Source: Candidatus Brocadiia bacterium (GTDB lineage: Bacteria > Planctomycetota > Brocadiia > CAIUPP01). From it: a stretch of 64,000 nt of DNA. Under the pieces are notes generated by a model, which saw nothing but the letters and a program-made list of their open reading frames with translations, was not told the DNA's origin and made no database searches. Each line of letters starts with the position of its first letter. Positions within the stretch are counted from its first letter, which is position 1. The translations under genes were made by a program, and so were the position numbers. Shown piece by piece: positions 1 to 64,000 of this stretch. Where the stretch lies: NCBI GenBank assembly GCA_052139675.1, contig JBKQWE010000026.1:2703-66702 (forward strand). The letters run 5' to 3'.

Positions 1-1224
1 GCGTATCCCTTCCCGCTCGGCCGGACGGTCCGCTCGGACGACCCGGAGGAAATCGCCGAGGCGGTCGCCGCCTTTCCGAACATCCGCAAGCTGCTCCCGA
101 TGCCCGAGCTCCCGCCCCTGCCGGACTACTGCGACCCGGAAAACCAGAAGCAGGAGTTCCAGCCCCAGCGCACCTGGGGCGGAACGCCGGAGAGTTTCTG
201 CGTGGTCCGCAAGGGCCGCGTGGAATCCACCGGCGTGCGCGTGCGCGGCAAGCCTGATGGCAGCGTCGGGATCGTCGTGACGATCCAGGTGGAGCCGATG
301 GACGCCTTCGACCGGCGCTACATCGAATCCATGATGCTCGGCGCGCTCTCCATGATCCGCGGCGTCAAAGCCAGGCTCGACGGCGATTCGTTCGCCATTG
401 ACCTGGCCGAGGGGGCCGACCTCAAGCCCGGCCAGATCGGCGATACGCTGATCGCCGCCATCCGCCGGACCTGGCCGCGGCTGGACCGGATCCAGGTGGA
501 GGTGATCCTCGATCACGCCGAACTGAAGACGGCCGCGCCGCTCGTCCGCGCCGAGAAGGCGCAGCGTTCCCGCGAGGTCGCCGCCGCCACCGATGAGAAC
601 GCGGATCAGTTCTATCAGTGCGTCGGCTGCTCGCCCTTCGCCCCGGACCACGTCTGCTGCCTCACGCCCGAGCGCGCCCCGCAATGCGCCCGGCCTTACG
701 AGATGATCAAGACCGGCGCGCTCTATGGTTACGACGACGTGACGAACATCCATCACAGCGCGCTGCACCGGGAGATCAACTCATTCCGCGTCGTCGCCAA
801 AGGGCGCTGCCTGGACCCGGTTCACGGCGAGTGGGAAGGCCTCAACGCCAGCGCCGCGCAACTCAGCCGCGGGCGCACCACGCGCATCCGCCTGCACTCC
901 CTCGAAGGATTTCCCCACACCGGCTGCGGCTGCTTCCGAATGATCATGTTCAAGACCGAGTTGCCCCGGCCGGGAATCGGCATCATGAACAGCGGCTACG
1001 GCGGCCGCGCGCCCGACGGCCGGACCTGGCGCGACCTGCACTATGCCCTGGGCGGCAAGCAGACCGCGGGCCTCGCCGGCGCTGCGCCCTCGTACCTGCA
1101 TTCTCCGAAGTTCCTCAAGGCGCACGGCGGATGGAGCAGCGTCGTGTGGGTCAGCCCGAAGATCGCCGCCGCCGCGGGTCGCGCGCTGCCCGAGGGCGTC
1201 GAGGTCGGGCCGGAAGACGGTTGA
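1..1224 (+). CDS. acetyl-CoA synthase / CODH-ACS complex subunit (AcsB/CdhC-like), C-terminal A-cluster domain; 5'-truncated by the window edge (frame is open from nt 1)
   Basis: Cys spacing C-x2-C-x8-C-x9-C (CVGCSPFAPDHVCCLTPERAPQC) followed by a Cys-Gly-Cys motif (HTGCGCFRM). This matches the ACS A-cluster [4Fe4S] plus proximal-Ni ligands. No stop codon upstream of nt 100 in this frame. Confidence 0.6.
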   Translation, partial: AYPFPLGRTVRSDDPEEIAEAVAAFPNIRKLLPMPELPPLPDYCDPENQKQEFQPQRTWGGTPESFCVVRKGRVESTGVRVRGKPDGSVGIVVTIQVEPMDAFDRRYIESMMLGALSMIRGVKARLDGDSFAIDLAEGADLKPGQIGDTLIAAIRRTWPRLDRIQVEVILDHAELKTAAPLVRAEKAQRSREVAAATDENADQFYQCVGCSPFAPDHVCCLTPERAPQCARPYEMIKTGALYGYDDVTNIHHSALHREINSFRVVAKGRCLDPVHGEWEGLNASAAQLSRGRTTRIRLHSLEGFPHTGCGCFRMIMFKTELPRPGIGIMNSGYGGRAPDGRTWRDLHYALGGKQTAGLAGAAPSYLHSPKFLKAHGGWSSVVWVSPKIAAAAGRALPEGVEVGPEDG

Positions 1225-1249
1225 GGTGCGCCCGACTCACGTCTCGTAG

Positions 1250-2767
1250 TCACCGTTGCCAGGCCATGAGTTTCGCGAAGAGGCCCTTCCAGAACGGCGT
1301 CAGCCGCGCGCGGCTGCACGCGTCGGCGGCGCGCTTGATCCCTTCGGCCTGGGTCGGATAGGGATGGATTACGCCGCCGATGGCCCGCAGGCCGAGACCG
1401 GCGGCCATCGCCACGCTGATCTCGCTGATCATCTCGCCGGCGTGCGGGGCCACGATCGTCGCGCCGAGGATCCGGTCCGTTCCCTCGCGCACCTGGATCT
1501 TCACGAACCCTTCCGTCTCCCCGTCGAGGACCGCGCGATCCACCTCTTCAAGCGGGACGCTGAAGGTGGCGACAGGGATCCCCTGCTCCTTCGCGTCGCG
1601 CTCGTACAGGCCCACGTGAGCGATTTCCGGATCGGTGTAGGTGCACCACGGGACCGTCAGCGCGCTCAGCCGCTTGCGGCCCCAGAAGAGGGCGTTCTGG
1701 ATCACGATGCGCGCGCTGGCGTCGGCGGTGTGCGTGAACTTGTGGCTGAGGCACACGTCGCCGGCCGCGTAGATGCGCGCGTTGGCCGTCTGCAGGCGGT
1801 CGTTGACGGCCACGCCGGAGCGGGTGTCGAAGCGGACGCCGACGCGCTCCAGGCCCAGGTCCTCCACGTTCGGCGCGCGGCCCGCTCCGACGAGGATTTC
1901 GTCAACCGCGATGTCCTGCGGCCGGCCTTCGGTCACGGTATGGAGCAGCTTTCCCGCCGCCGAGCGCTCGACGCGCTGCACATCGGTATTGAGGAGCATA
2001 CGGATTCCATCGCGGCGGAAGGACTCGGCCAAAATCCGGGCCGCATCGGGGTCTTCGCGCGCCAGGAATTGGCCGTGCCGCTCGATGATCGTCACCTCAG
2101 ACCCGAGCCGCTGGAACGCCTGCGCCAACTCGCAGCCGAGCGGCCCCGCGCCGAATACCGCGAGACGCGCCGGACGCTCTGTGAGCCAAAAGACGTTCTC
2201 GTTGGTGAGGAACCCGGCCTCCACCAATCCCGGCACCGGCGGATGCACCGCGCGCGCGCCGGTGGCGATGACCGCCTTGCCGAAGCGCAGAGTCCGGCCT
2301 TCCACCTCCACGGCGTCCTGCGAGACGAAGCGCCCCTGCCCGAAGAACAGGTCCACGCCGAGGCTGCGCACCCGCTCGGCGGAATCGTGAATACTGATCC
2401 GGCTTCGAAGCCGCCGCATGCGCTCCATCACCGCCGCAAAGTCCGCCTGCGGCCGGCCGTCGCGTACTCCGTAGGCCTGCGCGTCGCGGAAGCCGGCGGC
2501 GGCGCGCGAGGAACGGATCAGGCATTTGGACGGCACGCAGCCGACGTTCAGGCAGTCGCCGCCGAGGAGATGCCGTTCGACGAGCGCCACCTTCGCCCCC
2601 AGCCCGGCGGCGCCGAGCGCGGTGACCAGGCCGGCCGTGCCCGCCCCGAGGACCACGAGGTTGTAGCGCGGCGCCGGCGCAGGATTGGCCCAGGCCGGCG
2701 GATGCACGTTGGCGACGAGCGCCTCGTTATGCGCGTCTCGCGGGAGCACCGCAACGGGTTCAGCCAT
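1250..2767 (-). CDS. FAD-dependent pyridine nucleotide-disulfide oxidoreductase (class I; mercuric reductase / dihydrolipoamide dehydrogenase-like)
   Basis: GxGxxG at LVVLGAGTAG; redox-active disulfide motif GGDCLNVGCVPSK; second NAD-binding fold; C-terminal dimerisation domain. Overlaps the next gene by 8 nt. Confidence 0.8.
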   Translation of the reverse strand: MAEPVAVLPRDAHNEALVANVHPPAWANPAPAPRYNLVVLGAGTAGLVTALGAAGLGAKVALVERHLLGGDCLNVGCVPSKCLIRSSRAAAGFRDAQAYGVRDGRPQADFAAVMERMRRLRSRISIHDSAERVRSLGVDLFFGQGRFVSQDAVEVEGRTLRFGKAVIATGARAVHPPVPGLVEAGFLTNENVFWLTERPARLAVFGAGPLGCELAQAFQRLGSEVTIIERHGQFLAREDPDAARILAESFRRDGIRMLLNTDVQRVERSAAGKLLHTVTEGRPQDIAVDEILVGAGRAPNVEDLGLERVGVRFDTRSGVAVNDRLQTANARIYAAGDVCLSHKFTHTADASARIVIQNALFWGRKRLSALTVPWCTYTDPEIAHVGLYERDAKEQGIPVATFSVPLEEVDRAVLDGETEGFVKIQVREGTDRILGATIVAPHAGEMISEISVAMAAGLGLRAIGGVIHPYPTQAEGIKRAADACSRARLTPFWKGLFAKLMAWQR

Positions 2768-3524
2768 GGCTGCCTTTCTCCTCCTTGGCGGCGGCCGGTT
2801 TGCCGCCGAGCGGATCGCCGCCCGCCGCCTGCCGCAGCGCCTTGCGCGCGATGCGCACGATGAGAACGCCGACCGCCACGGCGATGACCAGTCCGCCCCA
2901 GAACAAAATCCGCTGCGCCGGGGATTGCGGTCCGCCGCCGACCGCCGCGTCGGCCAGGCTGCGCGCCGCCGAGCCGATGTACACGTACACGACCGTGCCC
3001 GGCAGCATGCCGATCCACGAGGCGAGCGCGTAGCTGCGGAACCGCACGCGCGTCAGGCCGAAGGCGTAGTTGAGCAGGTTGAACGGGAAGACCGGGCTGA
3101 GGCGCGTGAGCAGGACGATCTTGAAGCCCTCGCGCCCGACCGCTTCGTCAATCGCGGCGAACTTCGCATTGCCGCCGATCTTCTTCGCCACCCAGCCGCG
3201 CGCCACCGTGCGCCCGACCCAGAACGCCGCGCACGCGCCGAGCGTGGCGCCGACGGAGACGGTCGCGGTCCCGAGGGCGAGCTTGAAGAGGAATCCGGCG
3301 CCGATCGTCAGGATGGACCCGGGCAGGAACAGGAGGCACGCAACGATGTAGAAGAGCACGACGACCACCGGCCCCCAGAATCCCAGGCTCTGCGTCCACG
3401 CCAGCAGGTGGAGCAGATACTCCTTCAGCGGCAGGAACTTGCCCGCCGCGACCAGGCCGGCGACCACCGCGACCACGACCGCAATGCGCCACCAGGCGCC
3501 CTTGCCGCTTTTGCTCTCGGGCAT
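2760..3524 (-). CDS. DedA/TVP38/SNARE-associated family membrane protein
   Basis: Polytopic hydrophobic protein. Glycine-rich re-entrant motif GSILTIGAGFLFK and LTRLSPVFPFNLLNYAFGLT typical of DedA. Co-oriented with the oxidoreductase. Confidence 0.75.
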   Translation of the reverse strand: MPESKSGKGAWWRIAVVVAVVAGLVAAGKFLPLKEYLLHLLAWTQSLGFWGPVVVVLFYIVACLLFLPGSILTIGAGFLFKLALGTATVSVGATLGACAAFWVGRTVARGWVAKKIGGNAKFAAIDEAVGREGFKIVLLTRLSPVFPFNLLNYAFGLTRVRFRSYALASWIGMLPGTVVYVYIGSAARSLADAAVGGGPQSPAQRILFWGGLVIAVAVGVLIVRIARKALRQAAGGDPLGGKPAAAKEEKGSHG

Positions 3525-3539
3525 GTCACCCTCGCAGCA

Positions 3540-4364
3540 TCATTTCTGTTCGTTCAGGGACCAGTCATAGTCGAGGTAGGTGATCGAATAATCCCCCGAG
3601 GACACGCGCGCCGCATCCTCTTTGCCCAGGTATCCGCTGATGAAGTGGAGCACCGCGCGCTGCACGGCGGAATGGTCGCCGTAGCCCTGGTCCACTCCGT
3701 ACTTGGCCACGAAGTCGTCGCCGAACCACTTGAAGATCGAAGAGAGGTAAACCGTGCCTCCGTCCGCGGCGATGCGGAACTTCAGCGGGTTGGACAGGAA
3801 GCGCCTGGCCTGGTCGTCCAACTGGTCGCCGAGGCGGTCGCCCGCGTACGGCTCATTGCGCAGCGGCGGGCAGCCCATGGCCGCGCAGACGAGCGCCATG
3901 TGGATGCGCGGCTCGTGGAACTCCTTGCGCAGCACCCCGTGCTCGATCCCGTCCAGCGTCATCGCCTGGCCCATCACCGAGAACTGCAAGCCGTCCCAGG
4001 CGCCGCTGATCTGCCGGATGCTGTTCTTGGGGTAACGCAGGCTGGTCAGGAACGAGGACCGGATCGGGTAGTGGGTGATGATCGCCTGCAGCGTACAGGC
4101 GTTGTACGCGTTGAGCCAGAACGCGATCTTCGCCGGCTCCGCCCAGCCGTCGTAAGCCGAACGGTTCAGCCCGGCGAGCGAGCGGACGAACGAATCGAGC
4201 TTTTCGCTGTGCGACTTGAGTTCGGCATAGTTCACCATGCCGCGATCGTTCACGTACGCCTTAAGCGCGTCGGCGTAGTCGGCATAGGAGAACGACTGGG
4301 CCTGGACGGCGCCCGAGAGCGCTGCGACGACCACGAAAGCGGCGGCTGGAATTGAACCTTTCAT
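3540..4364 (-). CDS. secreted DUF547-family protein
   Basis: N-terminal signal peptide (AALSGAVQAQS). WLNAYNACTL and CAAMGCPPL motifs characteristic of DUF547, a family commonly adjacent to the DedA plus oxidoreductase pair. GAAAGGGGG ribosome-binding site upstream. Confidence 0.55.
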   Translation of the reverse strand: MKGSIPAAAFVVVAALSGAVQAQSFSYADYADALKAYVNDRGMVNYAELKSHSEKLDSFVRSLAGLNRSAYDGWAEPAKIAFWLNAYNACTLQAIITHYPIRSSFLTSLRYPKNSIRQISGAWDGLQFSVMGQAMTLDGIEHGVLRKEFHEPRIHMALVCAAMGCPPLRNEPYAGDRLGDQLDDQARRFLSNPLKFRIAADGGTVYLSSIFKWFGDDFVAKYGVDQGYGDHSAVQRAVLHFISGYLGKEDAARVSSGDYSITYLDYDWSLNEQK

Positions 4365-4426
4365 GCCCCATCCCCCTTTCCGGCGCGTGCCGTCAGCCCC
4401 ACGCTGAGCGCACGCGCGTCCCCGAG

Positions 4427-5530
4427 TTACTCTCTGCGCCCTCCAACGGATCCGGCGTACCGCCCCCAGCGCTTCGCCGTCTCGTACATGGCCAGGACAT
4501 TTTCCAGCGGAGTGTTGTCCTGGATCGCATGCGTCGGTGCATAACAGTATCCGCCGCCGGGCATCATGATGTCAAGCGTCTCGCGGCAAGTCCGCACGAC
4601 GTCGTCCACCGTCCCGAAGGCGAGCGGCCCGGCGGTGGAAATGCACCCGTGAAAGGCCAGCCGTCCGCCGAACCGCTTCTTGAGATAAGCCGGCGCCATG
4701 TCCTTCGCCTCCGGCTGCAGGGTGTCCACGGCGCGGATGCCCATGGCGATGAAGTCCTCGTAAGCCCAACTGCTCGACCCGCACGTGTGCATCATGATGG
4801 GGACGTCGTAAGCCTTGGCCAGGTCGCAGAACGGCTGGAACCGCGGGCGGATGTGCTTGCGGAACGTGGCCATGCTGATGATCGGGCCGATCTGCGTGCC
4901 CAGATCCTCGCCCAGGAAGATGAAATCCACCGCGCCGCCGGCCTTCTCCAGGATTCGCGCGGTCACCTCGATCTGCAGTTTCATCCGGCGGTCGGCCAGC
5001 AGCAATCCGGCGGGCTCATCCGTGACGAGGTCAATCAACGTCTGCTCCATGCCGCGCAGGAACCCGTTGCCGTTGATGATGTCGCCGAAGCCGCCCGCGC
5101 CGTTGAGGCCGTACTCCCGGTACGTCTTGCACTGGGCCGGGATCGTGCTGTAATCGTAGTCGTCCGCCGTCGGCAGCGGCCACGCGGCGACGGCTTCCTC
5201 GTCGGCGCTTCGCAGCGGGAAATCGCAGTAGTCCCAGTAACTGCCGCTGTCGTGCTCGATGCAGCGGGTGTGGATTCCCCAGACCGGGTCCACGTGCCGT
5301 CCGGGCAATTCCGCATGGAGCCGAGGTCCGGCATACGCGGCGCCGACGTGCCGGAAGTCCACTCCCAGGGCGCGCCGAAGCCCTTCATCGTCGTCTGGCT
5401 TCAGGCCGAAGTGGGTCTTGAGCCGGCGATCTATGCCGGGGTTGCTGGTATAGTCAATGGGCACACGGTCGGCCTCCTGGCAGGCCAGCGCCAGGCGAAC
5501 GCGCTCCTTGGACGTCAGGGACTTGCCCAT
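4427..5530 (-). CDS. uroporphyrinogen decarboxylase (URO-D) family protein (MtaA/CmuA-like fold)
   Basis: Length and motifs (RVPIDYTSNPG, LGTQIGPIISMATFRKHIRP, MMHTCGSS) fit the URO-D / methylcobamide methyltransferase superfamily. A paralog lies at 35891..37051. Confidence 0.6.
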   Translation of the reverse strand: MGKSLTSKERVRLALACQEADRVPIDYTSNPGIDRRLKTHFGLKPDDDEGLRRALGVDFRHVGAAYAGPRLHAELPGRHVDPVWGIHTRCIEHDSGSYWDYCDFPLRSADEEAVAAWPLPTADDYDYSTIPAQCKTYREYGLNGAGGFGDIINGNGFLRGMEQTLIDLVTDEPAGLLLADRRMKLQIEVTARILEKAGGAVDFIFLGEDLGTQIGPIISMATFRKHIRPRFQPFCDLAKAYDVPIMMHTCGSSSWAYEDFIAMGIRAVDTLQPEAKDMAPAYLKKRFGGRLAFHGCISTAGPLAFGTVDDVVRTCRETLDIMMPGGGYCYAPTHAIQDNTPLENVLAMYETAKRWGRYAGSVGGRRE

Positions 5531-5590
5531 GCGTTCTCTCTTGGCTCACATGTTGCGCAGCCGTCCGTGCCGCCGCGCCCGCATTTCATT

Positions 5591-7024
5591 CTACCGCAAA
5601 CCCTGCTTGCCGCCCAGCTCCGACTGGAGCATGAGATAGTACGCCACGCTGGTCAGCTCGCCCCAGCCATCCGGGTCCTGGGTGGCCTCGAAGTATTTCT
5701 GAATCTCGACGTCATAAGGCGCCAGCGAGGCCCACATGCGCAGAGTTTGGACCTTCGTGTCCTTGTCGGTGGCGAGCGTCACCTGGGCCGCCTGCGCGCC
5801 CTTGAGCTGGACGACGATCTTGCCCTGTTTCGCTTTATCGTTCCACTGCACGCTGACCACCGTGCCGTTCAAGGCGCCGGGGCCGGCGGAGATCGGCTCT
5901 GCGGTCATCGAGTTCGGGAAGCAGGCGCTGATCTCTTTCGCCGTGCCGCTGGAAGGCAGGACCGAGATCTCCATTCCGGCCGCCGGAGCGCCGGGACTGA
6001 CTCCCGCCCAGGCGGTCTTGGCGGTGGCGATCAGGCGGGCGATGTCGGCCTTGTCGAAGACCAGGCCATGCTCGTACCCGGCGACGATGCCGAGCGTGTC
6101 GAGCTGGTAATAGCCGCTGTTGGGATGGATGAACACGCCGTGCTTGGGGCTGCCGTCGGCCTTGTAATCCCACGGACCGGCCGGCTGATTGTAGTTCCAA
6201 ATCTCGTAGGTGCCATCGCTCTTCGGCGTCATCCGGCTCTTCATCACCTTGAACCACCGCTCCGCGTGCTCCTTGTATTCGGGCTTGCCGGTCACGTCCC
6301 ACATCGCGAGCATCCAGCGGGCCACCTCGTTCGCCTTGTTGTTCGGGTGCGAGGCGCCGTGCCCGGGATTGTTCCGGGTGTCGAAATCAACCCACTTCTT
6401 GTTGGTCGGGTCCAGCCCATAGGGCATGACCACGGACATCAGCCCGCCGTCCTTGGTCTCGCGCCAGCCGCCGCGCTTCGCCCATTTCTGGTAGAGCTGC
6501 TCGGCGAGCTTGAGGTAGCTCTCGCCCTTCGCGCCGTACTTTTCCTTCAACGCAGGGTTCCTGATCATCTCGCCGGCCATGAGGACGATCGGTCGGAAGA
6601 CCATGGCGTCGCTCAGCATGCTGTCGGCGTTGTAGTCGTCCATGTGATCCACCCAGGTGCCGGACGCCCCGACGCCGGGCCATCCGAGGAAGCCGTCCGG
6701 CTCCTTGATGGCGCGCTTGATGAGGGAGTCCGACCAGTCCACCATCAAGTCCACGTACTTGGTGTTATGGGTGGCCATGTAGCCGTAGTAGAAACCCTCC
6801 ATGACCGGCGTCATCGCCCAGGCGATGTCCTCGCCCATGGCCCGGTCGCACGTGCGGTAGCCCCTGGCTTCGCCGGAGATATTCTTGTCCCAGCGCGCGA
6901 GCCATTCCTTCTGCTTCGCCGAGTCCATCTTCGTGAGCGTCATGGCCGGAGGCGCAGTCTGCGCCTGGCAGACAACCGCCGCCAGCACAAGCCCGGCGGC
7001 GCACAACCCAATCATCTTCTTCAC
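5591..7024 (-). CDS. secreted protein, uncharacterised family (copy P1 of 6; possible alpha/alpha-toroid glycoside-hydrolase/lyase-like)
   Basis: GTG start with a signal peptide (MKKMIGLCAAGLVLAAVVCQAQTA). Shares about 60-80% identity with copies P2 and P3, which are tandemly downstream. Confidence 0.7.
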   Translation of the reverse strand: MKKMIGLCAAGLVLAAVVCQAQTAPPAMTLTKMDSAKQKEWLARWDKNISGEARGYRTCDRAMGEDIAWAMTPVMEGFYYGYMATHNTKYVDLMVDWSDSLIKRAIKEPDGFLGWPGVGASGTWVDHMDDYNADSMLSDAMVFRPIVLMAGEMIRNPALKEKYGAKGESYLKLAEQLYQKWAKRGGWRETKDGGLMSVVMPYGLDPTNKKWVDFDTRNNPGHGASHPNNKANEVARWMLAMWDVTGKPEYKEHAERWFKVMKSRMTPKSDGTYEIWNYNQPAGPWDYKADGSPKHGVFIHPNSGYYQLDTLGIVAGYEHGLVFDKADIARLIATAKTAWAGVSPGAPAAGMEISVLPSSGTAKEISACFPNSMTAEPISAGPGALNGTVVSVQWNDKAKQGKIVVQLKGAQAAQVTLATDKDTKVQTLRMWASLAPYDVEIQKYFEATQDPDGWGELTSVAYYLMLQSELGGKQGLR

Positions 7025-7094
7025 GTTTTCTTCTCCTGTCGTTCAATGACCGCTCGCAGGGAAACGATCCCCGCGGCGAATTCCGCGGCAAACC

Positions 7095-8519
7095 CTACTT
7101 AGCGGCCAGTTCCGCCTGGAGCATGAGATAGTGCGGCGTCTCGCTGAGGCCGCTCCAGCCATCCGGCGCCTCGGTCGCCTCATAGTTCTTCTGAATCTCG
7201 ACGTCATAGGGGACCAGCCCGTGCCACATCCGCAGGAGCTGGACCTTCGTGTCCTTGTCGGTGGCGAGCGTCACCTGGGCCGCCTGCGCGTCCTTGGGCT
7301 GGACGACGATTTTGCCCTGTTTCGCTTTATCGTCCCACTGCACGCTGACCACCGTGCCGCTCAAGGCGTCCGGGCCGGCGGAGAGCGGTTCCGAGGTCAA
7401 CGAGTTCGGGAAGCAGGCGTTGATCGCTTTCGCCGTGCCGGCCGGCTGGACCAAAACCGCCATCCCGGTCATCGCGCTGCCGGGACTGCCGTCCATCCAA
7501 CTGGTCTTGGCGGTGGCGGCCAGGCGAGCGATGTCCGCCTGGGTGAAGACCACGCCGTGCTCGTATGCGGCGACGATGGCGCGCGTGTCGCCCCAGTAAT
7601 ACCCGCCGTTGGGATGGACGCCGATCCAGTGCTTGGGGCTGCCGTCGGGCTTGTAATCCCACGGGCCGGCCGGCTGCCAATAGTTCCAGATCTCGTAAGT
7701 GCCGTCGCTCTTGGTCTTCATCCGGCTCTTCTGCACCTTGAACCACCGCTCCGCGTGGTCCTTGTATTCCGGCTTGCCGGTCACGTCCCACATCGCCAGC
7801 ATCCAGCGGGCGACCTCGTTCGCCTTGTTGTCGGGGTGCGAGGCGCCGTGGCCGGGAGCGTTCCTCGTGTCGTAACCGATCCACTTCGTGTTGGCCTGGT
7901 CCATGCCGTAGGGCATGACCACGGAGATCAATCCGCCGTTTCCGGTCTCCCGCCAGCCGCCGCGCTTCACCCACTTCTCGTAGAGCTGCTCGGAGAGCTT
8001 GATATAGCTCTCGCCTTTCGCGCCGTACTTCTCCTTCAGCGCGGGGTTCTTGATCATCTCGCCGGCCAGCAACACGATCGGGCGGAACACCATGGCCTCG
8101 CTGAGCATGCTGTCGGCGTTCCAGTCGTCCAGGTTGTCCACCCAACTGCCGGCCGCGCCTTTCGAGGGCCAGCCGACGAAGCCGTCCGGCTCCTTCACGG
8201 CGCGCTTGATGAGCGAGTCCGCCCAGTCCACCATCATGTCCACGTACTTGGTGTCATGGGTGGCCATGTAGCCATAGCAGTAGCCGTCCATGATGGGCGT
8301 CATTCCCCAGGCGATGCCTTCGCCCATTTCGCGGTCGCACGTGCGGTAGCCCTTGGATTCGCCGGAGATCTCCTTGTCCCAGAGGGTGAGCCACTCCTTT
8401 TGCTTCGCCGCGTCCATCTTCACGAGCGTCATGGCCGGGTTCAACGCCGTCTGCGCCTGGCAGAGCGCCGCCGCGAGCACAATGCCGGCGGAGCACAGCC
8501 CGATCATCGCCTTCTTCAC
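7095..8519 (-). CDS. secreted protein, same family (copy P2)
   Basis: By homology to P1 the start is GTG at 8519 (VKKAMIGLCSAG signal peptide) with a GGAGAGG ribosome-binding site. The longer track ORF reaching 8654 would overlap P3 and is taken as a shadow extension. Confidence 0.65.
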   Translation of the reverse strand: MKKAMIGLCSAGIVLAAALCQAQTALNPAMTLVKMDAAKQKEWLTLWDKEISGESKGYRTCDREMGEGIAWGMTPIMDGYCYGYMATHDTKYVDMMVDWADSLIKRAVKEPDGFVGWPSKGAAGSWVDNLDDWNADSMLSEAMVFRPIVLLAGEMIKNPALKEKYGAKGESYIKLSEQLYEKWVKRGGWRETGNGGLISVVMPYGMDQANTKWIGYDTRNAPGHGASHPDNKANEVARWMLAMWDVTGKPEYKDHAERWFKVQKSRMKTKSDGTYEIWNYWQPAGPWDYKPDGSPKHWIGVHPNGGYYWGDTRAIVAAYEHGVVFTQADIARLAATAKTSWMDGSPGSAMTGMAVLVQPAGTAKAINACFPNSLTSEPLSAGPDALSGTVVSVQWDDKAKQGKIVVQPKDAQAAQVTLATDKDTKVQLLRMWHGLVPYDVEIQKNYEATEAPDGWSGLSETPHYLMLQAELAAK

Positions 8520-8589
8520 GTTTTCCTCTCCTGTCGTTCCATGGCCGCGCGCAAGGAAACGATCCCTGCGTCGAATCCCGCGGGAAAGC

Positions 8590-9741
8590 CTACTTGCCGG
8601 CCAGCTTCGCCTGGAGCATGAGATAGTAGGACAGGCCCAGCCCGCCCCAGCCATCCGGGTTCGCGCTTGCCTCGAAGTGCTTCTGGATCTCGACGTCGTA
8701 GGGAGCCAGCGCGGACCACAGCCGGTTTGTTTTCTTGGCGGTGGCGATCAGGCGGGCGATGTCGGCCTTGTCGAAGACCAGGCCATGCTCGTAGGCGGCG
8801 ACGATGGCCGTGGTGTCAATCTGGTAATACCCGCCGTTGGGATGGACGCCCACCCAGTGCTTGGTGCTGCCGTCCGGCTTGTAATCCCACGGGCCGGCCG
8901 GCTGATGGTAGTTCCAAATCTCGTAGGTGCCATCGTCCTTGACCGGCATCCGGCTCTTCATCAGCTTGAACCATTTCTCCGCGTGTTCCTTGTATTCCGG
9001 CTTGCCCGTCACGTCCCACATGGCGAGCATCCACATGGCGACCTCGTTGGCCTTGTTGTCGGGGTGCGAGAATCCGTGACCGGGATCGTTCCTGGTGTCA
9101 TAACCGATCCACTTCGTGCGGGTCGGGTCCAAGCCATAGGGCAGGACCACGGAGATCATCCCGCCGTCCTTGGTCTCCCGCCAGCCGCCGCGCGCCGCCC
9201 ACTTGGCGTAGAGCTGCTCGGCGAACTTGAGGTAGCTCTCGCCTTTCGCGCCGTACTTCTCCTTGAGCGCCGGGTTCTTGATCATCTCGCCGGCCATCAG
9301 GACGATCGGGCGGAACACCATCGCGTCGCTGAGCATACTGTCGGCATCGAAGGTCTTATCCAGGTTGTCCACGTCGGTGCCGGCCGCCGCGAATGAGGGC
9401 CAGCCGAAGTAGCCGTCGGGCTCCTTCACGGCCCGCTTGATCAAGTGGTCCGTCCAGTCCACGAGCATGTCCACGTACTTGGTGTTTTTCGTGGCCATGT
9501 AGCCGTAGTACAAACCGTCCACGACGCCCGTCATCTTCCACGCGATGTCCTCGCCCACGGCGCTTTCGCAGACGCGATAGCCTTTGACCTCGCCGGAGAT
9601 ATTCTTGTCCCATCGGGCGAGCCAGTCTTTTTGCTTCGCCTCGTCCATCTTCGTGAGCGTCATGGCCGGAGGCGTGGTCTGCGCCTGGCAGACAGCCGCC
9701 AGCACAAGCCCGGCGACGCACAGCCCAATCGTCTTCTTCAT
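8590..9741 (-). CDS. secreted protein, same family (copy P3; lacks the ~95-aa C-proximal insertion present in P1/P2)
   Basis: ATG at 9741 (MKKTIGLCVAG) preceded by GGAGGAGGAA. Clean in-frame junction KKTNRLWSALAPYD where P1/P2 carry an extra beta-rich segment. Confidence 0.65.
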   Translation of the reverse strand: MKKTIGLCVAGLVLAAVCQAQTTPPAMTLTKMDEAKQKDWLARWDKNISGEVKGYRVCESAVGEDIAWKMTGVVDGLYYGYMATKNTKYVDMLVDWTDHLIKRAVKEPDGYFGWPSFAAAGTDVDNLDKTFDADSMLSDAMVFRPIVLMAGEMIKNPALKEKYGAKGESYLKFAEQLYAKWAARGGWRETKDGGMISVVLPYGLDPTRTKWIGYDTRNDPGHGFSHPDNKANEVAMWMLAMWDVTGKPEYKEHAEKWFKLMKSRMPVKDDGTYEIWNYHQPAGPWDYKPDGSTKHWVGVHPNGGYYQIDTTAIVAAYEHGLVFDKADIARLIATAKKTNRLWSALAPYDVEIQKHFEASANPDGWGGLGLSYYLMLQAKLAGK

Positions 9742-9784
9742 GATTCCTCCTCCTGTGATAGAATGGCCGCTCGCGCGGCGCGTA

Positions 9785-11557
9785 TCAGAGATCGTACCCT
9801 TGAGCCTGCTTCGCGCCCAGAGTATCAACCACCTCGATGCCTTCGACCTTCACGTCCTTTCGCCCGGCCAGGTCAATCCCGCTCTCGCGCACCACTGTCT
9901 CGAAGAGGTGCAGCCGCGGATCGCCGCCGGTCTTCACCGTGATCCGTTTGGCCGCAGCGTCGTACGTGAACTCGCTCCACGGCTTCCCGTCGCGGAGCAG
10001 TTTCTTCGGTTCGGCGGAGAGCGGCGCCCACCACGTCTTGTCCTCGCGCGTCCAGCCGGCGACTTCGTCCGCGCCGCTGATCGTCACCTTCTCATCCTTC
10101 ATCGCGCGGATCGTCACGCCGTCGCTCGCCGGCCGAAGCGTCTCGCGGTACACGCCGTCGCGGAGCAGGATCGTCTCGCCCTGCTGCGCTATCGCGCACG
10201 CCTTGGAGGCCGTCGCCAGCGGCACGCCCGGATAGCCCCACGCGGGCTCATCCGCCGCCGCCGGATGGCGCGGGTCCACGTACCAGACGTTGGGCCATTC
10301 CATGGCCCCGACCGTGATGCCGCCCTTGCCCGCGCCGATGGCCGGGCTGCCCTGGCGCAGGCGGAAATCGCGCTTCTGCGGATCCACGAAGAGCGGGTCC
10401 TTGCCGTTGATGTTCGTCGCGCCGTCCAGCGCCCGGGTCTCATATGTCAGGTTGTACTCGATCAGCGGCTTGGACGGCGTAATCTTCTTATCGGTATCCA
10501 CGACGGCTCGCTCGGCGTCGCAGAGGATATTGTCGCGGATCTGCCCGTTAGTGGATTCCGCGCCGCACAGGCCGATGCACGACCAGCGCACCGTGGAGAT
10601 CGTGCAGTTCTCGATCGTCACGTCGAGCGCCTGCATAATGCACGGGCCCCAGCCTCCGCTCAGGTACTTCGGCGACCCGTTGGTGCAATAGATGTTGTGC
10701 CGGAAGGTCAGGTACCGCACGCTGCCGATGTGCGGAGCGCTTTCCACCATGCAGCCCTGGTGAAAATCGAAGCAGGTGTTGTACTCGAAGAGCAGGTCCT
10801 TCGCGATCTCGCCGTTGTCCGTGAACGTCTGGATGCAATCCACGTGGGCGGGCCCGATTTCACTCTGGCTGCTGCCGTGGTAGTAGTTGTACCGCTCCAC
10901 GCAGCCCTGGCCGAAGAACCGCGTGTAGTCGCAGTCGCCGTACGGCGGATACGTCCAGAGCCGGCACACCTCGTTATTCTCCTCGACCCAGTCGTTCCCG
11001 CCCATCATGAAGCCGAAGTCACTGTGGTAGACTTTGTTATAGGCGATCCGGTTGTGCGACACCGCGGAGAAATCCCGCATGCCGTCGGCGCCGACCTTGC
11101 CTCCGGTCCCACCGACACCGATCCCCATGTCGTGGATATAGTTGTCCAGCACCTCGCAGTAACTCCCGCCCAGCTCCACCGCCACGGCGGATTTCGGGGC
11201 CGTGATCTCGAAGCCGGCCACGCGGACGTAACTGGCCGGCACGTCGAACCCGTTCACAATGGCCGACCGCCGCGGCATGGCCTGGAACGTGATCGGCTTG
11301 CCCTTCGAGCCGCTGGTCTTGAGCTCGACCCGCTCTTCATACCGGCCCGCCATAACAAAGACGGTGTCGCCGGGCTTGACCAGGTCGGCCGCGCGCTGAA
11401 CCGTCTTGAACGGGCTCTCTTCCGCGCCGGAGTTCGTGTCGGCCGCGCCGGGCGCCGCCTGGTCCACCACGTACACGGACGCGCGCGACTCGCGCCCGAG
11501 CAGCGAGATCGCCGACAGCACAACCAGGCAGAACGGGCTCCATAGCGCAACCTTCAT
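9785..11557 (-). CDS. secreted right-handed parallel beta-helix protein (pectate-lyase-fold; two DUF1565-like N-terminal modules)
   Basis: Signal peptide. Duplicated motif YVVDQAAPGAADTNSGAEESPFKTVQRAADLVKPGDTVFVMAGRY and WYVDPRHPAAADEPAWGYPGVPLATASKACAIAQQGETILLRDGVY. Cys- and Asn-rich helix coils. 4-nt overlap with the upstream gene. Confidence 0.6.
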   Translation of the reverse strand: MKVALWSPFCLVVLSAISLLGRESRASVYVVDQAAPGAADTNSGAEESPFKTVQRAADLVKPGDTVFVMAGRYEERVELKTSGSKGKPITFQAMPRRSAIVNGFDVPASYVRVAGFEITAPKSAVAVELGGSYCEVLDNYIHDMGIGVGGTGGKVGADGMRDFSAVSHNRIAYNKVYHSDFGFMMGGNDWVEENNEVCRLWTYPPYGDCDYTRFFGQGCVERYNYYHGSSQSEIGPAHVDCIQTFTDNGEIAKDLLFEYNTCFDFHQGCMVESAPHIGSVRYLTFRHNIYCTNGSPKYLSGGWGPCIMQALDVTIENCTISTVRWSCIGLCGAESTNGQIRDNILCDAERAVVDTDKKITPSKPLIEYNLTYETRALDGATNINGKDPLFVDPQKRDFRLRQGSPAIGAGKGGITVGAMEWPNVWYVDPRHPAAADEPAWGYPGVPLATASKACAIAQQGETILLRDGVYRETLRPASDGVTIRAMKDEKVTISGADEVAGWTREDKTWWAPLSAEPKKLLRDGKPWSEFTYDAAAKRITVKTGGDPRLHLFETVVRESGIDLAGRKDVKVEGIEVVDTLGAKQAQGYDL

Positions 11558-12924
11558 CGCAGTCGCTCCTTAAGGAGATTTTCGCCGGGCGCATCGAAGC
11601 TGATCAGATCGCAGATCGGCGCGGCCTTGCGGTCCAGTCCGGCGGGAGAAGCCTCGATCCACGGGCAGGAGTACAGCTTCCCGTTCGGATGAACGGCGAG
11701 CGTGTGCGCCATCGTGGGATAGCGGCCGTCGGGCAGCCGCACCACGCCATGGTCGGCGTGGCGTCCTGTGCGCAGATGGTACGTCACCAGGTGCACGGCC
11801 TCCTTCACCCGCCGGCCGTCCTCCGCCGTGAAGCCGTAAGTGCTCGTGAGGTAATAGACAGTCTGGCCGTCGAGGCCGAGCCGCAGCGAGAGATAGCCGT
11901 AGCGATATGGTTCGAACTGCCCGCTCTCCCGGAGTTCCTGCGCGCAGATCCGGTCCACCACCGTCAGCCGCGGCGCGGCCGGATCGAAGCGGAAGAGCCA
12001 GGCGGATTTGGGATGGACGCCGTAGAAGACTTTGTCCGCCTCGTGCCAGAACAAGTCGCGCCAGTTGTACCCCTGGTGGCCGGGCTTGTGCGGGTCCCAC
12101 GCGCCGAAGATGTCGCGTTTCATGTGGACGCCCGCCATCGGCGCCACAGTGTCCCGCGCGAAGCTGTATTGCAGGATTTCGCCCTCGGCATTCGTGAAGA
12201 AGACGTCGCCCGTCTCCGGCCAAAGGCCCAGGCTGCGGCACAGGCAGAAGTATTTCTGCCCCTCGCCGACCTCGCCGTCGCCGCAGACCTTGCCCAGGTT
12301 GTGCACCCGGCGCGCGGAGATGTCATAGACCAGGAAGTAACTCTTCGGCCAGGTCAGCCCGTAGATGCGCTTGCGGACGGGATCGAGCTGCATCGAAATG
12401 ATGCCTTCCTGCGCCGCGCCGATCGCCAGGTCCTCGAATCGCCCTGTGGCCAGGTCGTATGAGAGGAAATGCCCGCCGGGGTATGGCTTGTATCCCTCCG
12501 GCACTCCCGCCGGCTGTTCCTTGTCGCCGGAGGACTGGAAGAAGCCGTATTGCGTGCAGAAATACAACTTCCCGTCGCACTCGAAGAACGGGACGTGCGA
12601 CTTGCCCTGCGGAATCGTCTTCCGCCCCGCCTCGCCGGTCACCTCGCCCAGGTCGCCCAGAAGCGTCACCCGATCGGCTGAAGGCTCGTAGCGGTAGACG
12701 CGGCCGTGCGTGTTCAAGTCGTGCGAGCAGAGGGTGTAATACACGTTCCCGTCGCTCGCCGGCGACAGGGAGTAGAAGTTAGAGTCCGACTTCTCGAAGC
12801 CCGACGCATGCAGCCGGGCGGGAATCACGGCGTTCACGGCGCTCTGCATTCTCACAACTTTCTCCAAGCCCGGCGCCCTCCATTCCTTTGCCACGAACCA
12901 GGTCCGACGAAGATCGCATATCAT
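11554..12924 (-). CDS. hypothetical protein, repetitive beta-propeller-like
   Basis: Recurring blade-like segments (GNVYYTLCSH, KLYFCTQYGFF, RIYGLTWPKSYFLVYD, KVFYGVHPKS, TVYYLTSTYGF, KLYSCPW). No clear signal peptide. The start codon is uncertain (internal Met at MQSAVNAV). Confidence 0.45.
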   Translation of the reverse strand: MICDLRRTWFVAKEWRAPGLEKVVRMQSAVNAVIPARLHASGFEKSDSNFYSLSPASDGNVYYTLCSHDLNTHGRVYRYEPSADRVTLLGDLGEVTGEAGRKTIPQGKSHVPFFECDGKLYFCTQYGFFQSSGDKEQPAGVPEGYKPYPGGHFLSYDLATGRFEDLAIGAAQEGIISMQLDPVRKRIYGLTWPKSYFLVYDISARRVHNLGKVCGDGEVGEGQKYFCLCRSLGLWPETGDVFFTNAEGEILQYSFARDTVAPMAGVHMKRDIFGAWDPHKPGHQGYNWRDLFWHEADKVFYGVHPKSAWLFRFDPAAPRLTVVDRICAQELRESGQFEPYRYGYLSLRLGLDGQTVYYLTSTYGFTAEDGRRVKEAVHLVTYHLRTGRHADHGVVRLPDGRYPTMAHTLAVHPNGKLYSCPWIEASPAGLDRKAAPICDLISFDAPGENLLKERLR

Positions 12925-12942
12925 ACAGAATTGCGACGGATA

Positions 12943-14034
12943 TTACACCACGTCCTGGGATCGCAGGGCTTCGAGCATGCTGAATCCCGACCCCGCGAGG
13001 ATGACTCTGCTCATTGTGAAACCCGCTGCGGCGAGGAGGGCGCGATACTCGGCTTCGCTGCGCTCGCGTCCGCCGGTGAGCGCGAGCATTTGCAAGTCCA
13101 CCAGGATTGTGCCGGGATCGTCCGCCGCCCGCGCCGGCAGAATGCGCTCGATAAGGAGCAGGCGGGTGCGCTCTCCGAGGGCTCTGTGACAATTCCTGAG
13201 TATGGCGAGGGCATGCTCGTCGTCCCAGTCGTGGATGATGCTCTTGAGGATAAGAACATCCGCGCCGTCGGGAACGCGGTCAAAGAAATTTCCCTCGACG
13301 AGCCGGCACCGCGCGGCCACGCCCTTTGACTCCAGGCAGGCGCGCGCGCCCGCCATGAGGCACTCGCGCTCGAAAAGAATGCCGGCAGCGGAGGGATACT
13401 TCAAGAGAACGGCGGCCAGCAGCGCTCCATGGCCTCCCCCGATGTCAGCCACGGTGCGAAACGGCGAAAAATCATAGGCGTTCAAAACGCCTTGGGCGAC
13501 CTGTTCCGTGGCCGCGGCAAGGCCGTCGCTAAAAAGGACATCCAGCTCAGGATGCTGCGCGCGGTGTTCCAATTGAGTTGCGCCGAAGACATGGCGGAAC
13601 GCCGGGTCGCCGGTCATCACGCTATGGAGCAGGCCGCCCCACGCGACGGCGTACTCCTCTCCGACCAGGATCGCCAATCCCCGGATTGACCCTGCCCTGT
13701 CGGACCGCAGTCCCGCGCCGAACTCGGTGAGGCAAAAGCGCCCATCGGGCGCCTCCGAGCACACGCCGAGCGTCACCAGGCCTTTCAGCACCCGGTGAAG
13801 CGACGGGGCGTGCGCTCCGGCCATTCGGGCCAACTCGGCGCTGCTCTGGGGACCGCCGGCAAGGGCGTCGGCCAACCCGAGTCTGGCCGCGATGTACAGC
13901 AATGCGGTATTCCGGTAGCCGTTGAGGAGATCGTGGAGCGTGGGCTGGGCAGCGCGCCGTTCGCCCTGTCGCCCGCTGATCGCTGCGGCGGCGGCGCCGA
14001 TGCGTTCCGCCAGTGCGTGAATATAATCGGACAT
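12943..14034 (-). CDS. class I SAM-dependent O-methyltransferase (COMT/plant-OMT-like, with N-terminal dimerisation domain)
   Basis: VADIGGGHG (motif I), DVLILKSIIHDWDD, LLIERILP: an O-methyltransferase family 2 signature. Confidence 0.75.
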   Translation of the reverse strand: MSDYIHALAERIGAAAAAISGRQGERRAAQPTLHDLLNGYRNTALLYIAARLGLADALAGGPQSSAELARMAGAHAPSLHRVLKGLVTLGVCSEAPDGRFCLTEFGAGLRSDRAGSIRGLAILVGEEYAVAWGGLLHSVMTGDPAFRHVFGATQLEHRAQHPELDVLFSDGLAAATEQVAQGVLNAYDFSPFRTVADIGGGHGALLAAVLLKYPSAAGILFERECLMAGARACLESKGVAARCRLVEGNFFDRVPDGADVLILKSIIHDWDDEHALAILRNCHRALGERTRLLLIERILPARAADDPGTILVDLQMLALTGGRERSEAEYRALLAAAGFTMSRVILAGSGFSMLEALRSQDVV

Positions 14035-14061
14035 TGTCGCTCGTCCTGCTTCCTGCGCGAA

Positions 14062-14925
14062 CTAAGGTCTCTCCAGGAGCGACCAGATGCCGTCCGCAAG
14101 GTCGCCCACAGTGCGCGCGGTCGCCTCCGGCGTGCCGGGTCCGGCAGGGGTGACATTGGCGTCCAGAATGACCGCTTGTCCCTGATGCATCGTGTAATCT
14201 ATCTTGCCATAGTCGAGTCGCAGGCTGCGGCGCAAACCGATCACTTCGTCGGGAACCGGGAGGCCCTCGTCAACCGGCACGCATGCCGCCCGTTTCAGGA
14301 ACGGCGTGGAACCCGCCACGCGGACGCTCCGTGCGCGATCGCCCAGGAACAGGTAATGCCGCATGAAATATCGCTCTCCCTCTCGCTCCGGCAGGAATCG
14401 TTCGACGACCAGAGCGCGATTTTTGAAGACGCCCGCAGGGACCTCCGCCAGGTTCTTGTAAACAAAATATTCGCGCAAAACCTTCTGCGTCGCCCATCGT
14501 CCGCCCAGCGCCTGCTGCATGACCGGCTGCACCCTCGACCGGACCCGCGCGAGAAACGGATGCCGGTATCGGAACAGCCAGTCCTCCGGCAACCCGCCGG
14601 AGTTGGCATCGGTTTTTACGATGACCGGCCCGCGGTAGTCGTCGCCGCGCCGCAGCAGGTGCGCGCTGATCCGGCGCTTGGATATGTCCGTTATCCACCG
14701 GTTGGCCGCGTTGGGAAAGGCGCGAATGTACTTGGCATATTTCCGCGGCATGCAGGTCAGGTCTATGTGAGCGAACAGCAGGTCGGCCGCCGAGCGCTCT
14801 CTGAGTCCGTAAACACATGAAGTGCTCAGCCCCTGCCGCGCCCACGCTTCAGCCAGCGCATCTATCAGATAGGTGTGGCTTCTGGCGCGATAACACTCAT
14901 GCATCAGGATGGCAATTTGTTTCAC
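14062..14925 (-). CDS. ATP-grasp-like domain protein
   Basis: GPVIVKTDANSGG, then LVVERFLPE...YFMRHYLF and DYGKIDYTMHQGQAVILDANVTP, resembling ATP-grasp (RimK-like) B/C subdomains. Confidence 0.4.
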   Translation of the reverse strand: MKQIAILMHECYRARSHTYLIDALAEAWARQGLSTSCVYGLRERSAADLLFAHIDLTCMPRKYAKYIRAFPNAANRWITDISKRRISAHLLRRGDDYRGPVIVKTDANSGGLPEDWLFRYRHPFLARVRSRVQPVMQQALGGRWATQKVLREYFVYKNLAEVPAGVFKNRALVVERFLPEREGERYFMRHYLFLGDRARSVRVAGSTPFLKRAACVPVDEGLPVPDEVIGLRRSLRLDYGKIDYTMHQGQAVILDANVTPAGPGTPEATARTVGDLADGIWSLLERP

Positions 14926-14948
14926 GGCCTATCCCCTGGAACCGGCCG

Positions 14949-15809
14949 TCATGCTCCGCCTCGCCTGCGACAACGCTGCAACACGAGGGTGGGACACTGT
15001 TCCCCCAGTTCGTAGGATGGCGTTTTCACGCTGCGGACTTTGAATCCGCCAGGGGCGCCGCAGAACATTTCGCTCACTTGGCCGACCGAAGCGAAACAGT
15101 ACCGCGCCTTCGATCCGCGGTAGGCCTCGATCGCCCGCGCGTGCTCCGGCGTCCATCCGATTCTCGATGCCAGCGCTTCCAGGTCAGGCACAGCCTTGTG
15201 GAACCTCCGCCAGATCGCACCGAGCTCCACTCCTGCCGACGCGCTTTCCAGCAGAGACATGCCCAGCCGCAGCTTAAGGATGTTCAGGCTGGTCACTTTT
15301 CCATCCAGCAGGTCTCCAAGGACCGTCTCGGGCGACTCCCGCTGCGCCGGCGGCACGAAAAGGCGCAGTATGCACAGGCCCTCGTCGGCCAGGAGATTGC
15401 GAAGAATGCAAACCAGCCGCTGTTGATCCTCCGGGTAGGCGATCAGGTGCAGACCGCCGTCGCAAAGGGCGATGTCGCGCGACGCATTCGGCAACGACAG
15501 GGTCAGCCAGTCCGCGCACTGAACGGCTTGCCTGGGTCCAAGCCATTCGCTGTCAATCATCGCCTGCGTCCGATCCACCGCAAGAACGTCCGTCCCCTTC
15601 GGCCAGGGAAGCCGGTACAACTCGGGCGTCACGCCGAGGATCAGCACGCGCGGCGCGCCTCGATGCCGGGCCCATTCCTCCACAGCTTCCCAACAAAAGC
15701 CGAGATCCTCTGCCACAGGTCGCAACGGAGGGCCGACCTGCCGCCGGTGCGGGGCCATCGCGGACCAATTGCCCGTTCTATCGCGCTCAGATTGCATGCA
15801 AAGCCCCAC
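14949..15809 (-). CDS. putative SAM-dependent methyltransferase-like protein
   Basis: RVLILGVTPE...VLAVD and DIALCDGGLHLI resemble methyltransferase motifs I and II. Weak. The start may be the internal Met at MAPHRRQ. Confidence 0.3.
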   Translation of the reverse strand: MGLCMQSERDRTGNWSAMAPHRRQVGPPLRPVAEDLGFCWEAVEEWARHRGAPRVLILGVTPELYRLPWPKGTDVLAVDRTQAMIDSEWLGPRQAVQCADWLTLSLPNASRDIALCDGGLHLIAYPEDQQRLVCILRNLLADEGLCILRLFVPPAQRESPETVLGDLLDGKVTSLNILKLRLGMSLLESASAGVELGAIWRRFHKAVPDLEALASRIGWTPEHARAIEAYRGSKARYCFASVGQVSEMFCGAPGGFKVRSVKTPSYELGEQCPTLVLQRCRRRGGA

Positions 15810-15924
15810 GGCCCGCCATAAACCCCATTCTATGGGCGTTACGCGCCCGTATGCATATCCGGGTTGCCGGCGTCGGGCGGATACTGCAACGCGACTTCGG
15901 CCGGATGATCAACGTCCTGACGGC

Positions 15925-16980
15925 CTATCGGATCGCGACCGCTCTTCCCTTCGCCGCCGAGGCGTATATGGCGTCGGTGATCTGCTGGACGACCAGCGCC
16001 TGCTCGAGCGAGGTCTTCGGCGCGCGCCCCTCGCGGATGGCCGCCGCGAAGTCCTGGACCGGGCTATGGAGAGGATTATCCCACGTTTCCTCGCCCTGCC
16101 AGAGCGTGCGAGTGGAAACGCCCGTCTCCGGAGAAGACTCGTCGGCGAGGATTTTCTTCTCGCGCGCCGGGATCATGTGCAGGCGCAGGGACGCCTTCGA
16201 GCCGACGATGCGCCAGGAGTCCTCGGTCGCCGCCGCGCAGTACTCGCCGCGCTCGAACGAGATCATCTCTCCGCCCTCGCAGCGGATCATGGAGGCGAAA
16301 TACGTCTCCGCGTCGGAGCCGGGCGCCACGTGCGACAGAAGCTCCGGCGCAATCGTCCAGGTCTGCGCGAGGACGATGCTCGGCTTCAGCGTCCATCCGC
16401 ACAGGCCCAGCAGATAGTCCAGGTCGTAGCAGCCCCAGTTCACCAGGATGCCGCCGCCGTTGAGGCTCTTGATCAGCCGCCAGGCCGGCGGCGCGCCCTT
16501 GGGCGTCCCATGGTCCGGTCCGATGCAGCGGCACTGCACCGCGCGGATCGTCCCCAGCGCGCCGGAGGCGATGTACTGCGCGGCCGCCTGGGCCGACGGC
16601 TGGAACCGCATGCGCGACGAGCAGCACCCGGCCACGAGAGCACCCCGCGCGGCGATCAGCTTCCTCACTTCGCGCGAGTTCATCGCCACCGGCTTTTCCG
16701 TCAGCACGTGCTTGCCCCGGGCGAAGGCCTTCAGCGCGAGCTTCATCCGCGGCGCCGCGGGAACCGCCAGCACCACCGCTTCGATGCGTTTGTCCTTCAG
16801 CAGCGCCTTGGCGTTCGTGTAAACCGTCGGCACTCCGAAGGCCGCCGCCGTCTGCCTGGCCGTCTCCTCGCGCACGTCGGCCACCGCGACCACCTCGATC
16901 AGCGGCGAGGCCTTCGCCGCTTTCAGATGATGTTGCGCAATCACGCCGCAGCCGATCACTCCAAGCCGTACGGGATCCAT
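15925..16980 (-). CDS. Gfo/Idh/MocA family NAD(P)-dependent oxidoreductase
   Basis: N-terminal Rossmann fold LGVIGCGVIAQHH, EKP motif (LTEKPVAMN), and the C-terminal alpha/beta domain typical of the family. Confidence 0.85.
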   Translation of the reverse strand: MDPVRLGVIGCGVIAQHHLKAAKASPLIEVVAVADVREETARQTAAAFGVPTVYTNAKALLKDKRIEAVVLAVPAAPRMKLALKAFARGKHVLTEKPVAMNSREVRKLIAARGALVAGCCSSRMRFQPSAQAAAQYIASGALGTIRAVQCRCIGPDHGTPKGAPPAWRLIKSLNGGGILVNWGCYDLDYLLGLCGWTLKPSIVLAQTWTIAPELLSHVAPGSDAETYFASMIRCEGGEMISFERGEYCAAATEDSWRIVGSKASLRLHMIPAREKKILADESSPETGVSTRTLWQGEETWDNPLHSPVQDFAAAIREGRAPKTSLEQALVVQQITDAIYASAAKGRAVAIR

Positions 16981-17055
16981 GATCTCGCCTTTCTATGTGA
17001 ATTTTCCAGGCAGGGGCCGGCGAAGGTCACATTGTGACGATTGAAGCTACCCTCG

Positions 17056-19488
17056 TCAAGCGTCCCGCCGACGCCTCCGCGCCCGCATGTGCGATAAAAT
17101 CAGCAGCGCGACCGCGAGGCATCCGGCCGCGCTCACGGCCGCGCCAAAGCGGAAGCTCGCGGGCCTGTAAAGGAACCGGATTTCATGCGCGCCTTCGGGA
17201 ACCGCCACTGCGCGCATGACGTAATTCGCCTCCAGGATTTTCGCCGGGCGGCCGTCCACCGTCGCCTGCCAGCCCGGGTAGAAAAGGTCGCTCAGCACCA
17301 GCAGCGCCGGCGCGGCGGCCCGGACTTGGATGTCCACGCGCGCCGGCTCGTACCGCACGATCTCCGGCGCGGCCTCCGCCGCCGGCGGTTCGGCGATGGC
17401 GCAGCCGGGATCCTCCTCGAAGAGGGCCATTTTCCTGTAATCGAACCGCGAGAGCAGCGCCAGCACGTCCATGCTGTCGCGTCTCACGGCATAGTGATGG
17501 ACCAGCCAGGCGCGCGGCCAGGGATTGGGCATTTCGTCAATCCGGATCTGCGAATCCTGGTAGATTGTGCGGAGGCCCTCGATCGGCAGCTTCGGGCCGG
17601 AAGCGTACGCGACGATGTAGCGCAGGTCGAGCATCCGCAACGGCGCCTGGAAGCTGTAAATGGAATAGGGGCTGAGCAGCCCGCGCTTCATCTGATCGTA
17701 GAATTCCTTGCCCTGCAGCGACCAGAAGACGTCGTGGAACCGCGCCGGGGCATTCGGCTGAACGCCCTCGATGCAGGCGAGACGGTGCCTCATGCCCTCG
17801 CACGGCGGCAGCTCGAAGCAGCCGCCGCGCCAGAAGCGGAACGGTTCCGGCCTGGTCGCGAGGAACTCCAGGGCGCCCGGCGAGAGATCGTCCTCGCGCG
17901 GGTCGAAGGTCGCCAGGTATCGCTCTCCGAAACTCCAGGCGTCCATCGCCACCAGCAGCAGCAGCGCCGCGGCGATCCAGCCCGATTTAACCCGTGCCGA
18001 CCGCGCGATCCGGATCAGGGCCGCCAGCGCGCCGAGGAAGAGTCCTCCCAGCAGCACGCTCACCCCGGCGACCTCCATCGCCGCCAGCTTGAAGTCCGCC
18101 GTCGGCGTCCATCCGTGAAGATACACGCGCTCACTGGGCGCGACATTGAGCATGGCGTCCATGAATCCCATCCATGCCGCCCGGCCGAACCCGACTCCCG
18201 AACACAGCGCCCCGCCGGCGAGCATCAGCAGCATCGCCAGGCAAGCCAATATCCACATCCCGCGACCGTCAGCCCGCGCGATGCCTGGCTCCGGCTCCGC
18301 AGCCGATGCCGCGATGCCGTCCGCGCCGAGGCCCGCCAAGAGGCCAATGAAGAGACTGGCCGGACACAGCCATCGCGCCTGCGCCCGGAACAGGTCGAAG
18401 CCCGGGAGCAGCCCGAAAAACAACGCATCCCCGGTCATGGCCAGCAGCAGGCAGATCAGCGCGATGCAGCCGGGCAGGAACGCCCTTCCGCGCCTGCCGC
18501 GGAGAAGCGCGATGAACGCCAACCCGATCGCGACGACGCCGACATACGGCGACATCTCCCAGATGTTCCATCGTCCCCAGTACCGCACGCCGACGTCGTT
18601 CCCGAAAATGTCCGGCACGAGGAAGCTCATCAGCCCTTCCGGCACGAACGCGTACTGCCTGACCCAGCCGTAGCTGAGCTGGCCCCGGCGCGCGGAGGCG
18701 GAGAAGAGTTCCAGCGCCGGCATCAACTGCACGCCCGCCAGCGCCGACCCGAGCACGTAGATCAGCGCGAAGCTTCCGACGACCCGCGCCGCGCCGCGCA
18801 AGCCGAGTTCGGGCCGCTGCCACAGCCGACCGCCCAGGTACAGCACGGCGGCGAGCCCGCCGTAGAAGGCGTATTGCGGATTTCCGCCGAACCACTCCAT
18901 CGCCACTGCCGCCGCGCCGAGCGCGATCGCGAGCGGATGAGAGTCACCGCTGACGAGCATCTCCACGCAGAGCAGGACGCACGGAATCCACGGCATCATC
19001 GCCAGGAAGTCCCAATGCCCCGCGTAAACGTGCAGGATCTGCGGCGCGCCGAATACGTACGTTGCCGCGGCGACGACTGCGCCGACCCACCTCAGCCCGA
19101 ACCGCCGCGCCCAGAGATACGTGAAGAGGCCCGACAGAAACAGGTTGAGGATGATCCCCAGGTTGATCGCGAGGCACAGCGGCAGCACGGCGCAAAACCA
19201 GTTCGTCGGGTAGAACATCGCCGATTGCAGGCTGGCGACGAAGGGCATCCCGAGAAATTCGTATGGGTTCCAGAGCGGGAACCGCCCGGCGCGGACCTCG
19301 CCGAAGCCGTACGCGCGCGCGCCGTAGAACCAGTTCTGCGCATCCGAGCCGGCCAGCCCCAGGCATCGTTCGCCCGACTGCGCCAGCACGCCGGAAAAGA
19401 AGATCAGCAGGAAAATGAGGAAACCGGCCAGGACATAGCAGTCCCGGCGGTCCAGCTTAGAATAACCGCTCGCGGAAAGTGGAGGCAC
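17056..19488 (-). CDS. YfhO-family polytopic membrane protein (GT-C-like glycosyltransferase)
   Basis: About 13 predicted transmembrane segments, then a C-terminal periplasmic domain ending in DLFYPGWQATVDGRPAKILEANYVMRAVAVPEGAHEIRFLY, the YfhO hallmark. Confidence 0.65.
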   Translation of the reverse strand: MPPLSASGYSKLDRRDCYVLAGFLIFLLIFFSGVLAQSGERCLGLAGSDAQNWFYGARAYGFGEVRAGRFPLWNPYEFLGMPFVASLQSAMFYPTNWFCAVLPLCLAINLGIILNLFLSGLFTYLWARRFGLRWVGAVVAAATYVFGAPQILHVYAGHWDFLAMMPWIPCVLLCVEMLVSGDSHPLAIALGAAAVAMEWFGGNPQYAFYGGLAAVLYLGGRLWQRPELGLRGAARVVGSFALIYVLGSALAGVQLMPALELFSASARRGQLSYGWVRQYAFVPEGLMSFLVPDIFGNDVGVRYWGRWNIWEMSPYVGVVAIGLAFIALLRGRRGRAFLPGCIALICLLLAMTGDALFFGLLPGFDLFRAQARWLCPASLFIGLLAGLGADGIAASAAEPEPGIARADGRGMWILACLAMLLMLAGGALCSGVGFGRAAWMGFMDAMLNVAPSERVYLHGWTPTADFKLAAMEVAGVSVLLGGLFLGALAALIRIARSARVKSGWIAAALLLLVAMDAWSFGERYLATFDPREDDLSPGALEFLATRPEPFRFWRGGCFELPPCEGMRHRLACIEGVQPNAPARFHDVFWSLQGKEFYDQMKRGLLSPYSIYSFQAPLRMLDLRYIVAYASGPKLPIEGLRTIYQDSQIRIDEMPNPWPRAWLVHHYAVRRDSMDVLALLSRFDYRKMALFEEDPGCAIAEPPAAEAAPEIVRYEPARVDIQVRAAAPALLVLSDLFYPGWQATVDGRPAKILEANYVMRAVAVPEGAHEIRFLYRPASFRFGAAVSAAGCLAVALLILSHMRARRRRRDA

Positions 19489-19593
19489 GGTACCTGGTCC
19501 GGGTGGCTAGGAACGTAAAACTCGGCGACCGTTTGCAGGACTCTACCACGAGGCGCTGACAACCGCAACAGGGCCCGCCCGAGGCGGAAATTC

Positions 19594-19622
19594 TTGACAC
19601 TTCGCATGCGCGGGGTTATATA
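19594..19622 (+). promoter_or_regulatory. sigma70-type promoter: TTGACA - 17 nt - TATATA, upstream of the 19663 CDS
   Basis: Perfect -35 hexamer at 19594-19599, a 17-nt spacer, and TATATA at 19617-19622. GGAGA ribosome-binding site at 19652-19656, ATG at 19663. Confidence 0.5.
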
Positions 19623-19662
19623 GGCGCGGGAATCCGCCTGAGTGTTTCCCTTGGAGATTCGC

Positions 19663-21135
19663 ATGGCTGAGTCCTTCGCCGAGAAGCTCCGCAAGCTGGA
19701 AATCATCGTGGAAAATGCGCCCGCGATCGAGAGGCGCTACGGCATCTCGCGCGAGGAGTTCGTCGCCCGTCGCCGGACGGTCTGGCGAGCCGTCCAGGCC
19801 GAGGCCGCCGTTGACGTGGCCTTCGCCTTCTCCGACGAGCACTACAGCGGCGAGGTCCCCTATCTCGGCGGGAACACCAATTACTCCATTGAACAGGTCG
19901 CCTTCGGCCTCGGCCCCGACGCGTTCCGCTCCGGCATCATCGCCGGCTTCGAGGGCGTCTACGTCGCCGGCCAGCTTGCCCCGCGCGCGGGCGTGGCCGT
20001 CTATCCGACGGAATCGCTCCAACTCGCCGACGAGAAGTACCCGGTCGAAGGCTTCTCCCTCAAGGACATCCTGCACAAAATCGCCGGAAAAGAGCCGCGC
20101 CGCATCGGACTGCTGACGCCGCGCCAGGTCATTCCCGAAGGCGTGGTCGCCCATCTCGAAAGCCTCGTCGGGCCGCAGAACGTCGTGGACGTGCAGCGCC
20201 CCTTCCAACAGGTCAAGAACCTCAAGTCCGATGCGGAGATGAAGCTTCTGGCGGACGCCGCCTATGTCTCTTCGCTGGCATTGCGCGCGATGCTCGCGGT
20301 GGCCGAGCCGGGGATGGACGAGACGCAAGTGGCCGCCTTCGGGGACGTGCTCGCCAAGTGGATGGGTTGCGAGCGCAAAGGGTTCGAGACCATCGTCGGC
20401 TCCGACAGCGCGTGCGTCACCATGATCGGCCCGGCCTTGAACCGACCGATCCAGTCGGGCGCGCCCTTGCACCTGGGCGCCTCCTACAAGCGCGACGGCT
20501 TGACCGCCTGCGTTCGCCGGAGCGTATTTTCTTCCGCCGGCATTCCGCCCTGCCAGGTCTATTTCCGCGACCTGGTCGAGGCCGCCTTCCGCGTGGGATT
20601 CGACGCCTATGTGAAGGTGGTCCGAAATCGCCAGCCCGCCAGGCGCCAGGAGCAGGCCCTGGTGGACTTCTTCAATGAACACACTCACGAAGCTTTAGAG
20701 GTCGTCCGGCGGGAGTTCGGCGAAGACGCGGCCCGGCGAGTCCACGCCCACCTGCACGAGGCGCTCGCCGGCATCGGCCCGGGCCTGTCGAGATTGAAAC
20801 CGTACACCGGCACCCACAATGCCGGCTATACGGAATGCCAGGAGTTCTACGGGGCGATCACCCTCGAATCGGAAAGTCCCCTGGATGAGCAGGTCGTCAC
20901 CATGCTCGACGTGGCTCTCCGCGGCCGCAGCAGCCGATGGACCGGGAGCGAGTTCGAGCCGGTCCTGCCGGGATTCGACTACTGGGTGGTGGAAGACACG
21001 CTGGGCAAGTACGGGACCGCCGTCAGGAACCTGACCGGCGAGCTGCAACCGGATGGAGAACTGGTAGCCGCCGCGGGCCGGATCCCCGTCAACGTTCAGC
21101 CCTTGCTGGGCAACGTCGCGGAATTCGTCCGATAA
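19663..21135 (+). CDS. M24-family (creatinase/prolidase, pita-bread fold) peptidase-like protein
   Basis: Creatinase-N-like N-terminal domain, then SDAEMKLLADAAYVSSLALRAMLAVAEPGMDETQVAAFGD...FETIVGSDSA resembling the start of an M24 catalytic domain. Metal ligands not verified. Start taken at MAESFAEK with a ribosome-binding site rather than the track start at 19642. Confidence 0.45.
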   Translation: MAESFAEKLRKLEIIVENAPAIERRYGISREEFVARRRTVWRAVQAEAAVDVAFAFSDEHYSGEVPYLGGNTNYSIEQVAFGLGPDAFRSGIIAGFEGVYVAGQLAPRAGVAVYPTESLQLADEKYPVEGFSLKDILHKIAGKEPRRIGLLTPRQVIPEGVVAHLESLVGPQNVVDVQRPFQQVKNLKSDAEMKLLADAAYVSSLALRAMLAVAEPGMDETQVAAFGDVLAKWMGCERKGFETIVGSDSACVTMIGPALNRPIQSGAPLHLGASYKRDGLTACVRRSVFSSAGIPPCQVYFRDLVEAAFRVGFDAYVKVVRNRQPARRQEQALVDFFNEHTHEALEVVRREFGEDAARRVHAHLHEALAGIGPGLSRLKPYTGTHNAGYTECQEFYGAITLESESPLDEQVVTMLDVALRGRSSRWTGSEFEPVLPGFDYWVVEDTLGKYGTAVRNLTGELQPDGELVAAAGRIPVNVQPLLGNVAEFVR

Positions 21136-21150
21136 GCCGTCCGCGGTCGC

Positions 21151-22425
21151 TCACCGGCCGGCTTCGGAAGTTCTTCCGTAGCGCGCGACCCATTCCGGCG
21201 TGCCGGCCAGGCCGCCCCAACCGGCCGGATCATGGTTGGCTTCAAAGATCTTCCGCAGCGTCGGGTCATAAGGCGCCAGGGCGGTCCAGAGCACGCCCGG
21301 CCCATTGGCCCATCGCGGGTCGGGCTTTTCGCCGTCAATCCGCTGGAACTTTGCGCCCTTGATTTGCTGGTTCCACATGAAGTCCCGATTGGTGGCGATG
21401 AGGCGGGCGATGTCCTCTTTCGTGAAGACCAGGCCGTGCTCGTACGCCGCCACGATCCCTGCGACATCCGCCGAGTAGTATCCGCCGTTCGGGTGCACGC
21501 CCACCCAGTGCTTGAGAGAGCCATCCGCCTTGTGGTCCCACGGCCCGGCCGGATCCCAGTAGTCCCAGACGAAGTACTTGCCGTCGTCGCGGAGCTTCAT
21601 GCGGGACCTCTGCACGCGCTCCCACTTCTCGGCGCGCTCCAGGTAGATGGCCTTGTGCGTCACGTCGTGCATGGCGAGGAGCCACAGGACGATCTGGTTC
21701 TCCTTGTTATCCGGCAGGGAGATGCCGCCCTTGTTTCTCTCCTCGTATCCCTCGGTCCACTTGCCGGTCTTGGGGTCAAGCCCGACGCGCGGGGTGACGT
21801 AGAGGCCGCCTTCCTTCGTCTCGCGCCAAGCGCCGCGCGCGTCCCATTTCTCGAACGTCCGATCGGAAAGCCGAAGGTATTCCTCGGCCTTGGCGCCGTA
21901 TTTTTCCTTCAGGGCGGGCGTCTTGAGAATCTCGCCGGCCATCAGCACCAGCGGGCGAAGGAACATTTCCTCGCCCAACTGGCTGTCCGTAATGGTGTCG
22001 GCGCCTTCGATGCCGGCCTGGCTTTGCTCGCTCGCGAAGTTCTTGGGCCAGCCGATATAGCCGTCCGGCTCCTTCACGCCGCGCTTGACGACGGAGTCGC
22101 CCCAATCTATCAGCCGGTCCACCCATTCGCGGTCGCCGGTCGCCATGTAGCCGTAGTAGAAGCCGTCGAGGAACGGAGTGACAAGCCAGCCGATCTCCTC
22201 GCCCATTTCCTTGTCGCAATAGCGGTTCCGGCTGTCGCTGATGATGTTCTGCTTCCACCGCTGCATCCACTCCTTGGCGAGCGCCGGATCCATGGCGGGT
22301 CCCGCCGGAGCGGCAATTCCTGCTGCCGCGTCCTTCGTCTGGCCCTGGGCGATCGAAAAGCCGCACGGAAGAATCCACGCGAGGAGCAGCCCGCAGATCG
22401 CGCCGGAATACAGTCTACCTGACAT
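21151..22425 (-). CDS. secreted protein, same uncharacterised family (copy P4; subfamily B)
   Basis: Signal peptide MSGRLYSGAICGLLLAWILPCGFSIAQGQT. Shares WMQRWKQNI...YCD...GEEIGWLV...FYYGYMATGDREWVDRL with P5 and P6. GAAAGGG ribosome-binding site. Confidence 0.7.
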   Translation of the reverse strand: MSGRLYSGAICGLLLAWILPCGFSIAQGQTKDAAAGIAAPAGPAMDPALAKEWMQRWKQNIISDSRNRYCDKEMGEEIGWLVTPFLDGFYYGYMATGDREWVDRLIDWGDSVVKRGVKEPDGYIGWPKNFASEQSQAGIEGADTITDSQLGEEMFLRPLVLMAGEILKTPALKEKYGAKAEEYLRLSDRTFEKWDARGAWRETKEGGLYVTPRVGLDPKTGKWTEGYEERNKGGISLPDNKENQIVLWLLAMHDVTHKAIYLERAEKWERVQRSRMKLRDDGKYFVWDYWDPAGPWDHKADGSLKHWVGVHPNGGYYSADVAGIVAAYEHGLVFTKEDIARLIATNRDFMWNQQIKGAKFQRIDGEKPDPRWANGPGVLWTALAPYDPTLRKIFEANHDPAGWGGLAGTPEWVARYGRTSEAGR

Positions 22426-22495
22426 ATTGGCCCTTTCAAAAGTGCTGAAGACGGAGCAATTTACCTCGGCCTCGAATCCCGCTTAGCTCGTGACG

Positions 22496-22584
22496 CGGTG
22501 TCATTCCGAGCGGAGCGAGGAATCTCACACGCAGCGCATCGCAACGTTCTATGGTGTGAGACCTTTCGCTGCGCTCAAGGTGAC
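22496..22584 (+). repeat. ~90-nt palindromic repeat element, copy A (imperfect ~28-nt inverted arms gtcattccgagcgSagcgaggaatctca / tgagaccYttcgctgcgctcaRgg)
   Basis: Near-identical copy at 43303..43390. Inverted, expanded copy at 62519..62642. The track ORF 22498..22818 (MSFRAERGISH...) is a translation artefact of it. Confidence 0.6.
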
Positions 22585-22663
22585 TTTCATAACGTGTGTA
22601 CTGAACACTACATTACGCTCGTCTGTGAGTATCACAAGGCCGCGACCAAGTCAACCGCCGCCT

Positions 22664-23209
22664 TCACCCCGCGGCCTTTTTCTCGGCCGCCTTCGCGCGG
22701 TACTTCGCCAGCAGCACCGGCACCTGCTCGGGCGTCATGCGGCCGTGGACCTCGTTGTCCACCATCACGACGGGCGCAAGGCCGCAGGTGCCCAGGCAGC
22801 GGGCGGCTTCGAGGGTGAACATGCCGTCCTTGCTCGTCTCGCCGAAGTCCACGCCCAGTTCTGCCTTGAGGCGCGCCGCGATCTCGCTGCCGCCCTTGAC
22901 GTAGCACGCGGTGCCGAGGCATGCATTGATGATGAATTTGCCCGAGGGCCGCAGGCGGAAGAAATGATAGAAACTCGCGACACCCGTCACTTTCGCCGTC
23001 GGTATCTGCAGGAGTTGCGCGACGGCGTCCATCTGCGCGCGGCCGAGGTAGCCGAAGTGCCCCTGCACTTTGTGCAGCACGCTGATCAACTGGCTCTTCG
23101 GTTCGGGGCCGCGGAGCACCTCCTCAATGTACTTGACGATGGGCTCCGGCAGCGCAGCGCGGCTGACTTTTTCGACCTGGCGCCGGTTATCGGTCGAGCT
23201 CTTGATCAT
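22664..23209 (-). CDS. NuoE-like [2Fe-2S] thioredoxin-fold subunit of the hydrogenase (HydC/HndA-type)
   Basis: CxxxxC...CxxxC pattern (NACLGTACYVKG ... CLGTCGLAPVVMV) typical of NuoE / 24-kDa subunits. 4-nt overlap with hydA. Confidence 0.75.
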   Translation of the reverse strand: MIKSSTDNRRQVEKVSRAALPEPIVKYIEEVLRGPEPKSQLISVLHKVQGHFGYLGRAQMDAVAQLLQIPTAKVTGVASFYHFFRLRPSGKFIINACLGTACYVKGGSEIAARLKAELGVDFGETSKDGMFTLEAARCLGTCGLAPVVMVDNEVHGRMTPEQVPVLLAKYRAKAAEKKAAG

Positions 23210-24966
23210 CGGATCCCTCGTGGCAGTTTGGCCGAATAAGTGGTGTGCAGCAGTTCGCGCGCCTTCGGGGAGAAAACTTCGCCGAGGAACTCGCTGTAAA
23301 GCTGCTGGACGGCCGGGTTCTCATGGGAGCGCCGCAAGGTCTTGGCGCCGTCAATCGCGTAGAGCGCACGGGCGCGCGCGGCGAGCAGCGCCGGGTCGAG
23401 CGCCTTCACGCCGCGCGGCGGATAGGGCTGGCCGCCGCCGCCGATGCAGCCGCCGGGGCAGGCCATGAGCTCGATCATGTGGAACTGCTTCTCGCCGCGG
23501 AGGACTTCGTCGAGGATCGTCTTCGCGTTGGTCAGGCCGTTGGCCACGCCGACGCGCAGAAGCTGGTCGCCGATCGCGACGGTTTCCTCGCGAAGCCCTT
23601 CGACCGCGCGGACCTCCTTGAATTCCACCCGGTGCCCGGGCTTGCCGGTGGTGAGTTCCACGGCGGTGCGGAGCGTGGCCTCCATCACGCCGCCGGTGGT
23701 GCCGAAGATGTCCCCCGCGCCGGTGGCGATGCCCAGCGGCGCGTCGAATTCGCCGTCGGGCAAATGGACGAAATCAATGCCGTAGGACTTGATCATCCAG
23801 ATCAGTTCGCGCGTGGTCAGGACGGCGTCGGTATAGGGAACGCCCTGGGCGAAATAGTGCTCGGGCCGGCGCGACTCGTACTTCTTCGCCACGCACGGCA
23901 TGACCGCGACGACGTAGATGTTCGCCGGGTCCAGCCCGGCCTTCTGCGCGTAGTAGGTCTTGATCAGCGCCGACAGCATCATCATCGGCGAGCGGCAGCT
24001 CGAGGCGTTCGGGATCAGCTCGGGATAGAATTTCTCGAGGAAGTTGACCCAGCCGGGCGAGCAGCTCGTCAGCATCGGCAGCGGGCCTTCGCCCTTGAGC
24101 CGGCGGAGGAACTCGTGCGCCTCCTCGACGATCGTCAGGTCGGCGGCCAGGTCGGTGTCGAACACGCGGTCCACGCCGAGCCGCCGCAGCGCCGTGACCA
24201 GCTTGCCGGTGGCCGGCGTGCCCGGCGGCAGCTCGAAACCTTCGCCGACGGCCGCGCGGATCGAGGGCGCGGTCTGGACGACGACGTGCTTCTTCGGGTC
24301 CGCGATGGCCGCGAACACCTCTTCCGTGGCGCGCTTCTCCAGGAACGCCGCGGTCGGGCAGACGTTGATGCACTGCCCGCACTGGATGCAGACCGAGTCG
24401 CGCATCGTGGAGCCGTGCGCGGGCGTGACGACGGCGGAGAAACCGCGCCAGTGGCGGCTGAGGTTGTACACGCCCTGGACTTCGGCGCACACGCGCGTGC
24501 ACCGGCCGCAGAGGACGCACTTCTCGGAATCGCGCACCACCGAGTCGCTCTCGTCCTCGATCGCGAAGCGCTTGCGCTCGCCCTCGAAGAGCCGCTCGCG
24601 GACGCCGAACGCGTAGGCCAGGTTCTGCAGCTCGCAGTTGCCGTCGCGCTCGCAGGTCTGGCAGTCCTTCGGGTGGTTGTCGAGCAGCAGCTCGACGATG
24701 TCGCGCCGCGCCTGCCGGATCTCGGGCGAATTGGTCTGGACGATCATCCCTTCCCAGACCGTCGAGCTGCACGCGGCCATGTAGAAGCCCATGTCCTTCA
24801 CGTCCACGATGCAGACGCGGCATCCGCCGGCCAGGCTCAGGTCGGGATGGTAGCAGAGGCGCGGGATGTGAATCCCCAGCGTCTCGGCCGCCTCCATGAT
24901 CGTGGTGCCTTCCTTGACGGAGATCTTCTGGTCGTCCAGAGTCAGCGAGATCATTTTCTTGCTCAT
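23206..24966 (-). CDS. hydA: [FeFe]-hydrogenase catalytic subunit (M3-type: [2Fe-2S] + His-ligated [4Fe-4S] + 2x[4Fe-4S] ferredoxin + H-cluster domain)
   Basis: True start is ATG 24966 (MSKKMISLTL) with a GGGAGTGG ribosome-binding site. The 301-codon upstream extension in the track is a shadow ORF. H-cluster motifs L2 VMPCVAKKYE and L3 ELMACPGGCIGGGGQP are intact. L1 reads TSCSPGW rather than TSCCPxW. Confidence 0.8.
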   Translation of the reverse strand: MSKKMISLTLDDQKISVKEGTTIMEAAETLGIHIPRLCYHPDLSLAGGCRVCIVDVKDMGFYMAACSSTVWEGMIVQTNSPEIRQARRDIVELLLDNHPKDCQTCERDGNCELQNLAYAFGVRERLFEGERKRFAIEDESDSVVRDSEKCVLCGRCTRVCAEVQGVYNLSRHWRGFSAVVTPAHGSTMRDSVCIQCGQCINVCPTAAFLEKRATEEVFAAIADPKKHVVVQTAPSIRAAVGEGFELPPGTPATGKLVTALRRLGVDRVFDTDLAADLTIVEEAHEFLRRLKGEGPLPMLTSCSPGWVNFLEKFYPELIPNASSCRSPMMMLSALIKTYYAQKAGLDPANIYVVAVMPCVAKKYESRRPEHYFAQGVPYTDAVLTTRELIWMIKSYGIDFVHLPDGEFDAPLGIATGAGDIFGTTGGVMEATLRTAVELTTGKPGHRVEFKEVRAVEGLREETVAIGDQLLRVGVANGLTNAKTILDEVLRGEKQFHMIELMACPGGCIGGGGQPYPPRGVKALDPALLAARARALYAIDGAKTLRRSHENPAVQQLYSEFLGEVFSPKARELLHTTYSAKLPRGIR

Positions 24967-24998
24967 CGTTCCACTCCCAAAGCAGCAACGGCTCGTTG

Positions 24999-27017
24999 CT
25001 ACCCGCGGCGCAGACCCGCGCATTTCCCGGCGGGGCAGCGTTTCTCGACGACGTGCGCGACGTATTCGTCCCGGTAGTGCGTCAGCGTGCTGAGGATCGG
25101 GTTGGGCGCGTTGCGGCCAAGACCGCAGAGGCTGGCCTTGCGCATCAGCTTCGCCAGCCGCTCGAGCCGCTCGATGTCCTCCGGCCGGCCCTGGCCGGCG
25201 GTGATGCGCTGGAGGATTTCCAGCATGCGCTTGGTCCCTTCGCGGCAGGGCGTGCACTTGCCGCACGATTCGTCCTGCGAGAACGTCAGGAAGTATTTCG
25301 CGATGTCCACCATGCAGTCGTCCTCGTCCATCACGATCATGCCGCCGGAGCCCATGATGGCCCCGACCTTGGCGAGCGAATCGTAGTCCACCGGCGTATC
25401 GAGCAGTCTCTCCGGCACGCAGCCGCCGGCGGGGCCGCCGGTCTGGACGGCCTTCAGCCGCTTGCCGTTCGGCGCGCCGCCGCCGATGTCCACAACGATC
25501 TCGCGCAGCGTCGTCCCGATCGGCACCTCGACCAGCCCTGTATGCTCGACCTTCCCGGCCAGCGCGAAGGCCTTCGTCCCGCCGCTGTTCGCCGTGCCGA
25601 TGCGGCTGAACCAGTCGGCGCCGTAATAGATGATCGCGCCGATGTTCGCCAGCGTCTCGACGTTGTTGATGACCGTCGGCTTGCCCCACAGGCCGCTCTG
25701 CGTCGGATAGGGCGGGCGGATGCGCGGCTCGCCGCGCTCGCCCTCGATCGAGTGGATCAGCGAGGTCTCCTCGCCGCAGACGAACGCGCCGGCGCCCAGG
25801 CGGATTTCGAGGTCGAAGCTGAAATCCGATCCGAAGATCTTCGCCCCGAGGACGCCGTGCTTGCGGCACTGGTCAATGGCGTTCTGGACGCGCTGGATCG
25901 CCATCGGGTACTCGGCGCGGATGTAGAAAAACCCGCGCTGCGCGCCGATAGCGTAGCCGCCGATGATCATCCCCTCGATCACGCTGAACGGGTCGCCCTC
26001 GAGCATGCTGCGGTCCATGAACGCGCCCGGGTCGCCCTCGTCGGCGTTGCAGATGATGTAGCGCACCGGCTCCTTCGCCGCGGCGGCCATCTGCCACTTC
26101 TGCCCGGTGGGATAGCCCGCGCCGCCGCGCCCGCGCAATTTCGAGCGCGCGATCTCGCCGATCACCCACTTCGGGTCGCCCTTCTCCAGCACCTTCGCCA
26201 GCGAATGGAAGCCCTTGTAATGGACGTACTCGAAGATGTTGTCCGGGTCAATCACGCCGCTGTTGCGCAGCGAAATGCGGCACTGGCGGTTGAAGAACGC
26301 CACGTCGCCGTACAGGTTGAAAAACCGCTGGCTGAGCGTGTGCCCCTTCAGCCGCAGGCGCTCGACCGGCTTGTTCGCCAGCACGTGGCTGGCGACGATC
26401 TCGTCGAGGTCCTTCTCGTCGGCGATGCGGTACAGGATGCGGCTCGGCAGGACGAGCAGGTGCGTGACCTTCCCCGATTCCTGGGCCCCGCAGAGTCCGA
26501 AGCAGCCGGCGGACAGGACGGCGCAGTGGCTCTCGTCGAGCCCGGCGGCGCGGAGTTTCTTCATCAGGAGGCTGCTGAAGTTCTGCTCCAGGCTTCGCCC
26601 GCAGCGCTGGCCGGAGCAGAAGAGGAATTCCTGCAGCGGCAGCGCCTCGGCGGAGCTGTCGAGCACGTGGTCGAGCCGCGGCTTGCCGCCGAGGATGTGG
26701 TCGGTGAAAATATCGTGGACGGCGTCGCGGTCCACGCGCTGGTATTTCACCGGGATCTGGCCGGGCATCAGAACGCGGACGATCGGCTCGCAACTGCACC
26801 GGCCGGTGCAGCCGGTCTGCCGCACGACGATATCCTGTCGGCCGGACGTGGCGATGTGCTTGCGGAATTCCGCCAGAACCTCCGCCGCGCCGGAGGCGTT
26901 CTCGCACGTCGCCGAGCCGACCGAGATGCGGATTTTCGTCGCATCCTCGCGCGCCGCCAGAGAGCGCTCGGCCTCGTCGGCGAACTTCTGGTACTGCGTC
27001 GCGATTGGGCTGTCCAT
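24999..27017 (-). CDS. NuoF-like NAD(P)H-binding flavoprotein subunit of the hydrogenase (HydB/HndC-type) with N-terminal thioredoxin-like [2Fe-2S] domains
   Basis: GRGGAGYPTGQKW (FMN/NADH site), ESCGKCTPCREG ([4Fe-4S]), and N-terminal Cys clusters. Confidence 0.8.
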   Translation of the reverse strand: MDSPIATQYQKFADEAERSLAAREDATKIRISVGSATCENASGAAEVLAEFRKHIATSGRQDIVVRQTGCTGRCSCEPIVRVLMPGQIPVKYQRVDRDAVHDIFTDHILGGKPRLDHVLDSSAEALPLQEFLFCSGQRCGRSLEQNFSSLLMKKLRAAGLDESHCAVLSAGCFGLCGAQESGKVTHLLVLPSRILYRIADEKDLDEIVASHVLANKPVERLRLKGHTLSQRFFNLYGDVAFFNRQCRISLRNSGVIDPDNIFEYVHYKGFHSLAKVLEKGDPKWVIGEIARSKLRGRGGAGYPTGQKWQMAAAAKEPVRYIICNADEGDPGAFMDRSMLEGDPFSVIEGMIIGGYAIGAQRGFFYIRAEYPMAIQRVQNAIDQCRKHGVLGAKIFGSDFSFDLEIRLGAGAFVCGEETSLIHSIEGERGEPRIRPPYPTQSGLWGKPTVINNVETLANIGAIIYYGADWFSRIGTANSGGTKAFALAGKVEHTGLVEVPIGTTLREIVVDIGGGAPNGKRLKAVQTGGPAGGCVPERLLDTPVDYDSLAKVGAIMGSGGMIVMDEDDCMVDIAKYFLTFSQDESCGKCTPCREGTKRMLEILQRITAGQGRPEDIERLERLAKLMRKASLCGLGRNAPNPILSTLTHYRDEYVAHVVEKRCPAGKCAGLRRG

Positions 27018-27315
27018 GGGCGTTCCTCAAGGCAATCAGAAACGGACCGGCGGGCCTGCGCTCTGCAAGGGGCGAGTTTCCCGGCCACCATCGGGTTGCG
27101 GAATTATATACCGGAACCCGGCGGTCGCGCAACACTGGATACTCGCGCGTCGGCGCTCCGCGGCCTCCCGGATTAGCGGCTATGGCAGGGGACTGCTCTT
27201 AAATTGAAGACGGTTATTGTTCTCTCCGCAAGCGGCCTTCAGTTACCGCCGGAATTACCCTTTGAAGTAACCGCTTGCAAAATGGCATACGTGGGTCATA
27301 AATCGAGTAGTCGCA

Positions 27316-28485
27316 TCAAATCGCGGCAAAAACTCCCGCCGCTCCCAAAATCGCCATGGGCTTCGGGTTTAAGAGAAGCATAAGCTCGTGCGTATGCCTA
27401 CGAGCGTTCCGGCCCGCTTCCGCGTGCACATGATCGCCTCTGCCGCCGAGCGTACTGAACTTGCTTTTGACAGGCTGTGTTGTAACGTAGAAGTACTTCT
27501 GCGATACCTCGCGCACCTTCTTGCCGGATAACCCGTTAGAGCAGTCATGGTCAGGGAAAGTCAGGATGGCTCTGGCACCGCGTGCTGCAATGGTGAGAAG
27601 TAAATCGTCCAAAGCGTTTGAGGACTCGCTGGTCACACTATACTTCGACCGAGGCCGCCGCGCTGGTTCTGGGTAGCGGCCGGCACCAGACACTTCGCCG
27701 CATTCACCTCGCGAAATCGTCTCCAAGACATGGTAGAAACGGCTGTAGTGAACGCCAGAATACGGTGGATCAATGAACACCAAGTCGTCATGAAGAAGTT
27801 CTTTAACTGCATCGTTCGCGTCGGCCACCTGCGCCTCGCCGCGGCAAAGCGCAAACTGGTTCGCCAATGAGTCAAAGGCGACACGGGTTTTGAATACAAT
27901 ATCCTTGTTCCATGCCTCTTGGAGGAATCTCCTCGCTGTCCGGGTCGGCTGGAAGGGCTGTGCTGTATGGCCGGGTGCGGCGGCGCATTGGCTCGCGGCT
28001 TGGATCAAAGCAGCTAGCGCAACCGTTTTGCCAGGTTCACCAGTGGGCAGGCTGCTCCTCAGCGCGTCTATCCAAACGGTCTGTTTCGGACTGTAATAGT
28101 GGCCACCGTAGGCTCTCGTTACAGGGAGGTGTGATTGTCCCATACTCCAAAGACGACAATCGGCAACGACGGCCCGGGTAAGCTTTACAGGAGCGGGAGA
28201 CCGTGTGGCACTACAAACGCTCACTGCACGGCGGTGCCACTCATACCAAATGGGCTCACCTTCGAGCTTCATCTGCCGATGCAAAACCGCGCCAGCGAGA
28301 ACGGTGCTGTAGCGCTGCAAGTCATAGGCGAGAACGGGTATGGAAAACTGACGTGCCACATGAATCGCAACGACACCTGATCCAGAGAACAAGTCCACGA
28401 AGCGCCGAGCATAAGGAGCTTGTCGGCCTAGCAGTTCGCCCAGGCCATTCTGTAACATTGCTCGCTTTGATCCCATGTACTTCAT
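27316..28485 (-). CDS. D12-class N6-adenine DNA methyltransferase (Dam-like)
   Basis: Start ATG 28485 (MKYMGSKRAM). Motifs YMGSK (D12 motif), FVDLFSGSGVV (SAM-binding FxGxG), LVFIDPPY (catalytic DPPY). 4-nt ATGA overlap with the upstream gene. Confidence 0.8.
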   Translation of the reverse strand: MKYMGSKRAMLQNGLGELLGRQAPYARRFVDLFSGSGVVAIHVARQFSIPVLAYDLQRYSTVLAGAVLHRQMKLEGEPIWYEWHRRAVSVCSATRSPAPVKLTRAVVADCRLWSMGQSHLPVTRAYGGHYYSPKQTVWIDALRSSLPTGEPGKTVALAALIQAASQCAAAPGHTAQPFQPTRTARRFLQEAWNKDIVFKTRVAFDSLANQFALCRGEAQVADANDAVKELLHDDLVFIDPPYSGVHYSRFYHVLETISRGECGEVSGAGRYPEPARRPRSKYSVTSESSNALDDLLLTIAARGARAILTFPDHDCSNGLSGKKVREVSQKYFYVTTQPVKSKFSTLGGRGDHVHAEAGRNARRHTHELMLLLNPKPMAILGAAGVFAAI

Positions 28486-28487
28486 GG

Positions 28488-29345
28488 TCAGTTCTTGAGC
28501 ACTTCGAGCCCGCCGTGTTCTGTAATTTGAAAATCGACGATACCGCTCACCCAAGTTGGGTTTCTATGCACGTTCCAAAAGCGACTACTTTGCACCAGAA
28601 TTTCGTCTAGGAACTTCCGGAACCTAACGATCCGATGATAAGCAACAACTTGAACATTGTCCAAATCAGGAAACTTGTTCGGCTTCGGTATCGGTGGCAC
28701 GGTGAAATCAATCTCCGAGATGCGTTGCACCCTGATTTTCAAACTCTCCACGTCGAGTACGCGAAAAGCGGGGTAAGGGAACAGATGGTCAACGTAGTTG
28801 GCACGGTCACGGTGCCCGACGTCGGAACAATCGTCAGGCTGCTGCGCTTTCTCATTCCTTGTAAACAGCGGGTCAGTTGCGAAATGACTGTCACTCTTCA
28901 CCTCGCGCCAATACAGGCAATGTTCTCTATCGCCAGCATTCTTAGTCCCGAAAGTGCAAACATGTTTGCCGCATTGCAAGCCTAGTCGGACGATGCGCCT
29001 ACGCCGGTGGAGATGAAAGCAACCGAGCAAATGTGCAATTGCTCGTACTGCGTAATGGCTGGAATAGTAACCCACACTCGAAGCCCAGAGTGGGCTGGCT
29101 TCCGTCAACGCTGCCGAGATCAAGAAGCTATGGACAGCGCGCAGCCAAATGTCGACAGCAGCGGTTGCGTACAGTGACGCTACCTCTGGCCGAACTGTGA
29201 CCGCAGGGTTCGCCTTCGGCGGCATGACTTGTTCCAAGGCCGTTGAGAGCGAAGCCGCTGGCGGGAAAGCATATTGAGCACGGCGGTTGTTCAGCGGCTT
29301 AAACGCTACCTGCAAGCGTGTCTGAAGCCCTCGGTCGATAGTCAT
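28488..29345 (-). CDS. hypothetical protein (possible His-Me-finger / HNH-like nuclease; speculative)
   Basis: No family recognised. Contains Cys/His-rich CFHLHRRRRIVRLGLQCGKHVC and a VDHLFP...N...H stretch reminiscent of DUF1524/HNH cores. Low G+C. 4-nt overlaps with both neighbours. Confidence 0.5.
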   Translation of the reverse strand: MTIDRGLQTRLQVAFKPLNNRRAQYAFPPAASLSTALEQVMPPKANPAVTVRPEVASLYATAAVDIWLRAVHSFLISAALTEASPLWASSVGYYSSHYAVRAIAHLLGCFHLHRRRRIVRLGLQCGKHVCTFGTKNAGDREHCLYWREVKSDSHFATDPLFTRNEKAQQPDDCSDVGHRDRANYVDHLFPYPAFRVLDVESLKIRVQRISEIDFTVPPIPKPNKFPDLDNVQVVAYHRIVRFRKFLDEILVQSSRFWNVHRNPTWVSGIVDFQITEHGGLEVLKN

Positions 29346-30718
29346 ATCGATCCCAACTCGCGCCGAACGTGAATTCTGTGCTTCACGGCAAGGGTTGCCC
29401 GCGCGTCAGGATCGAGTTTAGAGACATCTTGAGTGCCTACAACAGACGCCCAGAGCGTGTCTCGAAAACGCGCTAATCCGCCGCTCCCTAAAAAGCCTTT
29501 ATCCTTAAACTTCTTTTTCGCCACAAAACGACCGCCATCGACCAAGCCAGCCCGCGCCATAACTTCGCGAAGCCACTTAATAAGAATTCCCTTAGACGCA
29601 TCAGAAACCAGCGGCTGCTTCGCACTTTTGAGTTTCCAGATGCAGGCGGGCAAGAGCGTGAGGAATGTTACCACTACACGACCTTGATAGGCCACGTTAT
29701 CCGGGTCCAATTCTTCGCTATCGGCCAAGTCTTCCTTGCGTCCCGTCGCGTCCAACCATCCGTCCAGGCATTGGGCCAGGAATTCTGCCTGCGCCTCGAG
29801 ACTCGATACCCCTTCGTCGAATAAATCGTCGAGCACGTCCTCAATTGCAGAATTTAAAGTGGCTAGAGTCACGACATCCTTCACCCCGAACTTGATGCCA
29901 GGTATCTGGATCATGCCAACAAGCGGACCAATTTCGAGCATCAGCTTGCGTCCAAGGTCCTGAGCCCGTTCTTTGTTGTCTAGTGGCCCTCTTGCACCGC
30001 GTGCCGTCGGGAACAAGTCTGCGACCAAGGACCGATCCACTTTCTTCTGATAGAAGTTAACGTCAATGAATATTTGCGCTTGCCTACGAGGCGGGTCTTT
30101 GGGTTGATCGAGGTCGCGAAATATCTCCGCAGGAATTTCCCAAATAGCAGATGGCTGCGATTCCTTAAGCATCATAATTGCAAAGTACGCTCCGTTGATG
30201 CGATGTTGGCCGTCGATCACAGAAAAATTCAGCTCTGCGTCATTCTCATCGAACGTTAATGTCGCCGCGCCGTGTTCTCTTTGGATTCGGAATTCTTCCA
30301 ACCTCGCGCCGTTCACGTGGAGTAAGACATTTGAGAATGTCGGATACTCACTTCTCTGGTACCCTATAACATTACTGATTTTCGGCGGCCATTCTCTGCC
30401 GGACTCGTTCTTTTTAGGCTCGTAGATTTCACGAAAGCATTTATCCAGTTTCTTGGGCGCGTCAACGACCTCCTGTTGCAACAGGTAAGCCGCGATCTGT
30501 GCAACCCGCTTCCAGTCCAACGATCGTTGGATGCTGCGCACCTTCACTGGATTCCGATGTGGCGAATGCGGTTTTCCAGGCCACCACGTCATGAGCTTCT
30601 CTACGTTCAAAGCGCAGAGGCAGTGTTTCGCTTCGTGCAATTCCTTTGGTGCAAATGGATTAGCTGGCACAATGACGGAAATCCTGTGAATTCCATCAGA
30701 GTTTTCCGATGATGTCAT
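29342..30718 (-). CDS. DGQHR-domain protein (DndB/DpdB-like ParB/Srx-fold)
   Basis: Exact FSVIDGQHRINGAYFA motif. Size about 458 aa, as in DndB-like proteins. First gene of the overlapping trio. Confidence 0.7.
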   Translation of the reverse strand: MTSSENSDGIHRISVIVPANPFAPKELHEAKHCLCALNVEKLMTWWPGKPHSPHRNPVKVRSIQRSLDWKRVAQIAAYLLQQEVVDAPKKLDKCFREIYEPKKNESGREWPPKISNVIGYQRSEYPTFSNVLLHVNGARLEEFRIQREHGAATLTFDENDAELNFSVIDGQHRINGAYFAIMMLKESQPSAIWEIPAEIFRDLDQPKDPPRRQAQIFIDVNFYQKKVDRSLVADLFPTARGARGPLDNKERAQDLGRKLMLEIGPLVGMIQIPGIKFGVKDVVTLATLNSAIEDVLDDLFDEGVSSLEAQAEFLAQCLDGWLDATGRKEDLADSEELDPDNVAYQGRVVVTFLTLLPACIWKLKSAKQPLVSDASKGILIKWLREVMARAGLVDGGRFVAKKKFKDKGFLGSGGLARFRDTLWASVVGTQDVSKLDPDARATLAVKHRIHVRRELGSI

Positions 30719-30939
30719 ACGGTGACTCCTAATTCCGACAATCCCCGGCGACTAAATCCGGGTCGGCATGTTCAAATCTCTTCGGCCCGAGAGACGCGAA
30801 GCGGGCGACGCCGTCCTAACGCGCTGCTCTTTGCTGTACCTCGCTTCCCGTCTTGTCGGACTACAGCCGTCTTGCCAAGGCAGAATCTATCGGCCCACAG
30901 TCGCGTTGTCAAGGAAAATAACGACATCCTTCGGCCCCA

Positions 30940-32400
30940 TCAGACCTTCCTGTCGGGTTCGCCGAAGACGAGCGGGAGCGAGAAGGTGAAGGTGGAGCCT
31001 TGGTTTTTCCCCCTGCTTTCCACGCGGACGGCGCCGCGGCAGGACTGGACCAGTTTGTTCACCAGCGCCAGGCCGAGGCCGGTGCCCTTCACGCCGGCGG
31101 TGCGGCGGATGCGGCCGAATTCCTGGAAGAGGTTCGCCTGCTCCTCCGGCGTCAGGCCCGCGCCGGTGTCGGCGACGTGTACGGAGAAGCCGGCCGCATC
31201 GCGCGTGACGGAGATTTTGACCCCGCCTGCGCTCGTGTACTTGATGGCGTTGTTCACGAGATTCAGCGCCAGCGTCCGCACGACGAACGGATCGCCTCGC
31301 ACGGGAAATTCCTTCCACGGCTCGATCCGGATCGAAAGCCCCTTGTCCTCGGCCAGGATGCGCTGATTCTCGACCACGTCTTCCAGGACGGCCTTCAAGT
31401 CCACCGGCTCCTGCGTCACAACCAGCGTCATCTGGTCGAGCTTCGAGAGCGACAGGAAGTCATCCACGAACGACTGGATGCGGTCGGTCGAGCGCGTCAG
31501 CAGGCGGACCAGCGCATCAAGGCGCGCGCGGTCCGCGAGGACTTTCGGGTCGCGCAGGAGCGGGATGGCCATCGCCAGCGGCGAGAGCGGTGCGCGGAGT
31601 TCGTGGACCATGAAGCGGAAGAACTGCTCGCGCTCGCGCTGCAAGCGGCGCAGCGCGGTGACGTCGCTCATTACGGCCACGCTGGCGGGCCGGCCTTCCC
31701 ACTCGCTGCGGCGCGCGCAGACGATCACCTCGCGGATCGAGCCGTCGGCGTGGAGCAGCCTGGTCTCGTACTCCTCGGGCGCGCCGCCGCCGGAGACGCG
31801 CGCGTGATAGACGTTCAGGTCGCGCTGCCGGACTTCTTCGTCGAGGATTTCGCCGTACTCGCAGCCGAGCAGTTCTTCCGCACGGCGGCCGAGCAGGTCG
31901 CAGAAGGCGGGGTTGACGAAGCCGATCCGGGCGTTCTCCACGACGACCAGCCCGCTGCGCATGTCGCCGACGAGCCGGCTGAAGCGCTCCTCGGAGCGGC
32001 GATGCGCCTCGACGGCCGAGAAGAGGTCCCAGAGCAGCCGCGCGGGATCGCCGGTGATCACCGAGGCGCCGGCGGGCAGAACCCGACGAATGATGCCGGA
32101 CATCGAAGGGTCGCCGGTGACGTCAATGACGAACTGCGGCCGCGATCGAGCGACGGCGTCAGCCGCGTCCTTGTAGATGGGCAGCTTGCGCTCGGCCGCC
32201 GCTTTGACGCCGGGCGCCCGGCCGCTCCGGTCGCAGACGGCGACCAGTTCGAACTCCGGGTCGGCCAGCAGGTGCGGCAGAAGCGCGCTGCCGCCTTTGC
32301 CCAGGCCGACAAGCAGTGTTCGGATTCCCATGGGTCCGGATTTCCCGTCCGATCGTCCTGCAAAGGACATGAGACTATACGGTCGAATGGCCGCCGTCAA
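30940..32400 (-). CDS. sensor histidine kinase (N-terminal Rossmann-like domain + PAS + HisKA + HATPase_c)
   Basis: H-box FMVHELRAPLS; N/G1/G2 boxes LVNNAIKYT, DTGAGL, GLGLALV. N-terminal TLLVGLGKGGSALLPHLLADPEFELVAVCDRS looks NAD(P)-binding. The start could instead be the internal Met at 32331. Confidence 0.75.
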   Translation of the reverse strand: MTAAIRPYSLMSFAGRSDGKSGPMGIRTLLVGLGKGGSALLPHLLADPEFELVAVCDRSGRAPGVKAAAERKLPIYKDAADAVARSRPQFVIDVTGDPSMSGIIRRVLPAGASVITGDPARLLWDLFSAVEAHRRSEERFSRLVGDMRSGLVVVENARIGFVNPAFCDLLGRRAEELLGCEYGEILDEEVRQRDLNVYHARVSGGGAPEEYETRLLHADGSIREVIVCARRSEWEGRPASVAVMSDVTALRRLQREREQFFRFMVHELRAPLSPLAMAIPLLRDPKVLADRARLDALVRLLTRSTDRIQSFVDDFLSLSKLDQMTLVVTQEPVDLKAVLEDVVENQRILAEDKGLSIRIEPWKEFPVRGDPFVVRTLALNLVNNAIKYTSAGGVKISVTRDAAGFSVHVADTGAGLTPEEQANLFQEFGRIRRTAGVKGTGLGLALVNKLVQSCRGAVRVESRGKNQGSTFTFSLPLVFGEPDRKV

Positions 32401-32410
32401 GGTGGCAGGG

Positions 32411-33223
32411 CTACTTCACCTCAAACTTGACGCTGACGATCGCGGTGATCTCTTTCTCGTAGGAACTCGTGTCATTGTTGCCCTCCGCCGAGGTGGTGAA
32501 AACGCCTTTCGGGTTGATCTGCATGACGCCCATGCGCGCCTCGACCAGCTTGCCGAGCCGGCCGTTGGCGTTGTTGACGATCTGCTCCGCGCGCACCGTG
32601 GCGTCCCGGGTCGCGTCGGCCAGCATGTTGATTTTCAGTTCGGAGAGTTTCGTGTAGAGATAGCACGGCGCGCCCGAATCAATCTCGACGCCGTCCTTGA
32701 TCAGGCTGGTGACGTTGCGCGAGACGTCGGCGACTTTTTTCATGTCGGTGGAACTGATGAGGACGGTCTGGGCGAGCGTGTACATCTCGACCTTGTCAGT
32801 GGTGATGATCGTCGGCGCGGCGGCGGGCGCGCCTGCGGCCGCGGGCGCCGCGGGGACGATATCCTGGTGGAACCGGCGCGAGGTGTTGATGGCCGACAGG
32901 GTGATGTCCGATTCCGGTATGCCGCCGGCGATCAGGAACGCCCGGGTCTTGTCGGACGCGCCCTTCAAATCGTCGTAGGCCTTGACCAGGTTCGGGTCCT
33001 TCGCGGTGATGGCGCCGCACCATGTGACCACGTCGGAGACGATGGCCTTGCGCGCGGAGCCGGTGACCGCCAGCGTCTTGGGCTCCAGCTTCACCGCCAG
33101 GTAGCACCAGCAGAGGATGGCGACGCATGCGACGTTCGCGACAGCGAAAAACACGCCGCCGGCGCGAAGCGTGACGACGATTTTTTCAGGCAGATTAGCC
33201 GGCTTGCTGTTGGTCTCGGACAT
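32411..33223 (-). CDS. SIMPL (DUF541) domain protein with N-terminal membrane anchor
   Basis: Single N-terminal transmembrane segment, then a domain with SIMPL-like motifs (AINTSRRF..., VEMYTLAQTVLISSTDM, ITAIVSVKFEV). Confidence 0.5.
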   Translation of the reverse strand: MSETNSKPANLPEKIVVTLRAGGVFFAVANVACVAILCWCYLAVKLEPKTLAVTGSARKAIVSDVVTWCGAITAKDPNLVKAYDDLKGASDKTRAFLIAGGIPESDITLSAINTSRRFHQDIVPAAPAAAGAPAAAPTIITTDKVEMYTLAQTVLISSTDMKKVADVSRNVTSLIKDGVEIDSGAPCYLYTKLSELKINMLADATRDATVRAEQIVNNANGRLGKLVEARMGVMQINPKGVFTTSAEGNNDTSSYEKEITAIVSVKFEVK

Positions 33224-33250
33224 GGATGAGCTCCTCTCAGGTTTTGGTTT

Positions 33251-33373
33251 CTAATACCGAGCGCCGAGTTCGCAGCCGCGGAGCGAGCGGAAGACTGCGA
33301 GCAGTCCGAGGAGGTTGATGACGGCGAGACTGAGAATGATCCAGGACCGGCGGGTGGAGATGGCTTTGCGCAT
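33251..33373 (-). CDS. small (40 aa) hydrophobic ORF MRKAISTRRSWIILSLAVINLLGLLAVFRSLRGCELGARY; not in the track (<60 aa)
   Basis: AAGGGG ribosome-binding site 7 nt upstream of the ATG. One predicted transmembrane helix. Sits immediately upstream of the SIMPL gene. Could be spurious. Confidence 0.25.
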   Translation of the reverse strand: MRKAISTRRSWIILSLAVINLLGLLAVFRSLRGCELGARY

Positions 33374-33769
33374 GGGCGCCCCTTGCGCTTCGCTTCAGTG
33401 CGCGGATTGCCGACACGGACACCGCCCGGCTTCCGGCGACTGATCGCCCCTGCGCAAGTTACGACCGGCGTGCGGCAACGTCTATATTCGAATCTCCCGC
33501 GTGGGAGTTATCAGCCGTGTTCTGCCGAACGCGAGGGATTATATCAAATTGGAACAGTTTCACCAAAAATAGCAGTTCGACGACGAGAGTTATCCACAGT
33601 TTATGCACACTCCTGTTGCATTTTAGCTCAGTGGGTCGCGTCTATGGAAGCACTCGGAGAAAGCGCGAAGCCGCTGCTTGCGCGTGAAGCAGCGACGCGC
33701 GGCGGGTTGCGCCGCGCGTCTTCGGATCGTTCAGCCGCCCGGAATCTGCTTACCGCGCCAGGAGCGAAA

Positions 33770-35002
33770 CTAACCCTTATGCCAGCCCATTCGTTCGGCC
33801 ATCTCGCTGAGTAGGCTGCAGTACGCCAGCGTGTGGGCGACGGCGCTCAGCGGAAGGATGCGCACGCTGTAGCCGGGCACGTCAATCGCCGCATCGCCCG
33901 GCCGCCACGGCAGATCGAGCCAGAGCAGCCCCTCATGATCTTTCAGCGACGCGGGCCGCCCGTAAGGAGAAGTGTAGATGAACCGGATTCCCCGGCGCAG
34001 GATGGCGCCGACCTTCTGGACATCCACCGGCGCATAGCCCAGGTGGATGTACACGTCGCCCTTGCCCAGGTCGGCCGGCGTCGCGGTCGCCAAGTCGCTG
34101 TTGGTGGTTCCCCAGCGGACCGGGTAGTTGCTCTCCTTGGGCAGCCCGAGGATGTGCGGATAGGAGTGCCCGACGGCCGTCGCCGCGACGCGCTTCCCGG
34201 CGCGGTGCGCCTGGACCATCCAATCGCCGGCCCGCGTCAGCGCGCGCGACTGCCGATCGAGCGTCTCGATCATGGAATCAACCACCTGCAGATACTCCGC
34301 CGCGACGTGCCCGGCGGGCAGCGGCGGAACGTACCAGTCCTTGCTGTGGAAGAGCGGCACGAGCCACGGCTCGCGCCGGTTGCTCTCGTGCTGGGTGAGC
34401 GAAGTGTTGCGCGCGAGGGCGCCCTCGAGCCAGACGCTCATCCAGATCGCCGGCATCTGGCCCTTGCGGGTGCACGCGGCGATCATCTCGCCGGTGGTCA
34501 GCCAGCCGCGGACGAGCTGTTCGAACGGGCGGAAAGGCGCCAGCGGCCGATGCTCGCCCATCGCGTGCAGCCCTTCGTCGGCGCGCGCTCCGCCGGTGAA
34601 GCCGGCGATGCGGCGGCGGAGTTTCGCTTCCAGTTCGTCGGGGCGGCCGATGACGAAAAGCCGCCGGCGGCTGTTCAGTTGCTTCTGAAACGCCTCGTCC
34701 TCGGCCGGCTTCCACTGCCGGGGATCGGGCAGCCCGAAGAACGCAACGTCCTTGCTCACGCCGGGCCCTTCCGCCCAGCGGATGCCCATCAGCCCGCCGG
34801 CGCGGCCGGAGAACTCCGAGCGCGAGAAACTTCCCACCGGCGGCAGGGACAGATTTCCACCGGCCAGAAGCGGCTGGGCCATCCTCTCGCCTAGCCGGGT
34901 GAAATGCGCGGTCTCGCGCCGCACGGCGGCGGTCCGCCGGCTCGCCTCGGCCAGGAATTCCTGCGCCGGGGTGCGAGCGGTCTTCCGAGCTGCTCGTGGC
35001 AT
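33770..35002 (-). CDS. hypothetical protein
   Basis: Long ORF co-oriented with and 28 nt downstream of the SIS-domain gene. No family recognised. Confidence 0.45.
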   Translation of the reverse strand: MPRAARKTARTPAQEFLAEASRRTAAVRRETAHFTRLGERMAQPLLAGGNLSLPPVGSFSRSEFSGRAGGLMGIRWAEGPGVSKDVAFFGLPDPRQWKPAEDEAFQKQLNSRRRLFVIGRPDELEAKLRRRIAGFTGGARADEGLHAMGEHRPLAPFRPFEQLVRGWLTTGEMIAACTRKGQMPAIWMSVWLEGALARNTSLTQHESNRREPWLVPLFHSKDWYVPPLPAGHVAAEYLQVVDSMIETLDRQSRALTRAGDWMVQAHRAGKRVAATAVGHSYPHILGLPKESNYPVRWGTTNSDLATATPADLGKGDVYIHLGYAPVDVQKVGAILRRGIRFIYTSPYGRPASLKDHEGLLWLDLPWRPGDAAIDVPGYSVRILPLSAVAHTLAYCSLLSEMAERMGWHKG

Positions 35003-35029
35003 GGAACGTTCTCCTGAAGAGAGTTTCGG

Positions 35030-35791
35030 CTACAGGTCTTTGACGCGTGAGCGGTAGCGCTGGATCATCTCGCTGTTGAACGCATCGCCGCCGGGCAGAT
35101 TCGCGCTGCGGAAAATCGGCGGCTGCAAGCCGCGGCGGAGCATCTCCGTCACCGCCTCGATCACCATGCGATGCGCGATGTACGCATCCACCATCGTCGA
35201 GGTCGGCGCCAGCGCCACGTTGAATCCCTCCACCTTGAACGCCGCGTCGCCGTAGGGATTCTGATCGTCAATCGCCAGGTCGGCATAATCGAAGAGGTGC
35301 TTCTTGTTGGGATGGCGGATCGGGTGGTCGAGCGGCAGCTTGCGCCGCCAGTTCGAGGAGGAGATCGCGATGATCTTCGCCCCGCGCTTCTTGGCCTCTT
35401 CCGCCGCGTCAATCGTCGTGGGATTCATGCCGATATTGTGGAAGATGATCAGCAGGTCGTCGGCCCCGACGCCGTAGTAGCGGATGAGGCAGTTGGCGTA
35501 GCCGGTGGTGCGCTCGACCTCCAGGTACTTCAGCGCCTGGCAGACGGGCGTGATGTCGTGGCCGATGATCGGGTTGATGTTGGCCAGGCCGCCGGCGCGG
35601 AAGAACATCTCGAAGATCATCAGGCAGGTGTGCCCGCCGCCGCCATAGACGTGCACCAGCCGGTCCTGCTCATAGGCGTCGGCGATCATCGCGCCGGCGC
35701 GCACGAACTTCGCGGCGTTGCGCTTCTCGACCGACGCGAGCTTTGCGCCCACGTCCTTCAGATATTCCTGCCCGTAGTCGCGCTTGCGCAT
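35030..35791 (-). CDS. SIS (sugar isomerase) domain protein
   Basis: RLVHVYGGGGHTCLMIFEMFFRAGGL (P-loop-like SIS nucleotide/sugar-phosphate site), GADDLLIIFHNIGMNPTTIDAAEEAKKRGAKIIAISS. Confidence 0.65.
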   Translation of the reverse strand: MRKRDYGQEYLKDVGAKLASVEKRNAAKFVRAGAMIADAYEQDRLVHVYGGGGHTCLMIFEMFFRAGGLANINPIIGHDITPVCQALKYLEVERTTGYANCLIRYYGVGADDLLIIFHNIGMNPTTIDAAEEAKKRGAKIIAISSSNWRRKLPLDHPIRHPNKKHLFDYADLAIDDQNPYGDAAFKVEGFNVALAPTSTMVDAYIAHRMVIEAVTEMLRRGLQPPIFRSANLPGGDAFNSEMIQRYRSRVKDL

Positions 35792-35890
35792 GGCTGCATC
35801 CTTTCCGTTCCAGGAGCCGCACGAAAGGCCACATTCTGACGACTGGGGCCGCTCCGGTCAAGCAGTTCGGCGGCGGCCTGCCGCGGTTTT

Positions 35891-37051
35891 TCAGGAGGCA
35901 TCGTAACGGCCCTTCTCCAGCGCCGCCTTATACATCGCCGCCAGGTTCTCCTCGGGCACGCGCGGCGGAAGGTTGTTGGCTTCAGTGAGGATGAATCGCC
36001 CGCCGGTCTTGATCCCGCTTTCCAGGATCTCGCAGGTGCGATCGTAGACCTGCTGCGGCGTGCCGTGGAGCAGCAGCATGATGCCCGGGCCGCCGTTGAT
36101 CTGCACGCCGGGGCCGAGTTCCCTGCGCATGCGGGCGAAATCAACCGGAAAGCCGCTGTCCCACGTCTGGACGTTCAGCTCGTCGCGCAGGGTCTTCATG
36201 TGACGCATAACGTCGCCGCACAGGTGAATCCCGCGCGGCTTATCGGGGGCGAATTCATCCAGGTAGCGCTGGTGCCGCGGCATGACCATCCGCTTGTACA
36301 TGGCCGTGCTGATGAGCTGGATGGAATCATCGGCCAGCCCGCCGCCGAGGCTTTCGTCGTTCCAGTATTTCCGCCAGGCGCGCACCCGCTTGATGGCGGC
36401 GTCGGTCAGGTAGTCGAGCAACCGTTCGGCGTACTCCGGGTCCTCGGCCATGTCCGTCATCATGTCCGTCCCGCGCAGGTTCATGCCCGTCGTCAAAGGC
36501 CCGTCGGTGCCGGCCTGGTCGTACCGGCCGACCTTCACGGGCCGACCTTGAAATATATAGTCCTTCGCGATCTTGCCCATCTCCTCATAGAACCGCAGGC
36601 CGCGCCTGGAGAGCGGATTTTCGATCGGCCGGTCAATGTCCACGGCGAAGATGCTTTCCTTATTGGCGGCGGTGAGGAACGGCTGAGTATCGGGAATCTG
36701 GCCTTCGCGGAAATGCCACGCGGCGCCGAAGAAGGCCGCCTCGTGCGTGTTCAGCCAGCTCACCGAGGCGGTCCACTGATCCGGCAGGCCCGTCGGCGAA
36801 TCGCAATAGCGGTTGATCACCGTGCGGCGAAGGTGCTCGTGGTCGAGCGCGGCTTCCATCATCACGCGCGGATCATTGAAGATTTGCTCGAAAGTCACGC
36901 CGCTGCGGTTGAGCTTCGGGTCGAGCACAACGATGCGCGCGTTGCTGGAGATGGACACCGGCACGCGGATCGGCTTGCGCTCATTGAAGGCCTTCCAGAC
37001 GGCTTCCTTCTCGGCATTGCTGATCTGCGGAATTTCCCAAGACATTGTCAT
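35891..37051 (-). CDS. URO-D family protein (second copy; uroporphyrinogen decarboxylase / MtaA-like fold)
   Basis: TIM-barrel URO-D-like motifs (RVPVSISSN, GTDGPLTTGMNLRG, IHLCGD). Immediately downstream of secreted-family copy P5, mirroring the P1 and 4427..5530 arrangement. Confidence 0.55.
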   Translation of the reverse strand: MTMSWEIPQISNAEKEAVWKAFNERKPIRVPVSISSNARIVVLDPKLNRSGVTFEQIFNDPRVMMEAALDHEHLRRTVINRYCDSPTGLPDQWTASVSWLNTHEAAFFGAAWHFREGQIPDTQPFLTAANKESIFAVDIDRPIENPLSRRGLRFYEEMGKIAKDYIFQGRPVKVGRYDQAGTDGPLTTGMNLRGTDMMTDMAEDPEYAERLLDYLTDAAIKRVRAWRKYWNDESLGGGLADDSIQLISTAMYKRMVMPRHQRYLDEFAPDKPRGIHLCGDVMRHMKTLRDELNVQTWDSGFPVDFARMRRELGPGVQINGGPGIMLLLHGTPQQVYDRTCEILESGIKTGGRFILTEANNLPPRVPEENLAAMYKAALEKGRYDAS

Positions 37052-37086
37052 CGCCTGGATTCAGGTTGGCCGACGGTGACAGCCGG

Positions 37087-38325
37087 TCACTGGCCGGCTC
37101 CGGGCTTTCCGCTGAAGCGGAGGACCCATTGAGGCGTCCACAGGCCGCCCCAACCGCCCGGATTAAAGTTGGCTATAAAAATCTCCCGCAGCGTCGGGTC
37201 AAAGGGCGCCAGGGCTTCCCAGAGTTCCCCGGGCTCGTCCGCCCAGCGCGGGTCGGGCCGGCCGCCGTCAATCATCTGGAACTTCGCGTTCTTGACCTGC
37301 TTGTTCCACATGAAGTCCCGGTTCGTCGCGATGAGGCGCGCGATGTCCTCCTTCGTGAAGACCAGGCCGTGCTCGTACGCCTCCGCGATCGCGCCGGTAT
37401 CAATCCCGTAGTACTCGCCGTGCGGGTGGACGCCCACCCAGTGCTTCAGAGTGCCATCCGGATTATGGTCCCACGGAACGCCCGGGTCCCAGTAGTCCCA
37501 GACGAAATACTTGCCGTCGTCGCGCAGCTTCATGCGAGACCGCATCACCTGGAACCACTTCTCGGCGCGTTCCTTGTAGACGGGCTTGTGCGTCACGTCG
37601 TACATGGCGAGCATCCACTCGGCGATGAGGTTCTCCTTGTTGTCCGGCAGGGAGTTGCCGTCCGTCATTCTTCGTTCATATCCGCCCGGCTCGGTCCACT
37701 TGCCGGTCTGAGGATCAAACCCGAAGGGCGGGACGACCCAGATGCCGCCTTCTTTCGTATCGCGCCAGGCGCCGCGCGAATCCCATTTCTCGAAGGTTCG
37801 CTCCGCAAGCCGGAGGTACTCTTCGGCCTTGGCGCCGTACTTTTCTTTCAGCGCCGGCGTCTTGAGAATTTCGCCGGCCATCAGCGCCAGCGGGCGAAGG
37901 AACATCGCATCGCCCACCTCGACGTCCGTGTAGCGCTCTTTCACGCCGGGCGGAAGGTACTCGACGACGCCGTCGTCCGCCGGCTTGGGCCAGCCGATGT
38001 AGCCGTCCGGCTCCTTCACGCCGCGCTTGATGACCGAGTCGCCCCAATCCACCAGCCGGTCCACCCACTCGCGGTCGCCGGTGGCCATGTAGCCGTAATA
38101 GAAACCGTTCAGGAACGGGCTGACCAGCCAGCCGATCTCCTCGCCCGTCGCCTGGTCGCAATAGCGGTCCCTGCTCTCGCGGAGGATGTTCTGCTTCCAG
38201 CGCTGCATCCATTCTTTGGCGAGCGCCGGATCCAGCGCCTGGCCCTGGGCGATGGAAAAGCCGCAAGGAAGAACCCACGCGAGGAGCAGTCCGCAGAGCG
38301 CGCCGCGATACAATCTGTGTGACAT
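37087..38325 (-). CDS. secreted protein, same uncharacterised family (copy P5; subfamily B)
   Basis: Start ATG 38325 (MSHRLYRGALCGLLLAWVLPCGFSIAQGQA) with a GAAAGGG ribosome-binding site. The track's longer N-terminus was rejected. Confidence 0.7.
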   Translation of the reverse strand: MSHRLYRGALCGLLLAWVLPCGFSIAQGQALDPALAKEWMQRWKQNILRESRDRYCDQATGEEIGWLVSPFLNGFYYGYMATGDREWVDRLVDWGDSVIKRGVKEPDGYIGWPKPADDGVVEYLPPGVKERYTDVEVGDAMFLRPLALMAGEILKTPALKEKYGAKAEEYLRLAERTFEKWDSRGAWRDTKEGGIWVVPPFGFDPQTGKWTEPGGYERRMTDGNSLPDNKENLIAEWMLAMYDVTHKPVYKERAEKWFQVMRSRMKLRDDGKYFVWDYWDPGVPWDHNPDGTLKHWVGVHPHGEYYGIDTGAIAEAYEHGLVFTKEDIARLIATNRDFMWNKQVKNAKFQMIDGGRPDPRWADEPGELWEALAPFDPTLREIFIANFNPGGWGGLWTPQWVLRFSGKPGAGQ

Positions 38326-38385
38326 ATCGGCCCTTTCAGAAGCGATGCAAGTTCGTTTTGTGATTACCACAAGGCTGCGGCCGAG

Positions 38386-39915
38386 TCAAGGTCCCGCGTC
38401 GGCGACACAATGGATAAGTGCAGCCAGCAACCCCACCAGCGCGGCCTCCGAGTCCGGGCTGAAGATGGCCGAGTTGGAGCCGTACCCGCCCAACGGGAAT
38501 TCCGCCGCGGTGGGCAGATAACCCAGGTATCCGTTGCATTCCTCCGCGACGATCACGCGCATCGGCGCGCAGCGTTTCCTGAGTTCCACGCTGTAGGCGC
38601 CGAAGGGTTCGCCGGGCAGGCCGGCCAGCGCCACGTCCCCGATCCGCACCGCGAAGAGCGGATGTCGAACCGGCCCGCCGGCGAGCGCCTCGACGGTCAA
38701 GCCGGTCCAACTCAGATGCGTGTCCTCCGCCGTATAGCTCAGGCGTTCGATTTCGTCGGAAAGCGGTTTCAACCGCTTCCACTTGTCCGGAACATTTGAA
38801 GCCCGCACTTCATGGAACTCCCGGCGAACCGTTTCCCGGGCCTTGTTCGCCTGCTCCGCCGAACGCGGATAATCGTCCCGGACCGGCAGCTCGACGGTGG
38901 TCGAATCCGCCCGCATGTTCGTCACCGGCTGCCATATCGCCGCCCGCAGCGCCTCCAGCAATTGTCGCGCGACCTGTTCGCCGGTCCGTTCCGCCAGCGC
39001 CCGCGACTTTTCGCCGACCAGCGGCGCCTGGTCGCCGCAGGGGCCGGTGAAGAAAACCGCCCCGCCGCCGAATTCGCGCCCCAGCGCCCGGCGCAGATAA
39101 AACGGATAATCGCCGCTGTGATGGACGCTCCTGCCCTGGCGCGCCACGTTGGCCGTAATCGGATGCGCGGCCCAGCGGCTGATGCTGCCCAACGGCCGGC
39201 CATCGGCTGCCCTGAAAAAGATCCCCTGGATCAGCGGGTCGTCCGGCTCGTCCAGGGTCAAATCCCGAGGCACAGGCGGCAGCGGATCGCGCAACGGAGG
39301 CCATTGCGCGGACGCGGGATAAGGATGCCTCAGCGCAATCTCCGGCCCGACCATCAACCCCTTCAAGGCGAGTTCCAGCAGCTCCGCGCAGCCGGCCTGT
39401 CCGTCCGGGCGCACGTCGAAACCGTAATAGAAAGTGAAGGTCCCGACGCCGTCGAATCTCTTCCGCCGCTTGACCACGCCGGCCGGGCGCGGCGCCGTTT
39501 CGACATAAGCCATCGAGGCCGGTTGCGCCGCGCGCAGCGCCTGATCGGCGACTTCGGCAAACCGAGCGGCCAGCCGATCGAGATCGAACTCAGCCGGGCT
39601 GTCCAATGGAACGCCGTGGTTCTGCGTGCAGAACACGCCCACCTGTTCCGGCGTCGCGCCGATGGTCCGGGCGACCTGGTCCCGGATTCTCAGGCAGGTC
39701 GCCGGCAGCATGGAAAGCATGTCGCAGTTCATGACGGCGACCGGCGGGCGCCGGCCCTTGCGCAGGACCAGCGCGTTCGCCTCGATGTCGTCTTCAAACG
39801 GCAACGCCGTCGCCCACGTGCCTCGCAGGCTCGCCCGGCCGAAGCCGACACTTACGGCGTCGGCTTTGACGGCATGAGCTTTGGAAAGCATGGTACGCTC
39901 CACAGCGCAAGTCAA
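38386..39915 (-). CDS. neutral/alkaline ceramidase-like hydrolase (N-terminal domain homology)
   Basis: ANALVLRKGRRPPVAVMNCDMLSML...VFCTQNHGVP resembles the ceramidase_alk core (ARAFVF..VVFVSADL...ISGTHTHSGP). Start uncertain. Confidence 0.4.
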   Translation of the reverse strand: MTCAVERTMLSKAHAVKADAVSVGFGRASLRGTWATALPFEDDIEANALVLRKGRRPPVAVMNCDMLSMLPATCLRIRDQVARTIGATPEQVGVFCTQNHGVPLDSPAEFDLDRLAARFAEVADQALRAAQPASMAYVETAPRPAGVVKRRKRFDGVGTFTFYYGFDVRPDGQAGCAELLELALKGLMVGPEIALRHPYPASAQWPPLRDPLPPVPRDLTLDEPDDPLIQGIFFRAADGRPLGSISRWAAHPITANVARQGRSVHHSGDYPFYLRRALGREFGGGAVFFTGPCGDQAPLVGEKSRALAERTGEQVARQLLEALRAAIWQPVTNMRADSTTVELPVRDDYPRSAEQANKARETVRREFHEVRASNVPDKWKRLKPLSDEIERLSYTAEDTHLSWTGLTVEALAGGPVRHPLFAVRIGDVALAGLPGEPFGAYSVELRKRCAPMRVIVAEECNGYLGYLPTAAEFPLGGYGSNSAIFSPDSEAALVGLLAALIHCVADAGP

Positions 39916-40820
39916 TCCTCAAGGTTCAGCCGGCGCAGTTCCTCCGGCGCGAGTTGGACCTCCAGCGCCCGCAAGGCGCCGCGGAGATGATCGGCCGAGC
40001 TTGTCCCGATGATGCCGAAAGTCGGGAACGGCTGACAGAGCACGTAGGCGAGGGCGATGTTGATCGGCTGAACGCCGCGTTTTGCGGCCAGTTCCCTGGC
40101 GCGCGTCAGCCGCTGGAAATTGTCCTCGCTGTACCAGCAGCGGGCGAACTCCGGTTCCGAGCGGTCTCCCGGCTTCGCGCGCCCGGCGAAAAAGCCGCAC
40201 GCCTGGCTCGACCAGGAGACGAGCGGCATCTGCGTGCGGCGGAACCACTCGCGCGAGGGCGCGTCGGACGAGGCGAGGCATCCGCTCACCGGCGCCTCGA
40301 CCATCCGCGCGAGGCTGAAGTGGTTGCTGATCGCCGCAAAGCCGGCCAGGCCGCGCGAGCGCGCGTACTGGTTCGCGGCTTCGACGCGCTCGAGGCTCCA
40401 GTTCGATCCGCCGATGACGCGCATCCGCCCGGCCCGCCGATGCTCATCCAGCGCATCCACGAATTCACCGACCGGGACCTCTGGGTTGTCGCGGTGGAGC
40501 ATGTAGAGGTCCACGTAATCCGTCTGCAGGCGCTCCAGGCTCTCCATGAACTGAACGGTGAGGTCCTTCGGCGTGCAGAACGGCGTGTGCGCGCCCTTGT
40601 CGAGGATGATGACCCGCCCGCGGATATCCCGGCTCTTCACCCACTGCCCGAGGGTTTTTTCGCACGCCCCGTAGCCGTAGATCCAGGCGGTGTCGAAGCA
40701 GTTCCCGCCGGAGTTGATGAACTCATCGTAGACCACTTCCGCGCGCGCCAGGTCCTGGATCGCGCCCATGACCACGCGCGAGACGGGCGCTTCGATCCCC
40801 GGTATCCGGCCGAATTTCAT
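39912..40820 (-). CDS. aldo/keto reductase
   Basis: Start at MKFGRIPG. GNCFDTAWIYG, LDKGAHTP and IIGTSSADHLRGAL motifs of AKR family. Confidence 0.8.
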   Translation of the reverse strand: MKFGRIPGIEAPVSRVVMGAIQDLARAEVVYDEFINSGGNCFDTAWIYGYGACEKTLGQWVKSRDIRGRVIILDKGAHTPFCTPKDLTVQFMESLERLQTDYVDLYMLHRDNPEVPVGEFVDALDEHRRAGRMRVIGGSNWSLERVEAANQYARSRGLAGFAAISNHFSLARMVEAPVSGCLASSDAPSREWFRRTQMPLVSWSSQACGFFAGRAKPGDRSEPEFARCWYSEDNFQRLTRARELAAKRGVQPINIALAYVLCQPFPTFGIIGTSSADHLRGALRALEVQLAPEELRRLNLED

Positions 40821-41253
40821 ATGGCGGCCCTTTCCTGTGGCAATCACCTGCCGGGACCGGATACTAACCGCAGCCCGCCGATTATTCAAGCGGGCGGCGG
40901 CGCATAGGGGTTTTCCCTACGCCAAGAATGGGCGCGCGCCCGATTGATCGCCGCCGCCGGTCTGGTAAGATGCCGAATGTGGGGCGAGAGCCGGTCGCGA
41001 GGGTGTGCGGGAAGATGTGCGGGGGCAAACCCGGACGGCTGGATCGAAGCAAGGCGGTTCGACGTGGAAACGTCGAGCCGTCTTCTTTTTAACGGTCAGT
41101 TGGGCGCCTGCGGTTTGAGCGGTTCGGCCGGCCGAGGCGGCGGGCAGCAGGACAACCGGGATCGCCCGCTCCGGCGCGAATTCGATCCGCCGATTCTTGA
41201 CAGGTATGGACAGGCGGCGTAACATGACGCGGATCAATTTTAAGGAGTCCGGC

Positions 41254-42261
41254 ATGAAGATGCGTTTCAGCGGCATAATGCCCCAAGGCATCGAGAAGCT
41301 GTTCGTCCGCGACGACCTGCGCAGCGTGATGGCCGAGTTCGGCAGCTACACCGCGCACGCGTTCGACGGGGGCGCCGATCACACGGCGGAGTTGATCCCG
41401 CTCCTGCGCGAGACGGACGTGGCGCTGACGGCGTGGAGCAGCCCGCGCCTGCCGCTCGACATCCTGCGCGATAAACCGCGGCGGCTGAAGTACGTCTGCA
41501 ACGTCTCCGGCGGTCTCAAGGGCTGGATCCCCAGGGAATACATCGAGGCGGGAATCCTGGTGACGAACTGGGGCGACGGGCCGATGTGGTACCTGGCCGA
41601 GGGGAACCTGACGCTGATCCTGGCCTGCACGCGCGAGATGCCGCGCCTGCGCCGCCACATGCTCGAGCAGCCGACGTGGCTGTACAACTACGCCTCGCCC
41701 TATCCGACGCTCCGCCGGAAGACCGTCGGCTTCATGGGGTTCGGCGCGGTCGGGCGGCTGCTGCTCGGGCTGCTGGCGCCGTTCGAGGTCAAGGCCATCG
41801 CCTACGATCCCTACGTCGCCGCGCTGCCCGAACCGGTCGCGCGCTGCGGGACGCTCGAGGAGCTTTTTGAGCAGTCCGACGTCCTCACCATCCAGGCTGG
41901 CCTGACGGAGGAGACCACCGGGCTGGTCGGGCGCGCGCTGCTCGACCGGCTCAAGCGCAACGCCATTTTCATCAACACCGCCCGCGGCAAGATCGTGCGG
42001 GAGAAGGAGCTGATCGAGTTCCTGCGGGCCCGGCCGGACGTGTTTGCGGGGCTGGACGTTTTCGAGCAGGAGCCTACGCCGAAGGATTCGCCGCTGCTGC
42101 AGATGGACAACGTCATCTGCTATCCGCACAGCATCTGCGAGGTGGGCGAGGCGATGTTCGCGGAGTCCGCCAGCTACGCCGCGGCCAACATCCGCGCGTT
42201 CTGCACCGGCAAGCCGGTCGTCGCGCAGATCACGGCGGAGAAATACGGCCGCATGACGTAG
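41254..42261 (+). CDS. D-isomer-specific 2-hydroxyacid dehydrogenase family protein (NAD-binding)
   Basis: AAGGAG ribosome-binding site before ATG 41254. GFMGFGAVGRLL (GxGxxG), catalytic-domain pattern ...RGKIVRE...LDVFEQEP...YPHS. Confidence 0.75.
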   Translation: MKMRFSGIMPQGIEKLFVRDDLRSVMAEFGSYTAHAFDGGADHTAELIPLLRETDVALTAWSSPRLPLDILRDKPRRLKYVCNVSGGLKGWIPREYIEAGILVTNWGDGPMWYLAEGNLTLILACTREMPRLRRHMLEQPTWLYNYASPYPTLRRKTVGFMGFGAVGRLLLGLLAPFEVKAIAYDPYVAALPEPVARCGTLEELFEQSDVLTIQAGLTEETTGLVGRALLDRLKRNAIFINTARGKIVREKELIEFLRARPDVFAGLDVFEQEPTPKDSPLLQMDNVICYPHSICEVGEAMFAESASYAAANIRAFCTGKPVVAQITAEKYGRMT

Positions 42262-42309
42262 GCGGCCGCACGGCGCGCGGCCGGAGGCTGAACTCTGCCG
42301 TCCTGCGCC

Positions 42310-43146
42310 TTATGCCTTTGCCTTCTTCGCCTTTCCCTTCGTCGCTTCCTTCAGCAGCTTGCGGGTGAGCTTGACGTAGACAGGGAAGGCGACTTCCGGC
42401 TCTTCCAGATCCGGTTCCCACTTCTTTTCCCACTCGAAAGACAGGTACCGGTCGTATCCGGTGCTCATGATCAGCGCGAGCAGTTTCTTCAGGTCCAACT
42501 GGCCGGTGCCGGGCAGCTTGCTCTTGATCTTCCCGTCCACCATGGCGGCGTCCTTGAAGTGGACGTGCATGAGGCAATCGCGGAGGGCGGCGCAGGTGAT
42601 CTCCGGCGCTTCCGAGAAGTAGCCGTTGGCCGCGTCCCAGCAGGCGCCGACCCGCGGCGAGCCGACGGAGGCGATGAGGGCCTTCAGTCGAGCCCCGTTC
42701 GTCCAGTCGTCGTGCGTCTCCAGCGCGATGTTGACGCCGGTCTTCTCGGCAGCCCCGGCCACGCGCTTCACGCCTTCCGCCACGCGCGCCATGTTGGCCT
42801 TCTCGTCGAGCTGCTTGGAGAACACGCCGCCGAACAGCCGCAGCGTCGGGCAGCCGATGTCCTTCGCGGTCTCCAGGAAGCATTGCGCGAGCCGGATGCT
42901 CTCCTTGAGCTTGGCCGGATCGTCCATCGTGAAGCTGCTGTAGCCCATGATGGCGGCGATCTGGATGCCTTGCGAATCGAAGAGCTTGCGGATGCGCGCG
43001 CGCTCCGCAGGCGTCTCCTCCGGGCCGATGTGCTCGCCGGCGACGCCGCGCAGCTCGACGCCGTCGAAACCCATCGCCTTCGCGTTTGCGGCAATCTGCT
43101 CGAGCGTCCACTTGGGACATCCGAGCGTGGCAAAAGAAAGTTTCAT
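42310..43146 (-). CDS. sugar phosphate isomerase/epimerase (xylose-isomerase-like TIM barrel)
   Basis: Start MKLSFATLG. GFDGVEL, NIALETHDDWTNG and YDRYLSFEWE metal-site motifs. Confidence 0.75.
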   Translation of the reverse strand: MKLSFATLGCPKWTLEQIAANAKAMGFDGVELRGVAGEHIGPEETPAERARIRKLFDSQGIQIAAIMGYSSFTMDDPAKLKESIRLAQCFLETAKDIGCPTLRLFGGVFSKQLDEKANMARVAEGVKRVAGAAEKTGVNIALETHDDWTNGARLKALIASVGSPRVGACWDAANGYFSEAPEITCAALRDCLMHVHFKDAAMVDGKIKSKLPGTGQLDLKKLLALIMSTGYDRYLSFEWEKKWEPDLEEPEVAFPVYVKLTRKLLKEATKGKAKKAKA

Positions 43147-43302
43147 GCGGTCTCCTCCAAGGAATCCCTGCCGGGGGCGGCGGTCGCGTCCCAAAAGCCG
43201 GTCAAACGGGCAGCATCCTACGCCTGCCCGAATCACCTGTCAAGGAATGGAAGGCCAATTTTCTCGGAGTTTGGCGTTTCACGCACAAGTTCCATAACAC
43301 GC

Positions 43303-43390
43303 GGTCATTCCGAGCGCAGCGAGGAATCTCATACGCAGCGTGCGGGCAACGGTTTGTGGTATGAGACCCTTCGCTGCGCTCAGGGCGACG
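43303..43390 (+). repeat. ~90-nt palindromic repeat element, copy B
   Basis: About 85% identical to copy A (22496..22584) over its full length. Intergenic. Confidence 0.6.
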
Positions 43391-43442
43391 CAGTGTGGGC
43401 TTGTGCGCGTTGCTTCCGGAACACGATATTCGATGCGGCGGC

Positions 43443-44717
43443 TCACCGGCCGGCCTCGCGCTTCGGCCCGAAGCGGGCGACCCATGCAGGCGTGGCGACG
43501 AAGCCCAGGCCCTCCCAACTGGCCGGATCGGCGGTGGCTTCGATTTCAAAAAGCTTCCGCAGCGTCGGGTCATAAGGCGCCAGGGCGGTCCAGAGCAGGC
43601 CCGGCGGCACGCGCGCGGCGGGCTTCTCGCCATCAATCCGCTGGAATTCCGGGTTCTTGAGCTGCTGGTTCCACATGAAATCCCGGTTCGTGGCGATGAG
43701 GCGGGCGATGTCTTCCTTCGTGAAGACCAGGCCATGCTCCCACGCCGCCGCGATCGCGTCCACGTCCAGCCGGTAGTAGCGGCCGTTCGGGTGCACGCCC
43801 ACCCAGTGCTTGAGCGAGCCATCCGGCTTGTAGTCCCACGGGCCGGCCGGGTCCCAGTAGTTCCAGACGAAATACTTGCCGTTCTCGCGGAGCCTCATGC
43901 GCGACTTCTGCACGCGCATCCACTTCTCGACCCGTTCCCGGTAGATCGGTTTCTGCGTCACGTCGTACATGGCGATCATCCACAGGGTGATCGAGTTTTC
44001 CTTGTTGTCCGGCATGGAGACGCCGTCGGTTTTTCTCTGCTCGTATCCCTCGGTCCACTGGCCGGTCCGGCGGTCAATCCCGAAGGGCGGGATGACCCAG
44101 ACCCCGCCGCCGTCCTTGGTCTCGCGCCAGGCGCCGCGCGATTCCCATTTCTCGAACGTGCGTTCGGCGAGCCGGATGTATTCCTCGGCCTTCGCACCGT
44201 ATTCCTTCTTCAGGGCCGGCGACTTGAGGATCTCGCCGGCCATCAGCACGATGGGGCGAAAAAACCACGCGTCGCCCACCTCCGTATCCGTATAGCGCTC
44301 CTTCATGCCGTCGGGAAGGTACTCGAGGACGTCGCCGTTCTCATCCCTGGGCCAGCCGATGTACCCGTCCGGCTCCTTCACCCCGCGCTTCACCACGGAG
44401 TCGGTCCAGTCTATGAACCGGTCCACCCACTCGCGGTCGCCCGTGGCCATGTAGCCCTGGCAGAACCCGCTCAGGAACGGGCCGCCGACCACGTCGGCGA
44501 TCGCCTCGCCCATGACCTGGTCGCACCAGCGCGTGCGGCTCTCGCGGAGGATGGTCTCCTTCCAACGCTGCATCCACTCCCTGGCGAGCGCCGGATCCAT
44601 GCGCGCTCCTGCCGTCGCCGCGTCGTTCGTCTGGCCCTGGGCGATGGAGAAACTGCACGGAAGAATCCCCGCGAGGAGCAGTCCGCAGATCGCGCCGCCG
44701 TACAATCTACGTGTCAT
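43443..44717 (-). CDS. secreted protein, same uncharacterised family (copy P6; subfamily B)
   Basis: Start ATG 44717 (MTRRLYGGAICGLLLAGILPCSFSIAQGQT) with a GGAAAGGG ribosome-binding site. Confidence 0.7.
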   Translation of the reverse strand: MTRRLYGGAICGLLLAGILPCSFSIAQGQTNDAATAGARMDPALAREWMQRWKETILRESRTRWCDQVMGEAIADVVGGPFLSGFCQGYMATGDREWVDRFIDWTDSVVKRGVKEPDGYIGWPRDENGDVLEYLPDGMKERYTDTEVGDAWFFRPIVLMAGEILKSPALKKEYGAKAEEYIRLAERTFEKWESRGAWRETKDGGGVWVIPPFGIDRRTGQWTEGYEQRKTDGVSMPDNKENSITLWMIAMYDVTQKPIYRERVEKWMRVQKSRMRLRENGKYFVWNYWDPAGPWDYKPDGSLKHWVGVHPNGRYYRLDVDAIAAAWEHGLVFTKEDIARLIATNRDFMWNQQLKNPEFQRIDGEKPAARVPPGLLWTALAPYDPTLRKLFEIEATADPASWEGLGFVATPAWVARFGPKREAGR

Positions 44718-44922
44718 AGCGACCCTTTCCGATCCGTTCAACAAGCCGCGCCTTCATGCTGCGACAGGCTGACGCCAGCGAGCGACTTTACCACAGGGAA
44801 CCGGCAACCTCAATAGTCACGGCGCCGCGCGGCCGGCGATCAGCATGCGCGCGCCGCCGGGCTCCCGACCGGCCGGGATTGAGGTTCACCCGCCCCATGA
44901 GGACAAGGGAGGCTTCCGTCCT

Positions 44923-46335
44923 TCACTGCGTGTAGCCGAGGCTCTTCAGTTGTCTGAGCAGCTCCGGATCCGGTTCATTCGCTTTCCCCGTATTGACCTT
45001 GGCAATTGAGGTCGGCCCCGTCGTCAAGGCTCGGAGTGCGGCCTCCGGACAGGCTTTCTTCAGGTCCGCGCCGGCGACGACCTTTTCGCGGTCGCCTGTC
45101 ACCTCTTCCAGTTGGGCTTCGGCAAGCGTTCCCGGCGTGCCCAAAAGCTTGTGATGGTCCCATCGAACCGCTCTCAAGTTACACTCAAACTCCGCCAGCT
45201 CGCTGTAGATCAGGCGCTCGGGGACCGGCTTGTCGCTCAGAATCATGGGCGACAGGTCAATCCCTTGAATCTTCGAGGGGCACGGCAGTTGGAGAAGCCC
45301 CAGCGCCGTCGGCATCAGGTCAACATGGCTGACGTTTCCGGCCACGCGCTTGCCGGCCGGGATGACACCCGGCAGCCGCATGATCAGCGGCGCGTGCAGT
45401 TCCTCTTCGTACAGGCTGTTGCCGTGGTAGAGCAGGCCATGTTCAAGAAATGCCTCGCCGTGATCGGACAAAACGATCACCAGCGTCTTCCCGGAAATCC
45501 CCAGGTCCTGAAGGAGTTGAAGGATCTTGCCGACATGCTCGTCCGTGAAGGCGATTCCCCCGTCGTAAAGAGCCTCCATATGCGCCAGGTCCCTGATCGA
45601 GATCCGCGACATGAGATCGTCTCGCTTCGCGCGCTGCATGATGGCGCGGCCGTTCTCCCGGCCTTTGTAATCGGGGTCGAATTTCCTGTCGAAGGGCGCG
45701 GGCGGATAATAGTCGCTATGGCAGTCCCAATAGTGCAGGAAGAGGAAGAAGTTCTCCCGGGAATGCTTCTTGAGCCATTCCGTGGCCAGATCCGTAATCA
45801 CGGGATTCCTGCGGACTGGGGGGGCGCGTAAAGCCGTCATCTTCAAGACCGTGAAGTCGTCATATGATTTGAAGCCGCGGTCGAATCCGAAGTGGTGATC
45901 CAGCGAGGGACCATTGATGAAGGCCTGCGTCAAGTATCCGATTTTGGCCAGACACTGCGCCAGCGTCGGAACGCCTTCGCCCAGTTGACTGCGAATGGTC
46001 TCCACGCCGTGGACGCTGGGATAAAGGGAGGTGAACATGCTCATGTGCGACGGCACCGTCCAGGACGACGCCGAGGTCAAGTTCTCAAAAAGGACCCCTT
46101 CCCTGGCCAGTTGGTCGAGATGGGGCGAGGTGTCCTGGTTATAGCCGTAGCATTTCAGGTGGTCGGCGCGCAGGGTATCTATCGAGATGATCAGCAGATT
46201 ATACTTGATCGGCGGCGGCGGCGCGGCGGGGCGCCGACAGTCAAGGCCGATGAAGGAAATCAACACCAGGCAGCACAGAAAGCCTCGGACGCAACGCGAG
46301 GCAAGCCCGGAAGATGCCGCTTGGGTGCGCATCAT
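44923..46335 (-). CDS. sulfatase-fold (alkaline-phosphatase superfamily, PF00884-like) membrane-anchored enzyme with Thr at the nucleophile position; probably a hydrolase/transferase, not a true sulfatase
   Basis: Start MMRTQAASSGLASRCVRGFLCCLVLISF (N-terminal anchor). ISIDTLRADHL...SASSWTVPSHMSMFTSLYP aligns to sulfatase C-x-P-x-R but reads T-V-P-S-H. Confidence 0.7.
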   Translation of the reverse strand: MMRTQAASSGLASRCVRGFLCCLVLISFIGLDCRRPAAPPPPIKYNLLIISIDTLRADHLKCYGYNQDTSPHLDQLAREGVLFENLTSASSWTVPSHMSMFTSLYPSVHGVETIRSQLGEGVPTLAQCLAKIGYLTQAFINGPSLDHHFGFDRGFKSYDDFTVLKMTALRAPPVRRNPVITDLATEWLKKHSRENFFLFLHYWDCHSDYYPPAPFDRKFDPDYKGRENGRAIMQRAKRDDLMSRISIRDLAHMEALYDGGIAFTDEHVGKILQLLQDLGISGKTLVIVLSDHGEAFLEHGLLYHGNSLYEEELHAPLIMRLPGVIPAGKRVAGNVSHVDLMPTALGLLQLPCPSKIQGIDLSPMILSDKPVPERLIYSELAEFECNLRAVRWDHHKLLGTPGTLAEAQLEEVTGDREKVVAGADLKKACPEAALRALTTGPTSIAKVNTGKANEPDPELLRQLKSLGYTQ

Positions 46336-46636
46336 CGAGAAGCACTCCGATACTTCAGATTGACGGAGGCCGCCCAGACCAGACGCTCCGAAGGCAGCCG
46401 GCGCCGCCAACGGGATGACTTTACCACAAGGAACTAACCGCCGCAATGGTTCCGGCCGCGGGCGACCGAAGTTCCCGCAGCCTTTTCGGCAAAGCTCAGG
46501 CGATTGTCCCGATGTTTTTTCGTTGCCGTTTGGTATTCCGCGAAGTAGAATGCCGCGGAGTCGGGCGACGTGGCCACCGGCCGGCCGCCGGTCCGGGAAA
46601 TCATCCGACGGGTGTTATAACAGTGAGGGAACGGCC

Positions 46637-47104
46637 ATGACGACGGAAGAGCGGCTGGAGAAAGTGGAGAAGGAATCGGCCGCAGCGAAGCGGCAGCTTC
46701 GACGGCTGATGATCGGCGGGCCGATCGGGCTGGCATGCGTCGCAGTCCTCCTGGCGCTGTGGGCGCGGCCGGCGGAGGTGCAGGCGCGAAAATTCGTCCT
46801 GCTCGACGAGAACGGCAAGACTCGCGCCCTGCTGGCCATGGAGGAGTTCGGGCCGAGGCTGAGCCTGGCCGACGCGCAAGGCAAGACCCGCGCCGCGCTG
46901 TGCGTGGCGAAGACCGGGCCGGTGTTGAACCTGTCCGACATGAACGGCACCGCCCGCGCCGGCCTCGCCGTGCTGAAGGATGGGCCGGTGCTGAACCTGG
47001 ACTATGGGAACGGCAAGACCCGCGCCCTGCTGGCCGTGGAAGAGGGCGGACCGGGCATGCGGTTGTACGACGGGAACGACAAGATCCTCTGGTCCGCGCC
47101 GTAA
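46637..47104 (+). CDS. small membrane-anchored tandem-repeat protein (4.5 x ~22-aa repeats, xNGKTRAxLAVxxxGPxLNLxD)
   Basis: GAGGGAA ribosome-binding site before ATG 46637. N-terminal hydrophobic helix, then DENGKTRALLAMEEFGPRLSLA / DAQGKTRAALCVAKTGPVLNLS / DMNGTARAGLAVLKDGPVLNLD / YGNGKTRALLAVEEGGPGMRLY / DGNDKILW. Confidence 0.5.
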   Translation: MTTEERLEKVEKESAAAKRQLRRLMIGGPIGLACVAVLLALWARPAEVQARKFVLLDENGKTRALLAMEEFGPRLSLADAQGKTRAALCVAKTGPVLNLSDMNGTARAGLAVLKDGPVLNLDYGNGKTRALLAVEEGGPGMRLYDGNDKILWSAP

Positions 47105-47141
47105 CGGTCGCGAGAACGGCGGCAGGGAACCCTTCCATCCT

Positions 47142-48580
47142 TCACTGGGTGTAGCCGAGGCTCTTCAGCCGGCCGATGAGTTCCGCATCCGATTCATCCG
47201 ATTTCCCCGCATGGGCCGTGGAGATCGAAGGCGGGCCCTCTGTGAAGGCTCGGAGCGTCGCTTCCGGACAGGCTTTCTTCAGGCCCGTCCAGTCGGCAAT
47301 GACCTTCTCGCGGCCGCCGGCCACTTCTTCCAATTGGGCGCCGGCCAGTGTTCCCATCGTGCCCAGGAGCTTGCGATTGCCCCAGCGAACCGCTCTCAAG
47401 TTAAGCCCGCTGAACGTCATCTCGCTGTAGATCAGGCGCTCGGGAACCGCCTGATCGCCCAGGATCATCGGCGACAGGTCAATCCCTTGCATCTGCGCGG
47501 GGCCCCTCAGATGAAGGAGCCCCAGCGCCGTCGGCATCAAGTCAACGTGGCTGATATTTCCGGCCACGCGCTTGCCGGCCGGGATCACGCCCGGCAGCCG
47601 CATGATCAGAGGGACGTGAAGCAGCTCTTCGTACAGGCTGTTGCCGTGGCGAAGCTTGCCGTGCTCGAGGAATGCCTCGCCGTGATCGGATAGAACGATC
47701 ACCAGCGTCCTCTCGGAAATCCCCAGGTCCTGGAGCAGTTGAAGGATCCTGCCGACGTGCTCGTCCGTGTGGGCGATTTCCCCATCGTAGAGAGCCATCA
47801 TGTGCGCCAGGTCCATGACCGAGATATACTTCAGGATGTCTCGCTCGCGCTCGAAGACACGGCGGCCATTCTCTGCACCCTGGTAGCCGGGGTCGAATTT
47901 CCTGTCGTAGGGCGCGGGCGGAACATAGTCGTAATGGCAGTCCCAATAGTGCAGGAAGAGGAAGAAATTCTCGCGGGAATGCTTCTTGAGCCATTGTGTG
48001 GCCAGATTCGTGATCACAGGATTCGTGACGACCCGGTCAAGCCTGCCGCTGTCCTGCAGCGCCGCTGCTCCCGGTTCCTCGAACGTCAGGCCGACTGTGA
48101 AATCATCATAGAAACGGAAGCCGCGGTTGAATCCGTAGCGGTGGTTCAGCGGCGGCCCCGTGACGAACGCCGCGGTCACATATCCGCTTTGGGCAAGGCA
48201 CTGCGCCAGGGTCGGAACGCCTTCGCCCAGCTTATTATCGAAGTCCTGCACGCCGTGGACGCTGGGATAAAGCGAGGTGAACATGCTCATGTGCGACGGC
48301 ACCGTCCAGGACGACGCCGCGGTCAGATTCTCAAAAAGGGTCCCTTCCCTGGCCAGTTGATCGAGATGAGGCGAGGTGTCCCGGTCGTAGCCGTAGCATG
48401 TCAGGTGATCGGCGCGGCAGGTATCTATTGAGATGAGGAGAAGGTTGTACCTGGGCGCCGGCGGCGGCTCCGCCGCGCAGACGGTCAGGGTGGACAGACA
48501 GCAGACCAGGATCAGGCCGGCCAGAACGCAGCCGGCCGCTCGCAAAAGACCGCCGACGCGCCTAAAACATCGGCTTCCCA
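47142..48580 (-). CDS. sulfatase-fold enzyme, paralog of 44923..46335 (Thr nucleophile position)
   Basis: Start MGSRCFRRVGGLLRAAGCVLAGLILV. Same TSPHLDQLAREGTLFENLTAASSWTVPSHMSMFTSLYP motif. Its 5' end overlaps the stop of the upstream gene by 19 nt. Confidence 0.7.
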
Positions 48581-50763
48581 TCCAAGCCCTCGGGCAGCGG
48601 GACATTGAACGCGCGCAGGATCGTCGGGGCGATGTCCACCAGGGACGGCGATTGGGCGGTGCAGTGCACGTTGCTGACGAACGTGCCCGGCACGCACGGG
48701 GCATCCACGAGATGATCGCCGTCCCACGATTCGTTGTTCGCCACCACGGCGGCGCCCGCCGGGCCGGCGCCCACGGCCGTCTGCCACGAGGCGCGGTAAC
48801 CGGGGTGATAGCCCATGATCAAGTCGGGCGCTTCCTCGACGCATTCACCCTTGTACACGTCTTCCTTCCGGTACACGTTGCGCACCACCGGCTTGCCCGT
48901 GTCCGGATCGTTCCACGCGCGGAGTTTCCGCACCAGCTCGTCCTGGAGCTGCCGCGCCTCTTCGCCGCGCTGCACGATGCCCTGCCCGTCGCGCCCGGCG
49001 ATGTTCAGGTACAGGCTGCAGAATCCCACGGCGTAGGCTTTGGTCCTCGACCAGTCCACGTTCTTCAGGAGCGGCGCTTCTTCGGCGTCGTCGGAATCTT
49101 TAAGGTGCATGTACCCGTTCTGGATGAGCCAGCGGTTCAGATGGACGGCGCGGAGGAAGCTCGTGAAGCCGTGGTCGGAGAGGACGAAAATCGCCGTGTC
49201 CTTGTCCACCTTCGCCAGCGCCCTGCCGAGGACGGCGTCCATCCGCTTGTAGTGCTCGATAATCGCCGGCGCGGAACTGGTCTCGGTGGGCGGCCGCGTG
49301 CGGGCGGCGTCATCGTCCTCCCAATACATGTGCTCGATCCGGTCGCTCGTGTCGAAGACGATGGCCAGCAGGCCCTTGTCGAACTTCTTCAGTTCCAGGT
49401 CGAACATCGCCTCGCGCTCGGTCGTGAGCCGATCGCACAACTGCAGGAACGCCGTCGAAGGAATGCGCCCGTGCAGGACGGCCTGCGTGTCCTCGGGCAT
49501 GCCGAGCGTGGAGAACGAGCCGATGGCCCGCGCCAGGTCGCCGGCGCCGCCGGCCGGGTGGCTGATCGGGAACGCGGGGTTCTTCGGGTCAATCTGGGGC
49601 GCGGTGGCGTAGAGCTTCAAGTCCGGCTCCAGGCTCACCAGATAAAACCGCACCATCGCCGGGCAGTCGCGCGAGATGCCGCCCGGGAAGGAGATGGAAA
49701 GGTAGTCCGACCATTGTCCCGGCGCCAGGTCCAGCGGGTCGTTCTTTCCGCAGCGCAGCGTGATTTTCTGCTGCTCGGGGACGCGCTGGATGCTCAGGGG
49801 AACGGCGCTGGTCTTCTGGCCGGTGAACCCCATGACCAGCGGGCCGGGGATTTCCGTCTGGATAGCCGACCCGTTCCACGTCACCTCCACGACGCGGTCG
49901 GGGGCCTTGTCGTCGGCGGCGAGGGGCGCCGTGGTGAAAAAGGCGTAACGGCCCAAAGAGCCGGTCACGTCGGGCGTGCCCAGGCCGCTCAGCAAGCTGC
50001 CGTTGACCGGCTGCGCGGGGAAAGTCACCGGCCAGCGCAGGACCACCGTCGGGATGCCCTGTGCGCCCAGGATGTCCCAGAACGCCTTCTGCGCGGAGGG
50101 AAGAACATACGGCTGGCCGGATCGCCGCCAGGAGCCTTTGGTGGAAGTCTTCAGGATCGAGAGGTCCGGCAGATAGTTCTCGGGGTTGCGGCGGATGTAA
50201 TCGAAAAGGCCGTGCCGGCCGGGGTTCATGCCGGTCGCGGCGGACATCCACGCCACCGGGCTCTCGGGCGGAATCGCCGTCTGCAGCGTCGAGAACGTCC
50301 CTTCGCGCGCGAGCTTGGCGAAATTGGGCATGCGGCCGTCGTCCATCATGCGCTCGACCAGCCGCGGGTCCAGCCCGTCAATGCCGATCACGATCACCCG
50401 TTTGTACGCCACCTCGCTCCCTTTCGTTGCCAGCGCAACCGACGCACGCCCACGATGCTCGACCAGCCCAAACCCCAGGACAAGCAGGCCGCAACCGACC
50501 GCGATCAGCGCGATGGTGCGGCCCTTCATTTTCCTGATTGCCGGGAACTTCCTCCAGAAGCCCGTGACGCGCAGCACCACCGCCCAGAACAGAAAGAACA
50601 CGGCGGAGACGCACCCGATAATGATCCCGATGATAGGGCCCAGGCTGCTCCAGACCTGCTGCGCGGTGCCCGGATCAATGTAGGCGAAGGCGCTCGGCGC
50701 GCCGAGAATTGCCATCAGGAGGATGGTCAGCATCAGTTTCACTCGAAGGCCGCGCGGGCGCAT
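48562..50763 (-). CDS. membrane-anchored alkaline-phosphatase-superfamily enzyme, type I phosphodiesterase / nucleotide pyrophosphatase (NPP) family
   Basis: True start ATG 50763 ([21 protein letters not shown]), sharing 1 nt with the cysN stop (TGATG). Three N-terminal transmembrane helices, then VIVIGIDGLDPRLVERMMDDGRMPNFAKLAREGTF...HGLFDY, a PF01663-like core. Confidence 0.65.
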   Translation of the reverse strand: MRPRGLRVKLMLTILLMAILGAPSAFAYIDPGTAQQVWSSLGPIIGIIIGCVSAVFFLFWAVVLRVTGFWRKFPAIRKMKGRTIALIAVGCGLLVLGFGLVEHRGRASVALATKGSEVAYKRVIVIGIDGLDPRLVERMMDDGRMPNFAKLAREGTFSTLQTAIPPESPVAWMSAATGMNPGRHGLFDYIRRNPENYLPDLSILKTSTKGSWRRSGQPYVLPSAQKAFWDILGAQGIPTVVLRWPVTFPAQPVNGSLLSGLGTPDVTGSLGRYAFFTTAPLAADDKAPDRVVEVTWNGSAIQTEIPGPLVMGFTGQKTSAVPLSIQRVPEQQKITLRCGKNDPLDLAPGQWSDYLSISFPGGISRDCPAMVRFYLVSLEPDLKLYATAPQIDPKNPAFPISHPAGGAGDLARAIGSFSTLGMPEDTQAVLHGRIPSTAFLQLCDRLTTEREAMFDLELKKFDKGLLAIVFDTSDRIEHMYWEDDDAARTRPPTETSSAPAIIEHYKRMDAVLGRALAKVDKDTAIFVLSDHGFTSFLRAVHLNRWLIQNGYMHLKDSDDAEEAPLLKNVDWSRTKAYAVGFCSLYLNIAGRDGQGIVQRGEEARQLQDELVRKLRAWNDPDTGKPVVRNVYRKEDVYKGECVEEAPDLIMGYHPGYRASWQTAVGAGPAGAAVVANNESWDGDHLVDAPCVPGTFVSNVHCTAQSPSLVDIAPTILRAFNVPLPEGLDGKPMF

Positions 50764-52001
50764 CAGAGGTTCACCTCCTGGACGAGGCCGCCGCCGGCTG
50801 TTTCCGGCCCGCGCGTCAGGATCAGGCGGCCGAGTTCCGGGACGCAGGAGGGAAGCTCCGCGACGATCGGCCGGTCGAGAGCGATGACGACCTCGCCCAG
50901 CTCCGTCTCCTCCAGGCGGTCCGCCGGCGCTTCCAGCGTTTCCAGCGAGGCCGAATCCATCCGCCGCTCGATGGACTCGACCCTGCCGGAAATCTCCTGC
51001 GTCGAAAGACGCACCTGAAGCGCTTCTCCCTTCCGGCAGGCATTGCCCGCCATCCAGAAGACGCTGGCGCGGAACCGGCTCGTCGGGCTCGGCAGCGTCC
51101 CCGCGCAGCCGATGTCTCCGCGCGAGGGCAACCGGGCGGAATCGAGCGCCAGCCCGATGCATTCGCCGCTGACCGCTTCGTTGCGCTCCTGGCCGAAAAC
51201 CTCGACGCCCGTCACCCGGGTCTTCAGGCCCGAAGGCAGGAATAGAAGCGCCTGGCCCGCCTCCAAGCGCCCCGACTCGATGCGCCCGACCAGGAGCTTG
51301 CGCCCGTTCCAGGCGTAAATATCCTGAACCGGGAACCGCAGCGGCCCCTCGACGGACCGCGAGATCGCCTGCAGCGCGTCGAGCGCTTCCAGGAGGATGG
51401 GACCGTCATACCAGCTCATGGCGTCGGAACGATGCTCGACGTTCTCGCCCAGCAGCGCCGAGCCGGGAATAGACGATGCGGACTCCAGGCCCACGGCCTT
51501 GAGATACTGCCTTGCCGCTTCGGCCACGGCCTCGAACTGCGCGCGATCATGGTTGACCTTGTCCATCTTGTTGATCCAGACGAGCACCTGGCGGATTCCC
51601 ATGAGGGAGAGGAAATGGGCATGCCGCTTCGTCTGCTCGCGCACCCCTTCGCACACGTCCACGACCAGGACCGCCGCCTCGGCCTGGGCGGCGCCGGTGA
51701 TCATGTTGCGCATCAGCTCCCGATGGCCGGGCGCGTCTATGATGACGTAGTCGCGCCGGGGCGTGTGAAAGAAGGCCTGGGCGGTGTCAATGGTCATCTC
51801 GTCCCGGCGCTCTTCCTGGAGGTGGTCCATCAGGTGGGCGTACTCCATCTCGCGCCCGCGCTCCAGGGAGACCTGGCGGATCTCCTCCAGCCTTTCCGGC
51901 GCCACGGAGCCGGTGTCGCTGAGGAGCCGGCCGATGAGCGTGGATTTCCCGTGGTCGAGATGGCCGACGATGACCAGCTTGAGGGTCTCGCGTTCCGGCA
52001 T
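50763..52001 (-). CDS. cysN: sulfate adenylyltransferase subunit 1 (GTPase CysN; no APS-kinase fusion)
   Basis: G1 [27 protein letters not shown] boxes, followed by EF-Tu-like beta-barrel domains. Confidence 0.8.
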
Positions 52002-52010
52002 GTCCGCTTC

Positions 52011-52805
52011 CTACATATAGCCCAGGGCCCGAAGCTTCTGCATGGTGTAGGCGGCCTCCTTGTCCTGGGCGCGGCCGCTGCGTTCGGAGGTTCGCGTGGT
52101 GAGAAGTTCCTCGACGATCTGATCCAGGGTCTCGGCCGTCGAAGGCACCGGCTCGCAACAGGTCGCGCAGCCGATGCTGCGATAGCGTTTTCCGCCCTTG
52201 GCGAAGTAGAGATTGACGATGGGAATCTGCTCGCGGCGGACGTACGACCAGACGTCCACCTCGCGCCAGTGCAGCAGCGGATGGACTCTTACGTGCGTGC
52301 CGCCTTCGGCCTGGGACTTGTACTGGTCCCACATTTCGAGCGGCTGGTTCTGGTAGTCCCACTGAAATTGTTCGTCGCGCGGGGAGAAATAGCGCTCCTT
52401 GGAGCGGATGCCGTGCTCGTCGCGGCGGATGCCGAGGAGCAGCGCCTGGAACTTGAACTTCTCGATGGCCTGGCGCAGGGCGTCGGTCTTGAGGGCCGTG
52501 CAGCAGGCGAATTTCTCGCCGTGCGGGCCCATGCCGGCGGCGATCGCCTCCTCGTTGCGCACGATGCGCAGGTCCAGGTCCCACTTCTTGGCGTATTCGT
52601 CCCGGAACGCGTAAATTTCCGGGAACTTATAGCCGGTGTCAATGTGCAGGATGGGGAACGGAATCTTGCCGAAGAACGCCTTGCGCACCATCCAAAGCAG
52701 CGTGGTGGAGTCCTTGCCGATGGACCAGAGCATCGCCATCTGGCGGAAGTGATAGTAGGCCTCGCGGATGATATAGATCGTCTGGTTCTCAAGCGAATCG
52801 AGCAT
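52011..52805 (-). CDS. cysD: sulfate adenylyltransferase subunit 2 (CysD, PAPS-reductase-like ATP pyrophosphatase fold)
   Basis: SIGKDSTTLLWM (PP-loop), HIDTGYKFPE and C-terminal LRALGYM typical of CysD. Confidence 0.8.
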   Translation of the reverse strand: MLDSLENQTIYIIREAYYHFRQMAMLWSIGKDSTTLLWMVRKAFFGKIPFPILHIDTGYKFPEIYAFRDEYAKKWDLDLRIVRNEEAIAAGMGPHGEKFACCTALKTDALRQAIEKFKFQALLLGIRRDEHGIRSKERYFSPRDEQFQWDYQNQPLEMWDQYKSQAEGGTHVRVHPLLHWREVDVWSYVRREQIPIVNLYFAKGGKRYRSIGCATCCEPVPSTAETLDQIVEELLTTRTSERSGRAQDKEAAYTMQKLRALGYM

Positions 52806-52998
52806 GTGGGCCGCCAGAGGCAGTGATCGGAGTTTCCCGGATGGCTTTCGTCCGCATGACGGTCAGCCATCGGACTGACTATTCCATTTTGACGCTCCGG
52901 GTCCGAATTGTCAAGCAAATTCTCGGATTGACAGCGCTTTCACTCTCCTGCGATTTGTGGTAAACACCAGATTGCGGGGCTGTTAACCGCTTAACGCT

Positions 52999-54225
52999 AT
53001 GGAAGGCCGGAAGGCTGTGAAGAAGTCCGAAAACACGTTGCGGTTCGCATTCTTGAAACTTTCAAGACGTTGGATTGACTGCCTCTGCCTCGCGGTTGGA
53101 ATCGTCGCGCTCGCCACGTGCCTGCGCATCGAGCCTTTCGTCAAGATCGCGCGCATCGCACCCCGGCTGATTCGACAGCGCATCGCCGCCGTTTCCCAGA
53201 TGATGTACGGCGAGGGGTTTATCGGCGATGTGTTTCAGGACATGATCGGGTTCCGGCGGCTCTGCGAGCATCGTGATCCTTATCCGATCCTCGAACCCGC
53301 CGCCCGAGAGCTCGGGTTTGACACGCGATGGCCTCACGCGAGCACTCATCCTCCCACGGCCTTTCTCCTGGTCGCGCCGATTGCCTATATGCCCATGCCT
53401 TTGGCCGAGCAGGATTGGATCGCTTTCAGCATGGCCCTGATCTTCGTCAGCCTGCTCTGCTATCACGTGCGCTGGATGGCGGCGCTGGGGATCTCCCTTT
53501 TCTCGGGAGTTCTCTGGGGGCCGATTTTTACCTCGTTCCAGCAGATTACGCTGATCTGGCTCGCGGGAATCGCCGTCGCGTATCGCTGCCGCTTCCACCG
53601 CACATTCTGGGCCGGCGTCGGGATCGGCGCAGCCTCTCTCACCAAGCTCGTTCCGCTGGGCATTCTGGCGTACTTCCTGTTCATGCGGAAGTACCGCGCG
53701 GCGATCGGGGCGGCGATCGTCTGGATCGGCGCTCTGGCCGTTCTGCTCGCGCTGCAGCCGGGAGTGTTCGCCCGCTACCTGGAAATGAACCGGCAGAACC
53801 TGTGGACGCAAATCATGCGGCGGGACAACGTCTCGGTCTTCGCGCGCGCCTACGATCTTCTGGGCGGTTTTGGCCTCGCGGCGCTCCTGGCTTACGCCGG
53901 CTTCCTGGTCTGGCGGAATCGAAAGGCCATTTTCGTCCCGGCGCAATCCCCCGATTATTCTTTCTTCTTCTACAGTTTCGTGGCGGTGATGGTCCTTCCT
54001 CTCTGTTGGAGTTTCTCGCTGGCGCCTCTGCTGCCGGTCCTGGGATATTTCCTTTTACGCGGCCGCAGGCCTCATAAGATCGTCTCCGCCGTTTGCCTTT
54101 CAGCTCTAGCGGCATTGCCCACCTACACACAGCCGTTGCTGACTTCCGCCGTACTCCTGCTGTCCAGCGCGTTGTTCTGCCTGGAACAGCCGGGTCCAGG
54201 CGCAGCCACGCAGCACCCGGCGTGA
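52999..54225 (+). CDS. polytopic membrane protein (possibly GT-C / DUF2029-like glycosyltransferase)
   Basis: More than 9 predicted transmembrane segments with short loops. TTGTGGTAAAC promoter-like motif 30-40 nt upstream. Family assignment tentative. Confidence 0.4.
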   Translation: MEGRKAVKKSENTLRFAFLKLSRRWIDCLCLAVGIVALATCLRIEPFVKIARIAPRLIRQRIAAVSQMMYGEGFIGDVFQDMIGFRRLCEHRDPYPILEPAARELGFDTRWPHASTHPPTAFLLVAPIAYMPMPLAEQDWIAFSMALIFVSLLCYHVRWMAALGISLFSGVLWGPIFTSFQQITLIWLAGIAVAYRCRFHRTFWAGVGIGAASLTKLVPLGILAYFLFMRKYRAAIGAAIVWIGALAVLLALQPGVFARYLEMNRQNLWTQIMRRDNVSVFARAYDLLGGFGLAALLAYAGFLVWRNRKAIFVPAQSPDYSFFFYSFVAVMVLPLCWSFSLAPLLPVLGYFLLRGRRPHKIVSAVCLSALAALPTYTQPLLTSAVLLLSSALFCLEQPGPGAATQHPA

Positions 54226-54276
54226 GCGGCCGGCGCGCAGCGCGTCGCGCGCGGTCGGTCGCTCCTGTGAACCTTT

Positions 54277-54882
54277 TCAGGCGGTTCCGGGCCTGCGGGG
54301 AAGAAGGTTGCGTCCCAGATTGACGGCGGAGAATGCGCCGAGGACAAGCGCGAACGTCAACGAACCGGCGACGTGCGAAGCCCATCGTTCCCGGCCGAGT
54401 TCGCGGGAGGTCTTGACCTCGCGATTCGCTGCGAACTGGTCACTCTCGACGATCCGCTCATTGGGCGACGAGGAGAAGAACGTATCCGGATCGCTGCGCA
54501 GCGTGGGCGCAAGGAACGCGCACGCGATGACCGCCACGAGAACGAGGGCCGCGACGTGCTTGGCCACCTGCCACGCAAACGCGCCCTTCGGATGGAATCG
54601 GTCGAGGCAGGCGGCTGCGATCAACCCCAGCAGACCGGCGCCCAAACCGGCCCCCAGCGCCCCGCCTTCGCGCAGGCGCAGCATGACCACTGCCTGGCTG
54701 ACAATGAAGGCCGAAGCCCACAGCGCCATGATCCACAAGGGGCGCCACGAGAACCGAATCCACGGACGATCCATTTGAGCCCTCGATTCCAGAATGTCAG
54801 TGTTCGGCACATTCTGACGAGAGAGGCCGCTGCCGTCAAGGATTTTTCGGCGTTCCGCCGAAGGCTCGTTTGACAGCGACAA
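54277..54882 (-). CDS. hypothetical membrane protein
   Basis: ORF with about 4 hydrophobic segments. No homology recognised. Start uncertain. Confidence 0.3.
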   Translation of the reverse strand: MSLSNEPSAERRKILDGSGLSRQNVPNTDILESRAQMDRPWIRFSWRPLWIMALWASAFIVSQAVVMLRLREGGALGAGLGAGLLGLIAAACLDRFHPKGAFAWQVAKHVAALVLVAVIACAFLAPTLRSDPDTFFSSSPNERIVESDQFAANREVKTSRELGRERWASHVAGSLTFALVLGAFSAVNLGRNLLPRRPGTA

Positions 54883-54979
54883 CGGGAGTGTCTAATCTCA
54901 TGCCTCAAAGCCGACCGTCCTTCGGAGGACGGTCAAATGGGAAATCCAGGTAATTCGTTGGGCCAGTTCGGAAGGACAT

Positions 54980-57844
54980 GTGATGAAGAAGCTCTTGCGG
55001 TCGGCGGCGCTGGTTTCGGCTGTGCTGGTCATCGCGGCCTCAGCGCGGGCCGAGGAAAAGAAGGTCACGTTCGATAACAAGGAAGCCATCGCCGGGTGGA
55101 CGGTGTCCGGCGACGTGGCGGTTGACGCGGCGAAGACGCGCCCGGACGGCGCGGGCGGGTCGCTCAAGATCGGCCCGGGCGGCAAGGCCGTCTGGAAGCT
55201 CGGCGACGCCGACCTTTCGGGCAAAGTGGAGTTCTGGGTTTACGAGGACGGCAAGGCGCCGGCGGACCCGAAGGCGCACGGCTACGGGTCGCTCTGGGGC
55301 GTCATGACGGCGGACGGCCACGCCCTGGTCAGCGGGGCGATCTATGCTCCGTACCTGGGCGGCGACACGACGTACGCCGTGGGCGAGTTCAATCCGGCGA
55401 AGGCGGGCGACCTGCCCTCGCTCAAGTGCCAATACCTCGGGCTGGACCGCGCGGTCGGCTGGCACAAGTGGACGTTCGACATGGACGCCGATACGGGCCT
55501 GACGATCCTGGTGGACGACAAGGATGTGAACGGGACGACGCCCAAGTCGCGGTTCGACTGGAACAAGACGGATCTTCCGGGAATCGCGGCCATCATTTTC
55601 ATGGGCGACGCGACCAAGGACGCCGCGCAGACTCTGTGGGTCAACGGCCTGACCGTGGCCCAGGGCCCGGCGATGACGGCCAGGCTGGCGCCGCCTCCGC
55701 CGCCGCCGCCGTTCCTGCCGGAGAAGGATCCCGCCGCGGCGGAAGGGCCGGCGGTCAAGTACGTCGCTGCCTTGGCCAACCAGCATCCGCGGCTGCTGTT
55801 CACCGCCGACCGGATTGCGCAGCTCAAGGCGTTTTACAACAGCCCGCAGGGCAAGACCTACCGGCAGGAGATGGAAGGATACATGGCCGGATGCACGGTG
55901 CCGGCGGACCGCAAGACGAGCCCGGCCTGGGGACAGGAGTACGGCCTGTTCAAGATGCCGATGGTCGCTCTGCACTATGTGCTGACCAAGGACCCCGATT
56001 CATTCCAGAAGTCGGTGGCGTACCTGAAATGGCTTGCCGGGACGGCCGATTGGACCGAGGGCGGCGAGCCGGCCGTGGAAGACACGCCGGAAGCCTACGC
56101 GAAAGTCATGGAGAAGTTGAAGGCGCTGGGACCTTACGACGAGCGGAACAGCGACACGACCGCTTCGTTCTGCATGGTCGGCGCGTCGCTCACCTGGGAC
56201 TGGCTGTACAACGACCTGGACCCGGCGTTCCGGGAGATGTTCCGGCAGGTGCTCTGGGAGCACGCCCGCGTGATGTACTACGGCGGCCACAAGGGCGGCA
56301 ATCCCGAGGGCGGCTATTGGCGCGGCGTGCCGGCGTATAATCACCGCTGGTTCCGCGACTGGGGCCTGACGCTGGCGGCGCTCGGCGCGGGCGAGGGCAA
56401 ACCGGAGCAACAGTGGCTGCTCAGCGAAGTGGAGAAGGAACTCAAGTTCATGGCGGCGTGGCTGCCGGTGGACGGCAGCCAGCACGAAGGCCCGGGTTAC
56501 GGCTCCAGCGCGGGCGCGCTGGGAATGGCCTTCGAGGTCTCGGACGATTTGAGCGGGACGCATTACCTCGACACGCCGTTCTTCAAGAGCGTCGCGGAAT
56601 ACACGATGGAGACCTCGGCGCCGGGCATGGAGGAGTCGCTCTACTTCGCCGATTGCTGGACCAAGGAACTCGGCATGAATTCGTTCTTCCTGAAAACCGC
56701 CGCGGCGCACAAACAGGCCGACGTCATGGACGGCATCCGGCATGCCCTCCAGCTCCACGCGAAGGATTGGGGCACGGAGGATTCCGCCTGGGAGCCGCTG
56801 ATCTACGATGATTCGAACATCAAAGGCGGGCGCTACGCCAACCTGCCGAAGTCGGCGTTCCTGCCGGACCTGGGGATCTCCATCAGTCGCGATTCCTGGC
56901 AGGACAAGGCCGTGGCCGCGATGTTCAAGTGCGGGCCGATGGGCGGCTACAAATCCAACTCCTGGCGCCCGACCCATATGGACGGTCAGAACCTGCCCTA
57001 CCTGAACGTGGCGCACGACCATCCCGATGCGAACTCCTTCATCGTCCTGGGCGACGGCGAGTACCTGGCCGAGACGGACCGCTATTGTGAGCAGCCGGGC
57101 AAGCTCTCCTCGAGCATCAATACGATCCTGATCAACGGCATCGGCCAGGCCGCGGACGGGCGGCCCGAAGGGGACACCTGGCAGCAACCCGGCGGCGCCG
57201 ACATGACCGAGCAGGGCAAGATCACCGCTTACAAGGACGCCGGCGACGTCGTGGTGACCGAAGGCGAGGCGGCCGGATCGTACCTGGCCTACGGCGAGCC
57301 CGGGGCCAGGAAGAGTCGCCCGGCGCTGGACCGTTTCCGCCGGACGTTCATCTGGGTCAAGGGCGGCTACATTCTGACGTTCGACGACATCCGTTCGTCC
57401 AAGCCGGTCGAGATCACCTGGCTCATCCAGGGCGCCAAGCTTCAGCCGGTGAGCGCGGCCGAGGGACGGTATAAGCTGGCCAAGGGCCAGGCCCAGTGCG
57501 AGTTCCAGCTTGTGGCGGACGTGCCGCTCCAGTCGAAGATCGGCGTCTCGACCGCCAACGATCACAGCAAACTGATGAACTGGCAGCAGCTCCAGGCCAG
57601 CGCCGAAGGGACCGCCGCGCGGTACGCCTGCGTTATTGACCCGTGGCACAAGAACGTGAAGGTGACCCTGACGCCCGACGGACCGGACAAGGCGACCCTC
57701 ACGGTCAGCGGCCCGGGCATCGCCGACACGTGGCAATGGCAGGCGGGCAAGGGCAAGTTCGAGGCGGCCACCTGGCACGGCTCGCGCCGCGGCGGGTTCG
57801 ACATTACGGTGGACGCCAAAACGGCTGTGCCGCCGTCGCCGTAA
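54980..57844 (+). CDS. secreted heparinase II/III-like (alpha/alpha-toroid + beta-sandwich) polysaccharide-lyase-family protein with N-terminal lectin/LamG-like module
   Basis: Signal peptide (MMKKLLRSAALVSAVLVIAASARA). N-terminal beta-sandwich, proline linker (PPPPPPP), large toroid-like middle domain, and C-terminal beta-sheet domain. Family call by architecture only. Confidence 0.45.
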   Translation: MMKKLLRSAALVSAVLVIAASARAEEKKVTFDNKEAIAGWTVSGDVAVDAAKTRPDGAGGSLKIGPGGKAVWKLGDADLSGKVEFWVYEDGKAPADPKAHGYGSLWGVMTADGHALVSGAIYAPYLGGDTTYAVGEFNPAKAGDLPSLKCQYLGLDRAVGWHKWTFDMDADTGLTILVDDKDVNGTTPKSRFDWNKTDLPGIAAIIFMGDATKDAAQTLWVNGLTVAQGPAMTARLAPPPPPPPFLPEKDPAAAEGPAVKYVAALANQHPRLLFTADRIAQLKAFYNSPQGKTYRQEMEGYMAGCTVPADRKTSPAWGQEYGLFKMPMVALHYVLTKDPDSFQKSVAYLKWLAGTADWTEGGEPAVEDTPEAYAKVMEKLKALGPYDERNSDTTASFCMVGASLTWDWLYNDLDPAFREMFRQVLWEHARVMYYGGHKGGNPEGGYWRGVPAYNHRWFRDWGLTLAALGAGEGKPEQQWLLSEVEKELKFMAAWLPVDGSQHEGPGYGSSAGALGMAFEVSDDLSGTHYLDTPFFKSVAEYTMETSAPGMEESLYFADCWTKELGMNSFFLKTAAAHKQADVMDGIRHALQLHAKDWGTEDSAWEPLIYDDSNIKGGRYANLPKSAFLPDLGISISRDSWQDKAVAAMFKCGPMGGYKSNSWRPTHMDGQNLPYLNVAHDHPDANSFIVLGDGEYLAETDRYCEQPGKLSSSINTILINGIGQAADGRPEGDTWQQPGGADMTEQGKITAYKDAGDVVVTEGEAAGSYLAYGEPGARKSRPALDRFRRTFIWVKGGYILTFDDIRSSKPVEITWLIQGAKLQPVSAAEGRYKLAKGQAQCEFQLVADVPLQSKIGVSTANDHSKLMNWQQLQASAEGTAARYACVIDPWHKNVKVTLTPDGPDKATLTVSGPGIADTWQWQAGKGKFEAATWHGSRRGGFDITVDAKTAVPPSP

Positions 57845-57979
57845 TGCGGGCGGCAAGGCGTACCCAGAATTCCCCGGTCGTGATCGCAAGCATCCGCGAA
57901 ATATCGGCTCAGAACATGATGCGAAGGATCCTTCTGGGGTCCGCCTGACTCGGATACAAAAACTCCAGTGAGGTAGAGT

Positions 57980-59068
57980 ATGAGCGGATTCTCCGCTACC
58001 AGACTGCAGATCTTGACCCTAGCCACACTGGTCCTCTTCGCCGTCGGCTGCGCTCGCGACAGGAAAGGCCCCGGCGAGAGCGTTTTGAGCGCGATGCCGG
58101 CCGGCCAGGCCGTCGCCTCGCAGGAGCAGGAGATCACCCCGTTGGATTTCGGCGCCGTCGGCGACGGCAAAGCCGACGACACGCAGCCGCTGCAGGCTGC
58201 CGTGGATGCGGCCATCTCGAAGAAGATCAAGCTGACCTCGCCCATGTCCGCCGTTTATGCGATCAAGGCTCCCATCCAGGTGCGTAGCACACTCAACGCC
58301 GATTTCCAAATGGCCGAGATCCGGGCGGCCGCCCCGATGGAAGCCCTCCTGCGGTATGAAACCTGGGACCGCTACACCCTGATCCAAAATCTCCGCCTCG
58401 ACGGGAACCTGATGGCCGACACCTGTCTCGACATCGTTGTCGGAAGCAAGATGCGGGTGGACAATCTGATCACAGGCCGCCATCGCAAGATCGCGTTGAA
58501 GATCGCAAAAGGAAATGAGATCTTCGTGCAGAACTCCCACATCAATGCGGCGACACCCGAGGACAACAGCGCCGAGTCCGCCGAGGACACCGTCGGGATA
58601 GATATCGCCACTTCGGACTGCCACTTCTCCGACATCGTGATCATTGACTGCAAGACGGCGATTATCAACCGCGGGCTCAACTACTACAGCCGCATCCACG
58701 CCTGGACCTTCAAGCCGGAGATCATAAAGGACTCCGTCTTCTTCGATCTCTGGCGGGACTGCATCATCTCCGAAAGCTTTGCCGACACCTTCTACATCTG
58801 CTTCCGGCTGCGCCGGCCGGGAATCGGGTGCAAGATCATCGGCTGCACCTCGTACTACAACGAGGAATTCTACCGGGCCGACCGAGGGCATGTGGCGCCC
58901 TACCTCTTCTGGGTGGACGAGGGCGACGGCCGGGGCACCGCCATGCAGTCGTCCGTAATGCTGGCCCCCAAAGCCATGGACGGGCACTACGCCAACATCG
59001 CAAACTGCGCCGTCTATACCGACGGCTCGACCAGTTTTTCCCGCTGGCAGGGCGCGCCCGAGCATTGA
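57980..59068 (+). CDS. lipoprotein, right-handed beta-helix 'pectate lyase superfamily' (PF12708 / GH28-GH55-like) protein
   Basis: Lipobox LFAVGC. Signature ITPLDFGAVGDGKADDTQPLQAAVDAA. Confidence 0.65.
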   Translation: MSGFSATRLQILTLATLVLFAVGCARDRKGPGESVLSAMPAGQAVASQEQEITPLDFGAVGDGKADDTQPLQAAVDAAISKKIKLTSPMSAVYAIKAPIQVRSTLNADFQMAEIRAAAPMEALLRYETWDRYTLIQNLRLDGNLMADTCLDIVVGSKMRVDNLITGRHRKIALKIAKGNEIFVQNSHINAATPEDNSAESAEDTVGIDIATSDCHFSDIVIIDCKTAIINRGLNYYSRIHAWTFKPEIIKDSVFFDLWRDCIISESFADTFYICFRLRRPGIGCKIIGCTSYYNEEFYRADRGHVAPYLFWVDEGDGRGTAMQSSVMLAPKAMDGHYANIANCAVYTDGSTSFSRWQGAPEH

Positions 59069-59294
59069 GGGCTGCGGCCGGCTGCGACGATAGCAGCACA
59101 AGATAAGTCGTGTGCCCCGGAACTCCCGAATGGTTCGGCCCGTTCCGTGTTCGGGGACAGGGCCTTGACAACACTCTCCCATCGGCGGAGATGTAACGGC
59201 CTTTCCTGCGGACGCGAAGGCGGACCTGGCGAAGGCGGAGGCTACTGTGGTGAGCCTAGTCACGGCCGGGAAAAAGGCGGTGTAGCTAGATTGG

Positions 59295-59324
59295 AGCGGG
59301 GCGGCAGATTATCGCCGCCCCGCT
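59295..59324 (+). terminator. perfect 11-bp GC-rich hairpin (AGCGGGGCGGC-agattatc-GCCGCCCCGCT) followed by AATATTT; candidate intrinsic terminator
   Basis: Only the + strand has a U-rich tail after the hairpin. About 225 nt downstream of the 59068 stop. Confidence 0.3.
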
Positions 59325-59474
59325 AATATTTCCGAGAGGGTTCAGCCTTTACTTGATCTCCGATGGCGACCGCAGTCATAGGTCGCGCATCCGGCATCTC
59401 ACGCCTACTTCCCGAATCTTCGTTCAGATCACTGAGAAAGAAGGCAAAGAAGCACCAGCACGAAGTCTAAATCC

Positions 59475-59888
59475 TCATTTCTCGTCCTCGATTCCTTCTT
59501 TTCGCTTCCAGCGACGATTCAGGAAGAAGGCTATTCCTATGGCTATTCCCAGTCCAGGTAAAACGCCAAGCAGGAACGCGGCCATACCAACGACGGAATG
59601 CATTTGTCCCATGATGAACTGCCCTGCGAAGCATCCGATGATTACGCCGATGCTGACACCCAACCATCTCCTCTTGAAACCATAGTCCAAGCCCCCGTTC
59701 ATTGCGAATGCAATGAACGTGTAGAACGAGCCGAGGGCGAAGATGGCTAGAATATCCCAGTATTCCCGGACGTGCTGCTTGAGAATGAACTGGCGATAAT
59801 AAAGAGAAATCATCATTGAAATGAACAAAATAAAGTAACCTCTTGCTGCAATACGGTTGATGGTGTTCTGAATGCGTTCATCCTGCAT
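59475..59888 (-). CDS. small 4-TM membrane protein partnered with an XRE regulator (DUF2975-like module?)
   Basis: 137 aa, four hydrophobic helices, low G+C. 11-nt overlap with the upstream HTH gene. Confidence 0.55.
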   Translation of the reverse strand: MQDERIQNTINRIAARGYFILFISMMISLYYRQFILKQHVREYWDILAIFALGSFYTFIAFAMNGGLDYGFKRRWLGVSIGVIIGCFAGQFIMGQMHSVVGMAAFLLGVLPGLGIAIGIAFFLNRRWKRKEGIEDEK

Positions 59889-60090
59889 GTTCGGATTCCT
59901 CCCAGAAAAGGTCGTTCAGGGTCTTGCCGAGCGCCTTGGCGATTGCGATGCAAAGATTCAAGGTGGGATTGTACCCGCCGTTTTCGATCAAGCCGATGGT
60001 TTGGCGTGTGACGCCGGCTTTTTCGGCGAGTTCGGCCTGCGTGAGGTTGTGCTCAACTCTGGCCAACTTCAATTTGATTCTTTGGTTCAC
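59878..60090 (-). CDS. XRE-family helix-turn-helix transcriptional regulator (Cro/cI-like, 70 aa)
   Basis: LTQAELAEKAGVTRQTIGLIENGGYNPTLNLCIAIAKALG is a canonical HTH_3 motif. Confidence 0.8.
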   Translation of the reverse strand: MNQRIKLKLARVEHNLTQAELAEKAGVTRQTIGLIENGGYNPTLNLCIAIAKALGKTLNDLFWEESEHAG

Positions 60091-60424
60091 TTTGACTCCT
60101 TATTAGAAGGTTATTTAGCATTATGCAAGGTATATATTGCGGAATATAATATATATCTGTCATATTGTCAAGGATATTCTTTGCTGCAAAACGCGGCTTA
60201 TTACGTAAGCACTTATCTTGAAGTGCTTTGCAATCATGCTTTTTTCAGAAATTACCGAATATTTCTCGAATTCAATCGAATGGCAGCATCGAGAGCATGG
60301 TAACTGCTGTGAAAGAGACGGGCTAGCCAGATTCGGCCTCGTTTTCACCGGCGTGGCAGTACAGTGGTCAGTAGGCCATTTTCAGATTTCGTAACTCTCG
60401 ACGCCACAGACACTAACGAATGGC

Positions 60425-60476
60425 GGCGCTCAGACTGGGGGTCTGGCGGTCGCGGGTTCAAGTCTCGCCGGCAACC
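60425..60476 (+). pseudogene. tRNA-Pro(GGG) 3' fragment (D-stem 3' half, anticodon arm TCAGA-CTGGGGG-TCTGG, variable loop, T-arm GCGGG-TTCAAGT-CTCGC, acceptor 3' strand CGGCAAC + discriminator C); no 5' acceptor strand present
   Basis: T-loop GTTCAAGTC, U33 and G37 flanking a GGG anticodon. The complementary GTTGCCG is absent within 120 nt upstream, so this is a partial tRNA copy (possible integrative-element att remnant). Confidence 0.45.
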
Positions 60477-60559
60477 TCTTACGCCGAAAGACATTACCGG
60501 CCGAATCATATCGTGGCCGGCACCGGGCGTCAACGGAAAAGTCGTGCCGCAACGGCTGC

Positions 60560-61432
60560 TTGCAAGGTCGGCAGGTGATGGATATAATCCAACGGGTTTT
60601 CGGCGGCCTTGCCCGTCGCAGGGACCTCGCTTCCATCATCGCGTCCGGATCGGAGCACGGCGTGCGCCCATCACCGATGATCTACTATCGCGACCTGGTC
60701 TGGGTCCTCGTCGCGAAGGAACTGAAGCTCCGCTACCGGAACACGGTCCTGGGGTACGCGTGGTCCGTGCTCAATCCGCTGGCGTTCGCCATGGTGTTCT
60801 TCGTCGTCTTCAAGATATTCATGCGCATTCCGGTTCCGAACTACACCCTCTACCTGATCACGGGCCTGTTCCCCTGGCAATGGTTTGCGAACTCCGTCAC
60901 GGCCTCGAACTACTTCTTTCTCGACAACAGTTCCCTCATCAAGAAGGTGAAGTTCCCGAGGTATTTCCTGGTCGTTGCGGGCGTCCTGAACGACCTGATT
61001 CACTTCGCCTTCTCGATCGCGGTGATCGTCGTCTTCATGATCTTCTATCACAAGGTCCCGGCGCTGAACTGGATCGTGCTGCTGCCTTTCCTGGTGCTGG
61101 TGCAGTTCCTGCTCACGATGGGGATCGCGCTCTTCGTGTCCAGCTGCAACTTGTTCTTCCGAGACTTGGAGAGGCTCGCGGGGGTCGTGGTCATGCTTTG
61201 GTTCTACGCGACGCCGGTGATCTATCCGGTGGACATGATTCCGCAAAGACTCAAATGGGCGACCTTCGCCAATCCGATGGCCCCGCTGATCATCTGCTGG
61301 CGAAGCCTCTTCATGGGAACCCCTTTATCGTTTTTCTACCTCGGGCAGGCTGCGGCGTGGGCCGTGCTGATTTTCATGGTCGGCCTTCAGGTCTATAAGT
61401 CCCTCGAGTGGAGGTTCGCCGAGATTGTCTAG
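60560..61432 (+). CDS. ABC-2 type polysaccharide/teichoic-acid exporter permease (Wzm/KpsM/TagG family)
   Basis: Six transmembrane helices. ABC-2 signature region LGYAWSVLNPL...LFPWQWFANS. Confidence 0.8.
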   Translation: MQGRQVMDIIQRVFGGLARRRDLASIIASGSEHGVRPSPMIYYRDLVWVLVAKELKLRYRNTVLGYAWSVLNPLAFAMVFFVVFKIFMRIPVPNYTLYLITGLFPWQWFANSVTASNYFFLDNSSLIKKVKFPRYFLVVAGVLNDLIHFAFSIAVIVVFMIFYHKVPALNWIVLLPFLVLVQFLLTMGIALFVSSCNLFFRDLERLAGVVVMLWFYATPVIYPVDMIPQRLKWATFANPMAPLIICWRSLFMGTPLSFFYLGQAAAWAVLIFMVGLQVYKSLEWRFAEIV

Positions 61433-62180
61433 CGACGCGGCTGTCCGCTTCCACGAGGTCACCAAGTATTACCCGGCGAGCAATATCGCTTCCCACGGCG
61501 TCAAGCAACTGATCCTCCATCTCCCGCGATACATCGCGACGCGCTCCCGAAGGAAGCCGTTCTGCGCGCTCGCCGACGTGTCCTTCGAAGTCCGCCGCGG
61601 CGAATCCTTCGGGATCATCGGCCGGAACGGTTCGGGCAAGAGCACCACCCTGGGCCTGATCGCGGGCGTGCTGAGGCCGAGCCAGGGCACGGTGGAGACG
61701 CAGGGCAAGATCGCGCCGCTCCTGGAACTCGGAGCGGGCTTTCACCGGCAGCTCTCCGGCCGGGATAACATCGTCCTGAACGGGATATTGCTCGGGCTGA
61801 CGCGGGAACGCGTCATGCGGCATATGGACCAGATCATCGCGTTCTCGGAGTTGGAGAGTTTCATTGACCAGCCGCTGCGCACCTATTCCACCGGAATGGT
61901 GGCGCGGCTGGGCTTCTCGGTCGCGGTGCACCTCGAGCCGGATATGCTCCTGGTGGACGAGGTGCTGGCCGTGGGAGACGAGGCGTTTCAGGCGAAGTGC
62001 CTGAAGAAGATGGCGGAGTTCAGGGCCCAAAACGTGACCATGGTCTTTGTGACTCACACCCTGACGGATGTCGAGAAGGTCTGCGACCGCGCCATGTTCC
62101 TGGTCGCCGGGCGCGTCCAGGACATCGGGAAGCCGCAGGAGGTCGTCCGCGAATACCGGAAACAGATGGCTCAGCGATAA
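61425..62180 (+). CDS. ABC transporter ATP-binding protein (Wzt/KpsT/TagH-like)
   Basis: Walker A GRNGSGKSTT, signature LSGRDN-like, Walker B LLVDEVLAVGD. 8-nt overlap with the permease. Confidence 0.85.
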   Translation: MSSDAAVRFHEVTKYYPASNIASHGVKQLILHLPRYIATRSRRKPFCALADVSFEVRRGESFGIIGRNGSGKSTTLGLIAGVLRPSQGTVETQGKIAPLLELGAGFHRQLSGRDNIVLNGILLGLTRERVMRHMDQIIAFSELESFIDQPLRTYSTGMVARLGFSVAVHLEPDMLLVDEVLAVGDEAFQAKCLKKMAEFRAQNVTMVFVTHTLTDVEKVCDRAMFLVAGRVQDIGKPQEVVREYRKQMAQR

Positions 62181-62343
62181 GAGGCGCTGAAAGAGCTGCG
62201 CCTGACCGAATGGGTTTGTCAGAACGTCGAGCCGTCAGCCGTCATGCTGGATGTCGGAGCAGGGACCGGCCAAAGCGGCAAACTGCTGCGGACCACGGAA
62301 GGAGGCAGTCCTAGTGTGGTGTTTCACCTAGAGCTGGTTTCAC

Positions 62344-62437
62344 AACCTCGTAATCGTAATCGTAATCTTACTCCTAATCGGCCTTCATTTGGCCGTAACA
62401 GCAAACGGCGATTACGATTAGGATTACGATTACGAAC
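62344..62437. repeat. A/T-rich imperfect inverted repeat containing tandem CGTAAT hexamers ((CGTAAT)3 ... (ATTACG) arms, ~27-nt arms, ~28-nt loop)
   Basis: tcgtaatcgtaatcgtaatcttactcctaatcg ... cgattacgattaggattacgattacga. Low G+C, intergenic. Confidence 0.5.
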
Positions 62438-62518
62438 ACGGATGTCGCTAAGCACCCTGCATCGGTTATGAAATAGGCTCTAGTATCGTGTTCCGGAAGT
62501 AACACGCATAAGTCCAGA

Positions 62519-62642
62519 CGGTGTCACCCTGAGCGCAGCGAAGGGTCTCATACCATAAACCGTTGCAGCGCGCCGCGTGTGAGATTCCTCGCCGTTCGGC
62601 CCTGAGCTCACGGCCGAAGGGCTACGCTCGGAATGACCGCGT
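62519..62642 (-). repeat. palindromic repeat element, copy C (inverted orientation, with an internal ~30-nt nested hairpin insertion)
   Basis: Arms caccctgagcgcagcgaagggtctcatacca and ...gagattcctcgcc[gttcggccctgagctcacggccgaagggc]tacgctcggaatgac are reverse complements of the copy A/B arms. Confidence 0.5.
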
Positions 62643-62794
62643 ATAACGGAACTTATTTCTGAAACGCCGCACTAGCGAAGGGCACATACAGGCGGACCTT
62701 GCGCGCGAGATCATGAAGAAGCGTTACCCATGTTGACGGAACTTGCCCCCACAACGCCCGTTGCGGCGCCGACCTCTTAAACGGGAATTTCCCG

Positions 62795-64000
62795 ATGGTC
62801 CTGAATACCTGGCGGCATCGGCTCGGGCATGCCCTGAGCGACAGCGCCAGGCGGGCGTTCGACAGGATCGTCAGGTTGGCTACCGCGCCCCACCGTGCTT
62901 ATCGCCTTTGGCGCTCCGCCGGTTCACAGGCCGTATATGACCGTCTGGGGCAGATCATCCGGGCCAAAATCCCCTCGCATCCGCCGACGGTTCTTAAAGC
63001 CCACGGTTCGGTTGACTACCGGCTAGCCTCCATTCCGCCGGTCCCTGACGACCGGCTGCCGGAAATAACCGCCATCGTCGTTACGTTCAATTCCCAGGAC
63101 GTCATCGCCAGTTGCCTGGATTCTTTTTTCCAATCGAAATACCTCGCCGGCCGGTTGAAGGCCGTCGTCGTTGACAATTCGTCCTCCGATGCGAGCGTTT
63201 CGGTCGTAAAGAACTATGCCGCCCGCAACGCCGCCGTGACCCTGATTTCCAACAAGGAGAACGTGGGCTTCGGCCGCGCCGTTAACCAGGCTTTCGAGCA
63301 GGTCGGCGACCGCTATGCGCTGGCGCTCAATCCGGACGCCAGGCTGCACCCGGACTGCCTGCGCACACTCGCGGCGGCGGCCCTGAACTCGGAACCGCAG
63401 GGCTTCTCTCAATGGGAAGCCCGCCAGTTCCCCTATGAGCATCCCAAAGATTACGATCTGATCACTCATGAAACCGAATGGGTTTCGGGCGCCTGTTTTC
63501 TTGTGAGGACTTCGGATTTCCGCTCGATCAACGGCTTCGATCCGGCCTTCTTCCTTTATTGCGAAGACGTGGACCTTTCCTGGCGGCTGCGCCTGGCCGG
63601 CAAGCGTCTGATGTACGTGCCCAAGGCGGTCGTCTATCACAAGGAAGCCGTCAGCCCCCTGGCGATGGGGTTCAAATCCGACATTTTCCTCAGCGTCTCG
63701 CCCTGGCTGCTCACTCACAAATACGGCAACGCGCAGGAACTGCTGATCGCGTACCTCCGATTGCTGAAGCTGGTTTTCTTATCGGTGCGAAGGGGAACAA
63801 TCTGGTTTCTGATCAGCCGCCTGGTGAAGACGCTTCCTGCGCTTCGGAAAACTCTCGTCTGGAGATGTCATAAAAGACGGGAGGCGCGGAAAGCCGGAAT
63901 CGGCTTGCACGGAAAACACCTGGAGGTCCGCCGCGTCGGCGCCGACTTCCGGAGGCGTCCGGTCCGGGAGCCCGCGCGGGTCAGCCTGCTCATCCGCACG
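62795..64000 (+). CDS. family-2 glycosyltransferase (GT-A fold), 3'-truncated by the window edge; absent from the ORF track because no stop codon is reached
   Basis: Manual translation from ATG 62795: ...PEITAIVVTFNSQDVIASCLDS...VVVDNSSSDAS...NKENVGFGRAVNQAFE...LNPDARL...WVSGACFLVRT...FFLYCEDVDLSWRLRLAGKRLMYVP. DxD/ED and GT2 motifs are intact. Frame open to nt 64000. Confidence 0.75.
   Translation, partial: MVLNTWRHRLGHALSDSARRAFDRIVRLATAPHRAYRLWRSAGSQAVYDRLGQIIRAKIPSHPPTVLKAHGSVDYRLASIPPVPDDRLPEITAIVVTFNSQDVIASCLDSFFQSKYLAGRLKAVVVDNSSSDASVSVVKNYAARNAAVTLISNKENVGFGRAVNQAFEQVGDRYALALNPDARLHPDCLRTLAAAALNSEPQGFSQWEARQFPYEHPKDYDLITHETEWVSGACFLVRTSDFRSINGFDPAFFLYCEDVDLSWRLRLAGKRLMYVPKAVVYHKEAVSPLAMGFKSDIFLSVSPWLLTHKYGNAQELLIAYLRLLKLVFLSVRRGTIWFLISRLVKTLPALRKTLVWRCHKRREARKAGIGLHGKHLEVRRVGADFRRRPVREPARVSLLIRT

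Follow-up and report, generated by a model that had tools for sequence, protein, structure and literature searches.

A widespread, undescribed family of exported, probably glycan-active (alpha/alpha)6 proteins in a peat-bog planctomycete

The window analyzed here, a 64,000-nucleotide stretch of DNA from a Candidatus Brocadiia bacterium, contains six paralogous genes, P1 to P6 (Table 1), whose host is a peat-bog planctomycete. As a previous sequence-only reading had proposed, P1, P2, and P3 are direct neighbors and three more divergent copies lie farther away; the latter constitute a separate subfamily (B), with P1–P3 forming subfamily A. Proteins P4–P6 share 71–75% amino acid identity among themselves and 46–52% with P1–P3 (P1 vs. 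P4, BLASTP E=6e-114). The motifs quoted earlier for the family were found in the proteins, as were the N-terminal signal-like sequences, i.e., hydrophobic segments that were called by eye and from a low-pLDDT N-terminal helix. A GAAAGGG-type ribosome-binding site had been ascribed to all six genes, but it is present only in P4–P6, whereas P1–P3 carry AGGAG-type sites. The P2 open reading frame was over-extended to 8654 in the ORF listing, and its GTG start was taken at 8519.

Table 1. Paralogs of the family and their neighbors in the window
Feature	Position	Strand	Description
P1	5591..7024	minus	477 aa, GTG start; subfamily A, long form; signal-like N-terminus, predicted (alpha/alpha)6 barrel, inserted beta domain
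P1 inserted beta domain	5744..6016	minus	spans residues 337-427; sits between helices 9 and 10 of the barrel
P2	7095..8519	minus	474 aa, GTG start; subfamily A, long form; insert domain 7236-7505
P3	8590..9741	minus	383 aa; subfamily A, short form; domain lost, with the junction between nt 8734 and 8733
P4	21151..22425	minus	424 aa; subfamily B; 31-aa loop (21292-21384) replaces domain
P5	37087..38325	minus	412 aa; subfamily B; loop 37225-37317
P6	43443..44717	minus	424 aa; subfamily B; loop 43596-43682
DUF1565/right-handed beta-helix protein	9785..11557	minus	PF07602, PF13229; signal-like N-terminus; 43 nt upstream of P3
URO-D-like (MtaA-like) cytoplasmic protein	4427..5530	minus	PF01208; PDB 4ay7 E=2e-4; 60 nt downstream of P1
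Second URO-D-like protein	35891..37051	minus	PF01208 E=2e-20; 35 nt downstream of P5
AP_endonuc_2 (xylose-isomerase-like TIM barrel)	42310..43146	minus	PF01261; downstream of P6, no signal peptide
Two sulfatases (44923-46446, 47142-48704) flanking a 234-aa ORF	44923..48704	minus	PF00884; directly upstream of P6

A related MAG, Ca. Brocadiia SPRUCE 14, encodes an ortholog of each of P1–P3 at 93–94% identity (93% at the nucleotide level for P2), while the three paralogs show only 81–84% DNA identity, with longest identical runs of 60, 51, and 32 nt. In a quartet test against the SPRUCE 14 orthologs, 110–140 informative sites supported orthology vs. 3–5. These values contradict the earlier suggestion of recent duplication or gene conversion. 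Conversion was rejected because almost no quartet sites speak for it; a hint, limited to the N-terminal 170 nt, was seen relative to the lineage of a more distant relative, L001, which has no P2. The dN/dS values of the orthologs (0.10–0.24) indicate that all three copies are maintained. The tandem paralogs may represent old specificity variants, each of them conserved, rather than redundant recent copies. The paralogy itself, comprising old tandem duplicates and a domain loss, is ordinary.

The sole hypervariable element of the proteins is the loop between helices 9 and 10, located on the same face as the other long loops. Its length is 5–6 aa in P3, 29–31 aa in P4–P6, and 91 aa in P1 and P2, and the corresponding short, medium, and long classes (S, M, and L) comprise 59, 124, and 58 of 241 family members. 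In P1 and P2 (residues 339–428 of the latter) the insert is a small SH3/KOW-like beta barrel with no known relative. The sequence-only reading had noted that P3 lacks a beta-rich segment of ~95 aa through an in-frame junction at ~8722–8740; this was confirmed, the missing domain being 91 aa long and the junction clean. An assembly artefact, considered earlier as a possible cause, was ruled out, since the identical junction (IATAK|KT[N/D]R) recurs in independent assemblies: it is shared with orthologs in two of them (oS in L001 and S3 in L009) and occurs in all 13 of the 13 clade A short forms. The insert could act as a lid or an extra subsite tuning the length or type of the substrate.

None of the six proteins matched a Pfam or NCBIfam model above threshold, and neither single proteins nor profiles had a match among PDB sequences. 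All homologs from an iterated search, whose profile included relatives at 20–26% identity, are annotated as 'hypothetical protein'; the earlier statement that the family could not be assigned was thus substantiated. Literature searches yielded nothing relevant on a matching new GH family or on a link between URO-D proteins and planctomycete glycans. The family had also been described as six-membered and specific to this lineage. Both descriptions were too narrow: it comprises ~830 clusters at 50% identity in Planctomycetota, Verrucomicrobiota, and Armatimonadota, with 182 loci in GTDB species representatives of several phyla, and SPRUCE 14 (~92% DNA identity to the species of the window) carries at least 18 copies. 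Some extracellular relatives are fused to a BD-FAE/Abhydrolase_3 esterase and others to surface domains (InlB B-repeat and Big_5).

Structure prediction gave a high-confidence barrel of ~11 helices of the (alpha/alpha)6 six-hairpin type. The long inter-helix loops all follow helices 1, 3, 5, 7, and 9, and therefore all lie on one face. The barrel resembles that of enzymes cleaving sugar chains, but no described enzyme family was matched. Conservation in at least 95% of the 241 members was found for approximately 80 positions, including eight acidic and eight basic residues that cluster on the long-loop face; nearly all of these positions fall in the long loops or adjoining helix ends. They include the acidic residues E65, D99, E108, D110, D134, D286, and D309, as well as K180, R184, R188, R264, H295, H300, Y305, Y306, and 16 Trp; H319 is, like H295 and H300, an invariant histidine. 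D110 and D286 are retained even in relatives of only 20–26% identity. Putative catalytic residues were selected from conservation and helix topology. The long-loop face would form a sugar-binding catalytic pocket, in which carboxylates like the conserved D110 and D286 may perform the chemistry and the many conserved Arg and Lys may bind an anionic substrate.

The six-hairpin fold is also used by proteins other than glycosidases, including epimerases, lyases, terpene cyclases, and LanC. Proteins of the family might be non-catalytic glycan-binding or structural components of the envelope, or their substrate might be something other than a carbohydrate (a terpenoid or a peptide, as for the cyclases and LanC). 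That no known family's catalytic motif is kept would fit such roles, and the high copy number with a variable surface loop would fit a binding protein as well. We regard this reading as highly improbable, since the degree of conservation and the charged residues on the long-loop face resemble an active site and not a binding surface, and since the export signal, the esterase fusion, and the carbohydrate-gene neighborhoods favor glycan chemistry.

Concerning these neighborhoods, the sequence-only reading had placed the genes among beta-helix, heparinase-like, and sulfatase-fold proteins. The DUF1565 beta-helix protein and two sulfatases are indeed present, but Pfam detected no heparinase-like neighbor among the window ORFs scanned. 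The beta-helix protein is a candidate depolymerase partner, and its adjacency to the family is repeated in four other loci (L009, L011, L012, and L019). From the beta-helix gene through P3, P2, and P1 to the URO-D-like gene, the intergenic intervals contain no minus-strand terminator-like sites, and RNA structure in the 70-nt spacers was not significant (z ~ -1); P1–P3 are apparently co-transcribed with the putative depolymerase gene upstream. A sulfatase adjoins the family also in L010, and synteny comparison showed that the sulfatase block upstream of P6 is missing from the orthologous locus of SPRUCE 14. Only at a Phycisphaerae locus (L007/L008) was a Hepar_II_III-like protein found, encoded directly upstream of the family homolog. 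Downstream, the URO-D-like and xylose-isomerase-like TIM-barrel genes may supply cytoplasmic sugar processing. Pairing with the URO-D-like gene is conserved in L001 and L009; as a universal partner URO-D was rejected, as it adjoins the family only in Brocadiia relatives and is present in 9 of 83 loci. Elsewhere the commonest downstream neighbor is AP_endonuc_2 (~12 of 82 loci), and GFO/IDH/MocA genes occur nearby in 17 loci. As planctomycete genomes are in general rich in both types of genes, part of this linkage may reflect the base rate. PDB searches with two unknown neighbors (unk509 and unk456) gave no match. Overall, the neighborhoods are variable and no single partner is found in more than ~20% of loci.

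Taken together, P1–P6 probably belong to a widespread, undescribed group of exported (alpha/alpha)6 enzymes that are most likely glycan-active, with acidic poly- or oligosaccharides (bearing uronate or sulfate) as the probable substrates; they would work either in the periplasm of the planctomycete or extracellularly. As no described enzyme family was matched, they are candidates for a new carbohydrate-degrading family. A more far-reaching proposal, which we advance tentatively, is a new CAZy class-level family, either GH or lyase, that has a catalytic constellation of its own and has expanded to 18 or more copies per genome in anaerobic Planctomycetota of peatlands; the helix 9–10 module would be a swappable lid setting endo/exo mode or specificity, and the likely targets would be acidic plant or microbial polymers (for example, pectin-like Sphagnum glycans or EPS). 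The Planctomycetota and Verrucomicrobiota of peatlands and sediments are regarded as major contributors to the breakdown of recalcitrant polysaccharides, and their secreted proteome is largely unannotated. The family is large, its fold is predicted with confidence, its members are exported, one peat lineage has expanded it heavily, and sequence searches of Pfam, NCBIfam, and PDB do not detect it; once its activity is known, it would provide a missing enzyme class for carbon-turnover models and a new family for annotation pipelines. The loop classes of 5, 30, and 91 aa offer a natural test of how an inserted lid domain affects specificity.

Among the known systems with this fold, toroid polysaccharide lyases (Hepar_II_III-type, PL35, etc.) normally have a C-terminal beta-sandwich domain, which is absent from the family, and no Pfam Hepar_II_III match was obtained. 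The AGE superfamily (N-acylglucosamine 2-epimerase, cellobiose 2-epimerase, and the sulfoquinovose isomerase YihS) shows no sequence relationship to it (hhalign of A2 vs. E. coli YihS, probability 0.78%), and its enzymes are normally cytoplasmic, whereas the family has signal-like N-termini. In addition, the AGE catalytic His pair could not be aligned to the family. These differences make it rather unlikely that the proteins are lyases, epimerases, or isomerases of either type employing His/Tyr acid/base chemistry on uronate-containing substrates, although the invariant H295, H300, H319, Y305, and Y306, the many Arg and Lys residues, and weak PF07221 matches in two members (at best E 0.007) would agree with such an activity. 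For the GH76 alpha-1,6-mannanases, TM-scores reached only 0.33–0.45. Their adjacent catalytic Asp-Asp pair, inferred from the inactive PDB variants D136N/D137N and D163N/D164N, has no counterpart, as the family lacks any pair of neighboring positions with acidic residues in 90% or more of the 241 members. Two PF03663 (GH76) matches, both sub-threshold, were seen (P5, E 0.99; P0164, E 7e-4, 19.6 bits vs. the 25.9 cut-off).

The closest resemblance is to GH88/GH105 (PF07470; YteR, 1NC5; UGL, 1VD5), with which the family has in common the six-hairpin barrel, a weak but recurrent sequence similarity in helices 2–3 and the loop before helix 8, and an occasional location near lyase-like or beta-helix genes. 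Among Pfam families, PF07470 alone was matched repeatedly (21 of 43 members, sub-threshold, best E 4e-6), and the best profile match by hhalign was to an 81-sequence GH105 profile (probability 20–38%, E 3e-4 to 1e-3), aligning helices 2–3 and the Y-x-x-W-[DN]...P-W...SP-x-[FH]-W stretch. Together with the Hepar_II_III-like and beta-helix neighbors, this would suit very divergent unsaturated uronyl hydrolases downstream of a lyase, which hydrate the C4=C5 bond of the unsaturated uronate at the lyase-made non-reducing end. We consider this reading unlikely. All Pfam scores stay below the gathering score of 26.6 bits (12.9–16.5 bits in the window proteins, no match for P2) and cover only the first 40–65 model residues, or positions ~1–67 of 352 in the window proteins. 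Moreover, the GH105 catalytic Asp motif W-x-D-x-[LIVM]-[YF]-M, found in 81 of 81 GH105 sequences, is present in none of the 241 members. PDB entries 1NC5/2GH4 (YteR) and 1VD5/2AHF (UGL) served to verify the reference sequences, and D143 was identified through the 2GH4 D143N chain. This catalytic residue (D143 in YteR, D149 in UGL) is located where helix 6 starts and lies, in YteR, opposite a gap in the hhalign alignment, the equivalent helix start in the family being SHP[D/N]NKAN with position 228 split between D (23) and N (19). A second conserved Asp, D88 of both enzymes at the start of helix 4, falls with low confidence opposite the variable position 129, and would instead pair with the invariant D134 when mapped by helix order. 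With the single sequences of UGL, YteR, and YihS, hhalign probabilities were below 1% and the alignments unreliable. Compared with GH88/GH105, the putative glycan-active enzymes described here are exported, contain a variable element (loop or domain) between helices 9 and 10, and have a different conserved set, namely E65, D110, D286, K180, R184, H295, and H300.

P1-P3, the adjacent members of a secreted protein family with six copies in the window (P1-P6), appear from sequence to be an old tandem set and predicted specificity variants of a widespread, exported and uncharacterized six-hairpin family. Sequence comparison divides the six copies into two subfamilies. Subfamily A is formed by P1-P3, arranged head-to-tail in the minus-strand region 5591-9741, with 75-78% amino acid (81-84% nucleotide) identity among its members. 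Subfamily B comprises P4-P6 (71-75 and 80-82%, respectively), and the protein identity between A and B is 46-52% (P4 vs. P1, BLASTP E = 6e-114). The triplet and the further copies described in the sequence-only reading are real, their coordinates were accurate and the quoted motifs were found in the proteins. Yet the GAAAGGG ribosome-binding site ascribed to all six genes lies 5′ of P4-P6 only, while P1-P3 carry AGGAG-type sites. Each of the six N-termini has a short run of basic residues, then a hydrophobic stretch and an A-x-A-like site; the AlphaFold2 model of P1 shows this segment as a helix of low confidence, which is what a signal peptide would be expected to give. Since the 70-nt spacers P3/P2 (8520-8589) and P2/P1 (7025-7094) are homologous to each other, the duplicated unit was the gene with its spacer. 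CCGCGG-type palindromes are present in both spacers; predicted RNA folding of the spacers was no better than that of shuffles (z about -1, not significant).

Family copies, insert segments and neighboring genes in the window
Feature	Position	Strand	Remarks
URO-D-like gene	4427-5530	minus	directly downstream of P1
P1	5591-7024	minus	477 aa, GTG start
P1 insert segment	5744-6016		residues 337-427
P2	7095-8519	minus	474 aa, true start GTG; mechanical ORF extends to 8654
P2 insert segment	7236-7505		residues 339-428
P3	8590-9741	minus	383 aa
DUF1565 beta-helix protein	9785-11557	minus	first in row, before P3
P4	21151-22425	minus	family copy outside triplet
Second URO-D-like gene	35891-37051	minus	35 nt downstream of P5
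P5	37087-38325	minus	family copy outside triplet
509-aa protein, family unknown	38386-39915	minus	60 nt upstream of P5; only faint Ceramidase_alk similarity
P6	43443-44717	minus	family copy outside triplet

Recent duplication or gene conversion had been proposed for the triplet, and comparison with related genomes supported neither. At about 92-93% nucleotide identity, the window runs collinear to contig JBEKCB010000012.1 from the MAG ‘Candidatus Brocadiia bacterium SPRUCE 14’, where the same short-long-long triplet is followed by a URO-D-like gene. DNA of P1-P3 is 93-94% identical to the SPRUCE 14 positional orthologs but only 81-84% to the neighboring paralogs, and four-sequence comparisons favored orthology at 110-140 sites vs. 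within-genome exchange at 3-5. The longest identical DNA runs between paralogs (60, 51, and 32 nt) fall in conserved protein segments, and dN/dS was 0.10-0.24 for orthologs and 0.37-0.45 for paralogs. Together, these identities, site counts, run positions and dN/dS values indicate that P1, P2, and P3 have all been maintained and have diverged. The more remote relative represented by loci L001-L003 (nucleotide identity about 90%) has a short and a long copy only. As P2 is equally distant from P1 and from the long copy of this relative, it looks to predate the split from the relative and to have been lost there afterward.

P1 and P2 carry a 90-91-aa beta domain between barrel helices 9 and 10, replaced in P3 by a five- to six-residue link with the junction between nt 8734 and 8733; in P4-P6 the corresponding site is occupied by a loop of 29-31 aa. 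An assembly artifact was excluded as the source of the P3 junction, because independent assemblies share it identically. Among 241 full-length family members, the helix 9-10 link measured 0-19 aa in 59, 30-49 aa in 124 (P4-P6 among them) and 90-119 aa in 58 (including P1 and P2). In a neighbor-joining tree without bootstrap, the long forms make up a single clade with short forms nested within it, all 13 of which share a junction of the TAK-KT(N/D)R-(M/L)W type. The sister group of the medium-loop clade is another clade of short forms, whose junction differs. The nested forms and this second clade fit a history in which the P3 lineage lost the domain and the link was shortened independently at least once more elsewhere. 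Paralogy and domain loss are ordinary evolution.

On the minus strand, the beta-helix gene, P3, P2, P1 and a URO-D-like gene follow one another with gaps of 43-70 nt, and no minus-strand terminator-like sites were found within this row. P6 has a xylose-isomerase-like TIM-barrel gene downstream and two sulfatases upstream. The two URO-D-like genes are divergent, MtaA-type methyltransferase-like and cytoplasmic (PDB 4ay7, E = 2e-4), and no signal peptides were found in the URO-D-like and TIM-barrel partners. Pairing of URO-D-like genes with family copies was also observed at L001, L009, L017, and L082. One speculative idea is that they might serve to remove O-methyl groups from methylated sugars, in an organism that lives anaerobically and carries ACS/CODH. 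A protein with an ACS/CODH beta-subunit C-terminal domain is encoded at 100-1224 (plus strand), and a [FeFe]-hydrogenase large subunit with a Nuo51-like flavoprotein at 23206-27017 (minus strand). The source organism is predicted to be an anaerobe with hydrogen metabolism and possibly also metabolism of the Wood-Ljungdahl type, a context unusual for a member of ‘Brocadiia’ that is not obviously anammox. Two blocks of the window, 12844-15927 (O-methyltransferase, 287-aa unknown, Methyltransf_11 gene) and 44729-48559 (two sulfatases and a 234-aa ORF), have no counterpart on the SPRUCE 14 contig, which is collinear elsewhere, and would represent recent gains or losses in a glycan-related neighborhood. 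Near the sulfatase/phosphodiesterase block lie a CysN/EF-Tu-type GTPase, possibly a sulfate adenylyltransferase subunit (50763-52001, minus strand), and a GT87-family glycosyltransferase (52999-54225, plus strand). Homologs of the 509-aa protein occur beside or near family copies at L004/L026, L018, L019, L029, L030, L060, L065, and L082. A D12-class N6-adenine DNA methyltransferase, a 285-aa unknown and a DndB-like protein are grouped at 27316-30718 (minus strand), which may be a DNA-modification or defense island.

A word-indexed search returned 707 homologs, every one annotated as ‘hypothetical protein’, and HMMER, run exhaustively against 1.84 billion representatives, gave 830 clusters at E ≤ 1e-3 (453 at E ≤ 1e-10). 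The family had been described as specific to this lineage; among GTDB species representatives, 182 loci were detected, mainly in MAGs of peat, fen, lake-sediment, groundwater and soil origin. Most belong to Planctomycetota (Brocadiia, Phycisphaerae, Planctomycetia) and Verrucomicrobiota, some to Armatimonadota, and a few are labeled Alphaproteobacteria or Acidobacteriota. At least 18 copies occur in SPRUCE 14 alone, seven of them, all of the medium-loop type, in one tandem array (L074, contig JBEKCB010000051.1, 5206-15057). The family is thus strongly expanded in this lineage, yet not specific to it. Among about 82 non-redundant loci, 18 had an AP_endonuc_2-like gene no more than 10 kb away (as the next downstream gene in about 12), 17 had GFO/IDH/MocA genes and nine had URO-D-like genes (adjacent in Brocadiia relatives only), while the beta-helix neighbor recurred in four. 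In eight loci, labeled mostly Phycisphaerae, Sedimentisphaerales or unclassified Planctomycetota, an unannotated protein of ~700 aa is encoded immediately upstream. Six of these (L047, L052, L053, L056, L057, L062, around position 10000) hold a conserved three-gene cassette of this protein, the family member and an AP_endonuc_2-like TIM-barrel gene. This protein of ~700 aa had no Pfam match and is an uncharacterized family in its own right. In one Phycisphaerae locus, the gene immediately upstream of the family copy is heparinase II/III-like. Some relatives carry a fused BD-FAE/Abhydrolase_3 esterase, or else surface repeats of the InlB and Big_5 types. Because of these neighbors and fusions, the contexts fit carbohydrate breakdown, with no universal partner.

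The AlphaFold2 model of P1 (alignment of 43 sequences; pLDDT 90.9, pTM 0.88) has about 11 barrel helices and a seven-strand insert, in agreement with the alpha/alpha toroid guessed from sequence. Foldseek gave TM-scores of 0.33-0.45, suggesting a generic six-hairpin barrel with no known family prominent. Long loops follow helices 1, 3, 5, 7, and 9 and, judging from topology, would occupy one barrel face. Residues with a conservation of 95% or more across the 241 members gather in these loops and the adjoining helix ends: acidic E65, D99, E108, D110, D134, D286, and D309; basic or histidine R104, K180, R184, R188, R264, H295, and H300; and aromatic Y305, Y306, and 16 tryptophans. E65, W69, P109-D110-G111, K180, R184, N229, W276, D286, W296, Y305, and W431 are retained even in relatives at only 20-26% identity. 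The conserved face looks like a sugar-binding catalytic pocket, whose basic residues would suit an anionic substrate. The variable loop or domain between helices 9 and 10 shares this face and may therefore act as a lid or extra subsite.

The family had been called unassignable, and our searches bear this out: Pfam matches were all sub-threshold, and no match was obtained in NCBIfam or in PDB sequence and profile searches. Pfam GH88 (PF07470) scored 13-16.5 bits vs. a 26.6 cut-off, reaching no further than the second or third helix, with scattered weak matches to GH47, GH76 and GlcNAc-2-epimerase. As references we used YteR and UGL (100% identical to PDB 1NC5 and 1VD5), with catalytic residues marked by the mutant chains D143N (2GH4) and D88N (2AHF), and an 81-sequence GH105 profile, for which 80 genes were gathered from metagenomes. 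Profile-profile alignment with GH105 (probability 20-38%, E 3e-4 to 1e-3) covered helices 2-3 and a stretch before helix 8, with catalytic D143 in a gap. The motif W-x-D-x-[LIVM]-[YF]-M was present in 81 of 81 GH105 sequences but in none of the 241 family members. The GH76-type adjacent acidic pair is not conserved either, and Escherichia coli YihS gave an hhalign probability of 0.8%. Given the weak profile match, the gap at D143 and the missing motif, the family would be related to GH88/GH105 only very distantly, if at all, and lacks their catalytic signature. Its members are most likely enzymes that act on glycans with their own catalytic set, and the family is a reasonable candidate for addition to CAZy as a new one.

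Follow-up and report, generated by a model that had tools for sequence, protein, structure and literature searches.

Dispersed palindromic repeats in a 64-kb stretch of bacterial DNA: a probable new example of the Ssn/SRM repeat system

Introduction

Three copies of an imperfect palindrome lie between the genes of the 64-kb stretch of DNA analyzed here (hereafter the window), and the question they raise is what kind of element they belong to. A preliminary description, made from the sequence of the window, had offered two readings, a mobile MITE- or REP-like miniature element and a structured RNA or terminator, and had pointed to RAYT/IS200-like transposases as possible partners.

Two groups of tagged hairpin repeats provide the background. 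The first is the NTS (CGTCATTCCCGCGMAVGCGGGAATCYRG), a Neisseria repeat that extends the older dRS3 repeat and is the target of SsnA, a 94-aa single-domain GIY-YIG nuclease (cd10448) (Chenal et al. 2025, Nat Commun, PMC11893778). SsnA binds and cuts the NTS solely in single-stranded DNA of the forward orientation, RNA and double-stranded DNA not being substrates. Cleavage takes place a few nucleotides 5' of a GTC tag and depends on this tag, which makes up the three bases directly before the palindrome, whereas binding depends on the C that follows the palindrome (PMC11893778). Across bacteria, SsnA homologues are flanked by "Ssn-related motifs" (SRM) (PMC11893778). The second group is the superfamily of CGTC-tagged REPs, which includes dRS3 (= CGTC-1) and the Rickettsia repeats RPE-4/6; dimers and heterodimers with structured spacers are common in this superfamily, and a dedicated transposase was not known (Di Nocera et al. 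2013, PMC3733652).

Copies of the repeat in the window

The cores of the repeat were located at 22500–22584 (copy A, plus strand), 43304–43389 (copy B, plus strand), and 62523–62637 (copy C, minus strand). The 28-nt arm pattern GTCATTCCGAGCGNAGCGAGGAATCTCA was found at 22500 and 43304 with 0 mismatches, where 0 occurrences were expected from 100 shuffles, and the reverse complement of the pattern was found in copy C at ~62.5 kb, bearing out the earlier claim of three palindromic copies, one of them inverted. With the insertion left out, the cores of copies A and B were 83.7% identical (72/86), in agreement with the previous estimate of about 85%, and identities of 88.2% and 90.7% were obtained for A–C and B–C. 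The nested 30-nt hairpin noticed in the inverted copy C was placed at 62593–62622 (minus strand; CCTTCGGCCGTGAGCTCAGGGCCGAACGGC), inside the first arm, and the arms (25–28 nt) and center (~35 nt) had the sizes previously given. The repeated unit of copies B and C proved longer than the ~90 nt previously given. Similarity between copies B and C reached 37–43 nt further on each side of the core, yielding units of ~165 and ~195 nt (43267–43432, plus strand, including outer imperfect inverted arms; and 62480–62674, minus strand, with the ends CTAGTGCGGCGTTTC...GGAACACGATACTAG), the ends of which are common to ten other copies. The outer arms of copy A have diverged (unit about 22460–22617).

All three copies were intergenic, as described, each between co-directional genes, and their orientation relative to transcription was the same. 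On one side of copy A a NuoE-like gene has its stop (22664), and on the other a paralogous gene for a secreted protein starts (22425). Copy B is bordered by another paralog, which stops at 43443, and by a TIM-barrel gene with its start at about 43146. The neighbors of copy C are an ABC ATPase gene with its stop at 62180 and a gene on the plus strand that begins near 62796.

Modular structure of the repeat

The core was resolved into two inverted 25-nt modules, GTC-AYYCY-GAGCGNAGCGA-RGRRT-C, around a ~35-nt spacer hairpin; the tags lie on the outer sides of the facing modules, and the spacer between them forms a hairpin of its own (stem TCTCAYAC/GTRTGAGA). Both arms are small hairpins: arm 1 has the sequence GTC-ATTCC-GAGCGNAGCGA-GGAAT-C, arm 2 has, in reverse complement, the sequence GTC-RCCYT-GAGCGCAGCGA-ARGGT-C, and the two differ by transitions only. 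In the module fold, a 5-bp stem starting with A-T is followed by two G.A/A.G positions and then by a 2-bp GC stem that ends in a GNA triloop. The GTC tag and the C after the palindrome were present in 6/6 window modules, and the base preceding GTC was T in copy A, G in copies B and C, and mostly T across loci. In the lineage represented here, the module pair is embedded in an imperfect palindrome of ~165–195 nt with fixed ends.

In copy A, module 1 (22500–22524, plus strand) carries the GTC tag, an ATTCC/GGAAT stem, the core GAGCGGAGCGA, and the C after the palindrome, with the predicted fold .....(((((..((...))..)))))... over this region. It is followed by the spacer with its own hairpin (TCTCACAC...GTGTGAGA; 22525–22559), in which one pair is changed on both sides (helix 3), and by module 2 (22560–22584, minus strand; GTCACCTTGAGCGCAGCGAAAGGTC). 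The stem of this second module is CCTT/AAGG, a compensatory variant of the CCCT/AGGG found in copies B and C, and this double change preserves the small hairpin while weakening the long one. Copy B comprises module 1 (43304–43328, plus strand), which matches the arm pattern, a spacer hairpin (43329–43364), and module 2 (43365–43389, minus strand; GTCGCCCTGAGCGCAGCGAAGGGTC). In copy C, where the whole element is inverted, module 2 (62523–62547, plus strand; GTCACCCTGAGCGCAGCGAAGGGTC) is followed by the spacer hairpin (62548–62582) and by module 1 (62583–62637, minus strand), the loop of which is interrupted by the nested hairpin.

Covariation was examined in the wider module family and in the copies of the composite element. 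Across 120 genome loci, 169/204 cores had a perfect 5-bp stem, with the covarying variants ATTCC/GGAAT, ATCCC/GGGAT, ATTCT/AGAAT, ATCCT/AGGAT, ACCCT/AGGGT, and ATTTC/GAAAT, and with GTC and the trailing C fixed. Among cores outside the selection by the search seed, a perfect stem was present in 37/81 (4.0 expected) in ten stem variants, GTC preceded 51/81, C followed 58/81, and the inner G3-C9 pair covaried to A-T. In an alignment of 13 copies of the composite element, a local-hairpin model (two modules plus the spacer hairpin) had 98.1% of cells paired and 4 double-sided changes, a result reached by 0/500 shuffles; a single long hairpin had 86.8% of cells paired, with three positions that never pair and arms without compensation, these covariation counts being small, with each compensatory change contributed by one sequence. 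Covariation supports the module hairpins.

Folding energies led in the opposite direction. With nearest-neighbor DNA parameters, the minimum free energy fold of a lone module was the expected hairpin, with a marginal energy of −2.7 to −3.7 kcal/mol that was no better than that of shuffled sequences, under parameters that include no stability bonus for d(GCGNAGC). The long hairpin was far more stable under DNA parameters, at about −25 kcal/mol (z about −4). The calculated thermodynamics thus points to the long hairpin, opposite to covariation, and would count against an assignment to the Ssn/SRM system. The d(GCGNAGC) mini-hairpins were reportedly found by Hirao and colleagues in the 1990s to be unusually stable DNA hairpins closed by a sheared G.A pair. 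Exactly the same motif, GCGNAGC, forms the tip of the module, a match that we take to be a resemblance only.

Relationship to the Ssn/SRM system

To examine the prevalence of the module, we searched genome and viral contigs with the exact 25-mer of arm 1, which was found in 21 viral contigs and at least 120 genome contigs. More than 12 phyla were represented among the matches listed, which include Acidobacteriota, Chloroflexota, Planctomycetota, Gemmatimonadota, Nitrospirota, Verrucomicrobiota, Bacteroidota, Firmicutes, Proteobacteria, CPR, and a Nanoarchaeota MAG. At the genome loci, the module occurred as a singlet in either orientation and as a tags-outward inverted doublet (138 singles and 39 doublets under a strict definition). 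All-against-all ORF clustering of the 120 module-carrying genome loci revealed no recurrent neighbor gene, no family being present in more than 10 loci, and a full-text literature search for the module sequence, as DNA or RNA, returned no paper.

A gene associated with the module was found at locus L134, where a GIY-YIG gene (~100 aa) is bounded exactly by two perfect inverted module copies of 37 nt and has its stop codon inside GGAATGAC. L134 was the only locus recovered by a GIY-YIG ORF regular expression among the 120 module-carrying genome loci, a single gene that fits a system of few enzyme genes and many repeats. Over 94% of its length, the L134 protein shows 46% identity to the SsnA orthologue of the gonococcus (94 aa, Y6/Y17/E64). 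That orthologue is itself encoded among seven NTS, and Y17 and E64 are in place in the partner proteins. NCBIfam contained no specific family for the L134 protein. About half of its best 120 homologues end in ...DSSLRSE, which is the translated module, a count that is biased by the presence of the ...DSSLRSE tail in the query; in some other homologues the module is translated in a different frame. Three homologues chosen for the absence of this tail (L157, L158/159, and L160/161) had module doublets (GTCATYCYGARCGNAGYGARGRATC) on both sides within about 250 nt. A search of viral contigs with the L134 protein yielded two loci only, and the homologue encoded at one viral locus (L148; 55% identical) was likewise flanked on both sides. 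In total, 5/5 SsnA homologues examined were flanked on both sides by modules within about 250 nt. The preliminary description had looked to RAYT/IS200-like enzymes for a partner; the partner family is instead the small GIY-YIG nuclease Ssn, and tblastn with E. coli RayT against the sequences examined revealed no RayT-like gene flanked by modules.

The modules share with the NTS and SRMs a GTC directly 5' of a semi-palindrome ATTCC...GGAAT followed by C, the window modules having GTCATTCC...GGAATC in common with the NTS. The features of SRMs that were found comprise a short (20–50 nt) semi-palindrome able to fold as a hairpin, GTC 5' and C 3' of the palindrome, and, for the module family, modules that flank GIY-YIG ssn genes (L134, L148, L157, L158/159, and L160/161). 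As for the NTS, there are hundreds of intergenic copies, and modules lie on both sides of a nuclease gene. The differences are that the window-type modules have, in place of CGCG-MAV-GCGG, the core GAGCGNAGCGA, in which two G.A positions precede a 2-bp stem with a GNA loop, and that the window copies are hetero-pairs (ATTCC-type plus CCCT-type) within a longer palindrome, with no ssn gene nearby. The published SRM pattern, HGTCWYN(0-2)YYVSBRHN(0-5)WNVSBRGN(0-2)RNCYNB, matched none of the window modules, its single match in the window (45484) being at chance level; the modules beside the ssn homologues (L134, L148, L157, L158, and L160) also failed to match, whereas 7 gonococcal NTS matched. 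The pattern misses the window modules because the GAGCGNAGCGA core has two G.A positions. It misses a very widespread module variant, GTCATTCCGAGCGNAGCGAGGAATC and its relatives (more than 12 phyla among the matches listed, including CPR and a Nanoarchaeota MAG), so surveys that use the pattern probably undercount such repeats.

The likeness to CGTC-tagged REPs extends to a tagged hairpin (CGTC, often TGTC, or CCTC in the superfamily, and GTC after a T or G in the window), a stem that begins with A-T, and a short tail after it. CGTC-tagged REPs are also mostly intergenic, between co-directional or convergent genes, and occur mostly as inverted dimers, often heterodimers, whose spacers of 20–100 bp are complementary at their ends; the window copies form heterodimers too, and the two ends of their 35–36-nt spacer pair. 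By contrast, the four described families have 8–9 continuous bp, 4–5-nt loops, and a CCA-like tail, whereas the window-type modules have a stem of 5 bp, two non-Watson-Crick positions and 2 bp, a 3-nt loop (GNA), and a CTC, CTG, or CTA tail. In addition, the tag of copies B and C begins with G, and the phylum range found here is much wider (more than 12 among the matches listed) than the five phyla listed in 2013. We conclude that the window copies are a new example of the recently described Ssn/SRM repeat system and no new kind of element. A previously unannotated repeat of an uncultured, poorly represented lineage (best named CysN match 58% identical, from a Brocadiia MAG) is thereby placed in this system.

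Insertion and variation between strains

The suggestion that copy A was inserted into the 5' region of a paralog was confirmed by comparison of a filled site, at the gene 21151–22425, with an empty one, at its paralog 37090–38385. A promoter-like block (TTGACT...GTGATA; TTGACTYGGYCGCRGCCTTGTG..., 22630–22654, minus strand), common to the two genes, lies ~200 nt from the ATG of 21151–22425 and ~35 nt from that of 37090–38385, evidently the P5 of the preliminary description. The upstream block had been described as shared, and it is shared as a diverged homologue (TTGACTCGGCCGCAGCCTTGTGGTAATCAC, ~35 nt upstream of the ATG of the paralog) but not as an exact second copy, none being found at ≤3 mismatches. 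The extra 158 nt at the filled site (22460–22617) separate the promoter-like block from the gene start and coincide with the complete element, whose limits were set by comparison with the other copies.

Copy A was present at the same site in three related contigs; the one in L026 contains the 30-nt insert of copy C, which was also seen at other loci. Compared with the window, copy A of L026 differed by 17 substitutions and a 30-nt indel in 158 nt, compared with 2 differences in 213 flanking nt; the element is a divergence hotspot between strains. Copy B was present in L162, a relative with a 95% identical CysN, with a 42-nt insert at the same position that consists of the 30-nt insert plus a 12-nt tip and as a whole resembles a degenerate third module. 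The insert polymorphism and the divergence are consistent with gene conversion between copies or with recurrent cutting and repair of the element, and they do not prove transposition. These polymorphisms inside the element offer material to test Ssn-driven local turnover, and by themselves they establish no new mechanism. The retention of copies A and B at orthologous sites in related strains gives no sign of recent movement, a point against the Ssn/SRM reading.

Proposed explanation

We consider it probable that the copies are gene-less pairs (dimers) of hairpin modules of the CGTC/GTC-tagged REP class (NTS/SRM), spread or homogenized via Ssn. An ssn homologue was absent from the 64-kb window and from the related contigs (L025–L027, L150–L156, and L162), which represent a small part of the genome, so the cognate nuclease in this organism is assumed rather than seen. 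When the region becomes single-stranded, during replication, repair, or as incoming DNA, each strand would offer one forward module to a cognate Ssn encoded elsewhere. The copies would then be non-autonomous relatives of module–ssn–module units, and their spread or homogeneity may result from Ssn-dependent cutting together with recombination or gene conversion. A point against this reading is that the unit reaches 35–45 nt beyond each module and the predicted cuts fall inside it, so that simple cutting at both modules does not explain copying of the whole unit. Effects on neighboring genes, such as the separation of the gene 21151–22425 from its promoter-like block, would be a by-product.

A stronger version would make the composite element a non-autonomous transposon moved by an Ssn-type GIY-YIG nuclease, with the module–ssn–module units, as at L134, as the autonomous form and with the loop inserts marking hairpin loops as preferred insertion sites. 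The hairpins in the loop of module 1 (30 and 42 nt) are polymorphic between strains, and the longer one holds a degenerate third module. We regard this version as speculative and rather unlikely; if it were true, Ssn would represent a prokaryotic ssDNA transposase, or homing enzyme, of a new class.

Dispersal of the element and alternative explanations

The dispersal of the element was assessed with a subfamily-specific pattern. This pattern identified seven JGI metagenome loci plus a second copy in L152, with different flanks and common ends. Together with the orthologous copies in the related strains L026 and L162, ten copies were found beyond the three of the window, giving 13 copies in at least 10 unrelated flanking contexts, and conservation starts and stops sharply at (C)TAGTGTGGCGTTTC...GGAACACGATACTA(G). 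The view of the repeat as a dispersed REP- or MITE-like palindrome is upheld by these copies and contexts, by the defined ends, and by the filled and empty paralog sites. The preliminary description had also considered that there might be only three copies, lying in conserved UTRs; sites are indeed retained for copies A and B in related strains, but the three are not the only copies.

A conventional MITE would be a ~165–195-nt unit whose outer inverted ends (CTAGTGTGGCGTTTC...GAAACRCGATACTAG) are recognized by an unrelated transposase, with the modules as cargo. It would account for a unit that ends about 35–45 nt outside the modules and for imperfect inverted termini common to copies in unrelated contexts. 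We nevertheless judge it improbable, given that no target-site duplication, a check proposed in the preliminary description, was visible at copies of the composite element, and that no transposase gene with such ends was present in any fetched locus. Moreover, outer arms without the module core were never seen in the sequences examined, and other lineages attach different outer palindromes to the same module (e.g., GCTGCGGAAAAA...TTTTTCCGCAGC in Acidobacteriota), which makes the module the constant part.

A function exerted mainly through RNA, whether as a terminator, as a hairpin for processing or stabilization, or as a 5'-UTR regulator, is suggested by the shared orientation of the window copies between co-directional genes, by the position of copy A between a promoter-like block and a start codon, and by the strong RNA folds of the copies (−39 to −62 kcal/mol, z down to −4.9). 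However, no Rfam match was obtained for the whole window at the gathering threshold or for copy A at E values up to 10, a terminator scan revealed no T-run after any copy, and over nine contexts the orientation relative to transcription was 6:3; the structured RNA or terminator alternative of the preliminary description is not supported on these points. Furthermore, the hairpins supported by covariation are the small module hairpins, which are found singly as well, in both orientations; copy B has a promoter-like site downstream of it and so need not be in a UTR; and SsnA does not bind RNA (PMC11893778). An RNA element thus appears to be a poor explanation for the repeat.

REPINs, which are inverted pairs of REPs mobilized in trans by a RAYT (an IS200/IS605-like Y1 enzyme), resemble the present repeats in having hairpin modules in single-stranded DNA, inverted doublets that replicate as a unit, singlets that are their remnants, and an enzyme gene flanked by repeats (Bertels and Rainey 2011, PMC3116915; Nunvar et al. 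2010, PMC2817692). The look is similar here, with short hairpin modules in inverted pairs with a spacer, singlets too, and no target-site duplication, and RayT-like proteins were encoded in 3/168 fetched loci. By contrast, REPINs have an HUH Y1 transposase and a GTAG/GTGG tag, and the modules carry GTC instead of the GTAG/GTGG of RAYT-linked REPs (PMC3733652). No RayT homologue was present in the window (tblastn with the E. coli RayT query). The three RayT-like genes were at least 900 nt from any module and unflanked, compared with 5/5 ssn loci flanked within about 250 nt; a RAYT is not associated with the repeats here, and mobilization by one is very improbable.

Among other repeat types, integron attC sites have the ends RYYYAAC...GTTRRRY. 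Neither these sites nor CRISPR repeats fit the copies, which have GTC...GAC ends and lie 20 kb apart rather than in an array.

Consequences for annotation

The ORF at 22498–22818 had been described as a translation artefact of the repeat, and this proved correct: it begins in module 1, continues antisense to the NuoE-like gene (22664–23209), and fails a coding-like filter based on GC content by codon position. The element accounts for spurious ORFs with ...SFRAERGIS... and ...CHSERSEES..., and for the ...DSSLRSE tails on GIY-YIG proteins.

Organization and variation of the repeat modules

Orthologous sites are polymorphic for the nested hairpin in the module 1 loop when the window is compared with L026, a contig of a related strain, and with L162, the contig of a relative that carries the orthologous copy B. 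The hairpin was located at 62593–62622 of the window, at about 10695–10726 of L026 and about 18449–18576 of L162, and also in the metagenome loci L154 and L156. At the copy A site the window lacks the nested hairpin, whereas strain L026 has a 30-nt form; at the copy B site the window again lacks it, whereas L162 has a 42-nt form. This longer form matches the 30-nt form extended by a 12-nt tip, and a degenerate third module (CCCTTCGACAGGCTCAGGG) lies within it. An identical 30-mer of the nested hairpin is shared by unrelated loci. Alignment of copy A (window 22460–22617) with L026 revealed 17 substitutions and the 30-nt indel within the 158 nt of the element, against 2 differences in 213 aligned positions of the flanks, and by this comparison the composite element at copy A is a hotspot of local divergence or gene conversion.

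In Acidobacteriota loci (e.g. L044, L047, L099, and L126), the same module pair lies inside a different outer palindrome (GCTGCGGAAAAA...TTTTTCCGCAGC); therefore, the outer layer is lineage-specific, and the constant part is the module. The metagenome locus L152 contains two copies of the composite element (599–760 and 1906–2090), located 1.3 kb apart and bracketing one 377-aa gene, a layout reminiscent of the NTS-gene-NTS organization known from Neisseria; in the second copy, the module-2 stem is ATGCT/AGCAT. A singlet module is present in L135 (about 5362–5400) directly upstream of a RecR-like ORF, and because its GAGGAA lies ~10 nt from a TTG start, a module may sometimes supply a Shine-Dalgarno-like sequence. 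Modules are also found in translated form, as the called C-terminal tails of many database small GIY-YIG (Ssn-like) proteins among the L134 protein and its homologues (P0001–P0120). The tails are of the types ...DSSLRSE, ...DPSLRSG, ...CHSERSEES, and ...IPRCARND, with the stop codon of the tailed calls inside GGAATGAC.

Other features of the window and related strains

An imperfect palindrome of ~92 nt, distinct from the composite element and composed of CGTAAT/GATTACG repeats (TCGTAATCGTAATCGTAATC...GATTACGATTAGGATTACGATTACGA), occupies 62348–62440; the extended copy C unit ends ~40 nt away, at 62480. It had no match among any of the loci collected for comparison.

The window also encodes six paralogs of ~420–480 aa with a signal-peptide-like N-terminus, three in tandem and three scattered (5594–7042, 7098–8552, 8593–9774, 21151–22425, 37090–38385, and 43443–44744), with DNA-level identities of 60–90%; no Pfam family is on record for the orthologue called in the related-strain contigs L025/L026. 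Four 66-nt (22-codon) tandem repeats (46798–47087), 70–74% identical to the reference copy, are located between the two sulfatase-like genes. In L025 (2493–5895), three genes that strain L026 lacks lie between the sensor kinase and the NuoF-like gene: one of the DndB family, one unknown, and one for a D12-type methyltransferase. This three-gene block adjoins the hydrogenase-like operon and is a small, strain-specific, defence-like insertion.

Follow-up and report, generated by a model that had tools for sequence, protein, structure and literature searches.

The hydrogenase locus examined here raises the question of how an H-cluster is held when the first active-site motif (L1) of an [FeFe]-hydrogenase reads TSCSPGW, with a serine where a cysteine normally ligates the [4Fe-4S]H subcluster, and whether an additional cysteine a short distance downstream has taken over as ligand. 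The locus lies in a 64,000-nucleotide stretch of DNA from a Candidatus Brocadiia bacterium (contig JBKQWE010000026.1), and this whole stretch is referred to below as the window. All positions are those of the window, and the features are collected in Table 1.

Table 1. Genes, motifs and residues of the hydrogenase locus and of the adjoining low-GC island
Feature	Position	Strand	Description
hydC	22664..23209	-	181-aa NuoE-like thioredoxin-like [2Fe-2S] subunit; PF01257, 2e-48
hydA	23206..24966	-	586-aa group A [FeFe]-hydrogenase catalytic subunit
L3 motif ELMACPGGCIGGGGQP	23425..23472	-	Cys503 ligand; Cys507 bridges to the 2Fe subsite; invariant in homolog alignment
L2 motif MPCVAKKYE	23875..23901	-	Cys358 ligand, Lys361; invariant in homolog alignment
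SSCRSP (aa 322-327)	23986..24003	-	Ser322 = proton-pathway Ser (CpI S319)
Cys324	23995..23997	-	'extra' Cys, common non-ligand group A residue; 21 residues after Ser303
L1 motif TSCSPGW (aa 300-306)	24049..24069	-	codons ACG AGC TGC TCG CCC GGC TGG
Ser303 (TCG)	24058..24060	-	in place of the [4Fe-4S]H-ligating Cys; phmmer alignment to CpI, T. kivui and A. woodii
Cys302	24061..24063	-	proton-relay Cys; phmmer alignment to CpI C299, T. kivui C298, A. woodii C300
hydB	24999..27017	-	672-aa NuoF-like FMN/NAD(H) subunit; two N-terminal thioredoxin-like 2Fe-2S-type regions
Methyltransferase gene	27316..28554		D12-class N6-adenine DNA methyltransferase; low-GC island
285-aa protein gene	28488..29345		no Pfam match; low-GC island
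DndB-like gene	29342..30718		DndB-like/DGQHR protein; low-GC island

Identity and organisation of the hydrogenase genes

The hydA gene, the NuoF-like hydB and the NuoE-like hydC are adjacent and all on the minus strand, from position 22664 to 27017. The gene order is hydB-hydA-hydC, unlike the hydC-hydB-hydA order of Thermotoga. The start of hydA is an ATG at 24966 with GGGAG upstream, and a mechanically called ORF of 887 aa overshoots this start because of the high GC content. The hydB stop and the hydA start are separated by 32 nt, while the hydA stop and the hydC start overlap at 23206..23209 (ATGA), an overlap that suggests translational coupling.

Profile searches confirmed that the gene encodes a genuine HydA. 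The domain order was an N-terminal 2Fe-2S domain, a NuoG-type 4Fe-4S domain, a 2x4Fe-4S domain, the H-domain and a small-subunit-like tail, with Pfam matches to Fer2_4, NADH-G_4Fe-4S_3, Fer4, Fe_hyd_lg_C (1.7e-91) and Fe_hyd_SSU; the H-domain profiles PF02906 and PF02256 scored 306.7 and 76.3 bits, respectively, both above curated cutoffs. HydA also scored 496.5 bits against the group A profile TIGR02512 (cutoff 405.95) and 810.5 bits against NF040763, 'NADH-dependent [FeFe] hydrogenase, group A6' (cutoff 765), matching profile positions 1-571 of 571. It was 100% identical to an NCBI protein of a Candidatus Brocadiia MAG which is already named NADH-dependent group A6 [FeFe] hydrogenase.

A phmmer search against all PDB chains gave Thermoanaerobacter kivui HydA1 as the best match (E 1.3e-174), followed by Acetobacterium woodii HydA1 (7Q4V, 7Q4W and 8A5E; E 1.8e-170), and the predicted fold of HydA is already fixed by sequence identity to these solved structures. 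The T. kivui enzyme (8A6T, 8BEW) has the same domain architecture, as has A. woodii HydA1 (583 aa against 586 aa), which belongs to the electron-bifurcating HydABC(D) complex.

Active-site motifs and register

Both the coordinates and the translation of the L1 motif TSCSPGW were reproduced, together with SSCRSP downstream and intact L2 and L3 motifs. The strict form of L1, TSCCPxW with both cysteines, is not matched by HydA, while its L2 and L3 agree with MPCxxKxxE and ExMxCxxGCxxG, respectively. In the phmmer alignments, which were gapless through the region, Ser303 stood opposite Cys300 of Clostridium pasteurianum CpI, Cys299 of T. kivui and Ser301 of A. woodii. Because Cys302 and Ser303 align with CpI Cys299 and Cys300, it is the ligand cysteine that has been substituted and the relay cysteine that has been retained. 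A register shift or misalignment was ruled out, since the alignments to CpI, T. kivui and A. woodii contain no gap from L1 to L2; the earlier note had placed the substitution at the [4Fe-4S]H ligand position, and an off-by-one error in that assignment is excluded.

The proton pathway was also kept, with C302, E282, S322, E285 and R289 of HydA corresponding in the gapless alignment to C299, E279, S319, E282 and R286 of CpI, and E285, R289, C302 and S322 were invariant in the homolog alignment. With every part of the proton-transfer pathway conserved, a sensory role, raised as a possibility in the earlier note, is unlikely. CpI (3C8Y, 4XDC) and Desulfovibrio DdH/DvH (1HFE, 6SG2) share the H-domain, L2, L3 and the proton pathway with HydA; unlike HydA, they have canonical TSCCP and are ferredoxin- or cytochrome-linked and not associated with NuoF/NuoE subunits.

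Distribution of the serine variant

The serine variant is common and already known. In A. woodii HydA1, whose FTIR signatures and activity are normal, Ser301 stands in for the cluster-ligating cysteine (Katsyv et al. 2023, PMC10021017). Kertess et al. [quoted passage not shown] TSCSPGW had also been remarked on in an earlier metagenomic paper (PMC3787301), and literature searches on TSCSP and group A6 returned incidental mentions only. The motif is therefore not novel: A. woodii HydA1 is a TSCSP enzyme of established, normal activity, which is the outcome that the earlier note had named as making this a known variant.

Serine at the ligand position and cysteine 21 residues later (+21) were found together in all 115 parsable sequences among the best 120 close homologs, taken at 70% identity or more. 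A wider sample consisted of 100 H-domains with intact L2 and L3, drawn from a 50%-identity representative library. The ligand position was Cys in 88 and Ser in 12 of these representatives, and no residue other than Cys or Ser (Ala, Gly and Thr included) occurred there in the 100 sequences with intact L2/L3. On a neighbour-joining tree of the representatives, with Cys as the root state, Fitch parsimony required about 11 changes between Cys and Ser. Most of 80 loci collected from GTDB species genomes carried serine, although the search pattern allowed both S and C and fixed PGW, so that the proportions are biased; TSCSPGW was present in at least eight phyla in this set (Planctomycetota, Hydrogenedentota, Verrucomicrobiota, Chlorobiota, Bacillota, Armatimonadota, Desulfobacterota, Bacteroidota and others). 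The serine codons were TCN in 53 cases and AGY in 29, two families that are each one step from the Cys codons TGY and two steps from each other. The use of both families agrees with repeated change between Ser and Cys under selection for one or other of these two residues.

Strict TSCCP is an invalid exclusion criterion for a functional HydA, because A. woodii HydA1 and about 12-20% of family members deviate from it as well. The proposal that TSCSP is a hallmark of group B was rejected, as group B2 is defined by TSCCCP.

Two HydA genes occurred in one locus in four cases (L047, L058, L037 and L008). Both copies were of the Ser type in L047, L058 and L037, and in L047 and L058 the +21 residue was Cys in one copy and Ala in the other. 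In L008, one copy was canonical TSCCPGW with +21 Cys and the other was Ser-type with Ala. L047 and L058 each contained two kinds of NuoF-like partner, one of the bifurcating type (F/PGAFMDR) and one of the non-bifurcating type (Y/PGTFKDR). These arrangements indicate that the Ser variant is not tied to one coupling mode. The representative library also contained a 4122-aa protein (P0121) with seven stretches matching HydA (1836 bits), which is a giant fusion of several H-domains or else an artefact of assembly or gene calling.

Ligation of the H-cluster

The protein is probably an ordinary, catalytically competent group A [FeFe]-hydrogenase of the HydABC type with a Ser-type L1, in which the Ser303 oxygen would most likely coordinate a cubane iron. 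In this arrangement, Ser303 would take the place in the backbone that the fourth [4Fe-4S]H ligand normally has, and its oxygen would most likely replace the thiolate on the cubane iron, as was modelled by cryo-EM for A. woodii Ser301. The other ligands (Cys358, Cys503 and the bridging Cys507) would be unchanged, as would the relay Cys302 and the proton-pathway residues Glu282, Ser322, Glu285 and Arg289, so that catalysis would otherwise be canonical. A. woodii HydA1 has the identical TSCSPGW, SSCKSP in place of SSCRSP, and the same L2/L3. The transfer of its model to the Brocadiia HydA is drawn from 46-50% identity and identical local sequence, and the direct evidence for Fe-O(Ser) coordination is a medium-resolution cryo-EM model from that other organism. 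The suggestion that cluster ligation is altered would accordingly hold, with serine as the ligand in the way that Katsyv et al. modelled it for A. woodii HydA1 (PMC10021017).

The same exchange gave a different outcome when engineered. CrHydA1 C115S lost most of its [4Fe-4S] occupancy and activity, with poor cluster occupancy and less than 1 unit of activity (PMC5855289), in contrast to the active natural A. woodii HydA1, which implies that serine works only in some protein contexts. No H-domain position co-varying with the serine passed Bonferroni correction among the 100 representatives. The best local co-variation was Gly305 of TSCSPGW (11/12 against 34/88, p ~1e-3), a difference that is confounded by phylogeny.

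It is improbable that Cys302 shifts to ligate the cubane, with loss or rerouting of the canonical proton relay and altered or sensory-like catalysis as the consequence. Kertess et al. proposed Cys114 as a possible alternative ligand in CrHydA1 C115A (PMC5855289), which lends this arrangement a precedent. However, the H-cluster of A. woodii HydABC has canonical FTIR states and the enzyme is active in both directions (PMC10021017), and the relay cysteine and the full Glu/Ser/Glu/Arg pathway are conserved across Ser-type sequences. Moreover, only Ser replaces the Cys, and Ala or Gly never does, which points to use of the side chain itself.

Takeover by Cys324 of SSCRSP as the fourth thiolate ligand, compensating for the change from Cys to Ser, is very improbable. 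The joint presence of Ser303 and Cys324 in every parsable close homolog would agree with it, as would the presence of both residues in A. woodii HydA1 and the failure of the C115S exchange alone in CrHydA1, which is without the +21 Cys (PMC5855289). The +21 Cys had looked unusual because it is absent from CpI and from T. kivui HydA1, where L1 is canonical TSCCPSW and the downstream motif is STARSP, with Ala at +21. The observation concerning CpI stands, but the proposed link to the serine change does not: +21 Cys was present in 9 of the 12 Ser-type and 50 of the 88 canonical representatives (Fisher p = 0.35), so the two positions are uncoupled, and it is the commonest residue at this position in canonical TSCCP enzymes. 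The Desulfovibrio periplasmic enzyme has normal four-Cys ligation. Its high-resolution structures (1HFE, 1E08, 6SG2 and 8RTG among others) read FTSCCPGW...HFSTCKSP and so combine canonical TSCCP with the +21 Cys that is shared with the Brocadiia HydA. Conversely, Ala was found at +21 in 3 of the 12 Ser-type representatives with L2/L3 intact (P0123, P0187, P0235) and in six Ser-type genome loci (L041, L055, L056, L059, L047 and L058). These loci include Phascolarctobacterium (L056, L059) and Mailhella (L055), and most adjoin a bifurcating-type HydB. Katsyv et al. also modelled the serine, and not the +21 Cys, as the ligand (PMC10021017). A ligand swap to Cys324 was thus rejected on three grounds: the representative contingency table and tree, the canonical structures with +21 Cys and the natural Ser-plus-Ala sequences. 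From these sequence comparisons, Cys324 is best regarded as a bystander inherited from the wider subfamily.

A sequencing or assembly error, a pseudogene or an inactive paralogue, for which the non-canonical motif and some Melainabacteria TSCSPGW paralogues that also lack the L3 Cys could speak, is almost certainly not the explanation, since a Cys codon could be reached from TCG only by two substitutions, as the earlier note had stated, HydA copies that are 99-100% identical occur in independent NCBI, ENA and JGI assemblies, the serine is constant among the parsable homologs, and the ORF, L2 and L3 are intact with hydB and hydC in the operon.

HydB and electron bifurcation

The best PDB match of HydB was A. 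woodii HydB (E 1e-201), with an alignment from residue 6 to residue 540 of 599. The Brocadiia HydB ends in KRCPAGKCAGLRRG followed by the stop codon (C-terminus near 24999..25010) and is without a C-terminal 2x[4Fe-4S] ferredoxin-like domain, whereas this domain is present in all solved bifurcating HydB proteins, that of A. woodii included. Five relatives (L001, L003, L004, L006 and L083) continue past the end of HydB with CxxCxxCxxxCP motifs; the domain is kept in the 82% relative L083 (3672-5855) and in the 60-71% relatives L001 (4648-6900), L003 and L004. A 96%-identical relative (L081/L082), assembled independently, has a likewise truncated HydB of 671 aa, and the spacer behind it is 218 nt long in place of 32 nt. 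Since L081/L082 share the loss while L083, L001, L003 and L004 keep the domain, the loss is recent and lineage-specific. The domain is the proposed ferredoxin site (PMC10021017), and for this reason bifurcation may have been lost or rerouted in the Brocadiia complex.

Signatures of bifurcating HydB proteins have been given as A/E and M in PGxFxDR, Phe in GAGAxxCGEE, and GGPSG (Losey 2020, PMC7311640). The Brocadiia HydB matches the first two with PGAFMDR and GAGAFVCGEE and departs from the third with GGPAGG, as do L001 and L003, whereas A. woodii HydB keeps GGPSGG. The non-bifurcating signature (T/S, K/S/A and Tyr near the FMN) was not found, the corresponding residues being A, M and F. The 'bifurcating-type' label of the earlier note is in agreement with the closeness to A. 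woodii HydB and with PGAFMDR/GAGAF, but the missing C-terminal 2x[4Fe-4S] domain makes it doubtful.

The non-bifurcating, NADH-dependent S. wolfei Hyd1ABC and S. aciditrophicus HydAB (PMC7311640) also have a NuoF-like partner, and it is to this class that the NCBI name 'NADH-dependent, group A6' points. The Brocadiia HydB is likewise without C-terminal Fer4 motifs; it differs from that clade, which has the T/S, K/S/A and Tyr residues, in its PGAFMDR and GAGAF.

A further reading is that the serine ligand is not neutral but tunes [4Fe-4S]H adaptively, through a shift in its potential or in the bias of catalysis. With the ferredoxin-site domain of HydB only just lost, the complex would then have been caught becoming NADH-only or using another docking for ferredoxin or flavodoxin. 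We consider this speculative and rather unlikely.

At its other end, HydB carries an N-terminal extension of about 128 aa that is absent from A. woodii HydB (aa 1-128; 26634..27017, minus strand). Cysteines C38, C70, C74 and C76 of the extension form a second pattern of the thioredoxin-like [2Fe-2S] type upstream of the usual CxxxxC...CxxxC, and aa 44-112 gave a weak NCBIfam match to a 2Fe-2S ferredoxin.

Low-GC island upstream of hydB

Directly upstream of hydB lies a low-GC island (27200..30800) with a GC content of 0.51-0.58, against 0.64-0.69 in the flanks. It carries the three genes listed at the end of Table 1 and is missing from the corresponding position in the 96% relative L081. The island probably arrived by horizontal transfer, as a module for DNA modification or defence.

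Significance

The discovery value of the Ser-for-Cys ligand is small, as structural and spectroscopic work on A. woodii HydABC has already described it and its frequency of about one in five has been published. For the family, functional HydA proteins should not be screened by requiring TSCCP, and a Cys at +21 is no sign of a compensating ligand. Serine supports the H-cluster in natural backgrounds and fails in CrHydA1 C115S, a contrast that concerns the field more than this locus. For the Brocadiia lineage, the C-terminal domain that HydB has recently lost offers a modest starting point for work on which parts of HydABC bifurcation requires.

Follow-up and report, generated by a model that had tools for sequence, protein, structure and literature searches.

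A three-gene islet encoding a DGQHR-domain protein, a predicted HEPN-fold protein and an adenine methyltransferase: a candidate mobile defence cassette with restriction-modification logic

DGQHR-domain proteins, recognised by three signatures (a QR pair, DGQHR, and FxxxN), are related to the N-terminal domain of DUF262/GmrS proteins, with which they have the QR, DGQ[HQ]R, and FxxxN motifs in common (PMC4619093). Relatives of both kinds are NTP-dependent sensors or regulators of DNA modification, and binding of ATP and GTP has been reported for a DndB-like protein. A ParB-HEPN pairing is already known from one protein: in DndB, a ParB-like domain and a HEPN domain are fused (Makarova 2013). HEPN domains typically function as toxins, the presence of a HEPN partner is characteristic of conflict systems, and the HEPN proteins encoded in restriction-modification (R-M) loci have been proposed to serve as back-up suicide RNases (PMC3710099). 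The closest description comes from Anantharaman et al. 2013 (PMC3710099), where one row of a table lists an operon type of ParB + HEPN + DNA-methylase with the HEPN family MAE_28990; the row gives no ParB type, methylase class, distribution, or function, and no other mention of the entry was found in the literature searched. The locus described here, located in the window (the whole 64,000-nucleotide stretch of DNA from a Candidatus Brocadiia bacterium that was analysed), combines the same three kinds of protein.

Anatomy of the islet and its three products

Table 1 Features of the low-G+C islet, numbered by position in the window
Feature	Position	Strand	Remark
Low-G+C islet	27018..30939	.	holds genes A, B, C and two flanking intergenic regions
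Gene A	29342..30718 (stop-free 29345-30718)	-	DGQHR-domain (DndB/DpdB-like, putative ParB/Srx-fold) protein, 458 aa
Gene B	28488..29345 (stop-free 28491-29345)	-	285 aa, predicted HEPN fold, unclassified family
Gene C	27316..28485 (stop-free 27319-28485)	-	alpha-class (D12) N6-adenine DNA methyltransferase, 389 aa
Sigma-70-like promoter candidate TTGACA-17-TAGATT	30884..30912	-	upstream of A; consensus scan, 10/12 matches
Shine-Dalgarno AGGAG	30726..30730	-	7 nt before ATG of A; read from sequence
QR pair of A	within 30521-30529	-	residues 64-65
DGQHR of A	30200-30214	-	residues 169-173
FIDVN (FxxxN) of A	30056-30070	-	residues 217-221
WxRAVHSF of B	29124-29147	-	conserved motif
GYYSSHYxxR of B	29043-29072	-	conserved motif
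EH of B	within 28920-28928	-	conserved motif
HRDxxNYxDH of B	28785-28814	-	conserved motif
YMGSK of C	near N-terminus (MKYMGSK...)	-	D12 motif
FSGSG of C	28375-28389	-	residues 33-37, motif I
DPPY of C	27760-27771	-	residues 239-242, motif IV

The three consecutive minus-strand genes claimed in a first-pass annotation of this DNA were found in place (Table 1). The same annotation described a 4-nt overlap at each junction, which is correct for A/B (ATGA); at B/C there is a 2-nt gap (TGAccATG), and a 4-nt overlap arises only with an assumed CTG start. The maximal ORF of C covers 27316-28554, and ATG 28485 is the most likely translation start, because homologues align from residue 1. Sigma-70-like sites in the region are no more numerous than expected by chance, so that the promoter upstream of A is a candidate only.

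The QR pair, the DGQHR motif (already noticed in the first-pass annotation), and FxxxN of protein A are all invariant in alignments of 38 and 42 sequences, and A scores above the curated cut-offs of the DGQHR family models TIGR03187 (80.3 versus 58.85 bits) and PF14072 (43.6 versus 29.1). It falls far short of the DndB equivalog TIGR03233 (14.5 bits, where 328 are required) and of TIGR04172 (44.3, where 450 are required), and among the PADLOC models DndB matches only marginally (E 0.016) and DpdB gives no match. The structure model of A is of moderate confidence (pLDDT 74.8, pTM 0.54), and nothing matched the helical C-terminal half.

Protein C is, as previously proposed, a D12-class N6-adenine methyltransferase, carrying YMGSK, FSGSG, and DPPY and scoring 53.5 bits against PF02086 (cut-off 22); the motif order, FxGxG before DPPY, is that of the alpha class. 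The only PADLOC models that it matches are generic Type II methylase models (MTase_II, E 1.6e-21), and since its score on the Dam subfamily model TIGR00571 is below the threshold (24.8 versus 114.85 bits), it is assigned to a distinct, long D12 subfamily.

Protein B has no family in any of the libraries searched, as the first-pass annotation had anticipated; in Pfam, neither B nor any of 41 members of its family finds a match at E <= 10. The family comprises 111 clusters among 1.84 billion representative proteins and is thus a sharply bounded orphan family. On its structure model, B is predicted to be a HEPN-fold protein of an unclassified family, with a four-helix up-down bundle, an insert between helices 2 and 3, and 2hsb as the top structural match; the 2hsb subfamily is said to use an alternative His supplied by the insert. 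Across the wider family 26 residues are invariant, including H97, R101, E141, H142, H178, R179, Y184, D186, R238, and R243. The window protein has R181-x5-H187, which is of the HEPN Rx4-6H type, but R181 varies across the family, in which the canonical Rx4-6H is not conserved; the conserved arrangement is instead R-x4-Y, or R-x7-H, with H178, R179, Y184, and D186 invariant and H187 present in 98%. Because the canonical motif is not conserved and the invariant pair is R179...Y184, B may be non-catalytic, and we give an active enzyme an even chance. The Cys/His-rich patch that had drawn attention to B is not conserved across the wider family, and a His-Me-finger or HNH nuclease, the identity suggested for it, is ruled out by the predicted fold, which is HEPN rather than beta-beta-alpha-metal. 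Profile searches recognised no PD-(D/E)xK, HNH, GIY-YIG, or PLD DNase domain in A or B.

Linkage, methylase exchange, and base composition

Two collection scans yielded 57 related loci (56 from species genomes and one from viral contigs). Wherever the DNA upstream of B is available, which is the case in 56 loci (55 of the 57 scanned plus one Sulfotelmatobacter contig), its immediate upstream neighbour is gene A, usually with overlapping stop and start codons, and the A-B loci span at least 14 bacterial lineages, with hosts including Acidobacteriota, Planctomycetota, Verrucomicrobiota, Bacteroidota, Patescibacteria, Alphaproteobacteria, Nitrospirota, and Elusimicrobiota. Co-localisation of the full trio elsewhere, a check fixed in advance, was seen in dozens of other genomes. 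The pairwise identities of A and B are correlated with r = 0.82, compared with 0.49-0.50 for either of them against C, indicating at the sequence level that A and B co-evolve. Most loci, including that in the window, are surrounded by housekeeping genes and lie outside defence islands; some A-B copies, and a sister trio with a different middle protein (X), are in defence islands, where Type I R-M, GmrSD_N+AAA, and OLD/UvrD genes adjoin.

An adenine methylase is encoded within about 2.2 kb of A-B in 52 of 55 informative loci and, in 40 loci, on the strand of B and 3-52 nt away. Its identity is variable: among the 55 informative loci, the long D12 methylase occurs in 40 and as a truncated copy in one, a classical Dam in 7 (passing TIGR00571 with 217-236 bits, four of the seven on the opposite strand), and an MT-A70-like methylase in 4. 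The three families are scattered over the A+B tree and must therefore have replaced one another repeatedly, and such swapping among adenine methylases points in turn to selection on m6A itself, not on one partner protein. Intact A-B without a nearby methylase was found in 3 of 55 scanned loci (L012, L014, and L023) and in L066. L062 retains the methylase but has a fragmented B; in L006, the methylase is truncated, and a second methylase of its type is encoded at a distance of 4.7 kb. Decay of this kind is, by analogy, the pattern of R-M systems.

The low G+C reported in the first-pass annotation is confirmed and strong: 0.542 in the islet versus 0.645 in the remainder of the window, 0.49-0.57 versus 0.63-0.71 in 500-nt windows within and outside it, and GC3 values of 0.566, 0.579, and 0.591 for A, B, and C, which are 4.0-4.4 standard deviations below those of the 45 other called ORFs of the window (mean 0.844, sd 0.064; z = -4.0 to -4.4). 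Searches of the islet for flanking direct repeats, tRNA genes, Rfam families, and tandem repeats gave no hits, and in keeping with the earlier statement that mobility genes are missing, the annotation of a near-identical contig (L001) shows neither an integrase nor a transposase in the 10 kb to either side. Three observations suggest horizontal transfer of the module: GC3 is 4 sd low in the window, the A-B pair is poorer in G+C than the flanking DNA in 50 of 52 loci, and the A+B tree does not follow taxonomy.

A restriction-modification reading and its rivals

We consider that the trio has a somewhat better than even chance of being a compact, horizontally mobile defence cassette with R-M logic. 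That the self/non-self discrimination is of the R-M type is itself moderately probable, and a physical complex of A and B is likely. In the predicted mechanism, C would methylate adenines of the host DNA as a self mark, and an obligate A-B complex would react to DNA without that mark; A would act as an NTP-binding, DNA-binding sensor or switch, and B, through its unusual invariant R-x4-Y/His cluster, would supply or control the nuclease step. The target may be either invading DNA or cellular RNA, and to our knowledge every characterised HEPN nuclease acts on the latter, with abortive infection as the outcome. The R-M logic is supported indirectly by the proximity of an adenine methylase in 52 of 55 loci, the interchangeability of its family, and the decay patterns, and the initial view of the locus as a foreign-looking, self-contained module with such logic is strengthened. 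Against the cassette count the lack of a recognisable DNase domain in A or B, the role of DndB as a regulator and not a restriction enzyme, the setting of most loci among housekeeping genes, the few intact A-B pairs without a methylase (3 of 55 loci and L066), the last place of the methylase in the gene order, the only moderately confident model of A, and the missing conservation of the canonical Rx4-6H in B.

Several of these points would also fit a module accessory to the methylase, in which A-B controls the site or amount of modification, or represses the operon, and restricts nothing. Characterised DGQHR-type proteins do sit in modification modules, DndB as a negative regulator and DpdB as an ATPase aiding base insertion; most loci are solitary islets, and no classical DNase domain is present. 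However, three unrelated methylase families have been swapped repeatedly, and four of the seven Dam genes are on the opposite strand, which argues against a specific protein partnership; A and B co-evolve far more tightly with each other than either does with C; A-B is kept without a local methylase in a few loci; and HEPN partners are typical of conflict systems. We regard an accessory role as unlikely. Much the same low probability attaches to a self-contained toxin-antitoxin or abortive-infection pair, composed of a HEPN RNase toxin (B) curbed by the ParB-like A, with the methylase as a hitch-hiker or a separate orphan or addiction gene. The toxin-like nature of HEPN domains, the invariance of the A-B core, which stands without a methylase in L012, L014, L023, and L066, and the translational coupling and co-evolution of the two genes are all as expected for such a pair, but a methylase adjacent in 52 of 55 loci, and in 40 of them codirectional with B at a distance of 3-52 nt, is far too consistent for hitch-hiking, and the replacements are always adenine methylases, never genes of other kinds, which indicates a functional requirement.

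A split, modification-dependent (Type IV-like) enzyme resembling GmrSD or SspE, with an HNH or His-Me subunit, is very improbable. The kinship of the DGQHR domain with the GmrS N-terminus speaks for it, and the earlier analogy with a split DUF262 + DUF1524 pair holds to that extent, for the sensor half (A); the nuclease half fails, because B is predicted to adopt the HEPN fold. PF03235 and DUF1524 match neither A nor B, and a modification-dependent enzyme beside its own methylase would be self-destructive. Least credible of all is an ordinary Dnd or Dpd member with its other genes elsewhere in the genome: Pfam and some database annotations do name A 'DndB', but the protein fails the equivalogs and the PADLOC models as described above, no dndC/D/E, ssp, or dpdA gene is present in the window or in any locus examined, and A is instead invariably accompanied by B and an adenine methylase. 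Among the 45 other ORFs of the window no dnd, ssp, or dpd gene was found, the sole protein with a PAPS-reductase domain being CysD, and the families listed for the window include no TGT-family (dpdA-like) gene. A Queuosine_synth gene near the Sulfotelmatobacter locus is encoded on the opposite strand, and its presence is not conserved at other loci.

Significance and comparison with known systems

On the R-M reading, we put forward as a tentative possibility, less probable than the cassette itself, that A-B is a new restriction effector. A, as an NTPase switch of the ParB/Srx type, would sense adenine methylation and license B, a HEPN-fold enzyme in which an invariant Tyr takes the place of the catalytic His (R-x4-Y, common to X). 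B would either be the first HEPN enzyme directed at DNA or work as an abortive-infection RNase gated by methylation. The trio, the X-type operons, and the MAE_28990-type operons would then make up a widespread 'ParB-HEPN-methylase' immune family absent from the PADLOC 2023 catalogue. If the proposed function is true, the trio would be a minimal three-gene immune system achieving R-M self-marking without classical restriction nuclease folds, would give a function to the orphan B family and a role to 'DndB-like' DGQHR proteins outside phosphorothioation systems, and would provide a test of a comparative-genomics prediction of 2013 that was never followed up. The swapping of Dam, MT-A70-like, and long D12 enzymes around one A-B core raises the question of how a single reader fits different methylases; either these have a common target motif, or A-B reads m6A more generically.

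GmrSD, BrxU, and SspE couple a DGQ[HQ]R sensor, the ParB-like NTPase domain DUF262 with its ParB/Srx fold, to an effector of the nuclease type that senses the modification state of DNA, and the arrangement predicted for A-B is similar. In those enzymes the effector is a fused DUF1524 HNH domain, whereas here it is a separate HEPN-fold protein, and the presence of its own methylase makes unmodified, not modified, DNA the expected target. A resembles DndB and DpdB in having a DGQHR domain in which all signature motifs are intact, but sulfur and deazaguanine machinery are lacking here, and the partners are a stand-alone HEPN-fold protein and an m6A methylase. The placement of a methylase beside effector genes, the interchangeability of the methylases, the low G+C, the horizontal mobility, and the decay of effector or methylase in some copies are shared with classical Type II R-M systems that have a Dam-family methylase and with R-M-linked HEPN RNases such as PrrC with EcoprrI; unlike Type II systems, the trio has no endonuclease of the PD-(D/E)xK, HNH, GIY-YIG, or PLD type. 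Conservation of the A-B pair is also unusually high, A being 55-76% identical across phyla, in contrast to classical restriction enzymes, which evolve fast and diverge much faster than A.

The X-type trio consists of a DGQHR protein (451-724 aa), protein X (about 420-460 aa, no family), and a long D12 methylase of the same subfamily as C (42-45% identity), and is exemplified by plasmid pRt932 of the cultured Rhizobium tumorigenes 932 (WP_278332734 / WP_278332733 / WP_278332732). The usual order is also the same, with the DGQHR protein first and an unclassified helical protein in the middle; in the Fluviicola trio the methylase comes first. The DGQHR proteins of the two types are about 34% identical, in the core only, and an R-[DN]-x3-Y motif of X and B is aligned by hhalign, although the two have no significant sequence similarity (BLASTP E 0.88; hhalign probability 2.3%). 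Neither B nor X has a match in PADLOC-DB v2.0.0 (2023).

The first-pass claim of an undescribed architecture thus stands as regards Dnd, Ssp, Dpd, and GmrSD, A failing the DndB and DpdB models and dndCDE being absent nearby, but not as regards description altogether, in view of the 2013 table row. A Pfam model, HEPN_MAE_28990, exists for the MAE_28990 family; compared through Pfam only, membership of B in that family is unsupported, as 0 of 41 B-family members match at E <= 10, and MAE_28990 is listed as keeping Rx4-6H, whereas the invariant pair of the B family is R-x4-Y. The MAE_28990 operon type nevertheless matches in composition, joining a DNA methylase with a protein of the ParB superfamily and a stand-alone HEPN protein, and was read as an R-M-linked conflict system (PMC3710099), so the trio described here is a genuine variant of the predicted ParB + HEPN + DNA-methylase system.

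Organization and base composition of the trio

The three consecutive minus-strand genes proposed by the first-pass annotation are present as open reading frames (ORFs) for a DGQHR-domain protein of putative ParB/Srx fold (A), a middle protein (B) and a long D12-class N6-adenine methylase (C). Alignments of C with its homologues begin at the Met of MKYMGSK, which makes the ATG entered in the table its most likely start. The 4-nt overlap claimed for each junction holds for A/B (GATATGACT, of the ATGA type) and fails for B/C (AACTGACCATG), in which the stop codon is followed by two bases and then ATG, a 4-nt overlap arising only with an assumed CTG start. An AGGAG sequence lies 7 nt 5' of the ATG of A; good Shine-Dalgarno sequences are absent before B and before C, which fits translational coupling.

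Coordinates of the trio genes in the window
Gene	Coordinates	Strand	Description
A	29342-30718	minus	ORF, 458 aa
B	28488-29345	minus	ORF, 285 aa
C	27316-28554 (maximal ORF)	minus	likeliest start ATG 28485, 389 aa

In 500-nt windows, G+C is 0.49–0.57 at about 27000–31000 against 0.63–0.71 on either side, and the GC3 values of A (0.566), B (0.579) and C (0.591) lie 4.0–4.4 sd under the mean of the 45 other ORFs called in the window (0.844, sd 0.064), so that both measures confirm the lower G+C of the trio relative to its flanks. The reported lack of an integrase or transposase also holds, none being annotated within 10 kb on L001, a contig of a second assembly (ENA ERZ25039501 contig_73440) that carries the same trio and is 99.2% identical over 17.4 kb to window positions 18491–35874. 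A search for mobile-element hallmarks at the borders of the islet was negative for tRNA genes, for direct or inverted repeats in the flanks, for tandem repeats and for Rfam matches.

The islet is directly adjoined by a minus-strand operon for an NADH-dependent [FeFe] hydrogenase (22667–27017; group A6 large subunit, NuoF-like subunit and 2Fe-2S thioredoxin-like subunit), and a gene for the ACS/CODH beta subunit is found at 100–1221. The sole other window ORF with GC3 as low as the trio (0.60) encodes 137 aa on the minus strand at 59478–59888 and may be a second foreign gene. Three paralogous minus-strand genes of about 1.2–1.3 kb (21154–22425, 37090–38370 and 43446–44744) share roughly 80% DNA identity, and are probably those encoding the three window proteins that match Pfam 'Phosphodiest' (type I phosphodiesterase / nucleotide pyrophosphatase).

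Assignment of the three proteins

Protein A exceeds the cut-offs of the DGQHR domain model TIGR03187 (80.3 bits vs 58.85) and of Pfam DndB (43.6 vs 29.1), and contains all three signatures of the domain, namely the QR pair, DGQHR and FxxxN, each invariant among homologues, in agreement with the DGQHR motif noticed at first reading. It falls under the cut-offs of the DndB equivalog (14.5 vs 328) and of TIGR04172 (44.3 vs 450), and the PADLOC models gave DndB at E 0.016 only and no match for DpdB. Its homologues number 843, the best 120 of which are 64–76% identical. No match was found for the helical C-terminal half (about residues 285–457), nor did a Foldseek search against the PDB return any. 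DndB is reported to have a HEPN domain, and such a domain was sought in this helical half, with no confirming match.

Protein C matches PF02086 at 53.5 bits (cut-off 22), with FSGSG (33–37) preceding DPPY (239–242) in the order of the alpha class, which bears out its designation as a D12-class adenine methylase. Because it lies under the cut-off of the Dam subfamily model (24.8 vs 114.85), C is assigned to a distinct, longer D12 subfamily. No relative of solved structure was found by sequence. Prediction of its target motif from annotated relatives was abandoned, as identity is only 26% to the nearest one that adjoins a known enzyme family (BglII/BstYI).

Protein B was described as lacking a recognizable family, and no match was obtained in Pfam, NCBIfam, PADLOC or PHROGs, also when all 41 aligned members were scanned at E <= 10. 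As B matches nothing in Pfam, which presumably holds a model for the HEPN family MAE_28990, we do not file it as a member of that family. A collection of 5.8 billion proteins yielded 323 homologues at E <= 0.001, the best 120 of them being 51–66% identical, mostly 270–295 aa long, devoid of Pfam domains and, where named by the source, 'hypothetical protein'. When 1.84 billion representative proteins were searched with a profile, only 111 clusters were recovered, every one belonging to this family or to fragments of its members, and neither this search nor a PDB sequence profile search returned anything outside the family, so that B represents a sharply bounded orphan family.

The predicted model of B is confident (pLDDT 85.7, pTM 0.87) and assigns it the HEPN fold; by this modeled fold the His-Me-finger nuclease first suggested for the middle protein, like any HNH nuclease, is not supported. 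In canonical HEPN proteins, helix 3 ends in the catalytic motif Rx4-6H, in which the Arg is followed by a polar residue (PMC3710099). Residues 178–187 of B read HRDRANYVDH; the 49 full-length members of the family examined all share H178, R179, Y184 and D186, H187 is retained in 98%, and R181, which would yield Rx5H, varies. Judging from this alignment, the constant feature of the family is R-D-x3-Y (that is, R-x4-Y, with Tyr at the position expected for His), followed by D-H. Further invariant polar residues are H97, R101, E141, H142, R238, R243 and R261. The top structural match of B is 2hsb, whose HEPN subfamily reportedly lacks the canonical His and relies instead on one provided by an insert between helices 2 and 3. 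The B protein of L001 differs from that of the window in one residue, D175N, at a position occupied by Asp in 94% of the family.

Conservation, methylase exchange and a sister trio

A species-level scan (one genome per species) gave 56 loci, nearly all from metagenome-assembled genomes, distributed over Acidobacteriota, Planctomycetota, Verrucomicrobiota, Bacteroidota, Ignavibacteria, Patescibacteria, Alphaproteobacteria, Syntrophales and other Deltaproteobacteria, Elusimicrobia, Nitrospirota, Eisenbacteria, Firestonebacteria, Neomarinimicrobiota and FCPU426. An A homologue lies directly upstream of B in 56/56 loci with upstream DNA, a count taking in one viral-collection locus and one Sulfotelmatobacter contig. 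Among the 55 loci informative for the methylase, a C-type gene follows B on the same strand after 3–52 nt in 40; the trio is thus co-localized well beyond the window. One further locus has a truncated C-type gene, seven have a classical Dam in its place (217–236 bits with TIGR00571 for the four copies scanned; four of the seven are encoded on the opposite strand, a single copy precedes A, and another is 2.1 kb off), four have an MT-A70-like DPPW methylase (Pfam PF05063 in locus L064), and three have no methylase near A-B.

Pairwise identities of A and B correlate with r = 0.82, and those of A with C and of B with C with r = 0.49–0.50 only. The tree of A+B cuts across taxonomy, the Dam-type and MT-A70-type loci being scattered among the C-type loci, and the A-B pair is below its flanks in G+C in 50 of 52 loci (mean difference, 7.4 points). 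Some copies have decayed: gene B is fragmented in two loci (L061 and L062), the second of which retains an intact MT-A70 gene. The idea that phages or plasmids carry the B-type trio was considered and set aside: neither 72,556 plasmids nor 50,697 phage records contained a match to B, the same plasmids contained none to A, and the one IMG/VR match, at the extreme end of a 117-kb contig, may be host flank. In two otherwise unrelated loci, L064 (4139–7039) and L065 (4801–7824), uvrB is located just upstream of A-B, an arrangement that could reflect chance or a neighborhood favored for insertion. Four Sulfotelmatobacter loci (L002–L005) have a nuclease-fold gene about 640 nt downstream of the methylase, encoding a PDDEXK_5 (PF11645) protein of 173–177 aa; since it was seen in none of the other loci examined, it is probably unrelated to the trio.

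A sister trio was recognized in locus L006 (GCA_040960765.1), where positions 1291–11115 form a single defence island holding two trios, one of the B type and one made up of an unclassified 429-aa protein, X, together with a distantly related DGQHR protein (507 aa) and a methylase of the C type (42% identity to C). The two trios are separated by a GmrSD_N+AAA pair, and downstream there is an OLD/UvrD (Gabija-like) pair. The methylase 3' of B in this locus is truncated to 81 aa and a full C-type methylase is found 4.7 kb upstream; this surviving enzyme might provide cross-protection. For X, 77 homologues were found but nothing matched in Pfam, PADLOC or PHROGs; it is accompanied by a DGQHR protein and a D12 methylase in every context examined. 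An intact X-type trio is carried by plasmid pRt932 of the cultured Rhizobium tumorigenes 932, and in an Omnitrophota genome the trio is directly 3' of a Type I R-M operon. In Fluviicola (L069, 2594–7383), the order is methylase, DGQHR protein (724 aa, with a large additional N-terminal region) and X. In the cultured Spirosoma taeanense (CP053435.1; L068, 6182–7841), two IS transposase genes (IS1-like and DDE_Tnp_1) separate the DGQHR gene from X, and the system may have been inactivated. That B and X are demonstrable homologues was not upheld, their similarity being not significant by BLASTP or hhalign. The sole stretch aligned by hhalign (probability 2.3%) places D175/R179/D180/Y184 of B on D195/R199/N200/Y204 of X, residues with complete or near-complete conservation in each family; this short shared motif is taken as a lead, not as proof of homology.

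Proposed mechanism and comparison with known systems

The repeated recruitment of three adenine-methylase families beside a tightly co-evolving A-B core points to selection on N6-methyladenine itself, not on one protein partner. Such selection would be the signature of a modification/read-out (R-M-type) relationship, which we regard as our strongest inference. By analogy with DUF262 and DGQHR proteins, A may act as an NTP-dependent DNA sensor or switch: GmrSD, BrxU and SspE sense modification state, DndB and DpdB are ATP-dependent, and one DndB-like protein binds ATP and GTP. B, as the predicted HEPN-fold partner, would supply or control the nuclease step, in which either A or B might cut DNA, or B might cut RNA. 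In the survey of Anantharaman et al. (2013), R-M-linked HEPN proteins were considered RNases freed when restriction fails, and the ParB protein was treated as a DNase. Several observations count against a defence role or limit the case for it, namely the absence of a classical DNase domain, the non-canonical HEPN motif of B, the location of most loci, including that of the window, as solitary islets amid housekeeping genes, and the few intact A-B pairs without a local methylase. Comparative genomics supports the proposed defence / R-M-like reading of the trio. A bolder possibility, which we would rate as rather doubtful, is that of a ParB-HEPN effector gated by methylation and carrying Tyr in place of His in its HEPN site.

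The trio differs from the Dnd, Ssp and Dpd systems in that A fails the equivalog models and none of the genes of these systems occurs among the 45 other window ORFs, the single ORF with a PAPS-reductase domain being CysD. It differs from GmrSD in having no DUF262 model match, no HNH domain and a methylase of its own. Its separateness from all four systems, as initially claimed, is thus upheld. Weak PADLOC matches among the other window ORFs (mad3, mad8 and BrxP) most likely reflect generic domains of the phosphodiesterase and sulfatase genes, a histidine kinase and CysD; the three paralogues described for the window may explain the mad3 match. The system is absent from PADLOC-DB v2.0.0 and is not described in the 2024 Dnd reappraisal, the 2026 BREX survey, the ParB-CTPase preprint or the Ishtar preprint. 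The sole precedent found is one row of Table 1 in Anantharaman et al. 2013 (PMC3710099), which lists for the HEPN family MAE_28990 an operon type with ParB and DNA-methylase genes; beyond it the family had no further mention in the literature searched. The architecture of that operon type is the same as that of the A-B-C trio, which is therefore a version of an operon type previously only predicted. Apart from one junction and the nuclease guess for B, the first-pass observation largely stands; it is moderately novel, since a prediction of this architecture dates from 2013 but was never followed by a study. New here are the orphan family of predicted HEPN fold, the defined DGQHR and methylase subfamilies, and the sister X-type system.
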